Source of the DNA: Amphiscolops sp. MND2022 | Lineage: Eukaryota | Reading direction: 5' to 3' | Length of the DNA stretch: 64,000 nucleotides | Assembly: GCA_964187785.1 (NCBI GenBank) | Contig: OZ076409.1 | Span: forward strand, 70,186,001-70,250,000 | Shown: positions 1-64,000 of the stretch, piece after piece | How the letters are laid out: every line of letters begins with the position of its first letter | How positions within the stretch are numbered: the stretch's first letter is position 1 | Made by a program: the position numbers and the translations under genes | Notes under the pieces: model-generated | Databases searched by the model: none | What the model saw: the letters and a program-made list of their open reading frames with translations, nothing else | Told to the model about the DNA's origin: nothing

Positions 1-2
1 AG

Positions 3-812
3 AGGCTAACCAATTGACAGCATTTGACAGCAATTGACAACTAATTGACAGCAAGTCACTCCAAATCATTATTAATGACGTCATTTGAATACTTCCTACT
101 AGTTCGAGCGTAAATATGCTGGTCTTAACTGCAATGCTATTGGTCCGTGAAATTAGAAAATGCAAATCACTGGTCCCAGTCTAAGCCGCGTCCAATACGT
201 TGTTGATATTTAATTAGATTACGCACTTGTAATTTGAATAGATTTTGACAGCTCCTTCAACCACTTTTTTTTGAATTTTTCATTCAATTTTTGGGCTTTT
301 GTAGTTCCCTATTGAATAGAAAGCGGTTTCAGGGATTTTGGCACTGTAAGATTGATGAACATTTTCGTATTCATTCCAAAAAATGCATGCTTAGAATTTT
401 TTTGGGTTTTTGAGCCTTTCGAGGCAACGATATGGAAACCCATGTTCATGACTTGTTTTGCTTGAAGAGTATTGTGATGAATGTTCTAAAAAAGATTTTG
501 CGGAATGTTACTTTGTACTTTTCTCCGCGTCAATAAACATTGTCCTAAAAAAGGCTAACCAATTGACAGCATTTGACAGCAATTGACAACTAATTGACAG
601 CAAGTCACTCCAAATCATTTTTAATGACGTCATTTGAATACTTCCTACTAGTTCGAGCGTAAATATGCTGGTCTTAACTGCAATGCTATTGGTCCGTAAA
701 ATTAGAAAATGCAAATCACTGGTCCCAGTCTAAGCCGCGTCCATTACGTTGTTGATATTTAATTAGATTACGCACATATAATTTGAATAGATTTTGACAG
801 CTCCTTCAAGCA
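3..812. repeat. Direct repeat of ~260 bp, copies at 3-265 and 552-812 (offset 549), with internal AATTGACAG-type mini-repeats
   Basis: aggctaaccaattgacagcatttgacag...gacagctccttcaa is read twice almost identically; it may extend beyond the window start. Confidence 0.9.
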
Positions 813-1394
813 CTATTGGGCCATTTCTATTGTGTTTTGTATTTTTCCTTTTTAGAGTTGACAAGGTTATCCGTTGGGATCACGGACTCAAATATTGATC
901 TCTTCTGTTTTGTTTTTCAGGGTGGAAAAGAACTAATCTTATTTCAATTGTGTTTTTTCAATCGTTTAGACTGATATGGAAAACGGTGCTGAGGTCGGAA
1001 ATAAAATGTTTTAAGCGTGAATCAAAAGACCAGAAGTTTCTATCTTCTCAGAAATCATTTTTTGGGTTCTTACGTAACGGTTACGTTTGGTGATAAAATA
1101 CTTCCGCCTTAGCAATTTGTCGTGATGTAACTTAGGAAAAACAAGGTAAGAAATTTACTTATTTACTTTCTCAAAGCTCCATGGCCGAGTCCAGTGGCAA
1201 TTTTATGTATTCCTTCTTAGCAGGTGTACCGCCGACCGGTAGCGGGTCGTGACAATGAACACCTTGAGCATATTTTCAAAATGTTTCGCTTTTTGAGCCT
1301 TAGGTATAGCGCCAACTTAAGACGTTCCCTGTTGTTGTTTTGAAAATGATTTACCGTGACCTCATGTGGTTCGAAACGAGCATTCTTCGCCAGC

Positions 1395-4300
1395 CTTGCC
1401 ACAGTACCTAAGCACCTAAGTTTTTCCTCTGCTCTGTAGACGTAATGGACAGAAATGGGGAGCGGGGTACGTCTGAGGAGAAACATCTAAATACAAAACG
1501 GTAAAAACATTGCAAAATCGCCAAAGTTTTAGGCAATAATAAAACTTTTAGACGTTATTCCCGTTCTCAAAATTAGACAATTGAAAGAGAAAAAATCAAA
1601 ATTTGAAACTGTTCAGACCAATGGCTTTGAAACAACAGAGGATTGTCGCAGGGGTACCAATGCCTACGTTTTTTGCCTCCGGATTTTGAAATCTTTCTAA
1701 TGCTGGAAAAGTCTACCTCTGGGTTTGAATTTTTTGTAATATTAGATGAAATACAGAGAAGCATCTGGCGGAAAAACATCTAAAAATTTGGCATGATCAA
1801 CTTCGGAAAGCCGGAAAAGGTATAAAAATGACTTGAAGAAGATCTAAAATGTTACGAGACTCTATGCTTAATGCCATATCGCGTGAATGTCAGAATAGTT
1901 TAAAGACTTTCCCCGATTGTACGTTACATGCTGTGAATGTACGCTCGCCCTCACAGTGGCAAAAACCAGCTCATACTGCAATCACATTCGCGATCTTCGT
2001 TCACCCTTGGTCTTTACACCTGTTCGACTTCGCTTATCAGGATGGCAAGATAAACGGTCCCAAGGGGCCGCGGTGCACTGAAGTGAAAGAGGATATTCTT
2101 TCAAACAGATGTTATTACACTTTTCAAACATAATTCCTTTTTTCAGTTTAGTTGGTATTTCTGTGTACGTTATTCCGACGGAACTTTTAGACGTTACTCC
2201 AAAGACGCTATTCGCGGCGCCCCTTTAACGAAATGTAGATGTCCAAAAATGCTTTAAAAAAGACCTTCAAAAGATTAACTTAGTCTAAGAAAGCTTGTTG
2301 AATAGCTGCTTGTTGAAAACTTGTTGAATAGAAGTGATTGCAATGACTTAAAGGAGATTAGCAATGCAGACGAGTAAGAAACATCTCTGACGCTGTTTTG
2401 TTGGTTTGTCGCTGGAGTTTGGCTGAAAGATCACACGAAACCCGGTGAGGTTGCTTCATTTTCACACTTCCAGTTTTTGATTAAATAAAATTTTTATACT
2501 TCCCTCTCACATTGGCCAGAGATTTCGTTTCTTTATAAGGAGCTTGACACACACTTAAGTGTGGTATTCCTGCAAATGGTGAAGTTTCGATGAGAAACAA
2601 GGAAACTTGTAGCGCTCCGAAGTTCGTGAAGGCTTCAGGCTTGATAGACTGGCTAAAGTGTAAATTTTGCGAAAGATGGGTCTATTCAACCTCGCTGAAT
2701 GTTAGATGCTAGATGCTCAACAATGAACACTGCTGCTTCTGCAACAATGGCCTTTTCAGACTTGACAAGGTGTTCAACTCCGGCATCGATCATTTGAAAA
2801 GGTACCCAAAACTCCCGTATCCCTGTAGTTGACAAATTGGAAACCAAATTCATGATATTTGTCAAAACACGTCGAACACTGCATTATGGTTCAATTTGCT
2901 AGATTCGCTAAGCCATTTTTTGGAACAACCACCGCGGAGGAGGCAAATGTCAGAAATCATCACTAAGCGCGATAATCAATAGGTTTCTCCAGGAGGGTGT
3001 CAGTGAGCATTCACAACCGACTGGTGAGAACCTGCCGCAACAGAAAAGTGAGTTGGATCGACGACTGCGCTCAATTCGCACTAAACTAGACGAGGGTAAC
3101 GTTGGGGCCGAATTTAGAATGGCTCCAGGCGACGACAAGGTTGCTGACTTTACTGTCGACCAATTCGAGACACTCATGCTTCATGATCCGCTGTTCCAGA
3201 ACACCTCGATGTAAAATGTTGTTCATCGTCCGTCCAGTTTCCATGTGCAGAAGTTTAAAGTCCTTTCCCAAAGGGTCTATTGCATGTTTAGACAGCATTT
3301 TGTCTCACGTTTTTAACGACCTGACTGCCAAACCGAAAGGGCAAGCGTGATTGAAATTTCAAAAAAATTTGACGAATCTCGTAAATGTGATACTGGAAAA
3401 AATGTACCCGACGACCTCCGATCTTTCTTCTTCGAAGCTAAATTGATTGGGCAGAAAAATCTGGAGGGAGGACTTCGGCCTTTTGCGATTAGCAACACTT
3501 TCCGCCATCTGTCTGCGGAAGTTTCTGGTTACCATCTTTTTGAATTGCGTCATGCCAGGTACGAAAGAAGTAAGAGTGTGTATTAGGAGATACCCGAATT
3601 GGCATCACACGTTTTTCGTAGTTTAGTCGAACGTCCCTAACCAAATCAAAACATCGTACCTAAACTAGACTTTGAAAACGCATTATACTCTGCGCATTCA
3701 ATTATTCACACTCAGCATAAAATCTGCCAAGCTTCCTTCTTTACGCCGACCCGAATACCAAGTTTTGTTAAGGGCCACAGTAAGGAGACCTTGACCAATT
3801 AGCTTTATTTTCCGACTCCATTCAAGACTGGAAAGAAAACATGAAGTCGAAAATAAACCAATGGGAACTTCATAACGAAAACTTAAGTGACGATCACAGA
3901 AACGTGTTGAAAGATGGAACAAGTTATCTCCGGATCACCGCTTGGCGTGGAATCACATTCAGACTTTTTATAAAAGAAACATGATGACCTGAAAAAAGAA
4001 AACATTCAAAAAACTAGATGCGCTTGGCGGATTTCACTTTTTGAAGAAGTGTTTCAGGTTACTAAAGCTTCCGCACTTTATACGATTCAGCGCCTGTTTT
4101 AATCAAGAACCGGTTCTGGAGAAAGATGGAAAAATCGTCAAAAACGGGTGTTCCAAAGTGTGCAGCGTATTTTTTGACAATATTCGGAGCGCTGAGCTGA
4201 CTTTGCCAGCTGCAATTGGCGTTCTAGTGTCAAACGCGTCAATGTTAGCACTTCCTGCATTTTTGGCTTCGGCTTTCGATGCGCGTGATTTCCTAACGAC

Positions 4301-7272
4301 CATTTTCTCGGAAACTTTCAGTGTTTCTTGCCACAGTACCTAAGCACCTAAATTTTCCCTCTTCTCTGTAGACGTAATGGACAGAAATGGGGAGCGGGGG
4401 TACGTCTGAGCAGAAACATCTAATAACAGAACGGTAAAAACGTCTGAAAACTGTGCCTTTTTGCAAAATCGCCAAAATTTTACGCAATATTAAAACTTTT
4501 AGACGTTATTCCCGTTCTCAAAATTAGACATTTGAAAGAGAAACAATCAAAATTTGAAAATTTTCAGACCAATGGCTTTGAAACGACAGAGGATTGTCGC
4601 AGGGGTACCAATGCCTACGCTTTTTGCCTCGGGTTTTTGATATTTCAAAAATGCCTTCGGATTTTGAAATCTTTCTAATGCTGGAAAAGTCTACCTCTAG
4701 GTCTGAATTTTTTGTAATTTTAGATGGAATACAGAAAAGCATCTAGCGGAAAAAGATCTAAAAATTTGGCATGCTCAACTTCGCAAAGCCGTAAAAGAGC
4801 TAAAATTGACTTGAAGAAGATCTAAAATGTTACGAGACTCAATATTTAATGCCAAATCGCGTGAATGTCAGAATAGTTTAACGACTTCCCCCCGAATGTA
4901 CGTTAGATGCTGTGAATGTACGCTCGCCCTCACAGTGGCAAAAACCAGCTCATACTGCAATCACATTCGCGATCTTCGTTCACCCTTGGTCTTTACACCT
5001 GTTCGACTTCGCTTATCAGGATGGCAAGATAAACGGTCCCAAGGGGCCTCGGTGCACTGAAGTGAAAGAGGATATTCTTTTAAACAGATGTTATTACACT
5101 TTTCAGACATAATTCCTCTTTTCAGTTTAGTTGGTATTTCTGTGTACGTTATTCCGGCGGAACTTTTAGACGTTACTCTTTAGACGCTATTCGCGGCGCC
5201 CCTTTAACGAAATGTAGATGTCCAAAAATGCTTTAAAAAAGAACTTCAAAAGGTTAACTTAGTCTAGAAAGCTTGTTGAATAGCTTAAGTGATTGCAATG
5301 ACTTAAAGGAGATTAGCAATGCAGACGAGTAAGAAACATCTCTGACGCTGTTTTGTTGGTTTGTCGCTGGAGTTTGGCTGAAGGATCACACGAAACCCGG
5401 TGAGGTTGCTTCATTTTTACACTTCCAGTTTTTGATTTAAAAAAAATTATTTCCCTCACACATTGGCCAGAGATTTCGTTTCTTTAGAAGGAGCTTGACA
5501 CACACTTAAATGTGGTATTCCTGCAAATGGTTAAGTTTCGATGAAAAACGAGGAAACTTGTAGCGCTCCGAAGTTCGTGAAGGCTTCAGGCTTGATAGAC
5601 TGGCTAAATTGTAAATTTTGCGAAAGATGGGTCTATTCAACCTCCTGAATCCGATTGTGCTAGATGCTCAACAATGAACACTGCTGCTTCTGCAACAGGG
5701 GCCTTTCAGACTTGACAAGGTTCTCAATTCCGGCATCGATCATTTGAAAAAGTACCCAAAACTCCCGTATCCCTGTAGTTGATAAATTGGCAACCTATTT
5801 CATGATATTTGTCAAAACACGTCGAACACTGCATTATGGTGCAATTTGCTAGATTTGCTAAGCCATTTTTTGGAACAACCATCGCGAAGGAGGCAAATGT
5901 TAGAAATCATCACTAAGCGCGATAATCAATAGGCCTCTCCGGGAGGGTATCAGTGAGCATTCACAACCGACTGGTGAAAACCAGCCGCAACAAAAAAGTG
6001 AGTTGGATCGACTACTGCGCTCAATTCGCACTAAACTAGACGAGGGTAACGTTGGGCCGAAATTAGAATAGCTCTAGGCGACGACAAGGTTGCTGACTTT
6101 ACTGTCGACCAATTCGAGACACTCATGCTGAATGATCCGCTGTTCCAGAACACCTCGATGTAAAATGTTGTTCATCGTCCGTCCAGTTTTCATGTGCAGA
6201 AGTTTAAAATCTTCCCCCAAAGGGTCTATTGCATGTTTCGACAGCATTTTGTCTCACGTTTTTAACAACTTGACTGCCAAACCGAATGGGCAAGCGTGAT
6301 TGAAATTTCAAAAAGATTTGACGAATCTCGTAAATGTGATACTGGAAAAAATGTACCCGACGACCTCCGATCTTTCTTCTTCGAAGCTAAATTGATTGCG
6401 CAGAAAAATCTGGAGGGAGGACTTCGGCCTTTTGCGATTAGCAACACTTTCCGCCATCTGTCTGCGGAAGTTTCTGGTTACCATCTTTTTGAATTGCGTC
6501 ATGCCAGGTACGAAAGAAGTAAGAGTGGGTATTAGGAGATGCCCCGAATTGGCATAACACGTTTTTCGTAGTTTAGTCGAACGTCCCTAACCAAATCAAA
6601 ACATCGTACCTAAACTAGACATTGAAAACGCATTATACTCTGCGCATTCAATTATTCACACTCAGCATAAAGTCTGCCAAGCTTCCTTCTTTACGCCGAC
6701 CCGATTACCAAGTTTTGTTAAGGGCCACAGTAAGGAGACCTTGACCAATTAGCTTTATTTTCCGACTCCATTCAAGACTGGAAAGAAAACATGAAGTCGA
6801 AAATAAACCAATGGGAACTTCATAACGAAAACTTAAGTGACGATCACAGAAACGTGTTGAAAGATGGAACAAGTTATCTCCGGATCACCGCTTGGCGTGG
6901 AATCACTTTCAGACTTTTTATAAAAGAAACATGATGACCTGAAAAAAGAAAACATTCAAAAAACTAGATGCGCTTGGCGGATTTCACTTTTTGAAGAAGT
7001 GTTTCAGGTTACTAAAGCTTCCGCACTTTATACGATTAAGCGCCTGTTTTAATCAAGAACCGGTTCTGGAGAAAGATGACAAAATCGTCAAAGACGGGTG
7101 TTCCAAAGTGTGCAGCGTATTTTTTGACAATATTCGGAGCGCTGAGCTGACTTTGCCAGCTGCAATTGGCGTTCTAGTGTCAAACGCGTCAATGTTAGCA
7201 CTTCCTGCATTTTTGGCTTCGGCTTTCGATGCGCGTGATTTCCTAACGACCATTTTCTCGGAAATTTCAGTG
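1395..7272. repeat. Tandem duplication of a ~2.94-kb unit (1395-4326 and 4327-7272)
   Basis: cttgccacagtacctaagcacctaa at 1395 and 4327; the units are colinear and give paired ORFs (3347/6296, 4041/6991); they differ by small indels and substitutions. Confidence 0.95.
2545..4323 (+). mobile_element. Degenerate CRE-clade non-LTR retrotransposon, copy 1 (3' part cut by the duplication junction)
   Basis: FFFEAKLIGQKNLEGGLRPFAISNTFRHLSA, LDFENA and LTLPAAIG..LALPAFLASA motifs; homologous to the element at 18230-21827. Confidence 0.85.
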
Positions 7273-7570
7273 ATTTTTCGTTCATGCGAGCGATCGAGAA
7301 ACGGTTGGTCGTCCCAACCTGTGTTCGAGCGCACTGCTTACAACTTGATTTTTGAAAAGGACAAAAAACGTCAAAAATTTCCAACGCTCATCGAGGTAAA
7401 TTGGGGTCGCAGTGGGTGAGACAAAGCTCCTCGGGCAACCCTGGAGCCACCGGTGCTGATGCAGAATCACAAAAGCTTAAGCTTAAGAAGTGTCAAGTAT
7501 TGATTGATAACGAACACATTTTCCAACCGGTGGCACTTGAAGTACACGATTCGTCAGGTGAATCTAAGGT
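5497..7570 (+). mobile_element. Degenerate CRE-clade retrotransposon, copy 2, retaining remnants of the RLE C-terminus
   Basis: Same motifs as copy 1, plus GNPGATGADAESQK and IDNEHIFQPVALEV at ~7430-7550 matching the RLE end of the 18230 element. Confidence 0.85.
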
Positions 7571-7730
7571 GTACTAGAATAATGACGACAATCTATGTCA
7601 TCTGTCTGTTGAGGACCATATAAGTACATGTCTTGCCAACAAAGGACAGAACCTAATTTTTTTAATCAGGATGTTTATGTTGAGAACACATGGTAGCGAT
7701 AAGTATTTAGATGGTTTCACGAGTTAGTTT

Positions 7731-8125
7731 GTCTGCGCTTCATGAAGTGAAACGCGACTATTATACGATTACTTTTTTAAATCCACACCAACATTTGCCC
7801 GAATTGTTCCCCTTCACTTGATGTTTTGCAACTGAATGATGTTGAAAAATCCCAAAGGATCCCCCCTTTCAGTTTTTTCGGCATTGTGAGACTTTTTTTC
7901 AAGTTTTTTTCTTTGAAGAGTCCCCCTTCAATTTGATGTTTTGCAACATCTGATGTTAAAAAAAACGAAAGGGTCTCGCCCTAGCGGGACCCTGGCGCGC
8001 CATTTCGGTCCAACTTTATGGGTGGTTTTTCAAGTAGTGTAGAAGAGTATACTTTGACACTGATGTTATTTTGCTATTTTTGAGCCTTAGGTATGGCGCC
8101 GACTTAGGCCGTTCCCATATTGTTT
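7731..8125 (-). mobile_element. Non-autonomous Helentron/DINE-1-like repeat
   Basis: Terminal modules gagccttaggtatggcgccgacttaggccgttccc and gcgcttcatgaagtgaaacgcgactattata and internal aagggtcccccctttca units shared with other copies in the window. Confidence 0.6.
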
Positions 8126-8499
8126 TTAAAAAATTGACGAGGGTTTTAGACCTCGTCCCCAAGTTCCCCAGTGTCTTGGGAACGTCTTGCTGGACTAAGT
8201 CGACTGGGCGAAAAAACCTAGCGGCAGCGGGCTTCGCGAAGCAATAGGGTGAAACCTGACGAGAATGATTGGGCCTAATAACGGAAAGTGAGATATCAGA
8301 CAAACCAAATATCAAACACAGAATTCACAAGGTCCAAGTTCAACCTATTTTGACAAATCAAAAACAGGTACTTTAAAGCGGCGTCACATGTAGTAAAATT
8401 AACTTAAACGATCTTCATTTCGATTCAACCACACTGACTGCGTTGCCTGCCTGAAAAGGAGAGGTTTTTGCTTGAAGAGTGATCCCGCCCGAATTTCCT

Positions 8500-9090
8500 T
8501 GTTGGACGCTGTAATGATCAGCTTCCGGTCCATATTCGTGTATTATAATGGTTTCATCTAGCGTTTCGTTCACAACTCCTAGGGGAGCGTACGGTTGTCT
8601 TAACTCACTCATTTCCCAGGGCTGGAAGCAATCATCCTGATTTTTGTCCTTGTCGATTGGTGCGTTTGATTTGTATTTTTTTCTGGGAGTTAGATGGACC
8701 TGGTCTATCATTCTCGGCATCCTCTTCATCAGATATTATATAGCTGCTTCTGTTTACTCTGATCTCTTTAAGTATTTCTTCAAATTTGCGGTTTAATAGT
8801 TCTTCAATTTGTGTCATCTTAAAATTGTTTCGTTTGGCTAGTCTTTGAGATTACTTCTATTTCATTGATGATTTGTGAGGGTTCTGTTATCTCACTACCT
8901 AGATTCCTGTCAAGAATATTGTTAGCATTTTCAGAAACATTGATCAAAGTTGCATTACCTTGAGTGAGCCTTTTATCTGGTGTGTTGTCATCTCTATCAA
9001 AAGACTGAGATTCTATCTGTCTCGAACGCTTGTTCCTTTTGTTTCCCATTGTGGAAACAACTTTTGGTGTAAAATCTTTGAAATTCAAAG
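8500..9090 (-). mobile_element. Decayed gag-like 5' ORF, probably of a Ty3/Gypsy LTR retrotransposon
   Basis: Frameshifted ORF pieces MGNKRNKRSRQIES..EPSQIINEIEV / QIEELLNRKFEEILKEIR / ETLDETIII; the class assignment rests on recalled family resemblance and no pol motif is visible. Confidence 0.4.
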
Positions 9091-10045
9091 ACTTTGTTTG
9101 AAATGAAAGTTTGGAGTTATATTACAAAGAAAGATACTGCAAGGGTGGAAGTGTTTAGCTGATTTGAGTGACCGTCTTTTGCGTGAGATTTTGTTCAATG
9201 ACCGTGTGGAAAAGTGATTTTTAGGGTCTCTCCTTAAGTGATTTCATTGGTGGTGTTTTTAATAGCATGACCATCAATTTTATTGAAATCATCATAACGT
9301 CATGTTTCTAGGGTTAAGGGTTAAAAATAGGTCATAACGTCATGTCCCTAGGGCGTCTAAAAATAGCACTGTAGCGTCGGCGAGTTAATGAGGAACAATA
9401 TGCTTGTTATGGCGTTTTATCAGTATATCTCCATTTATGTTGTTTTATGAAAACCGCATAATGCAGTATATTCCATTAGAACTGTCTTGCTGGTGTTCAG
9501 TATGCTGGTTATGAATTGAGCATCATGCTGTTTTTAGGGGATTCCCGCATAATACTGTAGAGGTATAAGCACACCACTTGCACATATGCATTTGTTATGC
9601 TGTTTTGCTGTTAAGACAGCATATGCTGTTTTGTAACAACTGCATAAAGCAGCATAAATTGTCGATGAAAAAACGTATGGTCCCACTATGCTGTTTTAGA
9701 AGTAATTCAGCATGCTGTTTGTGTATACTTTCTGCATAGTCTTGCTATTGGCGCTTTATTACTATGGAGAAATTACATCAAACTACAATACAGTCTTCCA
9801 TGGTGAAACTGAGGAGTAAAAGTGAGGGTTTGGTTCTGGTCAGGTGGCAAAATTATCACTAAAGACTAATTTGTTTGGTCAATGTTTCCTTTTTCCTCTT
9901 TTATTCTGTCAACAGTTATTTCGTTGTTATAAACAAATCAATGAGGGCATCAAGTCATGTAAATTAACATCAATGAACACTATAACTTAAACAAATGATA
10001 AGAACAAAACAACAAGAACAATCATTCAGGAACAATTATTTCAGC

Positions 10046-10300
10046 TTACGAAAAAGTTCGAATGTTTTCAAAGTCTGCAACGTGACGATGATTAGCGTTG
10101 ACTCTTCGGGTCCCATAATAAAAGTCTTTTACTATGTATCCTTTGTCGATCAAGAAGTCGTCTGTTGCAATTTTTATTGCATTTTTCGCTGCTGTGACCC
10201 AATTGCGACAGACCCAATCCCAAAATCCCAAACTACAGCTGCAAAAGTTCCTTGTCAGTTTTTGCACACAAGCCACGAGACTTGAAAATCCGTATTTGCT
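10046..10300 (-). pseudogene. Possible SWIM zinc-finger relic (MULE-type transposase C-terminus)
   Basis: FCSCSLGFWDWVCRNW resembles the CxC..CxH SWIM pattern, but the His is missing. Confidence 0.25.
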
Positions 10301-10646
10301 GAACCGTCAATTTTAGGCTAAGGTCTTGCTTAACACTACGTTTAGCACTCCAGCAGTAAACCATTTATTCTACAGTGGTATTCATGTCTTCCGACTTGGT
10401 TGTTGGTGACTCCTGGAAAAGTGTGGTCCTTGTAGGCTTGAGAACTCCTGACTAAGTGTGGTTCCTAGCAAATTTAGAAGGGCCAACGTAAAGCAAACAT
10501 TATATGTAGTTCATGTTTTCTAACTAACTAATCTGTGAATATAATATTGAATAATTAACAATATATCGAAACCACACACTTCAGTCGTACATAATGCATA
10601 TGAAAATAGTTACAATGAAATTAAAATAAACATTCCGTCTATTTAT

Positions 10647-11090
10647 CACGTCCCCAAAATAGTTGCGGCTGCAAAATTCAATCATTTTAAAATTCCGCGC
10701 ATTCATCCCCGCAAACTTTTCCCGCGCTTTTCGTTAAAATCAACACAAAACACCGTTTGCTTAAAACATGCCAAAATTTTTGAAGATATTCCGGGTTTAT
10801 ATTCCATTGCAAAGCAATATGCTTTTTTATTTTCGACGTCCGCAGAGGTGGAGCGCCTGTTTTCGTACCATAACAAGTTTCTCACAGATGACTCGATCTT
10901 TAAAAAGCGAAACCATTGAATGGCTTTGTTTTTATACATTAAGTTGTATAATTTATATCATTGGTAATTACACTTTGTAATTTGAAATTATTGAACTTTC
11001 CGCGCTTTTCCCCACGATTTCAAGACATTTCAAATGCAACTGTTCCCGCGAATTGGTAAATTATATTTCCGCAACTTTCTAGGGGCCGTG
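10647..11090 (+). mobile_element. Internally deleted hAT-like element
   Basis: Imperfect TIRs CACG(T/G)CCCC..AGTTGCGG at both ends; internal STSAEVERLFSYHNKFLTD matches the hAT C-terminal dimerisation motif; no clean TSD. Confidence 0.7.
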
Positions 11091-11147
11091 ATTTTTTGAG
11101 TTGCTGATTACGATGAACGTATAAATACACACTTGACGGATTGAGCA

Positions 11148-11292
11148 TGCTAATCAACTGAAGCGCAATATTCATCTACGCATTAAAATAACAAAACACA
11201 TTGAGCGCATTAAAGTATGTCATACTTTAATGCGCTCAATGTGTTTTGTTATTTTAATGCGTAGATGAATATTGCGCTTCAGTTGATTAGCA
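11148..11292. repeat. Perfect palindrome, 72-bp arms with a 1-nt spacer (centre 11220)
   Basis: Arms checked base by base: tgctaatc...aaagtatg T catacttt...gattagca. Confidence 0.97.
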
Positions 11293-11592
11293 GAGAGATG
11301 TTTATATTGCTATTGGATTTGCTTTACCATTGCAATTGATAGATGTGTTTAATTTAAAGCATCCATTTCACTTACGATAACCATTTCATAATTTATTCTC
11401 TTCGTAATTATTAATCTCATTATTAGTTGAAATCTTTCTATCGATAGAAAGATTTCAACTAATAATGAGATTAATAATTACGAAGAGAATAAATTATGAA
11501 ATGGTTATCGTAAGTGAAATGGATGCTTTAAATTGAACACATCTATCAATTGCAATGGTAAAGCAAATCCAATAGCAATATAAACATGTCTC
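11293..11592. repeat. Near-perfect palindrome, 150-bp arms, no spacer (centre 11442/11443), 2 mismatches
   Basis: gagagatgtttat...ctttctatc|gatagaaag...ataaacatgtctc. Confidence 0.97.
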
Positions 11593-11716
11593 AAATTGCA
11601 AAAACCAATCGAAAGAACGGTGAATATTTGACTACATGAGTTAGGAAATGATACGGAATGAACAGTATCATCTCATTTGATTCACTTTTCAAATTCTATT
11701 TTTCCACTAGCCTGGT

Positions 11717-13871
11717 CAGTGTTGGTTAAACAAGCCGGGAACGGCCCAAGTCGGCGACATATCTTAGGGTCAAAAACAGCAAAAGGACTTCAAAGTGTCA
11801 AAGTATTCTCTTCTACGGTACCGGAAAAACCCAAAAGTTGAACCGAAATGACGCACCAGAGGGGACACCATTTTTCATCCATTCTGTCGCATATCATCAA
11901 AAAAAATGAAGGAGGGGCACTTTTGGTGAAAAAAAAATTGAAAAAAAGTCTCACAATACCAAAAAAACTGAAAGGCGGACCGGACCCTTTGGGATTTTTC
12001 AACATCCGTTCTGTCGGAAAACTCCAAAAAAATTGAAGGGGGGACCCTTTGGGGAAAATTTTTTTTCGAAAAAAAGTCTCACAGAGCCGAAAGACCCTTT
12101 GAGTTTCTTAGGTGATGTAAAAATACTACTTCGCAAGCTTTTGCGCCAGTATTTTAAATTTGCTAAGTAAGAATTGTAAGATTTTAAGATTGTAAGAATT
12201 GTAAGAAATGTGGACCGATCAGTGTGAGTATTGTAGTCTGAAGAAACAAGACGGGAACGTCTAGAGACGGCGCTATATCTAAGGCTCAAAAAAGCGCAAT
12301 TGTTAAAGGGGGGACCGTTTCGACTTTTTGGAAATCCAGTCTGTTACAAAATATCAAAAAAGTTGAGGGGGGACACTTTGGAGACATTTAAAAAATTTAA
12401 AAGTTTTTTTGGAAAAACTTTCGAAAAAAACGAAAAACGAGATTCTTGAAACAGTCTCATAGTGCCAAAAAACTAGAAAAGGGGACCCTTTGGGCTTTTT
12501 GAAACTTCAGTTTGCTGCAAAATATCAACAAACTTGAAGGAGGGACCCTTTGGCGACGAAAAAAAATTCGAAAAAAAGCCGCACAGTGCCGAAAACAATT
12601 GAAAGAGTCGCACAATGCCGAAAGAAATTGCTCGAAAAAGTTTCTGGCTAAAGCAAGGACTCGAACCCGTGACCGCTGGGTTCACCGTAAACCGAGTACT
12701 GACGAGTACATGTGAGCGAGAGTGAAGGCTGTAAAAAGTGGTACATAAGCGATGAGATCTGTGGTCTGACGAAAAAAAACCAGCCACTGTAAGAGTCGGT
12801 CACTATTCCTTAGAAAAACAACGTTTAAAACAGTTTAGAACGACTAAAACAATTTAAGACATATTTTTTCCAGAAATTTTCACTTTCTCAGGGTTCGCAT
12901 ACAAAAAGCCAATTTTACAACTTTTTCATTGTTCAGTTTTCATTTCTGTAGTCGTTTTGTATAAAACCCATGGTGCTGAATGCTCTTCCGACGCCTGCGG
13001 AGCTTGGAACGAGTGACATAAACTTCACCGAGAAGTTTGACTCTTCATGAACCCAATTGGTTTCGATCGACCGCAAATTTCGAACTTTTTTTATTTTATC
13101 TCCACCATCGTCTACGAAATCAAAGAAGTTAGAGACAGCATTTGGATATTCAGCTTTTATCCAATCTCCTGCATGCTTCACTTCAGATTTTGTGAGAGTT
13201 CTGCCTAACTACTCAGGATGGAGACATTTTGCAGCAAAAAAAAAGATGCGGGTACAGCAGCAGCATATCTTGTTTCGCATTTTTCTAGCCACTCACGACC
13301 ATCAGATCCCAAATTTGGTCGTTGATCCAAAAGTTGGCCTGCAATTTCTTTTCGAGTCGCAGGACGATATCCAGGATGGAGAATCTCAATCACTTCTTGA
13401 CAGTCGGTGAGTCAGCTGCACTAAATGGAATGTTACAAGCAAAAAAAGAATTTGGCCACCGTCATATCCAACTTGCTTCTCTCCTTCGGAGTTGTTTTAG
13501 AAACATGTGGGTCATCTTCAATTGTTTGGTTGGTACATCTTCATCTTCATTGCTGTCATGGATCAGTCGATGTTTTTTTGCATACTTTCCACTGATGGAA
13601 CAATATCAAACGCACAATCCTTGCATTTCGCTCGGCCATTCACTAAGGTTTCGAAATCGTTCCATACCTGATCACGTTTACGACCTGATTTTTGTCGCTG
13701 AGTCATGACTACCTGAAACAAACATTAAACATTTAAAACATTTGTTGAAGTCAATCCTGATACAAAACAACATATAACACATTTGTTAAAATCAATCGTG
13801 TTTAGAACAGAGATTCAAAACATTGTGAAACAGTGATTTGAACCATGGGTGTTTTTTTTCAGCCAACACTG
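11717..13871 (-). mobile_element. Decayed hAT transposon (BED finger plus dimerisation domain) with Helentron-like insertions
   Basis: Minus strand: GRKRDQVWNDF..AKCKDC (BED, ~13560-13706), LHPGYRPATRKEIAGQLLD, and VPSSAGVGRAFSTMGFIQ; CAGTGTTGG inverted at 11717 and 13871; no TSD match. Confidence 0.7.
11728..12830 (+). mobile_element. Two adjacent Helentron/DINE-1-like repeats (starting ~11728 and ~12244)
   Basis: aaacaag(c/a)cgggaacg..cggcg..atatct.agg.tc heads, internal aaaaagtctcaca..gccgaaaa..aaagggggacccttt units, B-box-like GGTTCGAGTCC on the minus strand at ~12660. Confidence 0.6.
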
Positions 13872-14439
13872 ACATACATACATACATATTGGAACATTCT
13901 ACATTCTACATATTTTTGTAGGTTACCGAGCTCTTTTTCATGATTTTATAAACTTCTCAAGGAAACCTCCATGCAATAAAACTTCACTGATGCAATTTAT
14001 ATTTATCAAGCTGCCTATAAGATGCATCCTAAAATTGTCGGCAATTCTGAGCCGCGAAGTTTTGCAGGTTTCATAAAAAACGCTCTTTTAATTTTGAAAG
14101 CACCTGAAACCTTCGTCAAATTTACCGCGGTTACAATGCAAATAAATTTCTGTCGCATTATAAGTTTCCAAGTAGCGTCATATTCAGCGTGCTATTTGAC
14201 TATCGGCGTACTTACTTGAGAAACTTACGCGTGAAAACAAAGTGATCGCGTTGGTGAAGAAGTGGAAAGGTTTTCAGTTTTAACTCAAATAGTGAAAGCT
14301 GCATAGTAATCCTACAAAATGTTTCCATGCATGGTCCTTGAATTTTCCATGTTTTATAAAGAAAACAACCGGCATTTTTTGAAGGTGCCTATAAAACTTC
14401 GCGGCAACTTCGACTAGGGTACGCAACGTCTTCTTCAAA

Positions 14440-15860
14440 ATCTTTTCCGAAGTGACTGACTTTGTTGAACTATTTGCAAGTTGGAAACCAGTTGAAATCC
14501 ATGTAATAGCTTCGATATTTTTCTTATCAAGTGCTTGTGAAAGGCAGCAATGTCAATTCTCGGCTTTTTTCCGAAACTGTCTTTGTAGATGAAATAGACG
14601 AAGTCTGCGACTTGTTATCACAATAGCAATGAATATGCGCGTTTCTCTTTCACACCTCGAATAGACGTGAATGTAAGAAAATTGATGCATCAACGGCTGT
14701 GGCTAATGCTAGACTTTCAGGTGCTAGAGTGGACAACACGACTGACCTTCTTTGGTTGCCACGACAGGGGGCAGGTTTGATTTTTCGAGTGTGCCAAAAA
14801 TATCAAGTATCCACCTTGTGTTGAGCAATCTCCGCCGTTTGAAAACGATGCATCAGCAAAAACCAGAATTTTCGACATTGTAACATTTGGTGGAAGTGAT
14901 GTTAAGGTCTTGTGAATACTTCAATGTTCGTATAATTTTGTTGAGAATCACTTCTACCGAACAGTTTTTGGTTGAATAAGTCCTACGTGCAGTATACAAA
15001 CTGAAGCAAATGTCAGACTTCGTTCGACCAGCAATCCATTCTAATCTACCAAACACTGAATTTATTTTAGAATCGCTTGTCATAGTGCAGTTTTCATGCG
15101 AATCGGCAACATATTCAACCTGAGATTATTTTAAGGACCCTAATTTTGTCCGCTACAAGAAGACATCTAGTCTATCACGAAAGTAGCGCAGGATGGTTCC
15201 ATTATCTACACAGGAAACTCCTTGGATCCACCATATAACATGTCGTCAACACAGATACAAACGGCCTCACACGGCCCGTTGGTGTCCTTCGTGTAGAAAA
15301 ACGCTTTATCAACCTCACATTGTGACATGCTAAGTTTGAGGGAAAATTGTGAAATCTTGTCATAAAATTTTCCTTGCACTTGCAGCGTAATTGAGTCCAT
15401 GGACGCAATTTCTCAATTTCCACGACACTTTTGTCATTCTCTCAGCAGGTGGCTTGAGGAATACTCCTCTCACGATCGCTTCGTTTTGCAAAAACGCTGT
15501 TTTCGCGTCCAATTTATGTAATTTCCAGCCGTAATGAGTCACATTTGATACAATTCTCGTCTCAGTTCGTGACAACGTTGCGGAGTCCAATGACATCAAC
15601 GAAGTGTCTTCATTGAAACCTCCAGCCACAAGTCTAGCCTCTCCTTCCCAAGTTACTCTAGTCGATGTCATTAAGCGTGAAAAATTAGGAACGACAGATG
15701 CTACAAAAGCATTTAATAAACCATGAGCAGTGTCGATCCGAGTTGAAAGAGGGCACGCAACTACGAAGATAGGCGTTTACAGAGGACTTGAACTTTTCGC
15801 AAGATTGTGTAATGTCAATATTTTTCTCGGATAAGAAATTGGACCAATGGCAGACACGTT
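14440..15860 (-). mobile_element. Degenerate Ty1/Copia RT-RNaseH
   Basis: ARLVAGGF, LDAKTAFLQ, VFLKPP, WKLRNCVHGL, CVDDMLYGG and GRLEWIAGRTKSDI motifs, broken by stops and frameshifts. Confidence 0.85.
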
Positions 15861-15989
15861 GAAATTAAGAGTGTCTGGATGTGAACGTATTGTATTTCAA
15901 AACTGGGGTTAGCAATTGGCAATGGGAAGTTCGGAGATTTCTGACATTCGAGCTGAAACATATGAAATTGTGAAAAGTTGAGGTATTCC

Positions 15990-17700
15990 CATTTATAGTC
16001 TTGTTTAGTAAAATTTAGTCTTGAAGTACAAGATTAAAAAATATGGGCAAGGTATGTGTTCGCGAGAGTTGAAGAATGTAGTCCCAGAGACAGGTGACAC
16101 AAAACAAACATTTTTTGTTGAAAAGTACTTGTTGTATCCTTTGACTAATTGAGGGGTACCAGATTGAGAGCCATAGAGAAGTATACTATAGACACAGAGG
16201 CAATAATATAGAAGTTTTGTGGCGACAGAGACATTATTAGGATGGTGCGTCTCAGAAATTGAAAAGACTTGCGTGCCGCCACTAACTTCGCCTGATTGTG
16301 GTTTTTCCATGATATTGAGCTTTGGACATAAATACCCAAGTCTTTGATGCATTTGACAATAGGAATTTCATTTCCATTCAACATGACAGTAGCACTTGAT
16401 TTATTTCGCCCATTAAAGTAGAGACTTTTGCATTTATCAATATTTAAACACATGAGCCACTTTATTCGATTGCCCAATTCTGAAAGTTGACAATGTCATG
16501 TTGTAGGTCAGGAAGGGATCGAGATAGTAATTTGCTATCATCAGCGAACAGGTAACATGACGACTTTGTGATATTGTCGAGTAGGTCGTTAATGAGAATG
16601 ATAAAAAAGAGGGGTCCAACAACGCTCCCCTGCGGCACTCCGCCGTTTACTTTTGACAACTGTGATAGAACACCGTTGACAGAAACTTTCTGGAACCTTG
16701 AGGAGAAGATATGCTTGGAAAAGTTCAGGAAATCACTATCGAATCCAAAGTCAGCTAGTTGGTGAAGGAGGAGGTGATGAGGGACAAGATCAAAAGCTAC
16801 CCGAAAATCAAAATAGACAGAATAGCTCGGAATGTTTGAGTCCTTTCGATTATAGAGCTCATCTAAAAACGGTAGAAGCTGGGTTACAGTTGACTGCTGT
16901 CTCATGAAACCGTGATGTTCGGTGCAAAGTTTTCTCCTTACATGGAAATAGATATAGCGAAAAAATAGCTTCTCGGGTATAATTGACAGCTGATGCAAAA
17001 TACTGATAGGTCGATAATTTTCGACACATTTGGGATCATCTGAATTGTAAAATGGTGTTATTGTTAAACACATCCAAAGACTTGGCCACTCTTTGAATTT
17101 GATAATCATTTCAAATAGTTGTGTGACTAATGGCGCTAATATATCTGGGCGGCGATTGTGGAGAAAGGTTGGGATTGGATCGGAGATTCTACAGCTAGTT
17201 GAGTTCTTCAACAACAGTTCAGAAACTTTATAAATGGTAATTTTGGAATTGCGCAAAAAGATTCTAGGGTTTTGCGGATTAGGCAATGATGTAGAGAGAC
17301 TCGTTCCATATAAAAAGCAGAAAAAGAGTTGAAGAAATTTTCTATTGTTCTGCTCGAATTAGCAGATAAGTTTCGCCAATGCATTTGGTTCGGTAACAGA
17401 TTTGAAGAGAAGGAGTGTAGAAATTTAAAACAGGTACGCGTTGAATGCGGAGAAAGGCTGTCGATTACAAGGGACTTGTCTAGCTCAATAGATTGGTTGG
17501 CATCTTCACGGAGTTTTGAGATACATTCAAGGTTATAGTTGTATTTGGCGGTAGTACGTAACTTGTTCATCAAGTGGATTGTTTAGGAAGAGTAGTAATA
17601 GGGAAACTGCATCCGGCGAGAAGTTTCCATGGAGCAGGATTGAACGCAGGCATCAAAAATTGTTCTGTGCCATAGCTCAAATTTTCTTCCAGAGTTGTTG
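15990..17700 (-). mobile_element. 5'-truncated CR1/L2-group LINE (RT)
   Basis: NYRPISIL, HGF, DFRVAFDLVPH, GVPQGSVVGP, LFADDSKL, KDLGIYV; shares the PYYSS..IHL.N.LRT motif with the LINE at 21830. Confidence 0.9.
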
Positions 17701-18229
17701 ACAACATGTTGGAATTGGGAGAAGACTTGAGTGTGTAAAATATATAGTGTTTTATAGCGTTATTTATTAACCATGAGCGCCCGGGGCCTAATCAAAGGGC
17801 GGAATATCGTCAGCGCTTAAATATCGTCAGCGCCTACTCATGATCGAGTTGTAATCGTGTAGTTTTTTTACAGTGCCAACACTGTCTTGCACATTCCACA
17901 GCCCACATATATATTTGGCAACATTCCTTTTTCACTTGTATTTTTAAATTGATGAATTTCCATTTGTTCTATTTTGTATTATTTTTAATTGCTGATGATG
18001 AGTTTATTCTCGAAAAGTGTTCAATAGAGTTTTGTCAATGATCTCGTTAATTTCATTTAGTATATATGGAATTTGATTTGAAAAGATTTTCATATTTGTT
18101 GTGTGGCTCGGTTGATTCGGACCAAGACATAGTATACAGGAACCACTCTTAGTCAGGAGAAATCGCTTGGGACCACACTCAGTCATGTGTACCGGTTTTT
18201 GATATCAATGTTCCTAAAACCCCCTTTGG

Positions 18230-21200
18230 AGATATTGGCACACACCCAAATGTGGTATTCCTGCAGTTGGTTAGGTTCCGAGGTTGAGTTGTGATGGAAA
18301 ACAACGAAACCTGCACCGCTCTGAAGTGTTTGAAGCCCTCAGGGTTGATAGATAGGATAAATTGCAGGCTTTGCAACGGATGGGTTCATATAAAATGCGC
18401 CAATTTATCAAAAACGGATTCCCGGAACCTTGCCGAATTGAAATGTAGTAGGTGCTCTTTGGTGAACACAACCCCTCAGTGTCAGGATGATAACTTTAGA
18501 CCAGACACCATTTTTAATTCAGACGTTGTTCACTTGAAAAGAGTTCCTAAAAATTCACGGATCCCCTTAGCTGAAACCTTGATACCCAAAATTACTGATA
18601 CTTGTGAAACCCCGTCAAATATTCCCTTGTGGTGCTCACTGCTCTCTTCTCTAAGCTGCCCTCTGGGAAAACCACCTCGAGGAGGGAGACATCAGAAGTC
18701 ATCCCTCAGTGCAATTATCAACAGGCGTAATCGGGATGGTGTGATTGAGAAAAAACCGAAACGCGACTGAAATCCGCAGCAAAAAAGCGAGTTAGATCGA
18801 CGACTGCGTTCCATTTGCACTAAATTAGACGAAGGTAATGTTCAGGCCGGAATCAAAATGGCAGTAGGCGACGACAAGATTGCAGATTTCACGGTCGACA
18901 ACTACGCTGCCCTCAAGCTGAAACATCCGCAGAGGGAAACTTGTTCTGTTCCAGACCCCACAGAAATTGATTGTTACTCAACCTCGGAAATTTTTGTCCA
19001 AAATGCTCTCATGTCCTTCCCCAAAGCTCTAGGGCAGGGTTGGATGGCATTTCGCCCGAAATTCGGAACGATTTGACTGCGAAGTCGAACGGGCAAACTG
19101 GACTGAATTTTCTCAGAACCCTAACAAATCTTGTGAGTGTGATTTTTGAAGGAAAACACTTTTCGAACTTCGGCCGTACTTTTTGGTGCGAAACTAATTG
19201 CGCTAAAAACACGATTGAGGACTTCGTCTTGTCGCTGTAGGCAATACTTTCCGCCGGTTGTCAGTAAAATGTGCCGGATACCATGTCTTCGAATCACGTC
19301 AAGCAAGATATGAAAATCGACAAGTAGGTGTAGGCACCAAAAGGGGGCGCTGAATTGGCCTCACATGTTTTCCGTTGTTTGATAGAAAACCCCCAGGACA
19401 AAGACAACGTAATTGTGAAAATTGACTTTGAAAACGCTTTCAATTCGATTAACCGACTATTCATGCTAGAGAAAGTTTTTGATAAACACCCTGAAGATTA
19501 TAAGTACTCACACTCGGCGTACAGTCAGCCAAGTTTTCTTTTTTTTACGCTGATTCAGTAATCAAATATTGTGAAGGGACCCAGCAAGGAGAACCTGAGT
19601 CTCCAGCTTTAATTTCGGATTCTTTTCATGATCTGATTGACAGTTTGGAGTCGAAAATAAACTTATGGTACCTTGACAACGGAAATTTATGTAATGATTA
19701 CAGAACCGTTTTGAAAAATCTCAAAATAAAGTTGAAGCAGAAAAAACGCTGGGACTCAAAATTACAGCCACGGAATGTGAACTTTTATTCCTAGGTGACA
19801 TCACTGAAAAACGACGATCGACAATTTTAGCAACTTTCCAAAAAATTTGTTTTGGCGGGACCAAAACACCAAAGAAAGATGAACTTGTCCTTCTTGGTTC
19901 ACCGTTCGGCCCGAAATCACAAGCAGACTTATTGAAAAAGAAAATCAATGAACTGGAAAATATTAACGAAATTGTTGAAAAACTAGGTGCGCACAATGGT
20001 GTTTCAATGTTGAAAAATTGCTTTAGTCTGCCAAAGTTGTTGTACTTCCTGAGAACCAGTACATATTTTAATCTTCCAGCTCTCTTGGAGAAATATGACA
20101 AAACCGTGCGTGACGGGGTTTCCAAAGTGTGTAACGTGAACTTCGGCGATATTTCGAGTACTCAGCTGGCTCTGCCTGCTGAGATGGGTGGTCTTGGGGT
20201 TTTATCCGCATCATTAGCACTTCCCGGCTTTCTTGCCTCAGCTTTTGGTGCGAGTGACTTTCCTACGACGATTTTTTGTGAAACATTCGAAGACGTTTCG
20301 TCAACAAAACCGCTTGTGAAGTTGAGTTTGACGAATGAACAAAAAGTACTCTCGATGGAACTCAGAAAAGCTGGACACAACCTGTCTACGCCAAAACCGC
20401 CCACGCTTTTGTTTCTGGAATGGATGACAAACGTTCGAAACTTTTTAATACTCATCAAGGCAAATTCGGGTCTCAATGGCTGAACTTCGTTCCTCGCAAG
20501 AACCTAGGCCTGAAACTTGATGATCAGCAACTTCGTATTCCAATTGGTTTGCGACTCGGAGCCAACAGCTGTGTTGTGCATACGTGCCACTGTGGTAAAA
20601 GAGTTGAACGGGATGGTTTACACGGTCTTTCTTGCACAAATAGTGCTGGTCGCTTCTCACGTCAAGCTACTCACAATTCTCTCATAAAGCAGACGTTGTG
20701 ATCTCTCGACTTGCCTTCAATGCTCGAACCGCGTGGACTGTACCGAAGTGATGGCAACTGCCCAGACGGTGTTACCTTGAATCCTTGGGAAATGGGTAAT
20801 CAGCTGGTGTGGGATGTCACGGTTGTGGATGCCCTTGCACCAAGCGGTCTGAATCAAGGCTTTTTATGCAACCCGGGAACCACCGCCACCGTGGCTGAAT
20901 CGCGTAAAATTGGGAAGTATTGGGAGTTAATAGACAATGGATACATTTTTCAACTGGTGGCCTTGCAAGTACAGGGTTCTGGGTGGCTCTAAAGAGGTCG
21001 AATTTTTCTGGTCGAGTTTTTCTGGTCGAAAGGACAGAGGTCGAACCTTTTGAAAGATTTGCAGGGATCCAATGGAATGCGATCGAATTCGATCGAAGCC
21101 TTCTTTGATCGGTCGAATTTGATCGAACTGGTCGAAAACGTTGGAGTGTACGCCTTTGATCTAATGGCTTGGGTCTAATGGAATTAGATCTAACTGTTAG

Positions 21201-21827
21201 GTCTAACTTCCAGATCTAGATTTATCTAAAATACTTAGGTCTAACCTCTTTATGATCTAATATGTTTTCTGAAAGCGAAAATAAAATGTGGGGCATATGC
21301 GATGTTTGCACGCTCACCCTCAATGTCGCAAAGACCAGCTCCCACTACGATCGCTTCGCGATCTCCGTTCCTGCTAAGTCTTTGCTGCTGTTCGACCTCG
21401 CTTAGCAAGATGTAAATATAAACGGCTCCAAGGGGTCGCGAAGCACTAGAAGAAATGGGGACATACCCGAGACATGTTTTATACTTTAATTCTATCTGCG
21501 GTAATTCGACTTGTTTCTCAAAAATCAAAAATCGGATCCGAGTTGTTCGATCCCATTCAATAACTTGGTATGTCGACCAGAAGACTAACTCTGATTTTCG
21601 ATCCCGTTCCTTTGACCTATTTCCGCCCACCCCAGGGTACTTTAAGCGCGAGCAGTGAAATTTTCATCACGCGTCTCTGTAAAATGCTCTGTCGTTCGCA
21701 AGACGATCAACGAATTGGCAGCTTTTTGAAGCAACGGATTTCAATGGCTTTTCAGATCGGCAATGCGGCCTGTGTTCTAGCAACTGTGAGCGAAAATTCT
21801 TACTTATAGCTATTTTTTTAAAAAAAA
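18230..21827 (+). mobile_element. Near-full-length CRE-clade non-LTR retrotransposon (PHD finger - RT - CCHC/RLE), frameshifted and interrupted at 20981-21632
   Basis: N-terminal C..C...CxxC.WVH.KC...CxxC; RT motifs GLDGISPE, KIDFENAFNSINR, EGTQQGEP, WYLDNG; CHCG..DGLHGLSC, PDG, WDVTV, AESRK..KY; ends RISMAFQIGNAACVL followed by a short A run. Confidence 0.9.
20981..21632. mobile_element. Non-autonomous DNA transposon with 9-bp TSD (Mutator/MULE-like), copy A
   Basis: Ends GGGTGG...CCACCC; flanked by CAGGGTTCT (20972-80) and CAGGGTACT (21633-41); removing it rejoins the host CRE C-terminal coding segments. Confidence 0.85.
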
Positions 21828-24800
21828 CCTCTGTCATTGTTGTGATAGATAGCCTAATTGTTGTGATAAACTTATTAAATAAATTCCGGTGATATGACTA
21901 CTGAAGTAGACCCTGAACAACGATCAAGACTGGGTTCCTGTGACACCAACTACTATCCCACAATCTCTGAGTTGCTGGAAAGCAGTGATCAAGATGTACA
22001 GAGGTTTCTAGCCAAAACCAAAAAAGACACCCTAGTGTGCATTTTACGAGAAGCAATCGCTCAACTCAGGAACAAATCACTATGTCTGATAGCAAATGAC
22101 ATTGCTGAGATCAAAGTTACCCTAGAAACAGCTGTATCTGAACAAACACTGTCGTCCCCACAGCCCATGACAGATCTGGACAACGAATCTTCAAATGCCC
22201 CAACAATCAAGCTTAGTACAAATTCTCTGATATCTTTTGATATTTCTTATAGAAACAAAATTCGTGTCTCTTGTGTACCAGAGCAGAACAGTGACCTTAA
22301 AAAATTTGAAAGATCAATGGCAGATAAAGATAGAGTTGAACAAATTCTTGAGAACATGGGCGAGCCCGTTGAAATACGGGACGTTTACCGGAAAGGTGCT
22401 TTCAGAACAGATCGCAAAAGAACAATAATTGTTGAACTTAGTAACCCTTAGGATGTCCGAAAAGTAGTTGGGGCTGCCACCAAAAATAAGTTTTTCAAGC
22501 AGAGTGGTTTTCTAGTTACATATGATCTCTCTCCCAAAGATCAAGAAATTGAGCAGAAATTGCTCGCCAAACTTTTTGAATTTTTGAAATCAGGAACAGA
22601 CAAGAAACAACTCAAAATCCGAGGATTGAAACTCTACAAAGACGAGGTTGAAGTCAAACTGGAGTGACAATCAATTGAACTTTCTATTCTATACGGCAAC
22701 ATGCGAAGTCTCCTATCAGTTTAAAGGCGTCTTCTCTTTTTGAACCTTGCATTCTTTTACAACGCTGATATCATCTGTGCATCTGAAACTTGGTTTGACT
22801 GTAACGTTAAAAATACATTTCTCGATAACAATTACGTTGTGGTTGCAAGAGCCGAGAGCCGACCGCCAATATTGTTCCCATGGAGGTGTTCTTATTCTGG
22901 CCAAAAACTACCTTTGTGCACAGAAATAAACCTCAATGTTGATTTCGCTACTGCTTGTAGAGTTAGCACCATATCCTCCTCTATACTAATAGCTGTATTC
23001 TACAACCCACCTGAGAAAAGCCTATACAGGCTAACAGAAGCATGTATTCTAAAAGTTTTTGATATGATGAGATGCTATGCAAAATCCTTGATTAATTGAT
23101 AATTTTTGGAGATTTCAATTACCCGAATATAGATTGGGAAAGTCCCACCGCTCCCGAATATGACAGCTCCGATTTTTGCTCTTATCTCTTCAATTATTCA
23201 TTACTGCAGCTTGTTAATGAACCCACACATAAATCAGGTTTCCTCTTGGACTTAGTGATTACAAACACAAATAAAAGCCAGATCCGTGAAGTGAACAACA
23301 ATTATTTCTCTGATCATCGTTGTATCTGTGTGACAACCAATGCATCCTTGCTAAAATCTGTCTCACCTATCACTGGTGAAGTCCAACAATACAGTTTCTC
23401 TCAGGCAAATGTTAAATCTCTTCGTCTATCCTTCGCACAAAACTTCTTCTCTTACGTTCTTCCACAGAATGAAACTTTTCTTCGAAACTGGCTTTTAATG
23501 TTCTTCTCTATTCTTAATGAATTCATTCCTAAAAAACGTTCCCGCAGGCAACAATAACCCCCTTACTATTCCTCTCACAGCATTCACCTATTGAACCAGC
23601 TTCGAACTCTACAAAAGAGAAAGGACATGAATAATCGAGTAGAATCCAGTCTTCGAGAAAAGCTATCAATCTCACTTGAATTAGATACAGTCGTTTTCCT
23701 AGAGGCATTCACATCTCACAACAAAACTTGTCTCAACATGTGCTACAAGCTAGTAAAAAGCCTGTCAAATTGTACTGACATTCGCCTGGAGGTGACATGG
23801 GATGATGCCACAGCCAGTGGATACGATCAAGTTGCAACTTTGTTCAATCTGTATTTTGTTTCAGTTTATAACAAATCCAGCAAACAGAAAGTATTCGAGC
23901 AACCTGTTGAAAACGGCCTTGATTCTTTGGAATTCACCCAGGAAGAAGTTTCCTCTGCATTGAAAAATTGCAAGTATTGGGAACGGTCCAGAACATTTTC
24001 ACGGTAAACTCCTCCAATGCCTGGCAAAAGAGCTTTTGCCTCATGTGACCGTTTTATTCAACCACATTTTGAAAACTGGCATTGTTTTAAACATTGGAAA
24101 CAATCGTACGTTACCCCGCTCTATAAAAAAGGAAATCGAAATTGTGTTTCCTCCTATTGTCCAATCAGTAATCTCAGCAAGCTGCTTTCTTTAGTCCTGG
24201 AGCGCTTAGTGTTCGATAAAATATATCAATTTGTTAAAAAAGCAATATCTTCTCAACAGTTTGGCTTCATGGAACGCACATCAACTACTTTACAACTTCT
24301 CGACTTTGTGATGGATGCATACCGCTGTAATGATAATAAAGAAATCATGTACACACTATACGTGGATTTTGCAAAGGCATTTGACAAAGTCTCCCATCCT
24401 ATCCTGCTTGAAAAACTCCATCGCTTCGGAGTCAGTGGACATTTGTTACAATTCTTCAGGTCTTACTTATCCGAAAGATACCAATTTGTGAAATTACACA
24501 ATCTGTTATCCTCAGCTCTGCCAATAACAAGTGGTGTACCCCAGGGCTCCATTTTGGGCCCGCTACTGTTAACCATTTTTATAAATGACCTCCCTGATTC
24601 AATTCAATCGAGTTATCTTAGAATGTTTGCTGACGATACTTAAGTATCAAACACCAACATTTTAGCTCTAGAACAAGACGAAAAAAACTGGGCCATCTGA
24701 ACAGCCTGTTGATTCGGCTCAAACGTGAAGTACCAGTCTCGGTTGGATCCAAGTTAAAATGGTTCTTTTTAAATCTTTTTTTCTGTCTAGTTTACTCTAT

Positions 24801-25173
24801 AATTCACAGATATGGTATCCCAGTCAAAAAATGCTTGACAAATTAGAATTGTTTCAGAAACGAGCAACTCGATGGATACTTGATATCAAAGATTATCACC
24901 AACGCCTGAGAGCTTTGAAGCTGTTTCCCATTTCGTATCAACTTTAGATGGCTGACCTCACGTTCCTCAACAAGCTTCTCAACGAGCGCTATGAAGTCGA
25001 TGTCTCAACTATTATCAATACCAAACGGCCCTCAGGCTATGATTTACGAATAAACAATCTGAATCTCTTTGAAAAACCTGAAACCCGGTCAAATAAAACT
25101 GATGAGCAATTCCGAATACGTGCCTGTATCATGGCTAATCGCTTAGAAAAGGTACATGGAATATCAGTCTTCA

Positions 25174-26263
25174 AGAATAGAATAGAATAGATGTTTCACA
25201 ATCTAAGGCCGAAGCCTTTGGCGATTGGCTCATTGCTGTTTGGATTCCCCTTCCATCGTCATTTCGTATTTCAAATTTCTCCAGGTGTTGTCCAATTTCG
25301 CTTTAAAAACGTCAAGGGTTCCTGCCGAGGTGACATCATCTGGCAGGCTATTCCAGTCATTGGCTGCTCTTACAGTGGAAAAATTTCCTCTTGTTGGTGT
25401 TCTCGATGGCTGCACCACAAGTTTTCTTTGATTTCCTCTTGTGATTCTGTCATTTTCCATCAGCATCCCTCCAGTGACTCTCTTATCATACACTCCATTG
25501 AGTTTCTTGTAAACTTCAACCATCCTACCCCGTTTCCTCCTGAAGTCCAGGGTGGGTAGGTCTAGTTTCATTAACCTTTGTTCATAAGGGAGAGATGCGA
25601 GAGAAGGGATGAGTCTTGTCGCTCGTCTTTGGGCATTTTCGAGGTTACTTCTGTGTTTTTGGAAATGTGGTTGCCATGCTTGGTTACAATATTCCAAGTG
25701 GGGTCTGACAAGCGTCTTAATTAGTACACTCACTGAAAGGCAGTTCAATTTCTTGAAACATTTTTTGATAATAGCAAGCATTGAATTCGCCTTCTTTATT
25801 TTTTCAGCAATATGCAAGTCAAAATTTAGTTTGTGATCAGTTAGTACACCCAAGTCTTTTTCACATCCAACATTTTCCAACATCTTTGTTGTGTTCATAA
25901 AGTAATGTCTCTCAGTGGAGTCTTTCTTTGTTGTGAGGGTCATTTTCACGCATTTTTTCTCATTGAATTGAAGTAAACTGCTACTCGACCAGCTTCCCAG
26001 CTTTCGGAGGTCATCTTGGAGTATTTTCTGATCTGCGTCTGAGTGTATTACCCTGTAGAGCTTCGCGTCATCGGCAAACAGGTAAAGTTCTGACTCCACA
26101 GCTTCCGGCATAGAATTTATGTAGATCGTGAACAACACTGGACCTAATACTGATCTTTGAGGTATCCCGCTTGTAACATTCTGCCAGGATGAGAATGTGC
26201 CATTGACTACTACACTCTGTTGTCTCCCGGAGAGGAACGCTTGTCTCCCGGAGAGGAACGCTT
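25174..26263 (-). mobile_element. 5'-truncated CR1 LINE inserted antisense in the older LINE
   Basis: 302-aa ORF with LFADDAKLY, EKDLGV, LVRPHLEYC..W.P; 3' UTR stem-loop AAGGC-TTCG-GCCTT and (CTATT)3 tail; 21-bp tandem duplication at the 5' junction. Confidence 0.92.
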
Positions 26264-26352
26264 AAAACATCGAACCAACATCGACATTCAAATTGAAACT
26301 TGACGTTTTAGCCTCTAATCTTCTTTCGTGCTATAATACATTATCAAAATGT

Positions 26353-27892
26353 GGGTGGCTGTAAATAGGTCGACTTTTTCTGGTCAAAAGGACTGAGGTC
26401 GAACCTTTTGATCGAAATGCAGGGATCGAATGGAATGCGGTCGAGTTGTATCGTATTTGTTGTATGGCTCGATCGCTTCGCTCCCTTCGCCAAGTAGCAA
26501 CATTGAGGCATGGCCATATGGCACGTCGCTCCGCTTCGCTTCGCTCCTGCATTCAAGGCACTAGGGGTATGTGAACAATTCTGACCACGTTATAAAAACT
26601 TCGATCCGAGTTTCGATCCCATTCAAAAAATTTGGTATGTCGACCTGAGGACTAACTCTGATTTTCGATGGTGGGGTATTTTGGATCGAATTTTTGTGTG
26701 AGCGAAAAGCGAGATCGAAAATGGATCGAAGGTTTTGAGATCGAATTTTTCCGGTTTTGCTAGGTTTTTGCTCCTGTAAAGTGTTTAAAAGCGTTCAAAA
26801 TTATTTAGGTAGTTTTCCCCACCTAATATGGGATCATATACGGTGTATGCACGCTCGCCCTCACCGTCGCAAAGGCGACGTATAACCAGGTCGAAAAAGT
26901 TTGGTCGAAAAAACTGAGGTCGAAACTGGTCGAAAAATAATTGGGTCGAAATTGAATATGTAGCATTTTTTGATCGAACGATTAAGGTCGAACTGCTTTT
27001 CAAGATAGAATTTAGTCGAAAAAATTAACCAACAATCTTATTTAATCTAATTTCAGGTTTGGTTATGGGTGACCGCGGTCGTGAACACATCAAATGGCAG
27101 AGACTTTTAGTTTATATAATGTGGGGCATATGCGATGTATGCACGCTCGCCCTCACCGTCGCAAAGACCAGCTCCCACTACGATCGCTTCGCGATCTCCG
27201 TTCCCGCTAGGTCTTTGCTCCTGTTCGACCTCGCTTAGCAAGATGGGAATATAAGCGGCCCCAAGGGGCCGCGGGGCACTAGAGGAAATGGGGACATATC
27301 CGAGGCACGTTTTGTACTAAAAAAAAACCGCGTTAAAGTTCGTCCATTCTGCAAAAAATCGCATTTCTGAACGTTTTGACATTTTTTGAGCAATTCTGAC
27401 CACTTTCTAGTTGTTCGACGCTTTTCCTATTTTTCTATTCGGTATAGGTCCGTTTTTTGCAAACTTTCGACCATTTTCTTCGATCATTTTACTTCGATCA
27501 ATTTCGTTCGATCACAGTTTCGCCCTTGCAATTCGACCGGATTATTTCGACCCGTTTCGTGTCACCCCGTCGCAAAGACCAGCTCCCACTACGATCGCTT
27601 CGCGATCTCCGTTCCTGCTAGGTCTTTGCTCCTGTTCGACCTCGCTTAGCAAGATGGGAACATAAGCTGCCCCAAGGGGCCGCGGGGCATTAGAGGAAAT
27701 GGGGGGCATATCCGACGGCCAAAAACATTGTTATTTGAAAACGCTAGGTATTTGAAAACATGGATTCGATCTCATTTTCTTTGACCATTTTACTTCGATC
27801 TCAGTGACAGATTGCATATTCGCGCAAATTCATTCGATCCAAACGCCCACCGCCTTTTCGATCCCGTTCCCCTGACCTACTTCCGCCCACCC
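26353..27892. mobile_element. Non-autonomous DNA transposon with perfect 9-bp TSD (Mutator/MULE-like), copy B
   Basis: GGGTGG...CCACCC ends; TCAAAATGT at 26344-52 and 27893-901; TCGA-rich subterminal arrays; internal structured cassette present twice plus a fragment. Confidence 0.9.
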
Positions 27893-28472
27893 TCAAAATG
27901 TGACCAATTTTTAATATGCACATGTAAAACTTGTTGCCTGCTGAATCTTTAATTCGTCTTACCACTGTATATCGTATGGTAATTAAAGTCTTTTAGTAGT
28001 AGTAGTAATTGCAGCTTTAAAAATTTTTTCTACCGGTCGACTGCGATAGTGGCTGGTTTGAGAAGTTCGTTGGTTGTTTCTTTCTGCTACTGGGATAGTC
28101 GCTGGTATGGGATTCCCTACTTTCGTCGCAGACCACGGGTGTGTGTCTTCTCCCCCCAACATAATGATACACATGGCACTTGATTGATGACGAAGATCCA
28201 CAAACCCCGTTAGAACCCAGACGTATGATGAGTAATTTGAGAGTAGCATGCATGAAGTAAAGGGCGGTCAGTGCTTTTGATGCAAGAGAGGCCGATAAAA
28301 CATCTTGTAATACTAAAATTTTGGTCTTGGTCTGCTTTGTTCTGGAGATTCGATTACCCACTGCTTCCGGAAATGTTTGTTGAGGGTGAATTCTGGTTGC
28401 GCATTTCTCATTTTTCCCCGTACTTATAGGTTCTATGATTGCTATTGAGATAGCACATTCGCTTTGAGCAGA

Positions 28473-29747
28473 ATGAAACTCAACTGTTGCGTGAATCTCG
28501 TGGATCTGAATTTGAATGCGAAAACTTTGTCGCGTCCTCTGAAAGGTATCGTTTCAGTAGGTTTCCGAAGTTCGACAAAACCCGAGCAAGGCTCGGTCCC
28601 GTTGATTCTTGTTGCAACTGCTGCTGATAAAAATGGTCACAAGTTTTTAATAGAAGAAAACATTGATCGGATCTTTGAAAAGTTTACTCAACAAGGTAAA
28701 TGTACTATTAGGTTCAAAAAGCCCAATAAAGATGTGATGATCAGTGATGCATTACCAGCAGACTTGAAAACATTTTTGCAAATTGTACGATCTGTGATTA
28801 GCAAGAAAGAAAATGTCACTCAACTTAATGTTTTACTTCCAGTCGAAAAAGAAGACATAAAGCCGAAGCAGTTGAAAATGACTATCCGCAAAAGGGAAGA
28901 ATATCCAGTGACCAAATCGTTCCCAGGTTCACTCGAAGAGCTGTTTATTGAATCTTCATGTTGCCTGAAGCGAATTGAAGCCCGAATACTGTCGATCAGA
29001 AACCTTGTCAAATTGAGCATACCAAACCAGCAAATTACTGATATTCCTCCTGGAATCGGGTTAACGAGGTTGAAATATTTGAATTTAAGTGGAAACAAGA
29101 TTTCTGCCTTTCCTGAGTTGGCTGAATCCTGTTTCACGCAGTCTTTAGTCTCCCTTGATTTGTCATATAACGAGTTGCAGACTGTACCGGAAGCAGCTTT
29201 GAAGATGACCAAATTGATGGAATTACGACTGTCGCACAATCGAATCTTAGAGTTACCTGCAGAATTAGCTAAGTTATCATTTTTAAAGAAGGTTAAAGCA
29301 GCTCATAATTTGTTCAACTTTCTTCCTTCGAGTTTTGTTCGAAGAAAATTTGTGGAGTTAGACTTGTATGGTAATCCTTGGATCTCAGTGGAAGCTTCGA
29401 CTCAAAACTCTGTCCAACTAGAAACTTCTCAAGATGCAATTAACAGTCTGTTTTTAAAGTCTCTCTATGCACTTCGGAAGTGGCTCAATGGAAGAAACCT
29501 CATCAATTTCGAGTTTTTGCAAGATTTCTTGCCACAGCATTTGATTTCACAGCTCAAAAACTGTGAAGAATGCATTTGTGGATCATTTGTTTTGAATGCT
29601 AGAAGGATCATCAGTCACGTTGAGATATCAGAGTTTTGTGAAATTGTCATCAGTGTGAATAATCGTGGAACAACTACGGTTCCCGTTAGTTTTGTTGTAT
29701 GTAGTGAAACTTGTGAACGTAAATTAATGAACCATTCGCGTGTATAA
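28473..29747 (+). CDS. LRR1: Leucine-rich repeat protein 1 (PPIL5), CRL2 substrate receptor; intronless CDS, 424 aa
   Basis: MKLNCCV.. N-terminal PH-like domain (ENIDRIFEKFTQQGKCTIRFKKP), REEYPVTKSFPGSLEEL, LRR array, BC-box-like SLFLKS, C-terminal CICG...CSETC. Confidence 0.93.
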   Translation: MKLNCCVNLVDLNLNAKTLSRPLKGIVSVGFRSSTKPEQGSVPLILVATAADKNGHKFLIEENIDRIFEKFTQQGKCTIRFKKPNKDVMISDALPADLKTFLQIVRSVISKKENVTQLNVLLPVEKEDIKPKQLKMTIRKREEYPVTKSFPGSLEELFIESSCCLKRIEARILSIRNLVKLSIPNQQITDIPPGIGLTRLKYLNLSGNKISAFPELAESCFTQSLVSLDLSYNELQTVPEAALKMTKLMELRLSHNRILELPAELAKLSFLKKVKAAHNLFNFLPSSFVRRKFVELDLYGNPWISVEASTQNSVQLETSQDAINSLFLKSLYALRKWLNGRNLINFEFLQDFLPQHLISQLKNCEECICGSFVLNARRIISHVEISEFCEIVISVNNRGTTTVPVSFVVCSETCERKLMNHSRV

Positions 29748-30505
29748 CGTTTTAGCTGAATCTGAAATTCCCATTTCATATTTTGTTTGTGTATGCTTTT
29801 TATTGTAATAATTTGTTTTGATGTTGTATTAATGTTTTGGGTTTTGAATTAACTTCCATTGAATGTTTAGTCTGAAGCATCGGCTAACGAAATTCAAGCA
29901 GTTTTTCCTTTTTAATTTGTTTAAGATGGAAAGTAGAAATTTTGATTCTCATACTGATTAGTTTCTAGTTTTGGCAGTATCATCGTACATGTATAGACAG
30001 TACCATTCTTTAATTACGTTTGATGGGTTTCAGTAGTTGGGTTGGACATTTACTAATATTTTGAAAATTGATACTTCAAAATATCTACGAGTTTATACAA
30101 GTATCGTTATTAGTATCTAAATTTCACTTATTTGGTTCTCAAAAAGATGTTTCACTCCAGTAAATTGAATTGGAATGCCAAAATTCAGTTTCGAAAAGCA
30201 CTTCACAGCAGCTATTAACCCCAAGATACCTTGAATTCTTCATTTGTGAACAAAGTAAAATATTCTCAGAAAGAATTAATTGAGCAGAGTGTCAAGTGTT
30301 AAGAAGTGTAAAACCTTGATCACAATGGCAATAAAAATTTTGCAAAATAGCAGTAAACTACTAGATACTACTTACCGAAATTTTAGTTACTAGTAGATAC
30401 TAGTATCGATACTAGTATATTTTTATACTAGCATCAGCTACCTGCCAGTACTATTCAGAATCCACTTTGAAAACACGATTTTTCAGATTAGTGTTTTAAA
30501 ATGAA

Positions 30506-33500
30506 ATGGTAGTTATGAGTATTGATCCTAATGACGTGTTACCGGAGACTCTTCAGAATCATTCAAATTCCATAACCTTGAATGGGTTCCCAATGAAAGG
30601 ACCAAATGATGAAAAAAACGTGGATGATACAGCTTTCATGGAGAATGCTTGTGGCCTCGTAGAAATTCCCCCGGTTAAAACTGAGCTGGACGATGGAAGC
30701 ATCGAGTCTCTTCTAGAGGCTCCTGTAGAAACTATTCTCAGTATGATGTTTCTCACTTCATTTTCTTGTTGATGAATGATATAGATAATTTTCCCCTAGA
30801 AAATCATTTCATTCTGTTTTGTTTCTTTTGAAAATTCAACCCGAATGCTCTACAGTTCTCTAGCTACATGTTCTCTAGTAAGTACGCATTTGTTTAATTT
30901 TGTCATTGTTTTCGAAATTCTTTGAAGTTCACTTTCAAAATTGAAAAGTACATTACGCTTCGCCGTCAAACCTCCTTGGACGTTTATATTTGAGCATTTT
31001 TGCACCAGGTAATACAGAATTGAGTTCAGAGTCGAACTCGCCGTTGGAAGTCGGGAACGATGCCGAGGGTTCTCGGGAAAATGAAGAGGAGGAGGAGGAA
31101 GAAGAGCGGATGGGCACCTTCAACACTATGTTAGACAGTTTATCTGTGAACAGAAATGCTCCTTCTACCTCAAACAAGAAGAATTCCGTAACTGATTCTA
31201 CCTCTTTGGAAACTGCGAGGGATAATAGAACGAATACAGTGTACGATGCACACGAAGACTCCAGTCTCCTTAGGAGTGGTGGAGGAATGAGTGTAACTTC
31301 GGAAATGCCACCCGATTTCTACACTCGACGTGCCGAGGATATCTACTACGACCCAGACAGAGTGAGAAAAGTGAAGTTTTTAGACCCGGTAGTCTCAGGG
31401 TCCACACCTGCCAAAGTCTTCCAGCGCAGTTAGTCGTGCCAACTTTTTCAAGTTTTTTAATAATATTTTGAAACATTGATGTAAGTTATTAAATAGGCTA
31501 TGCAACAACCTTAGATCAAACATGACATCATTGAATTCGTAAGAAAATTTATTGACAATCATGGTTTGATGCGTTTATTTTGAGAAACCGATGAATTCGA
31601 CGGTTTTCTTCAGTTGTCTAATTGTAAATTAAAAGTCTAACGCTGTTCGAAACTATCACATTTTATACTTGGTCACATTCTTTGAAGGGAACCGATTAAT
31701 TTTATATCTATTACCTTTTCATCAGTTTGAAATCCAGTAGAAATTGATCCGAAATGTTATCTGCTGTCATCGATTTTTATCCTAACAACCGAAAAGGGTT
31801 ATTTGATGATTAAACAAATGAAATATTTTGCATTAGGTTTGTCCATGAGGGTATCGCGGTAATGCTTTGTTGTCTTGGTTCACTAAAGATCATCGTAGTG
31901 AAAGTGGAACAAATTAAACCGTGACTGATGGTGGGTTTGTTTTGCAGCCGGAAGTGAGACCAAAGAGACTCTTGTACATCTCTATCGCCAATCATGTGAT
32001 GCACTTCGAATCAGGCCGTTATCATCTGTCATATCTTGTATTGAGGTACGTCATCAATGAATGACCGAACATCAAACTGTCCAGTTTCTAGAAATGAACT
32101 GAGACCACAGAAATAGTTTTCTCCTGCAATGTTTAGTTTCAAGCAGGTAGCTCCAAGGACAAGTTTTTGTTTCAAGTTACTGGTTTTTGTCATCGATGGA
32201 CAAGTTTTTTCACTATCAAACTTTAATCAATTCTAGCTTTGATATCGCTAAAAGCGAGACAGTGATTCGCATCAATGTGCTTCTCTTCACTCAAAATAAT
32301 CAAAAGGAGCCTTTTATGCTCTGCTCTGAAAACGTTTTTCTTTAACTGAAAACATGAAGGAAAATTTAGGAATCGTTTTTTGAAAGTCGCACAACCTGAA
32401 TGAGGACACTTTACGCTCTTGAAACGTATTGTCCTACTTCGAAGACGAAGAAGGTTCCCTCGGCGAAAAATTGAAATTCCGAGAAAAAGTCCAGTGCCGA
32501 AAAAAGTTTCGAGGATACGGTAAATACTATAAAAGCTGAAAGTGGGTACCCTTTAGCTTCCCTCTGGTATGCTCTATTTATTTGTTTCAGAAGGCAAAGT
32601 CACTTGACGACAGGATACGTGAGTTATCCCTGAAAGGTCTGTTATTTCTGGGTATATCAACTATGTTAAATCTTTTCTCAAGAGTTGATTTGGTTGCTAA
32701 GATTTATATGAGAAGTAATGTTTCGGTTGCAAAGATTTATATAAGGTAAACTGAAGGTCTAAAATAGCCCAGGGAATCAAGTTTTGGTTTCGAGTTTAAT
32801 TTAGATATCTTGTCCAATTAAGCAATTGTATTCGGCAGTTTCACATTGATGAAGTTAGAAAATGTTTTTTTTTCATCTTTTTAAATTCACATGACGAAAC
32901 TGAAATGAAAGGATTTGGAAACCATCTTTTCCCAGTTCGTTTCTTTATTATCATAACAGCACCATCGTAAACGAAGTTCTGATGCAACTGGTATTTACAG
33001 GGGAGAGGGTAGACAGTCGAGTGACTGAAACTCTAGAAGTCGTGTTCCAACATGCACAGTTCATCGTCATAGATTTGGAGAACTGCTACCTGGAAGACGG
33101 GGTATGTTTCACTCTTGGAAATTCATCTGGGCAAATGTTTCTTCGCTGAAGAATTAACAAAATTGTCGCTCCTGAAATTGACCGGACTCCGCAGATTGCC
33201 GCAATTGTGATTTGCTTGCTATAATCCTGGCATTAACCTCGACAGTACACCGAGAAGTTGAAAAAGTGACAAAAAATAGGATTTTTTTTCAAAGCCTAAT
33301 TTCTCCACGAATAATAGCGACAGCTCAAATCGGTTTGCTGCTCCTGAAAGCTCTTTACCTAAGCTTTCAAATGGATACTAGTTAGGCTGGGAGTTGGCGC
33401 TTCGCCGGGCCTTTCAAATGCCACTCGAACTTTTCGCTGAAGCTTCATTAAAAAACTATATGCGGTTTCAATGGTGGCAAACTGTGTTACTAGAGTGTGA

Positions 33501-36500
33501 CAGTAACTTAGCAAACAGTTGCTGTGGTATTGAGAAAAAGTTAATTTTCTGAAAAGTATTTTTTTGCAAATTTTCACATTTTTCTAGTTACTTTTTTGCC
33601 GGTGGTTCGGAAAACAAACTCTATTGACACAATTTCCTATACGCTTTTTGCGTTTCGTAATTTTTTATTGATTGTGAAAAAAATCGCTGTCCTCATTTGG
33701 GGACAAAAGCACTGCCGAGGTCAATGTAACTAGAAGGAAGTAATTACTTGAACTTGAAGGTTGTTTTTGTTTCAGGTGGCTATCACCTTATTTGAGATGA
33801 TAGAGTACTACGAATCTGCGACCAAAATCAAAATCGGTGCTAACAATAAATTGTCTCAGTATGCCTGGATGTACCTTTGTCAAATGATTAAAAAGGTTAG
33901 AAGTTCATAATAGTGTTCAATTCCTGCGCTATTTGTTTAGAATTGTCTGCTAATTTAACGAAAATCTGAACTATATTCGTTATTCTTAAAGCTTGTTCGG
34001 TTATACGAGTGGCTTGGCTACCTCAGAACTTTCGATGAACTTTTGCAGCATTGGTGAGCGGTTTCATTTTTGCTTCAGTGTCCGTTCATAGACCTTTTGG
34101 ACTGCAGCTTCACGGAACTTCAAGACGGGGCGGCTATTCTGGTGGCACGTGCTATCCGCAACAACTGCAACCTCGTAGCCTTGCACCTCATGAGCTGCCG
34201 AATGTCCGGAAAGTACCTCAACTACTTGGGTTAGTTAGTCACTCTATCCTCGCTGCACACTTGAACTGGTCGCCATTTGGTGCCATCTATTCTCAACTAT
34301 TGTCTTATTAAATTATTTGTAGTGGCTCTCATATGAATGAGTACATTTAGTTAGTTACGGTCCTACATGCGATAGTTCAAGTAATCGATTGCTTGTAGTA
34401 ACGGAATTCATATTGCACATTGACGGATGTCATGAGAATACATTGACGTCACTTCTAATTCAACTGTTCTGAGTTTTATTACTTTGCATATAGTACAAAA
34501 TTGCTCTGAGGTTTGCCTTATCATAAAAATTGATAGTAAAAGCAATACAATTTTGAGCCAAAGTAGTTTCAAAAGTTGCATCAACTGTGCTCCTCTAAGC
34601 CAGTTTCAATTATTGAAAATATAATTAGTAAAAAGTCAACTCATCAAAACTCTATTTTCCATTGCGCAGTTTTCGAAAATTTTTTGTTTCAGTTGTTGGG
34701 TTGCGCAGTAACTACATTCTTCAAGAGCTCTATCTGGGAGACAACAGCCTCACTCAAAGTGACGCCCTTCTTCTGAGTCAGCTGCTCAAACTCAACTTCA
34801 AGCTGCAGTGCCTTGACCTCAGAAACAACAATCTTGGCGTGAGTCATAAATATACTGACACTGTACTATTTAAACCAGGCTTGTGAAAAAATTATTGCAA
34901 TGTTTATTTTAAATTACAACCCGAAAAATAAATACTTGCAATAATGACAAACAAAAAATAAATTATTGCAATTATTGGCAATATTCAGTCGGATATCAAG
35001 TCCTGTATCACTGAAACTGACCAAAGTTTTTTGTTCGCTCGTAGGAACAAAGTCTCTTTTAGCGTTGTGGGCTCCATGTGGACCTATAGTCAGTCATGGT
35101 TCGTCGGGCTAGGCTGAAAAGCCTTTCTACCATATTTGATGTAGGTAGAATATGAAAAACTTGATATTCTACCTCAATTTCAATCCTCGTTCTTTTCATA
35201 GCACGCTCTGCCAGACTGCTTGCTCCCTTCTTTTTAGTTTCTACATCCACTGGCTCAATTGCTTTACCAAGACATTTGACTGAGCGTTTCTCCAATTCTG
35301 TGAGTTTAACGTTTTCTGAACCAAACATTTCGGAATTTTCTGTTTTTTTTTTGCAATTCAACAATCCCAGACTCAAAATCCGGTGAATGAACAATGTCTG
35401 ATTGTTCCGATATGTACTTAAGCATGTCAGGGTTTTCAGCGATGACTTGATCAAATAAGAGACTGGTCTGTGCCAAATTGCATTTTTCTTGCTGCAGTGA
35501 TGTTTTGAGGTGAAGTCTTTCAATTTTGCAAGTAGATTAGAAGATTTTTTCCAAAATTGGCACCAACTCATTGTACCGCTCTACCATCGCAAATGTCGAC
35601 GACCAGCTCAGCTGCCGTGGAAAGATCATTTTCCCTCTATAACAAGATTCTGGCCCCGGAAAGGCGTAGTTTGAAAGAAAAAACTCTAAATGAAGCCTTG
35701 TTTTTGTATTTCAATTCTGGGAAATTGTACTAATTTCTGTGATTTGTCGCTAGGAAATTGAAAATATTTCCAAGCTTGTTGTTTTTTTTCAGCCGCGAAA
35801 AGCCAAAAAAAGCACCGCGAATTTGAGTTTTTTTCCGCGATTTTCTGAAGGCCCTGATCCCTTGTAATGATTCCAGTCAAATAAACTTTTCTTCTTTCTT
35901 TTCTTGAGTCCTATTTGCTTTTGGTGTTGGCAAACAATGCACACAATTAATGACGTTAATTGCCTCAGTCCAACCGTCGCTATAATAGTCCAAGCAAGCC
36001 AAGCAAGTATAACAAGCATATATGCGAGCTGTGCGCCGGCTGGCGGAAGTGTGTTGTTCAATACCGTACTGTTCAATACCCTGCCCAAAAGTAATCCCCT
36101 ATTGCACAAAAATGAATAATGGAAATTTACGGACCTACGTGCCGAAGTATTGGCAATAATTGTGAAAATAAAAAATATATTGGTTTTGTCAGTTGAAAAA
36201 TAAATTATTGCAATATATTTATTGCAATATATTGGTCCCCCAATAATTTATTTTACAAGCCTGCTTTGAACTACAGTACAAGTGCAGTATAACTACTAAT
36301 TCCCTGTAATATGTGTACATAACTGTTCAAACATTTGATAAATTCTCTATAACTTAAATCACTGGATTTTTAGAGCACCAAATGTATAGTTGAGGAAATT
36401 GCTACCGAATTTAAAGTCCATTTGTTTCGCTCAAAAATGGTTAATTTTATAAGAATCCTGAAACAGAACTCGATTTTCAACTCGGACTACTTCAAAAAGC

Positions 36501-39500
36501 CCTTGTGCAATACCCCCACCTCATGTGCTTTCTTCAAAACATGCCGAGTATTGGCATGTCGCTTCGCTCCCAACTAGTGCATTTTCAGGTACGAATTAAA
36601 AATAATTGAACCTGGTCCTCTTTCAATGTCAGTCAAGATGCCAGCTTAGCACCGTGATATTTGCCGCGTCGATTTATATTAGCACCATTTTTTTCAATAT
36701 TTCTACCTAAGCTGGAATTTTATTAAAACAGTAAACGGTGGTTTTTCCGTTTGTTTTCCCTCAGCATCTGCTTTAACTCCTAGAAAATCAAGGTTATTTT
36801 TGTCGCCATAAAATTAACGAGGGTTTGCTAATTAATCGTTCGCTGAGAGCTTCGCTAGCATTCAAATGAGAATGGAAAAGGCCGCTGAGTAATATTTTTT
36901 TCAATTCAAGCAAGAAAGCTTCTAGTCCAATGATTTTGGTGCTATCAGTCGAAAATTGAGTTTCCATTTATTAGTCGGCGCTTTTCCATTAAGGGAAAAA
37001 TGCCCGACTATAGCAGTGACTTTTATTTTCTTCAGACTACTATCCTCACACTGATCGGTCCACTTTGTAGAAACAATCCTGAAACCATCTAGGGCATAGT
37101 GCCGAAAAATGTAAAAGGGGACCTCAAAAAAGCCTAATTCACCTCTATCTCAAGTGCCAGTAGAAGTAGTGTGGCATTTAGTGTTAGTTCAAGTCAGCTT
37201 ATAAAGCTTATAAAATCTGTCACTTCGTTGGTCTTTAAAAAAGTCACTACTGTAGTCTGCGTTTTTCTACGAAAAGCGCCGACTAGAAATTGAAAGGGGA
37301 CCCTTTGGAGACATTAAAACTTGAGAAAAAAGTCTCACGAAGCCGAAATAGCATGGTCTAAAACTGTCCCTTCGCTGTAAATCTGTCCCTTCGCTGGTCT
37401 CAAAAAGTCATACTATAGTCTGCGTTTTCTATAAAAACCGCCGACTAAAAATCATTATAGCATTTTTCGTTTCATGCAATTTTCCCAAAAAAATTCAGGC
37501 ATCTTCATAACTGCGTATTCTTTGTTTTCGTCGTTAAATTCTTCAAAAAAAACCTATTTTTTAGTATAAAATTAGACTGGTAATATCTGAAACAATTAAA
37601 TCAAGTTTCAATGCGATCCTTGATAACGTTTTGGATCGTAGTTAATTGGACTCTACATAGCAATCCATTTTCGGATACAATAATGGCTATGTACGTGGCG
37701 GTTTCTTGTAACTGTACATGTATCTTAGCGATCGAAATCGTTGTAAATCTCATCAACCATTGAGCGAATCAGCGATGCTTCATCCAGTCATTAATTTTCA
37801 TTGTCATCTGCAATTGAATCTGGCGTTACATCTGTGGTTAGGTTTATGTAGCCTTCAAGTTAATATCTGACCGACTACCTTGAGAATGACAATCACAAAC
37901 GTGTTTCAAATGAATGTTTTAGGACCGTGGAGCTGCTTTAATCTTCGAAGGACTCAAGGAACAAAGTCAGACTGGAGTTGGCCTGGTGTCTCTCATTTTG
38001 TGGAACAACAATTTATCGCCCAGCTGCTCTTATGTAGTCAATGCCCTCGTAAGTACACACTGCTGACCTCTGTAGAGACGTTCTCTTTTATACTAACTGT
38101 TCTCGAAATAGACCTTGTAACTTTAATTTATGTATTTAATTAATCACCTGCACTGGAATGCAATTCCAAATCATGATCTTATCATTCGTGAAACTCCAGT
38201 GGGTTGTGAATTCTAGGTTTAGCATATGCCCATAATGCAATGTTTGCTTTGAAAAGCATGAATTTGCTTTGTTTGCGTGAATGATGTTAGGTCCTACAAT
38301 TTGAATGATGATACGTTTCAGGCGGCCCACATGTCACTGGAAACGCTAAATATGGGGTATAATGATCTCAGAAACGAAGGAATAACAATTTTGAAAGACG
38401 GTCTGTTGAAAAACAAAAGTATCGCTCGGCTGGGACTGAGTTCCACCCGAATAGACTCAATTGGTTAGCTATGTTGTCAATTGTCTTTCTGTTGTTTGCT
38501 GTCTTTCAGCTATGTCGTCTCTATTGTATTTGTATTTTACTCGTGAAATAGAGATTATGTAACATATGGGACCCCATACCTTATTATGCTCAAAAAATAA
38601 CTTTGAATGAGTTGAGCGACATGAAAGTATGTGTATCTTGCATTTCAGGAGCAATCGCTCTGGCAGAGTTCATCGCCGAGTCCAGAAGTATTGTGCGGCT
38701 TGACATCAGAAATAACAACCTCAAAGTTGCTGGCATCATGGCCTTGCAGAATGCACTCAAAAACAATTACACCTTGACTCGATTAGATCTGGACACCGAA
38801 CCTAAGAAAGAACAGGTTGGTTTTATGCTTCATTAAGTTGATTTTTTTTAAAAAAAAAACTTGAAAACTTTGACGGAGATAAAGTTTACTAAGTAGAAAT
38901 ATTGTCACAGAACTTGTTCTTCGGCGTTTGAAAGAATCCTTTTCTTGTTTTCAGCTGCAAGGCTATGCAGAACTATACCGTGGCAATTTGGAGCAGATTT
39001 TGTTTTTGCTTGAGAGAAACCAGGCGTTTGCTACTGAAGAAGACACTCGAAGAGCTATTCTACAGCAACAGATTCTATCATATCGTCGACCTTTGAACCA
39101 ATCATCTGTGGAGCCGTTTTCAAGATCAGATACGGGACCTTCGCACCAGAATGAGAATGGTCAACTTGCTGGTCTGGGATTGGCTCTGACCTCTTCTCTT
39201 AGTTCCTCTGAAGATGCAAGTAGTTTCAAGTAGTTTTATTCTCATCAACTAAGATGGAAGTGCTAGAAACTAATTCTCGAAGATGTCTTCTTATGAAGTG
39301 ACAATGATAGAGCGATAATTTTTTAATGAGGAATTTCTTGTGGAAATTAGTCGCCAACAATGTGCACTTGCAGTGAAATAGTTGAGAGAACAACTGAATA
39401 ATTTATGATTCCCCCAACTGGTTCGACATGGAGCGAAAGTGAAAATGATCTGATGCTTCCATCAGTGCGTCCATCACAGGATTAATAGCCCTTAACTCGT

Positions 39501-42234
39501 TTAATCATCTGGGAATATCGCGTTTCGATAATATCACTTAGCTTATTTTTATACAGTGCTTTAAAACATGCCCATGTTATTAGCAAGAAAACATGCCCAT
39601 CATCATGCCTCCGACGCCGCTGGAGGGCGACGTTGCTCCTAGCGGAAGTACCAATACCATGAACAAACATGCATCTTCCACGGAGAACATAAAGCAGACG
39701 TCGCATGATGAAGTGAACCAAGTTCTACATGGTGCTCCTCAGCTTTTTATTGGCACTTGTGATTCTTCCCAAAGCCATGGCTTCTCAAACTCTTTAGGTT
39801 TGTACGATTCCTGCTCCTTCCTCGATCCTCAGTTTACTTGAGTTTCTGATCGCTGGTTTCAGATATTCTTTCATGATTGTTAATTTTTTGCACTAATAGA
39901 TTTGAATGTTTCATCATAGAATAAGTCAATTATTTCATTAGTTCTTACAATTTTTGTACTTTTCGCTCAATTTTCCATCAAAATCAAACTTGCATATATT
40001 TGATCATTTTGTTGACCGGCTTTTGAAAGAACCGCTTATTAGGAGTCGGAAAAAATTCTACTACTTATGCAATCGTATCGTTTTTTTTGTTTTTTTTTCT
40101 CCCGACATTTCAATGAAAATTTCAAATTTCTCAAGAAAAAAGTCTAAAAAAGGGCTAATTTTGGCTATGTTTCCCACATTCCAGTCATACGATTTTGATG
40201 CCATTGCGCACGGAGGGGTCCCTTTGGGTGTAGAATGACTGCAAAATTTTATGAATTTTCGCAAAAACTGTCCATACGATTCGAACGAAATTTTGTACAG
40301 TCATTCTACACCATTTTATGGTCCTATGTGTGCAAGGGCATCAAAATCGTATGACTGGAATCCGGGCGAGTCAGAAGGAAAAAGACCTAAGCCGATTCCT
40401 TTACCGCACATGCGGCTCTGGTTAAATCTTGGTCTTATTCGATTATGCCATGATAACACTGAATGGCCCACTTAATATTTCTGCGTTAGGTGAAATGTTA
40501 TAGAAGCCGTGGTTTTTTCCAGACCTATTTGTCGACCCGATTCGTTATGTGCGCCAATTGTAGTATCAGTGACGCAGCGTTACCAAGGTTTTCGATTTAT
40601 TTTAACCTTTTTTATATTAACCGAATCCTCGAAACTATATGGGACCAAGAGGTCCCAGCTTATGGTTTTTCAGAATTCTGCGACTTTTTAGAAAAAAATT
40701 CGCAAATTCGCTTTTTTGATGTTTTCAGTTGAAGGAAAGCGTTTTCCGAGCACGAAAGGCTCTTTGTTAATTTTGGCTTTTATTTTTGAGAATATCATTA
40801 AAATAGCCTTTTGAGTATGTCCTTAAAACTTTGCGCTCTTTGAGCCTTGAGTGGGACGCCGACTTGAGACGTCACCGTCTTGTTACCACTACTTGTCACC
40901 GTTGTTTTTCAAAATTCCTGGCTTCGTTTCCAAGTGTGCTTTTGTGTGAACTCGTTGCTTGTCTTATAAAATATTGAAAAACTTTGTAAGACTAATTTTA
41001 CGCGGCATATCTCCCATTATTGCCACCAATTCAATATTCATTATCTTCCATTATGACTCTTAAAAGGAAACGTAAAATTAATTGAAGGTTGCATGAAAAC
41101 TGGCAACGTGAATAGTACTGGCACCAATGAACTTACGTCATAAATGCCAGGTAATGAAAAGCTGCAACGTAATTTTCTGAATAAAGCCGCCCGTTTTCAT
41201 CATGTGTTTCATATAAGCAAATCGAACACGCGCTCTTGCCCTCAAGCCTCGGAAAACATGAAAAGATGATGATGATGTAAATGAAATGGTAAGAGTATGA
41301 AATTGAATCTTGGCAAAAAAATAGTTGGTGATTTTTCATGAATCATGGCATGTTTCGAAAGCGAATTCTACCAAATTGACACGTATCTCCCCCATGTGAT
41401 CTGCCTGTGTTAGTTTATTTCCCATATATGAGTGTGGTTCGTTTGCAGATAAGTGTTGTACAGTGAAGTGAGATTGCTTCAGTATAGTGCTTTTTATAAC
41501 GGATGGTCAAATGACGTAGCTTACCTTTTGAAATCGTTTCAATAATTTGAAAGATTCATTGAGCTCTTTTCATTGATTTTTTGATACTTCCTGGAGCAGC
41601 AGTAGAACAGAATAACACTTTATAAAAATGCATTTTCTAGATATTCCAATCCAATCAACTGGATTGAAGCATATACTTTTGATGAAATTATGCATTTATC
41701 ATGTATAAAAACTATTCATTGTACTAACGGCATGATTCTGCCGCTGAAAAACATTCCAAAAGCATCCAACCTCGCCTAATGAAGTGAAATGACGTAGTTT
41801 TAGAGCACTAGGAGTATGTGAACATAGCTGACGACGTTATAATAAAAACTCCGACAAAATATGCAGGGACCACACTTATAAAATAAGGACCACACTTAGT
41901 CAGGAGTACCGCAGTCTTTTGAAGTTTACTCGCACGTAGCAGTCGGCTTTCTATGGTCACTTGTCATTCAATTTGTCAGTTTTTTGTTTCAGATCCATCA
42001 AACTCAACCGACGTCCTTTCCAACAACTCTCTGCCATCATCACCACCCACCCCAGGACCTGTAGGAACCCCAAACTCCTCTTTTTCAGACGAACTGGCCA
42101 CACCCCCAACCGATGCCGGTGACGCATCAACAACTTCGGTGGAACAATCGAACACTAACAGCTGCCTTGCAACTCCTAGTTCTGTTACCAACAGCTCTCC
42201 AACTGAAAACGCTCTTTCGTCTTCCAGCAGTTGA
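30506..42234 (+). CDS. PPP1R37: Protein phosphatase 1 regulatory subunit 37 (LRRC68); exons 30506-30740, 31009-31428, 31948-32045, 32591-32636, 33001-33101, 33776-33895, 34079-34229, 34693-34838, 37923-38048, 38322-38463, 38649-38815, 38955-~39215, ~39584-39797, 41993-42234
   Basis: RVxF-type motif RKVKF, LFEMIEYYESAT, LQELYLGDN, EGLKEQ..LILWNN, AIALAEFIAES, RLDLDTEPKKE; GT-AG phases are consistent for exons 1-12; the last two exons are less certain. Confidence 0.9.
33237..33720. mobile_element. piggyBac-like MITE in a PPP1R37 intron
   Basis: 12-bp TIR CCTCG(A/G)CAGT(A/G)C flanked by TTAA and TCAA. Confidence 0.55.
34876..36263 (-). mobile_element. Deleted hAT element in PPP1R37 intron 8
   Basis: TIR CAGGCTTGT.AAA.AA; 8-bp flanks ATTTAAAC/CTTTGAAC; minus-strand ILPTSNMVERLFSLARRTMTDYR dimerisation motif. 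Confidence 0.85.
36970..37452. mobile_element. Composite of Helentron/DINE-like repeat ends
   Basis: tagtcggcgcttt..ccgactatag and actatagtctgcg..ccgactaaaaa hairpin ends; gccgaaaaa..aaaggggacc units. Confidence 0.5.
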
Positions 42235-44605
42235 TGATGAAGTTATCGTAAAGTTCCGTCATGCAATGATGACGTCATCTGGAGGTGTCGTTATGCAATG
42301 GTGATGTCATATATGTGGCGCTATGCAATGACGTCATCTCAGCGCCAGGTCGCTGCTCCAAATGGCTGCCCAACAAGTTGCCCCTCTCCCGCCTTTTGCT
42401 ATATTACCTTTGCTACTAATAGCGTCAACAAACACACCTTCATAATTTATTTCAGCTTTCTCGCCTTTTGGGGCTCGGCGAATGTATTTAGTGTTCGAAA
42501 TTAGTTGACCAAGCCAGAGGTGCTACTCTGCTGGACCTAACTTGTAGCTAGAGCAGTTTGGCAGTCGCTGCTAGTTTTGCCTTCTTATTACACTGGATGA
42601 ACCAATCTATCTCACAAGTGCTTATTGGTATGTTGAACAAGGTATCAGTACTTACACAAAACGTTTTTGGATCTCGGATTGCACATTGATGTTGACGATC
42701 CTTCAAAATTACGAGCGAAGAACATAGTACAAGGTATACTACTAGAAATGAAATACAATTTTGTCAGGTTGTCATCATCAAGTTTCATTTTAAAAAATCT
42801 AACTATATGATCTAAATATTGATGCCTTGTTTTTCGAGTGCTTTTCAACTATTATAGCCTCTACTATAGCCGACTTGTGTATCTTGGTAACACACTCAAC
42901 CCCTGAACGATGAAAAGACAATCGCATTTCTAGACGAAGCAGCCGCCCATTGTAATGAATGCGTCAAAGTCAAGTCTTGGTGCTGTTTTTACGGAAGATA
43001 AATCTACCTTCTCAAGTAACTAGAGGGTTAAAAATTACCCGTTTATTTTTGGAAAGAATACTGTCTATTTTTCAATAAAATGTATTTACTTACATATTCT
43101 TCTTGAAAGGACATATGCTCCTATGAAAAATATGAAGGGTAAATTTATATTCTACCCGAAGATGCACTTTTAAAGGTTCAGTGCATTTCTCATTGTAATG
43201 CATAAATTAATTTCCTTGATTTAGTAAGTAGTCGACCATAAAAATGGTATTAATTTTTTTCCTATGAAGTTTTGCCAATGTTGCAAAAGTTACATTAAGG
43301 GCTTGCATAGTTTATAGGGTAATTCGGAGTTTTGCTGCAGTAATGCAGAATTTTGCTGCTTCTTTGAAGACGTGTGAAATGGTTAAAGTTTCAGACATAC
43401 CCCTAAAGGATAATATCCCAATTTTATTATAGAATATAAGTAGAGAGTGCTGTTGGATTAATTTCGTTTGATATTATAAAACTGTTGATATTTTTATACA
43501 AAACTTACAATATGATTTGTCGTTGCGTCGTCCTCGTTTCTTTTCAATTCCGTTTTTCATTGACAAAATTCTCCGACTTCAGAAATGATTCAATCCCAAT
43601 TATATTCTCAAAGGGTGCTATTTCATATTTCATTACCGTTTTCTTGCCCTCCTTGTAAACAAACTCGTGAACACCAATTTTCATTTGAAAAACTCTCGTT
43701 TCTCATTTGAACAAAAAATCTCTAATTCTGAATGAAAATCTATTCTGGAAATCGCATCAAAATTAGGGCCCTGGATGGTTTGGTAATTTCATGGCGAAGT
43801 TAAGTCCTGGATCTTTGAAAGTTGGAAAAAGGTTCTTCGTTTGTAAATAAGGAGGAAAATTGATATTTTTGAGTGAGTCTAGTCTAATTTACATTTCGAT
43901 AGGTTCTCATTCTGCTCCTACTCATAGTATGATTGATTGCTCAGCAAGTATTCTCCTTTGCTCCTCAACGACTCCATATCATTTCATTTCAGATTGAATA
44001 TTTAGATTTATATATTTAATATTTAATGCTGCTCTTTCTGTCGCAGCTTTCGCAGCGAGAAGATCAGAGAACAGATTCAATTTATTTTTTCCAGACATTT
44101 TGTCTTCACTGAGTGTAACTTAAATGTCCTATCTCTATAAAGATGGGAGTCAACTCAGTTTTTTGAAATTAAGAGACATTCAATCCAGTAAAATAAGATT
44201 TGTTAGGTAAAAATGAGGACATTGGGCGGCTTCCTTGAATTCGCTCATAATACATAATAATTAACTTCTAGCTTGATTTCTACGTTTGGCATGCTTTAGA
44301 TTCTAAATAAGATTCCTTCCGCAGAATTCAACCACGGAAAAATAGTTTCGTAGCATATGCTTTTATGGAAAATCTTAACTTTTTGATGAACAGTATGTGA
44401 ACAGCAACATGAAATAGTTATATTTCGTTATATTCTTCGTTGGAGTACCATGTCTTCGGTTTTCTTTTGTCCCAAGATTATTATATTTCGAAACTTGTCA
44501 ATTACAATAAAAATAGTTTCGGACTAAAAATCGTTTTTTTTCGAATAATAATTGGGGTTACAAAATCTTGAAATGTACCATCTCGTACAGCACGCTATAT
44601 TCGGA

Positions 44606-45748
44606 TTTTTAGTCTGCGCGACTATTATAGTTACTCTTTGTTTTCTTTTTTTTCAATCCACACGAACTGACCAAAATAGTTCTTAAAAGTTCTACAAAAT
44701 ATTGTTGCACCAAATTGCACCATTTGGCCTAGCGAACTGAACCAAAAAGGTTTTTCCTGTTTTCCCGCGTAACATACCATACCGGACGAGACCTAAGGGT
44801 CCCCCTTTCAATTTTTTTCGGCACTGCGAGACTTTTTTTCGGAAAAAAATTTCCCCAAAGGGTCCCCCCTTTCAGTTTTTTTTCGGCATTGTGAGACCTA
44901 TTTTCAAAGAAATGTTTTCATAAAAGGGTCCCCGATTCACCAATACTTTGGCACTTTGAAGTCCTTTTGCTATTTTTAAGCCTTAGATGTTGCGCCGACT
45001 TGGGCCGGGCCCGGCTTGTTACTATAGGAAGGGACATAGTGAAAGAGATCCATTAAGACTTTGGGAAACCTATCGGCGTCTCCAGATACAGCCACAGTCG
45101 AAAAACTTTTCTCGCTAAGCACAATAATCGTAAATGTCTGACGACAATTAACTTCAAGCTTGATTTTTAGTCGGCGCATTTTAACAAAAAGAGCCCGACT
45201 ATTACAGTGGCAAGTTTTTCTCTTTTTTTCGTCAGATAGAATGTATGCGTATTGGACACTTTTTACAGAACTACTAAACTACTGCACCGGTCAAAGGAAA
45301 CGCATCTAAGTTAGTGCAAAGGGTCCCCTTCAATTCACTTCCTTTTTAACGTAAGATAAAAAAAACCTGACGAGACTAGGGTCCCCCTGTGAATATTTTT
45401 CGGCACTGTGCGACTTCGAATTTTTTTTGTCACCAAAGGGTCTCTCCCCCTTCAAGTTTTTTGATACTTTGCAGCAGACTGAAGTTCCAAAAAGCCCAAA
45501 GGGTCTCCTCTTTCAAGTTTTTCGGCACTATGGGACTGTTTCAAGTTTCTCATTTTTCGTTTTTCTGGAAATTTTTTCGAAAATTCGAATTTTTTAAATG
45601 TCTCCAAAGGGCCCCCTTCAATTTTTTGATATTTTGCAACAAACTGGATTTTCAAAAAGCCGAAAGGGTCCCCCTTTTACAATTTTAAAAACTTTGCGCT
45701 TTTTGAGCCTTAGATATAGCGCCGACTTTAGACGTTCCCGTCTAGTTT
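44606..45748 (-). mobile_element. Two Helentron/DINE-1-like repeats (44606-45020 and 45164-45748)
   Basis: tttttagtc(g)gcgc..cgactatta ends and gagccttagat..gcgccgactt..cc(g)gcttgtt / tctagttt ends; internal gggtccccctttcaa units. Confidence 0.65.
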
Positions 45749-46301
45749 ATTAGTTGTTGCTAAACTGCTAGCGATTGTTTAGAAAAAGGGATTAGCGAAA
45801 AGCGCACGTTCAAAAAGCGAGATTAACTATTAGCGAGTCAATACACTGTCCAAGAGGCTATTCCCCATACTACTTCAAAAGCTATCGTAACACATGAAGG
45901 AAACTAACGCGTTGGTATAGCACAGCGTGGTATAGTGATGTAGCACGTACTACAGCTAACATATCATACTTGGTGAGTCGATGTGAGTTAGTTTGTTTGG
46001 TGTCTCAAGATCAGTGATAACCAATTGAATGTTGTAAATAGATAATTTAATACTTGGCATATAGCACCAGACGCGCTACTCCTACTCCACAGCGGAAGTA
46101 GCGTTTTAAGTTAAACAGAAGCAATTTTTAAACACACAGATCGGTACAAGGGTGAATTCAATGGCTCCATAAAATGGATTTTTTTCGGACAGATTTTCGG
46201 AATCGCCTCGACACAAAGAGGTTGTTGGTAGTACTCGAAATTTGCCTAATATTTCAGACAGAAAATGAATTGAGAAAGCGATTCGTTCATTGGCTTTTGG
46301 A

Positions 46302-49300
46302 ATGACTGAGAACAAACGAAATGCGTATGGCGGTACCAGCAAAGGATCGTCCAAAACAGATGAGGGCGAGGACTGGAACACTGTCAAGCGTTTGGGGTCT
46401 ATCCGAAGCAACGAGGCATTGGACGAGAAATTTGGGTATGAACAGTACAGTGATGGCATTGAGCGCGAGGGCTGGCTTGTCAATTTCGAAACTAGTGAAA
46501 TTCTGGACGATGACAAACGATTGATATCGGCTGTTAGTTATTACTTCATCCTTCCCGATGGGAACAGACTCAAATGCAGCATGCCATATGCACCCTATTT
46601 CTTCATCATAGTCAAAGACGGCACTGAAGCTGAAGTTTCAGCCTATTTGGCGAAAAAACATGCAGGTATTTTGGCTAGTGTGGACATCGTCGTTAAAGAA
46701 GATTTAGATTTGCCGAATCATTTAATTGGCCTCACAAGAAAACTGATCAAGCTTTCGTTTCTCAACACAAACCATATGAGCAGGCTTAAATCTACTTTGA
46801 TGCCTATTGTGAGACGAAATCAGGAGAAGTCTAAAAGCCAAGATGTGTACACCAAACTACTCAGTGATGTTCTTACAGCACAAAACGACCAGAATGTCTC
46901 GAAAAAGCCCGGTGAAAGCTCTTCAAACAAGTCCAAAATCGATAAAATGGCAGAACAATCAGATAATATCATCGATTTGCGAGAGCACGATGTTCCTTAC
47001 CACGTTCGAGTGTCAATCGACCTTGGAATATTTGTGGGCAAATGGTACAACATCAAACATGTTGCAGGAAAAAACCCAGATATAGTTCCTCACCCGGAAC
47101 TTATTGACTGGCCGGATCCTGTTGTTTTGGCTTTTGACATCGAAACAACTAAGTTGCCTCTGAAATTTCCAGACTCTGCTATCGATCAAATAATGATGAT
47201 ATCTTACATGGTAGATGGACAAGGCTTCCTAATCGTGAATCGCGAGATTGTTGCCGAAGACGTCGAAGATTTCGAGTATACTCCCAAACCTGAGTTCGAA
47301 GGACCGTTTTCTGTCTTCAACGTCCCAGACGAACAAGCGTTGTTGCAGCACTTTTTTGACCACATACGGGAAGTGAGACCGCACGTGTTTGCAACATACA
47401 ACGGAGACTTTTTCGATTGGCCTTTTGTGGAACGCCGAGCGACTGAATATGGATTCGATATGCTTCACGAGATTGGTTTTTTCAAAGACTCGCAAGGGGA
47501 ATACAAAAGTAGGAACGCAATTCACATGGACTGTCTGTGTTGGGTCAAACGAGACAGTTACTTGCCAGTTGGGAGCCAAAATTTGAAAGCTTGTACGAAA
47601 GCTAAGCTTCGTTATGACCCCGTTGAACTTGACCCCGAAGAAATGTGTCAACTTGCTCGGGAGCAACCTCAAGTTCTCTCTAACTATTCAGTCTCGGATG
47701 CTGTTGCAACTTATTACCTGTACATGAAGTACGTGCATCCTTTCATTTTCGCTCTGAGTACTATCATTCCCATGAAACCCGATGAGGTTCTCAGAAAGGG
47801 ATCTGGAACACTGTGCGAGGCATTGTTGATGGTGAAGGCATTCGAAATCAACATTTTGTTTCCCAACAAACAGATGGCTGAATTGAACAAAATGACCCCG
47901 GGTGGCCAAGTTTTGGACAATGAGACTTATGTGGGTGGGCACGTGGAAGCCTTAGAGTCAGGAGTCTTTCGCAGTAACATACCTGTTAGATTCCGTATGG
48001 TTCCTGAAGCTTTCCAAAAACTAATTGGATCCTTAGATAGTACGTTGCAACATGCATTGGTTGAGGAAGAGAAAATACCAATGGAACAAATCACCAATTA
48101 TGACGAAGTTAGAACCAGGATAAAGAAAAAGTTAGAAACGTTGCGAGACTTTCCGAGTCGAATGGAGAATCCTATGATATACCATTTGGACGTGGGGGCT
48201 ATGTATCCGAATATCATTCTTACCAACAGGCTTCAACCTCCGGCTCTCGTGACCGAATCCACTTGTGCCACCTGTGATTTCAATAAACCAGGAGCTAAGT
48301 GTCAGAGAAAAATGGCTTGGGTATGGCGCGGAGACATCATGCCCGCTAGTAGAAATGAGTTCTACAAAGTTCAGTACCAATTAGAAACTGAAAAGTTCCC
48401 GCCTCTTTTTCCGGGAGGTTCTCAGCGAGCGTACCATGAATTGACAAGAGAAGAAAGGGCAACTGCTGAAAAGAAACGTCTTGGCGAGTATTGTCGAAAA
48501 GCCTACAAAAGGACGAAAGTAACCAAAGAAGAGGTTCGGTATTCAACAGTTTGTCAGCGTGAAAACAGTTTTTATGTCGACACAGTCAGAGCATTTAGGG
48601 ATCGAAGATATGAATTCAAAGGACTGACTAAGGTTTGGAAGAAAAAACTTGCCGATGCCATTAATTCTGGAGATATGGAACTAATTCGTAGTGCGAAAAG
48701 CAAAGAAATTCTGTATGATTCTCTACAACTTGCGCATAAATGTATTTTGAATTCATTCTACGGGTACGTGATGAGAAAGGGTTCTCGGTGGTTTTCCATG
48801 GAAATGGCGGGAATTGTGTGTCACACTGGCGCGAACATTATCAAACAAGCAAGAGAGCTGGTCGAACAAATAGGAAGACCTCTTGAATTAGACACTGATG
48901 GAATCTGGTGTATTCTACCCGCAAGTTTTCCTGAAAATTGTATTTTCACCACTAACAATCCCAAGAAACCAACTGTCAGTATATCATATCCCGGTGCAAT
49001 GCTCAACGTTCTGGTGCAGAAAAACTTCACCAATAATCAGTATCATGACAGAGTGGCCCCGGACATCCCTGAGTATACAATCCGAAGTGAGAACTCCATT
49101 TTCTTTGAAGTAGACGGACCTTATTTGGCAATGATTTTACCTGCTTCTAAAGAGGAGGGTAAGAAGTTGAAGAAACGTTATGTCGTTTTCAATGATGATG
49201 GGAGCGTTGCCGAGTTGAAAGGGTTCGAAGTTAAACGTCGAGGTGAGCTTCAGCTCATTAAAAACTTCCAATCATCCGTGTTTGATTCGTTCTTGAACGG

Positions 49301-52300
49301 AACTTCATTAGAAGAAGCGTACGAACATGCAGCTAAAGTTGCAAATTACTGGCTGGACGTTCTTTTCAGTAGAGCCAGCAACATGCCGGATTCGGAGCTT
49401 TTTGATCTGATTGCTGAAAACAGATTCATGTCGAAATCCCTCTCAGAGTATGAGGGCCAAAAATCAACGTCGATCAGCACTGCCAAGCGGTTAGCGGAAT
49501 TCCTCGGTGACCAAATGGTAAAAGAAGCTGGGCTGGCTTGCAAGTTTGTAATATCGAGAAAACCAGAAAATGCTCCAGTAACAGAACGCGCAATTCCTCT
49601 AGCAATATTTCAGTCCGATCCAGCAGTGAGATCGTTCTATTTGAAGAAATGGTTGAAGTCTCCTGGTCTTAACGAATTTGACATTCGAGAGGTCTTGGAT
49701 TGGGAATATTATGTAGAAAGATTTTCAAGCTGCATTCAGAAAATCATAACTATTCCAGCGGCTCTACAAGGTCTTCATAATCCAGTCCCCAGAGTAGCTC
49801 ACCCTGATTGGCTCCAAAAGCGATTGCTTGAGAAGCATGATTTCAATAAACAGAAACGAATAAGTGAGATGTTCTTTCCGTCGGCTGACGCACCGTTGAA
49901 AGCCGTAACGGATATAGAAAACTTAGCAAACAAAGAAAATGCTGCTCCTGTTATTAGAGTCTCCAAAAAACGAAAATTAGAAATGGAAACTGCTGAAGCT
50001 CTGAGAAAACCATGGAGGGAAGTACTGGGGAACCCGCCGAAATTTGGCACCACTATGGAATCTGTGACGAAGTGGATCGAATTTCACAAAAAGAAATGGG
50101 CACATCAAATTCGGCAAAGAAAGAATAAAGATTTGATGGAAAAACTGGAGAAACGACATCGATCGGAGAAGACGGGCTCTGTGGAACAATCTCCTGGTGC
50201 CAAAAATAAATCTGGGTCTGTTTTAAGGGGGTCATTGGGTAACTTTGTTCGAAGAACCCAGAGCAATCTCATGAACACTCATTGGGAAATAATCCAGCTG
50301 AAGAAGACTGAAACACCTGGATTGTTCAAAGCATGGTTGCTTGTAGGTCAAGACTTGCATTGTTTGAAGATAACTGTACCTCGAATTTTCTACATAAACA
50401 TGAAGCAACCAAAAGAACAAGAACGTGGTCAGCTCTGGAAACGTACCCAAAAGCATTTGCCCAGAGCTCATCCGACATTTAATCTCTATCAATATTGTGT
50501 GCCCGAAGTCAGCTTTTTGCAACACTCTGCGGAACTCCAAGTGGACTTTTCTTCTCCCAACGTGGAAGGTGTGTACGAACTGTCAGTACCTTTGGAGTTC
50601 CGATTTTTAGTCAACATTGGCTGCGTTTGCACTATCAACAAACACGTTGTGAAAACGTTAATCGGAAGAGATACTGAGTATTTTGATTTGCAAGAATTGA
50701 CTGAAAAGACGTTAGCCGATGTGTCCTACTTGGAGGAACAAGATAATCAGGTTCTAAAGAAAATGTTTCTGTACCAGTTTTTAACATCCAACCGTGGAGT
50801 TACAGCCTTGTTCGGAACTAATGCCTCTAAAGCCCATCTGTTCATCATCGATCCATCTGGTACCAATTCAATACCGAATCTGAACACAATGTATTCAAAC
50901 GAATGGAATCTGAAGAGGAACAAGGAAAATATTTCCGAAGATGAGATTCCACCCGGTGGTGTTACATTCGATTCGACAGTTTGCAAAGACTATGAAGCTG
51001 TAAACAAAGCCTTGAATAAAATCTTACAGAACTACAAGAGCGAAAAACGCGGCCCAACTATGGTGTGTTACCAGGCCAACCACTTCAGGGCTTTTCAAAA
51101 ACTTTCCTCTTTGCATAATGATTACCCTACCGTTGATATCACTGTTGAAGATCCACCAAATCTTTTGAATGGACTCGAATGGCAAAAGACGGCTTGCAGA
51201 TGGGCCATCAAACATTACCTCAACTTCATACTGAGATACAATACTCTGTTAGATCACTGCAGATATTTGCATATCCCCATTGGTAACGTGCCAGCAGATG
51301 ACAATATTTTCAGTTTTGCTGCCGATTTGTTCTACGCACGTCAATTGAGAAAACACAACCATCTTATGTGGTTGTCCAAAACAGACAGACCCGATTTCGG
51401 AGGCAAAGAAGCTGACGATCACCGGCTGTCTACAAACTACTGTGATGCCCAGAAAAGTGTGGAAGTCTTAAGCCCTGGACTGTTCAAAGGAGTGTGCGTT
51501 GAGATTGACATCTGTAGTTTGCCTATTGCAACCATTGTCCAATCACAGCATGTGAATGACATGGAAGGAGGTGCAGCGGATTCCATCAGCTTTACAGTTC
51601 TGCCACAACAGAATATCGAAGAAATGATGACTTCCGGGAACTATTCGGCCAACAGCGTTGCGAGTTACGACAGCACTGCTTTGTGCACTTACGCTTTCCG
51701 AGTTCTCAAGAGTATGGTCCATAGTTGGTTAAAGGAAGTGTCTGTGTATAGGAATCCTTGGGCGGATCTTCAGTTGGTGCATCTGTACAGGTGGTTGACC
51801 AATCCAGCTTCTTACTTGTATGACCCAGCACTGACTAAAATCGTTGGTACTATGATGCAGAAAGTTTTGGTTCAACTTGTGGCTGAATTTAAAAGGTGAG
51901 ACCTTTTTCTTGATTTTGAATGGTTAACTTTTGCGAGAGAAACTTGATGCTAAGATTTTGCCGTAGTTTGAGTTTTTACATCGATAGTGTTTTTGATACG
52001 CCGTTTTCAATTTAAAGATCTCATGAGATTTTTATACAGGCTTGGAGCCGACATCGTGTATGCATCATTCAACAAACTTATCATTAACACCAACAAAGCC
52101 ACGGTCACAGACGCCCAATCTTACTTGAATTTCATCACAGACAATATCCGTGCTCGTGACTTATTCCACATTCTGGACTTCAAACCCACGAAGTTCTGGA
52201 GTATTCTGCTTTTCATGGATTCTTGCAACTTCGGAGGTATTTCAGCCCTTATTGACCGAGCATCCAACGAGAACGACAGGATCGGGGTTGCAAATAACGT

Positions 52301-53342
52301 AGCTGGTAGGACTTCTTTGGACGAGGGAAAACCAACTGAGAAAGATGCCGAAAGTTCTGTAGATAATAATGACACTGAAGCATTGAGCTCAGCTTTGGAT
52401 ACAACTGAAGGTGAAGACATTGAAATTGATGCTAATTGGAACATAATGTACTATCTGCCCTATTACGGTGATCTACAAGAACAGTTCACAGTAGTGATGG
52501 CGAACTATCTCATCTTAGTGTTGAAGAAAATCCAAGAGCTCAGGAGTGAATCAAGTCTTGCCACCGAGACTGTCATTGTCGAAAGCTCGGACGGCAAGGA
52601 AGTTATGTCCAACTTCGATTCTATTCTCCGCGATTACTGTCGTGCTCTGATATCTTCAGATATCACCCAGAAAATAGTCGGAGTTGTTCATACCTTGCAG
52701 ATGAAACGAAACAAGGTGGATTACAGGGAATCGCAAGCTGATGACTCTTTTCCTATATTACCAGGTTCATATTTGAAATTTAGCAACCCTGAATTGGAGT
52801 TTGTGAAATCTATTTGCCACATCCTCAGTTTAGACGAGTCAGTGATCAGCGAAGTAGAGCAAATGAAGAAAACTGTTCTCAGAATCATCAACATTGGTGA
52901 GTTTGCTGACTGTGCTGACTTTGAGAACCCTTCTTTGTCATTCATCCTCAGAGAGGTCATTTGCAAAGAATGCAATTACTGCCGAGATATTGACCTTTGT
53001 CGTGACCTAACCCTGGATTTCCAAGCTGAAACCTTGGGTCCCTGGAAATGCACCGAGTGCTCAACTGCGTATGATCTGGCTGAAATTGAGCTCACTTTGG
53101 TGGATGAACTTGAGAAAATGTGCTTGTCTTTTGTTCTACAAGATCTCACTTGTATCAAGTGTAAAAACGTGAAACAACTTAACATGAAACGAACGTGCGA
53201 GTGTTCTGGAACGTTCAAATACATGATGTCACGTGACAAATTCAGATTACAATTGTTGACGTTGCTGAATATTGCGAATTACTATAAAATGGACTATCTT
53301 AAAGAAATGGTTATTTGGAGAAGTGCTACGAAGCGGAGTTGA
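46302..53342 (+). CDS. POLE: DNA polymerase epsilon catalytic subunit; exons 46302-51895 and 52040-53342 (2298 aa)
   Basis: ExoI FDIETTKLPLKFPD, WVKRDSYLP, LDVGAMYPNIILTNRLQP, LNSFYGY, LELDTDGIW, C-terminal CysA/CysB zinc fingers; a 144-bp GT-AG intron joins the two ORFs in frame. Confidence 0.98.
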
Positions 53343-53599
53343 GTATCGAAGCTTCACGTCTTGATTCAGATTTGACTTTTTAACCAACTGCAGATTAAAT
53401 TTGTCTTTTCTGCGTTGTTGAAGTGCTATTTGTAATTGTTTATGGATGTTTTCCGTTTTGTGCTTTTTTTTGCAATGATGTGTTTGATTGATTGAATTTG
53501 GCATTAAGGAACAATGAAAGTTTTGATTTGAAATTATAATCAGACTTTGTTATCTAGACTCCTGAATTCGCACGTTTTACGAGTGCTGGCACAGTGTCT

Positions 53600-55660
53600 T
53601 TGTAATGTTTTCTGTTCGAGTAGGAAGGCATAGAGAACTCACAAAAGACTACAATTGTACATTGATCTAATGGGTTGCTACATCGAACCTGTTGCTCCAT
53701 TCATTGATTTATGTTGGAGGAATTTCGACCATTGTCCAGAAGAAAAGTTTCTCTTGATTGGAATTCTTGTAAAGTTTTTAATGTTTATGATTTAATACTT
53801 TGGCATGATTTAATAAACAACACACTTTCGGCGCATTGGAAAAATGATACACCTGCCCTATATCACGAAGCACTAGTGAAAATACTTGAACACAAAGATA
53901 GAATGAAAGCTATTGTCTACTGCCATCGATTCGGAACGGAAGACGTCTACAAAAAGTTGAAGGAAACTGAGATCCTGGTTATACGTGTCAGAAAGAACCT
54001 AATAACAAAACAAAGGCAGCGCGACGACAGATTGAATACTCTTTAATTGACCAAGAACATCATCTCGAGCTGAAATCTCTGAACATCATTCTGAATCACG
54101 CTGTTTACCTGAAAGCACTGACAAACACCCGTTCGAAGGAAACTCGACCCTCGCAGGGAAAGGACGAGCTATACGGTTAATTTTAGCTCGTCCAAATAGG
54201 TTAATTTTCTCGCAGCAACGCTCTTTCAGCTGACCTTCGGAGATTAAATTTCTTGCTGGCTTGCTCTTAGAGATGCATGTCGGACATGATGCTACGTTCA
54301 CAGAATAGTCAGAAAGCTGCCAGAAAGTCAACTAAAAGCTTTAGAATTCTATAGGTGTCGACATCGACTTCACCGCAACATGGTGGAAGCCTCAATGTAA
54401 ACAAGTTCGCAGAATCCTTGGTCCCTATCCTCAGTAAAAACAATATATGAAACCCTTACGACGAATGTGGATGAGGAAATCAAAAAAGTGAATGAGTGTA
54501 TCGCAGCGAACCTCTAAAGTCAATGATCAACTGACTCTGATTGGCAAAAGACATGAAAAGATTGAACTGAAACTAACGACGATTGCACAATCAGTTGCTA
54601 ATTTACAAGGAAACCAAGAAGCCTTGAAAACTGCTTCGAATCGCAATACATCAGATGTTGCTGATATGCAGAATATCAGAAACCTGACGGGAGCCAACCT
54701 GCTGCTGGACTAAGAAAAATCAATTCAGTTGAGGAGAACCTCGTTGAAGTAGTGAATGAAAAAGGACAGGATGTTTTACTGCAGCAAAGCAAATCAATTC
54801 CGGCTCCATCCGTGTAATTGGAAAACCAAATTAAGCCTGAGCTGAATGTTGTGACGACATGCATGCTGGAAGCAATCAAGCAATACAATAGGCGAGACTG
54901 CTTGTTAATCTTTGGGCTATACTTGACTGAAGATGAAAACACTACCGAGAAAATTGTTGATACTACTCTAGCAATGGGCGTCGATATACCGATATATCGA
55001 TTAGTCAACGGCTCCAAACAAGGAACAGGCGAGATAAACTCAAAGCAATCATTAAATTCATCAGGCGTACAGTAAAGATATCCTGAAATCCAAAAATCAT
55101 CTCAAAACTTGTTAACCACTATAATGTAAAGGTACAAGAGCAATTGACCCGAGAAAGATCTAGAGCGCTGTATCAACTGAAGAAAGGTTTTATTGTTTTT
55201 ACGAATGAATGGCGACTCAAATATTCAAAGGGAGAGATATACGGAACAGTAAACTCCCCAGACGAACCCCGATCAAAGCTTGGTTCGGAAATGAACTGAT
55301 GAAAGAAATTTCTTCCAATCAAACTATATAAATGAAGTGAAATTGAGATCAATTACCGTGAACCCTGAGAATAAAATCAAACTTCGTATTCTGAGCGTTC
55401 GTGGAAATGTAGTCAAAATAAATTTAAACCAAGTTCAAAAGTAGTCAACGAAGACGATGTTATTGCACTTTACGAAACTTTAATGCATTCGATGCTAATG
55501 AGTTCAAAGAACACGAAGTGTTTACAGGGAAGAAGAAATTGACTCCTAAAGGATATTCGGGTCTTGCACTCTTGGTTTAAAGAAAGCCCTTTGGATGTGT
55601 GGCTTTAAAATGAAAATATTATTTAAGTTTGTATTTTGTACGCCCTCGGGCAACAAATTA
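53600..55660 (+). mobile_element. Decayed 5' part of a LINE (extra upstream ORF, coiled-coil ORF1, start of APE)
   Basis: KQYNRRDCLLIFGL..EDENT...MGVDI (Transposase_22/ORF1-like), REQLT-like motif, EDDVIALYET (APE); upstream ORF LILWHDLINN..AIVYCHRFGT. Confidence 0.6.
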
Positions 55661-55681
55661 ATTCAATTCAATCAATGAATC

Positions 55682-56375
55682 AAAAGCCGGGACCGGCCCA
55701 AGTCGGCGCCATATCCAAGGCTCAAAAATAGCAAAAAACTTCCAAGTGCCAATTTGCAGTACTCGAAAATCGAAAAAGCAAAAAATGGACCGAGTGGCGC
55801 GCTGAAAGGGGGACACTTCCGAAATTGTCAACATTTTTGTCGCAGTTGAAGGGGGGACCCTTTGGAGAAAAAACACATTTTCGAAAAAAAGTCTCACAAT
55901 GCCGAAAAACTGAAAGGGGGACCCTTTGGGATTTTTAAACACCCAATCTGTTGTAAAATATCGAAGAAATTAAAGGGGGGACCCTTTGGAGAGAAAAAAA
56001 TCTAGAAAAAAAGTCTCACAATACCGAAAAACTGAAAGGGGGACCCTTTGGGGTTTTTCAACATCCATTTTGTCGCAAAACAGCAAAAAAAATTGAAGGG
56101 GACCCTTTGGGGAATTTTTTTTTCCTAAAAAAAGTCTCGCAGTGCCGAAAAAAATTGAAAGCGGGGACCCTTTGGTTTCGCCCGGTATGGTATGTTACGC
56201 GGGAAAACAGGAAAAATCATTTTTGGTTCAGTTTGCTAGACCAAATAGTGCAATTTGGTGCAATAATATATTGTAGAACTTTCAAGAACTTTTTTGTCAG
56301 TTCGTGTGGATTGGAAAAAAGAAAAAGAGTCTCTATAATAGTCGCGTTTCACTTCATGAAGCGTCGACTAAAAAT
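55682..56375 (+). mobile_element. Helentron/DINE-1-like repeat
   Basis: aagccgggaccggcccaagtcggcgccatatccaaggctc head; three ~120-bp internal units; tagtcgcg..gcgtcgactaaaaa hairpin tail. Confidence 0.7.
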
Positions 56376-56811
56376 AGGCTAAAAGTTCTGAAACTACAGT
56401 ATATATACGAATAGAAGTCTTCTTTGAGTGAAAGCATCCCCCAAATAGAAGCCACAGGTTGTAATTGAATCTAAGGCCTTTTGGAAACCGAAATTCTCTT
56501 CCGGTCTTTTTTTAACTAGTCTTTTTTTAACTAGAGACTGAAAGATGTCGTGTCATTAGTTTTGTTGTTGTGTTTTACGTCGGATTTCAGTGCACAACAC
56601 ATAGAAGCTAAAAGTTGGCTCCAAAATTATATTTTGAAATTAGCTCAATTCTAATTGTACAAACCCAATGTAGAAGCCGCCTGCAAGTATGAGCCAAAAA
56701 ATCAGTTGAAGCATAAACGTATAGCTGCGACTCTTATTCGAAGTAATACGGTACGTCTAAATGTTCTACATAGAATTTTTTATCCGAGAAAAAATGTGTC
56801 TTTCAGATAGA

Positions 56812-59800
56812 ATGGATCACATCCGAATATATGATCCAACAATCTATGCCGCCACAGGCGATCCTTCAGAACCGCCACCGGTTCCCCCCATTTCACATGC
56901 CCAACCGGAGCCAATCAGTGGCATGGGCAGTCATGGAATGGGGTCATCCATCTCCTACTCTCAGATCAGACCTCCTCCAGCTGCAGAGTCCCCAGCACTG
57001 CAACCTGATTCTATGTTGGTATTTCTTGAGTATGTTCTCGACTATAAAATAGGAATTTTGTTCAAGGTACACGCAAGGCTGGCATGTTAAATAACAGTGT
57101 TAATTAACAATACCTTATTTAACTGTTTTTAACACAAAGATTTTTAACAATGTGTTAATTATGTTAAATATTTCATTCAAATTGGGCATTTCAGATAGCC
57201 ATGGGACGTGTTAAAAGTGACATATGGATACATTTTACGGAAGTTAAAGTGGGAGATGTTGTAAGAGCTCGTTGTAAGGGTTGTGATCACGAAATGGTGA
57301 ACAACGCAGAGCGGATGAAAAGTCACTGGGCATCATGTTCCAAGAAAAATGATACAAGTGAAGGCCCTAGCGCCCCAAAACGGCCCCGTCTTACCCAGTC
57401 CACTTTAAGTATTCCAACAAATTCACACAAAAAGGAAGACGAAATTAACATGCTCATTGCCAAATTTATTATTGGAACCAACAGTCCATTTTTGCATGTC
57501 GAGAATAAAAACTTCTGTCGTCTTGTTGACGCCTTGCGCCCTGGAACAAAGATTCCAAATCGTCGAACACTTGCAGGTCCTCTTCTTGACAAGTTGTTTG
57601 AGCAAGAAAAGAATAAAATTGAACGACTTGTAAAAGGCCAAGTATGCACAATGATTGCACAATGAAGGGGCAACCTATGGAAAACTCAGAACATCGATGG
57701 GAGTTGAAAAAGCTGGCAAACTTGCATTTTTATACCGACAACTGAACCTCGACTGACTTATGTACTTAGTTAAATTCCTTAGGTAGACTTAGATATATCT
57801 TAGAATAGCTTAGATTTTATTTTTAACATTTTTAACAAATTTAACATGTTTTTTTCCATTTTAACTGTTTTTAACTGTTAAAAATATATTTAACTAACAT
57901 TTTACCAGCCCTGGGTACACGTTTCTCGAAACGTTCGCTAATTTTTTGCATGAGTTGAAATTTAAAGCGCTGCCGTTATTCTTTTTCTGACCAGATGTGA
58001 CAAACAAGGTTGGGAATGATTTAAAATTCAATTCAAAGCGAAAAATCATGATTTAAACGGCCAAAGTCGGCGCTATATCTAAGCCTCAAAAAGCGCAAAG
58101 TTTTTAAAATTGTAAAAGGCGGGACCCTTTGGGCTTTTGAATTTCCAGTTTGTTGCAAAGAATGAAAAAAATTGAAGGGGGGACTCTTTAAAGACATTTT
58201 AAAAATTTCGAAAAAAAACGAAAAATTGAAAATTGAACAGTGTCACAGCGCCGAAAAAGGGTGGACCCTCTTGGATTTTTTAACATCCATTCGGTTGCAA
58301 AATTTCATAGAAATTGAAGGGGGCCATGTGGTGTAATCAAAAATATTCGAAAGAAGTCTCATAGTGCCGAAAAAAATCGAAGTTAAAAACACCAAGATAG
58401 CCAAAGTTTGTTTCCTTAGTATATTTTCGGGCTTCTGGACGTCGATTTTGGACGAGGTTCTGACGTTTCGATATGGTTTAGAAAGTTGGACAAAAAAGTG
58501 GACCTTACGCGTATAAAACTACCGGCTGTAAGAGTCGGGCACTTTTCTTCAAAAGCGCCGACTAATAAAATCATTGATTTTATTTACTTATTCAAGCAAT
58601 GCATTACCTGTCACTCTTTTCGATACTATGGTCGAACTAAAGATGATATTTGGACAAAATATGATCTCCAACAAATTAGTTGACTTTGCTCTGTGCTTGG
58701 TTGAAGGTACACCGAATTCGGCTGGATTAGAACGTATCTTTTCTACTTCTGGACTTACTTACGGAAGTCTTCAATCTCGTATCGGTGTGGAAAAATGCGG
58801 AAAACTATCTTTTCTGTACCGAGAACTACACAAATCATATAAATCAATTAAATCGAGATTTTTTGAAAAATTCATTGATAAATTGATTTTTTGAATATTC
58901 TTTTTAATGTTTCGTCTCACTCAGAGGAGGGAATTCAATTCTTTTGTCTCGTTTTCTGTGTTTTTCTTATTGACAAGAAGCAATCGATTATTTACCTACG
59001 GTCGAAAAATAATAATAATAATTGATATTGTAATTCTTGTTACAGAGAGCATAAATTTACAATAATTTATGACCAGAAAAGATCTCCAAGGGCGCAAGCC
59101 CGCTTGAAGAAAGCCATTTTCTAGACAGCTTGTAAGTTCGAAGTTTTCACGAAAACTCATTTAAATGTTAGAAGAAAGGCAGACGAGAGATCTTCATGAA
59201 AGGAACATTGAAATTGTTTCATCAAGAACAAAGCTCCAGTTTCAACACTTCCAGGATAACTTGTACTATGTTCGATGCACATATTTTTTTCCAGAAAAGC
59301 GGTTGCCCATTGAAGCAATTGTTTTTAAAATATTGAATTTCAAAGTGGAATTCCGACACCTACTTTATTGAAAGGGTAATAATGATCAAAAAACTTACAA
59401 GTCATCTCATAGTATGAGAATTCATAATATTGAGCATTCACTATTGAAGCATTGTGATCATGGATGATGGAAAGGAAACAAAATGTTAGAAAACTCTGCA
59501 GAGGGTTTCGCTGAAGTCGCTTCTACGGAAGTCTAATGATGTACCGCCGAACTATTTAATGACCAGACTATTGGTTTGTCTGATTTCTTATTGAATCAAC
59601 CATCTCCTTTCTCTAATCATGATGTACTGTAGCTGTTTATGCAAATGTTTGTCCTTGAAAGCTATTTATTGGTTTGAGTATTGGAAATAGGACAAGCCTA
59701 AAAGATAGGCTTGTTTTAACATGATCAAGTGGAGGATAAAGAATATACATAAATTAGGCTGATCTCTTTACTCGGAGAAATAGTAACATTCCGAATGTTA

Positions 59801-62800
59801 GACAAAACACAAGAGACATGCTCGTAATTTTGGTCAAAATGTCTTTGCTGACGCTGCCTTGCAAGTATATCAGGAGCTTTCGAGAAATGAAACAACATTC
59901 AATGAATGTTAATGGACTGCTGGACAATTTCTGACTTTTAGTATTGCATGTTGCTTTTAGGCGATCATGGCAATCTCCAATTTTTATTGGAAGTTTATTC
60001 GTGTTTTTATCGATGGAGATTAAGTATTTTTATTTTCTGCTCATAATCCAGAAATCATTCTACAAAGCACCGGTTTTAGCATTTTGTTTCAGCGAACACT
60101 CCAAGTTAGCGTGCTCTTTGAATGTCGCGCTTTAAAAATGTCCTGTTTCGCGTAAAAGTCCTTTGTGTTCCAATTTTTGAAAGTTTAGTGGTGTTTTAAA
60201 GAGGTTTGAGATTTCTATTTCCGCCGTGTTGTGATTTCTTGAAAGGACTTCTAGTTTGACGATTGAATAAAATTTCAAAACCAAACGATTTCCACAATTC
60301 TCGACGGGGCAGAAAGTGAAACGGACGCCTTGCTGGGCATTCTGTTGATTGTAATCATTGTTTTGCAAACTAGCAGTCACTGGAAATGAAATATTGATTT
60401 GTTTTAATCCGTTTTCCCCTTTTCGTGGTTTTATTCTATTGTTTTCATTTCATACTACAGGCCGCCATTGGCGTCCCAGACGCCGTATGAGTTTGGCATG
60501 GAGCACAGCGTAAGCATGTCTTCATTGGGCGGTCCTCAAATGGTGTCCGGAGGCATGGACTACGATGACAGCACTCAGCAGTACTATGCAGCCATGGAGA
60601 GTGAAGCCAACTTCCAGTCAGTGTACATGGGAAACTCCATGACTGCCTCTACCATGGCAGCCGACGAGAGTGCTTCTCAGGCTGAGATATTCGAAAGAAT
60701 GCGAGAATCCAAGGTTTGTTTGATGCCAAATTGAAATTGAAGGATTCATGTGCACATGAATGCAATCCGTTTGAATTTTCGGTGTGGGACGATACATTCC
60801 ATTTTAAACGGGACAAAGTTGGTTTCAAACGACAAAAACAGCAACTTTTAGAATAAGCCAAAGAGCCGATTTCCAAACCAAAACAAAATAGCCTTTCGAT
60901 AGAAAGGCCGACTATAGTTTTGGCTTTTTTAAGACTAGCGAACTGGCACATTTCTATAAGTTGTAACTCAGTAACTTTTAACAGACTCCAGCCATTTGGC
61001 CTAGTGTTAACTGCGGGTGGGTCAGTAGCTGGAAATCAGTTTTCATGGGTTCGAACCCTGCGCTGGACTGAAATTTTTTAATGCTTGCATTGGGTTTTTT
61101 TACGGCACTGTGCGACATCGAAAAACTTTCCATTTGGTCAAAGGGTACCCCTTCACTTTCATAGATGTTTTCGGCTTGAAAAAGTTTTGCGAAGAATTCG
61201 TTTTCAAAAAATTGTTTTTTGATGTTCCAATTTGGGGAAAAGCGGTTTTCGAGTCTTATGGGTATGCCTTTGGGGTATTTCACGGCTCTGTATATTTGAT
61301 AGAAATTTTCACAATAGTGTTGGCCCGTTGCATATTTAACGCATATTTTGGTTAGGTAAACCCCTGTCGCCGCGCACCCCATACTTCGGAATTTTAGTTT
61401 CCTTTTCCGTCGTGGGCCTGCCGCGCAGTGGCTTGTTACAACAGCATATTTGGTTTTGTTGCACAAGGTCTTGTGGAAGGGTATGGGTTATGGGTCAACG
61501 ACTTCCAAGGAAACGGGATTTTGCCAAAATGGAATTTTGGAAATGTATAATCATTTTTTGCAAGAAATTCATTTTTCTCAGCTTTGGAGAAAAATTTACT
61601 CTTGCTAATGCTTGTGCCATTCAGACTAAACACCGTGTAACAAATTGTTGAATAAAAATTGTGCTGAAGAATATGGGCTACTGGCAAAACAGATCAGAAT
61701 TTAAAAAGGTAGGCTGCTTTAAAGTACCGCTAGGCTATTTAAGGTTAAGATACTTTACTCTGTTAGAACCTTGAGCGGGGAGCAGACTTTTGCCGTTCCT
61801 GTCTTGTTAAAATATACAAAACAGGTGAATTGAGGTTACAGAAAAGAAGATGAAAAAGATTCAAAGTAAACTCCCTTGTTTTCATCTTTTAAACTGCATT
61901 AGAAGAGACAAAGAGATCTCCGCTTTATATTTTTGGTGTTGTGCGACTTTTTGAGCCTTCAGAGTGGCGCCAACTTATGAGATGTTCATGTCTTGTTTAA
62001 TATAATAATTCAATTATACCTGAGACGAAAAAAAGCAATCACATGGAATCGGACGTTGAAATATCCAATACAATGAAATTATCAGTAATTGGTTATCACT
62101 TCTTCCAACTGGTCGTAATTAGTTTTGAATAATACTCATTTGATGCGACACGAAACGTTAGAAAATAGTCTGTTTTGTTTCATTTTGAAATTGGGCTGTT
62201 TGTCTCGTACCAGGTGAATAAAAAAAGTTTTAGTTCCATGCTACCAAAGGCTAATGCTAGATAGCAAAACATGCTTTTCTCTAAAGTTTGATAGTTTTGA
62301 TTGAAAGTATAGAAAGAAATCATGCTTTGACAAATGAATGTGTTTTTTAGCTTTTCGAAATGCCCCCTGAAGGCATCGAACAATCTTCAGTTTCTGCACA
62401 GAACGTTGCCCATCAATTCGGTCATTCGCCTCCCACAAACCAGCAGTACGCGACCGACAGTTACTTTCTGCAAGATGTCAAGGATCAGTCCCAGTCTATG
62501 CATCATTCCACTTTGAGTGGAAACTTCCATTCGAACATGGGTGCCTCTGAGATAGATTCAAAGGATTATTACCGCCATGTGGCACCTGTTGCACCATCGC
62601 AAGTAGAATTATCACAAGCTGATCCTAGATACGCTGCTTTGCATGGTACTGGCGATACCTTCACAGCCAGCAACGACAACCAATACTTTCTTTCACATGT
62701 GAGTCTGACATTTTTCGTTGTCATTGATGAAATCATCGCAATTTTCAAGTTGAGTTTTTAAGAGCTGATCGCGCTGTTTGGAACTAGCTTTTTAAAATAT

Positions 62801-63266
62801 CCAAATGTAGTAGTAGTAACAAACAATGCTGACATTGTCGATGCACGTCAGTGAAAAAATGCTTTTCTGGGTCTCTTGAATTGAATGGTGATTCGTTGCA
62901 ATGGATCCTGGTCTCAATGAATGACGATCTTTCAACTAATCGGAGAATCTAGATTTTGCATCGCTTTCATTGATTGAACAAAAGCTGCATTTCAGGACCA
63001 TGACCTCCTTTCTTCGACGCCGGATGTCTGCAGCTTCGATGACTCCTCTATGGAGAAGACGACCGCTAGTAATGTAGATTCGGCTTGTCAGCTGGTTCGG
63101 CCCACCAAAGTGGAGGACTCCGAGTTGGAGAACGAAGACATAGCAAACATGTGGGTTTGGTCGCCTTCTGTGGAGCATAGCATAACAAAGTTTCTGTCAT
63201 CGCCAGCAACCTTTTTTCTTGATAGAGAGCAAACCACCATGCCCGGAGTCATCGAAACTGCTCCTG
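56812..63266 (+). CDS. Unidentified multi-exon protein gene (Pro/Ser/Met/acidic-rich N-terminus); exons ~56812-57014, 60461-60713, 62351-62698, 62996-63266; probably continues
   Basis: GC-richer stop-free segments bounded by AG/GT sites with compatible phases (2,0,0); no recognisable domain. Confidence 0.65.
57074..57913 (+). mobile_element. Internally deleted hAT element with an intact BED-finger ORF (57201-57665)
   Basis: Perfect 8-bp TSD GGTACACG (57066-73, 57914-21); TIR CA(A/G)GGCTGG; ORF DIWIHF..RARCKGC..MKSHWASC and LRPGTKIPNRRTLAGPLLD; C-terminal GVEKAGKLAFLYRQLN remnant. Confidence 0.93.
58005..58900 (+). mobile_element. hAT relic with a Helentron-like repeat inserted (~58054-58568)
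   Basis: CAAGGTTGGG start; PNSAGLERIFSTSGLTYGSLQSRIGVEKCGKLSFLYREL; the insert has the aagtcggcgctatatctaag head and gcgccgactaa tail. Confidence 0.65.
60987..61067 (+). repeat. tRNA-derived (Pol III A/B-box) module
   Basis: TCCAGC...GCTGGA acceptor-like stem, TGGCCTAGTG A box, GGTTCGAACCC B box; the anticodon arm is not canonical. Confidence 0.5.
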
Positions 63267-63422
63267 GTTAGTAGTTATTTTCCTGCCGAAGTGTAAAAAA
63301 ACCTTCATCAAAAATTGCTTTTTACACTTGCGATAAGCAAGTGTTATGGGAACGTGCGAATTTTTTTTTCCGGGTGACAACTCTCTCATTTCAGACCGCA
63401 AGTCGCATAATTCAGACTTTTT

Positions 63423-63640
63423 TGGTCTAGTGGTAAGATGCTTGCTTTTCAACCCAGAGGGCCTGGGTTCGAACCCGTGCCTATGCACTATTTTTTTTAC
63501 AAGCTGTGCTGCTTCCAATACTTGCAATTGTTTTGAAACACTTGCTTTTCAACCCAGAGGGTCTGGGTTCGAACCCGTGCCTATGCACTAATTTTTTTAC
63601 AAGCTGTGCTTCTTCCAATACTTGCAATTGTTTTGAAACA
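63423..63640 (+). repeat. tRNA(Glu)-like SINE-type module with a 100-bp tandem duplication (63441-63540, 63541-63640)
   Basis: TGGTCTAGTGG A box, TTTTCAA loop-like segment, GGTTCGAACCC B box; the second copy lacks the A box. Confidence 0.6.
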
Positions 63641-64000
63641 CATTTTTTAAATGATCAAGTTGAGTTCATGCATTCATGTAACATGTAATGATGTACCTAG
63701 CAAGGTTTTATTTTTGAGTGTATGAGGTTTACCTGAAAAACGTTCCGGCAAATCTTGGTACAAATCAGCCATAATAAAAAGGTTTGTTAGGCTGAAGATT
63801 GCAGCAGTTGATGTCGACGACGAAATACAAAATTTCAAGAGTTGAGACATGGCGTACCAAAACTGTCGAGTCCGAGATTTTAGCAAGTTGCATGTAGAAG
63901 GGGTGCGAAACTAGCGAGTCCTTCCCGGGCAGGTCGTTCCGGGCCACCCAAGGTTAAACACATGTAACAAAATATGAAACTGAGTTCACCGAATTTAAAA

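What the first reader, a model, noticed from the sequence alone, without database searches (positions are those of the whole stretch)
11148..11592. Two abutting long palindromes (72+1+72 bp and 150+150 bp) with zero gap
Seen: a perfect 145-bp palindrome ends at 11292 and a 300-bp palindrome with no spacer and only two mismatches begins at 11293; the two share no obvious sequence. Established: spacerless palindromes this long extrude cruciforms and are usually unstable, and hAT transposases leave hairpins on flanking DNA at excision. Inference: either a scar of repeated hairpin opening or template switching (it sits between two hAT relics), a novel fold-back element, or a hairpin-RNA locus giving 72- and 150-bp dsRNA for endo-siRNAs.
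Basis: partly seen in the sequence, partly recalled or inferred. Interest (0 to 1): 0.72.

Follow-up and report, generated by a model that had tools for sequence, protein, structure and literature searches.

The report
Twin palindromes: likely double foldback scar
Two long DNA palindromes touch end to end in an animal genome; they most likely mark one recent chromosome break where both ends folded back and were rejoined, a known repair outcome at unusual size, with no sign of function.

Summary
P1 (11148-11292) has 72-bp arms, one central base and no mismatch. P2 (11293-11592) has 150-bp arms, no spacer and two mismatches. The gap is zero. Elsewhere in the window the longest perfect arm is 11 bp.

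The layout L-x-x'-y'-y-R points to one event. The best reading (0.5) is a double-strand break whose two ends each became a hairpin (sealed or folded back), were opened or extended 72 and 150 nt from the tip, and were joined blunt.

Canonical hAT excision is not supported. The tips share no target-site duplication (best 5 of 8; 1737 of 5000 random pairs do as well), and P2 lacks the single central base. Known Ds palindromes in budding yeast reach 20 nt.

No target duplication flanks either palindrome, and the arms have no other copy in the window, so a fold-back transposon is unsupported. There is no evidence for a hairpin-RNA gene. An assembly artefact stays open (0.15): no whole genome is held and reads were not examined.

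The boldest open reading is an unfolded, hairpin-capped 222-bp dumbbell element (0.06).

The parts
10647..11090 (+). Neighbouring 444-bp TIR-bounded relic, hAT-like (context, not part of the palindromes)
   Evidence: Terminal inverted repeats 20 of 24 identical; TSAEVERLFS motif in ORF 10551-10919, recalled as hAT C-terminal; only weak tblastn to other in-window relics, E 0.2-0.4; no Pfam hit; no intact 8-bp target duplication
11091..11147 (.). Left flank L, 57 bp, no other copy in the window
11139..11155 (.). Short quasi-palindrome (8 of 9 with one bulge) centred exactly on the left edge of P1; unexplained
   Evidence: 7 of 2476 random positions score as high with strict scoring, 49 of 2476 with lenient scoring; 3 junctions tested, noticed after the fact
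11148..11219 (+). Arm x of P1 (72 bp); inferred original sequence left of the break
   Evidence: original/new assignment is inference
11220..11220 (+). Single unpaired central base of P1 (hairpin tip)
11221..11292 (+). Arm x', perfect reverse complement of x; inferred new copy
11292..11293 (.). Joint between P1 and P2: zero gap, zero overlap, zero microhomology with the natural continuations
11293..11442 (+). Arm y' of P2 (150 bp); inferred new copy; differs from y at 11297 and 11350
11443..11592 (+). Arm y of P2 (150 bp); inferred original sequence right of the break; spacerless centre at 11442|11443
11593..11716 (.). Right flank R, 124 bp, no significant copy in the window
   Evidence: best nhmmer E 0.047 in low-complexity sequence
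11717..13871 (-). Neighbouring decayed hAT-like element (context), interrupted at about 11727-12605 by copies of a dispersed repeat family
   Evidence: Terminal inverted repeat 11 of 11, 16 of 19 extended; broken frames match the ORF at 57168-57665, E 1e-5, which I read from recall as a BED-finger transposase start; repeat copies

Best explanation
A young repair scar of one double-strand break. The left end (ending in x) and the right end (starting with y) each became a hairpin, either sealed covalently at the tip or folded back on a tiny loop. Each was then opened by a distant nick, or extended by copying, to give x-x' (72 nt added) and y'-y (150 nt added). The two new ends were joined blunt and filled in, giving L-x-x'-y'-y-R. 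This is the layout of P-nucleotide joints and of foldback insertions at breaks, on both ends and at large size. Shown: the geometry, near-identity of the arms, absence of target duplications and of in-window copies. Inferred: which arms are original, the break, the hairpins and the joining. The cause of the break is not identified; a hairpin-forming transposase (hAT, MULE, Transib) accounts for only about 0.15 of the 0.5. Most likely it is neutral, though it could extrude a cruciform or give dsRNA if transcribed.
For: Exact abutment of the only two long palindromes in 64 kb has a chance of about 3e-5 under independent placement, so one event links them; a two-ended joint gives abutment without extra steps. 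Tips of 1 and 0 unpaired bases suit covalently sealed hairpins; ordinary 3- and 4-nt foldback loops would both read this way about 2% of the time (rough). Ac/Ds palindromes centre on one base, as P1 does (PMC5873905, passages). In yeast, one break end gives local foldback copies of 10 to over 150 bp joined to the other end by NHEJ with 0-5 bp microhomology (PMC11724301, section 15); the joint here has 0. Arm divergence is 2 of 222 (0.9%, 95% interval 0.1-3.2%), younger than the neighbouring repeats (TIR 20 of 24; tandem duplication 94.8%). No target duplication and no second in-window copy.
Against: The pre-break allele was not seen; the same layout results from inserting an unfolded dumbbell, and no test here separates the two. 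No shared target duplication at the tips (best 5 of 8; 1737 of 5000 random pairs reach 5 or more), and P2 has no single central base. Known P-nucleotide arms are short: up to 20 nt for Ds in budding yeast, 3 in Candida, up to 6 nt in Artemis-null joints (PMC2715118, passages). The yeast foldbacks I read about were one-sided and kept a 41-nt loop. Ac/Ds footprints show microhomology in 51 to almost 100% of cases; this joint has none. The quasi-palindrome at the left edge of P1 is not predicted by this model.
Confidence: 0.5

Rival explanations
1. Captured insertion: the 445 bp came from elsewhere, either as two foldback-copied fragments caught at a break, or as one 222-bp duplex capped by hairpins at both ends, nicked once and unfolded. 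L and R were then neighbours, and x'|y' may be an old continuous sequence.
For: Gives the same layout. Yeast breaks capture inverted pairs copied from distant loci, median 50-150 bp (PMC11724301, section 19). L ends in a near copy (8 of 9) of the end of x', as expected if L primed on such a template. Zero microhomology at x'|y' fits an unbroken sequence.
Against: Needs more steps. No donor in the window. Captured inverted pairs in yeast have gaps of about 2-20 bp or more and 2-11 bp microhomology at the inversion, not 0-1 nt tips. No target duplication around the 445 bp; best 4 bp.
Confidence: 0.17
2. Sequencing or assembly artefact: foldback reads from amplification or library preparation, or two contig ends with foldback tips joined together.
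For: Amplification makes palindromic long reads (10.1101/173872, passages); foldback inversions are a main PacBio artefact class (10.64898/2026.06.24.734375, passages); adapter-linked inverted duplicates enter assemblies (PMC8864876, passages). The 150-bp arm equals a common read length (recalled). The 8 bases at 11292-11299 equal the last 8 of the adapter printed in PMC8864876; that word occurs 2 times in the window, both strands counted.
Against: It needs three junctions within 223 bp and a return to unique sequence. The arms differ at 2 sites, whereas in-vitro copies should be identical. No adapter lies at either centre, where that artefact would put it. The assembly looks accurate and contiguous: a 1876-codon open frame and a contig of 449,975 bp on record for the window's LRR1 protein.
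Confidence: 0.15
3. One or two non-autonomous fold-back transposons (MITEs made only of terminal inverted repeats), one inserted at the end of the other.
For: Arm lengths and near-identity suit young MITEs (recalled); the window is full of DNA-transposon relics.
Against: Longest exact direct repeat at the flanks, with boundaries shifted up to 6 bp, is 4 bp for P1, 3 bp for P2 and 4 bp for both, although arms 99-100% alike should keep an intact duplication. No second copy in 64 kb. No spacer. Exact abutment by two insertions is improbable.
Confidence: 0.1
4. A selected hairpin-RNA gene giving 72- and 150-bp dsRNA for endo-siRNAs. This could also follow any of the origins above.
For: Either strand folds into two long stems. 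One of the two mismatches is a G-U pair on the + strand.
Against: No Rfam family at its gathering score. The 28 sub-threshold hits are mostly unrelated miRNA hairpin models, many on both strands. No target for the arms in the window. Near-perfect arms and no loop suggest youth, not refinement (inference). Any transition mismatch is G-U on one strand.
Confidence: 0.06

Closest known systems
P-nucleotide footprints of hAT (Ac/Ds, Hermes), MULE and Transib excision and of V(D)J coding joints (PMC5873905, PMC5499845, PMC2715118; passages read)
   Same: Hairpins on both flanking ends, opened off-centre and end-joined, give abutting palindromes; the single central base of P1 matches the Ac/Ds pattern.
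   Different: Arms here are 72 and 150 bp against at most 20 nt (Ds in budding yeast) and 6 nt (Artemis-null joints); no shared target duplication at the tips; P2 has no central base; no microhomology at the joint.
Local foldback inverted insertions at double-strand breaks in yeast (Yu et al. 2024, PMC11724301; abstract and sections 15, 19, 22 read); foldback inversions (Li et al. 2020, PMC7467729; passages read)
   Same: Inverted copy of break-adjacent DNA, 10 to over 150 bp, joined to the other end with 0-5 bp microhomology.
   Different: Described from one end, with a retained loop (41 nt in PMC11724301; medians of 3-36 nt by genotype in PMC7467729). Here both ends, tips of 0-1 nt, in an assembled animal genome.
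Ds-adjacent 598-bp inverted repeat in Arabidopsis (PMC1978519; passages read); Tam3 niv-525 inverted duplication (recalled; one search found no paper with the term)
   Same: Long inverted duplications attributed to hAT hairpin chemistry.
   Different: A single inverted repeat attached to the element's end; here two palindromes, 57 and 124 bp from the nearest relic ends.
Mitochondrial double-hairpin elements of chytrids and fission yeasts (PMC10085805; passages read)
   Same: Two adjacent hairpins as one unit.
   Different: Those are GC-rich, multi-copy and mitochondrial; this is 27-33% GC, 445 bp, nuclear, single in the window.
Perfect palindromes in Nematomorpha mitochondrial genes (PMC6649704; passages read)
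   Same: Perfect inverted repeats up to 284 bp in an animal, kept alike by conversion.
   Different: Those lie in coding mitochondrial genes; here I recognised no mitochondrial protein in frames read under tables 5 and 14 (by eye only).

Membership tests
hAT excision footprint | Same 8-bp target duplication at both hairpin tips | tested here: not met
   Best 5 of 8 over 20 registers; 1737 of 5000 random pairs reach 5 or more
hAT excision footprint | Each palindrome centred on one unpaired base | tested here: not met
   Met for P1 (11220), not for P2; rule from PMC5873905
hAT excision footprint | Short arms (up to about 20 nt) | tested here: not met
   72 and 150 bp against 20 nt
hAT excision footprint | An allele with the element still between x and y | not testable with these tools
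   No whole genome held
Foldback or hairpin scar of a double-strand break | Inverted copy of break-adjacent DNA joined with 0-5 bp microhomology | tested here: met
   Geometry and zero-microhomology joint; the same geometry fits a captured insertion
Foldback or hairpin scar of a double-strand break | Outer arms continuous with their flanks in the pre-break allele | not testable with these tools
   No homologue of flanks or arms found
Fold-back transposon / MITE | Target-site duplication at the ends | tested here: not met
   Longest 3-4 bp with shifted boundaries; a 2-bp duplication cannot be told from chance
Fold-back transposon / MITE | Multiple dispersed copies | tested here: inconclusive
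   None in 64 kb; genome not held
Hairpin RNA / miRNA locus | Long fold-back structure | tested here: met
Hairpin RNA / miRNA locus | Match to a curated RNA family | tested here: not met
   0 at gathering score; 28 hits, all below it
Hairpin RNA / miRNA locus | Transcription and 21-24-nt products | not testable with these tools
   No reads were laid on the locus
Adapter-linked inverted duplicate (PacBio artefact) | Adapter sequence between or beside the inverted copies | tested here: not met
   Tips hold 1 and 0 bases; only an 8-base match at the outer edge of P2
Mitochondrial double-hairpin element | GC-rich, repeated, mitochondrial | tested here: not met
   27-33% GC; nuclear genes in the window

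The most novel reading that the evidence does not exclude
The 445 bp are a minimal self-circularising element. Because the gap is zero, the folded single strand brings its 5' end (11148) and 3' end (11592) together at a nick opposite the continuous 11292-11293 strand. One ligation would give a covalently closed 222-bp dumbbell. Its inner half is the reverse complement of its own circle junction, the splint logic recalled from the internal complementary region of DIRS elements. Such a protein-free element, copied as RNA or single-stranded DNA and reinserted without target duplication, would be an undescribed kind as far as my searches went. It predicts dispersed copies with exact ends and empty L|R sites.
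Probability: 0.06. Interest if true: 0.8.

Novelty: new variant of a known kind. Interest (0 to 1): 0.33.

Why it matters
If real, it is a natural record of both ends of one break being folded back at 72 and 150 bp, several times the 20-nt maximum reported for Ds footprints in budding yeast. It also shows that a nearly spacerless 300-bp palindrome can persist in an animal nuclear genome; the longest perfect arms reported for human are 140 bp (PMC13155455, passage). If such twins recur across this genome, the lineage opens DNA hairpins far from the tip, and this would be a route to new dsRNA loci in a single step. As a single locus without an ancestral allele, reads or function, it is a curiosity.

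Tried and rejected
Whole genome: none held. Sequencing runs for 10400-11740: none was listed, so no reads were laid; this is no evidence either way.

Exact scans, all 0 hits: arm y' in JGI metagenomes; arms x and y' in viral contigs; the P1|P2 junction in prokaryote genomes; the dispersed repeat core in JGI metagenomes, to obtain more DNA of this organism. blastn of 11091-11716 against plasmids and phages: no match.

Earlier findings: none by place, none by sequence for the locus, none for the first word set. One search showed 8 of 638 findings, all on other hairpin systems; one search showed 2 unrelated ones.

An older, longer palindrome centred on the left edge of P1: rejected, the best anchored match stops at 8-9 bp. 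Coding role: longest stop-free run 55 codons in six frames under table 1; no recognisable protein under tables 5 and 14. tRNA genes: none. A 2-bp GA overlap between the two tips (seen): dismissed as chance level and asymmetric. Single template switch or inverted triplication: rejected by reasoning, since these give an inner block equal to the reverse complement of x+y with shared arms, whereas the inner block here is the reverse complement of y+x. Cruciform resolution: rejected, it would give both hairpins the same tip.

No paper describing two abutting long spacerless palindromes as one repair scar came up in searches. I saw listings for most hits and read only the papers named. The library lacks most subscription papers, and I opened no supplements.

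Full report
Observation. Both palindromes stand exactly as reported. P1 is 11148-11292: 72-bp arms, one central T, no mismatch. P2 is 11293-11592: 150-bp arms, no spacer, mismatches at 11297/11588 and 11350/11535, perfect for 92 bp from the centre. The gap is zero and neither extends further. They are the only two palindromes in the window above a score of 12. The longest perfect arm in the rest of the window is 11 bp, and 7-10 bp in 10 shuffles. The arms x and y share no word over 8 bp.

Setting. The window is repeat-rich eukaryotic nuclear DNA. It holds DNA polymerase epsilon (46269-53342) and LRR1 (28449-29747) among retroelement and DNA-transposon relics (16 of 68 ORFs were scanned). The polymerase scores about 1850 bits against the 2286-residue PDB chain and about 1340 against the 2222-residue chain; from recall these are human and budding yeast, so the host is an animal. 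An acoel is my guess from recall and is untested. The palindromes lie in a 626-bp stretch between a 444-bp TIR-bounded relic (10647-11090) and a decayed element at 11717-13871. Both look hAT-like by recalled motifs and in-window similarity, but the left relic and the two in-window transposase-like ORFs gave no supporting Pfam hit, and the right relic was not scanned. No whole genome is held.

One event. Write the locus as L-x-x'-y'-y-R. Two long palindromes placed independently in 64 kb would abut exactly about 3 times in 100,000. The inner block x'y' is the reverse complement of y followed by x, not of x followed by y, so a single template switch or an inverted triplication does not give it (reasoning). 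Two histories do. In the first, a break between x and y had both ends turned into hairpins, opened or extended, and joined. In the second, a piece from elsewhere was inserted between L and R, for instance a hairpin-capped 222-bp duplex nicked once and unfolded. The sequence alone does not separate them; the first needs fewer steps.

For the two-ended scar. Flank hairpins followed by opening and end joining are the established chemistry of hAT, Transib, MULE and RAG (PMC5499845, passages). Ac/Ds footprints carry palindromes centred on one base (PMC5873905, passages), as P1 does. In yeast, a break end can fold back and add an inverted copy of 10 to over 150 bp that is joined to the other end with 0-5 bp microhomology (PMC11724301, section 15); the joint here has none. 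Tips of 1 and 0 bases suit covalently sealed hairpins: 3- and 4-nt loops would both read so about 2% of the time (rough estimate). The arms differ at 2 of 222 sites (0.9%, interval 0.1-3.2%), against 20 of 24 identity in the neighbouring TIR and 94.8% in a nearby tandem duplication. The event is therefore young, or its arms are kept alike by conversion.

Against a canonical hAT footprint. The two tips should carry the same 8-bp target duplication. The best match over 20 registers is 5 of 8, which 1737 of 5000 random pairs reach; 5-, 9- and 10-bp tests gave 3, 5 and 6. P2 lacks the single central base. Reported arms are short: at most 20 nt for Ds in budding yeast, 3 in Candida, 6 in Artemis-null joints (PMC2715118, passages). 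Microhomology is seen in 51 to almost 100% of Ac/Ds footprints and is absent here. Excision that used the ends of two different elements would leave unmatched tips and is not excluded (inference). So it works like a giant double P-nucleotide joint, but it fails membership as a hAT footprint.

Captured insertion. Yeast breaks also capture inverted pairs copied from distant loci (PMC11724301, section 19). One detail favours this: the left edge of P1 sits at the centre of an 8-of-9 quasi-palindrome, so L ends in a near copy of the end of x'. Of 2476 random positions, 7 score as high with strict scoring and 49 with lenient scoring; I tested three junctions after seeing it, and the other two scored zero. 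No donor was found in the window or in any collection searched, but none of those collections is this animal's genome.

Fold-back transposon. With boundaries shifted by up to 6 bp, the longest exact flanking direct repeat is 4 bp for P1, 3 bp for P2 and 4 bp for both together. Arms this alike should keep an intact duplication. There is no second copy in 64 kb. Genome-wide copy number is untested.

Hairpin RNA. The + strand folds as RNA at -358.7 kcal/mol (z -40), and both strands fold as DNA. That follows from the palindromes themselves. Rfam gives nothing at gathering score and 28 sub-threshold hits, mostly unrelated miRNA hairpin models. Transcription and small RNAs are untested.

Artefact. 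Palindromic reads are common after amplification (10.1101/173872, passages), and foldback inversions are a main PacBio artefact class (10.64898/2026.06.24.734375, passages). The 8 bases at 11292-11299 equal the end of the adapter printed in PMC8864876, a word seen 2 times in the window. Against this: no adapter lies at the tips, three junctions within 223 bp would be needed, the arms differ at two sites, and the assembly holds a 1876-codon open frame on a contig of 449,975 bp. I put it at 0.15; reads were not examined.

Novelty. Searches brought up no paper describing two abutting long spacerless palindromes as one scar; the library lacks most subscription papers and I opened no supplements. 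Single long inverted repeats from hAT chemistry are known (PMC1978519, passages; niv-525 recalled). Double-hairpin elements are GC-rich and mitochondrial (PMC10085805, passages). I rate it a new variant of a known kind.

Verdict. A real-looking, young, probably neutral twin palindrome. Odds: two-ended hairpin or foldback scar 0.5 (transposase-triggered about 0.15 of that), captured insertion 0.17, artefact 0.15, fold-back transposon 0.10, selected hairpin RNA 0.06. The boldest open reading, a self-circularising dumbbell element, is 0.06 and falls within the insertion and transposon rivals. Interest 0.33.

Noticed in passing
window 1395-7276: Tandem duplication with a period of about 2.95 kb, 94.8% identical over 2658 bp; both copies match the PHD-finger retroelement-like ORFs at 18288-20483.
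   Followed up: partly
window 46269-53342: DNA polymerase epsilon gene with a 1876-codon first open frame and one visible GT-AG intron of about 145 bp at 51896-52040; LRR1 at 28449-29747 is also a single frame. Unusually intron-poor for an animal.
   Followed up: partly
window 11727-12605, 7820-8125, 44600-45750, 55680-56350, 58050-58380: Dispersed non-coding repeat family built of roughly 60-bp subunits with a GGGGACCCTTTGG core; 16 copies of a 27-nt core in the window. No exact match in JGI metagenomes.
   Followed up: partly
window 63441-63641: 100-bp tandem duplication, 97% identical, each unit with a box-B-like motif (recalled), possibly a tRNA-derived SINE piece; ARAGORN finds no tRNA.
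   Followed up: no
window 3-265 and 552-814: Direct repeat of 263 bp, 97.7% identical.
   Followed up: no
window 11139-11155: Short quasi-palindrome centred exactly on the left edge of P1; not explained by the favoured model.
   Followed up: yes
window 35059-35652 and 57168-57665: Further transposase-like fragments (VERLFS / VERSFS motifs; a BED-like start), hAT-like by recall, without a Pfam hit above chance.
   Followed up: partly
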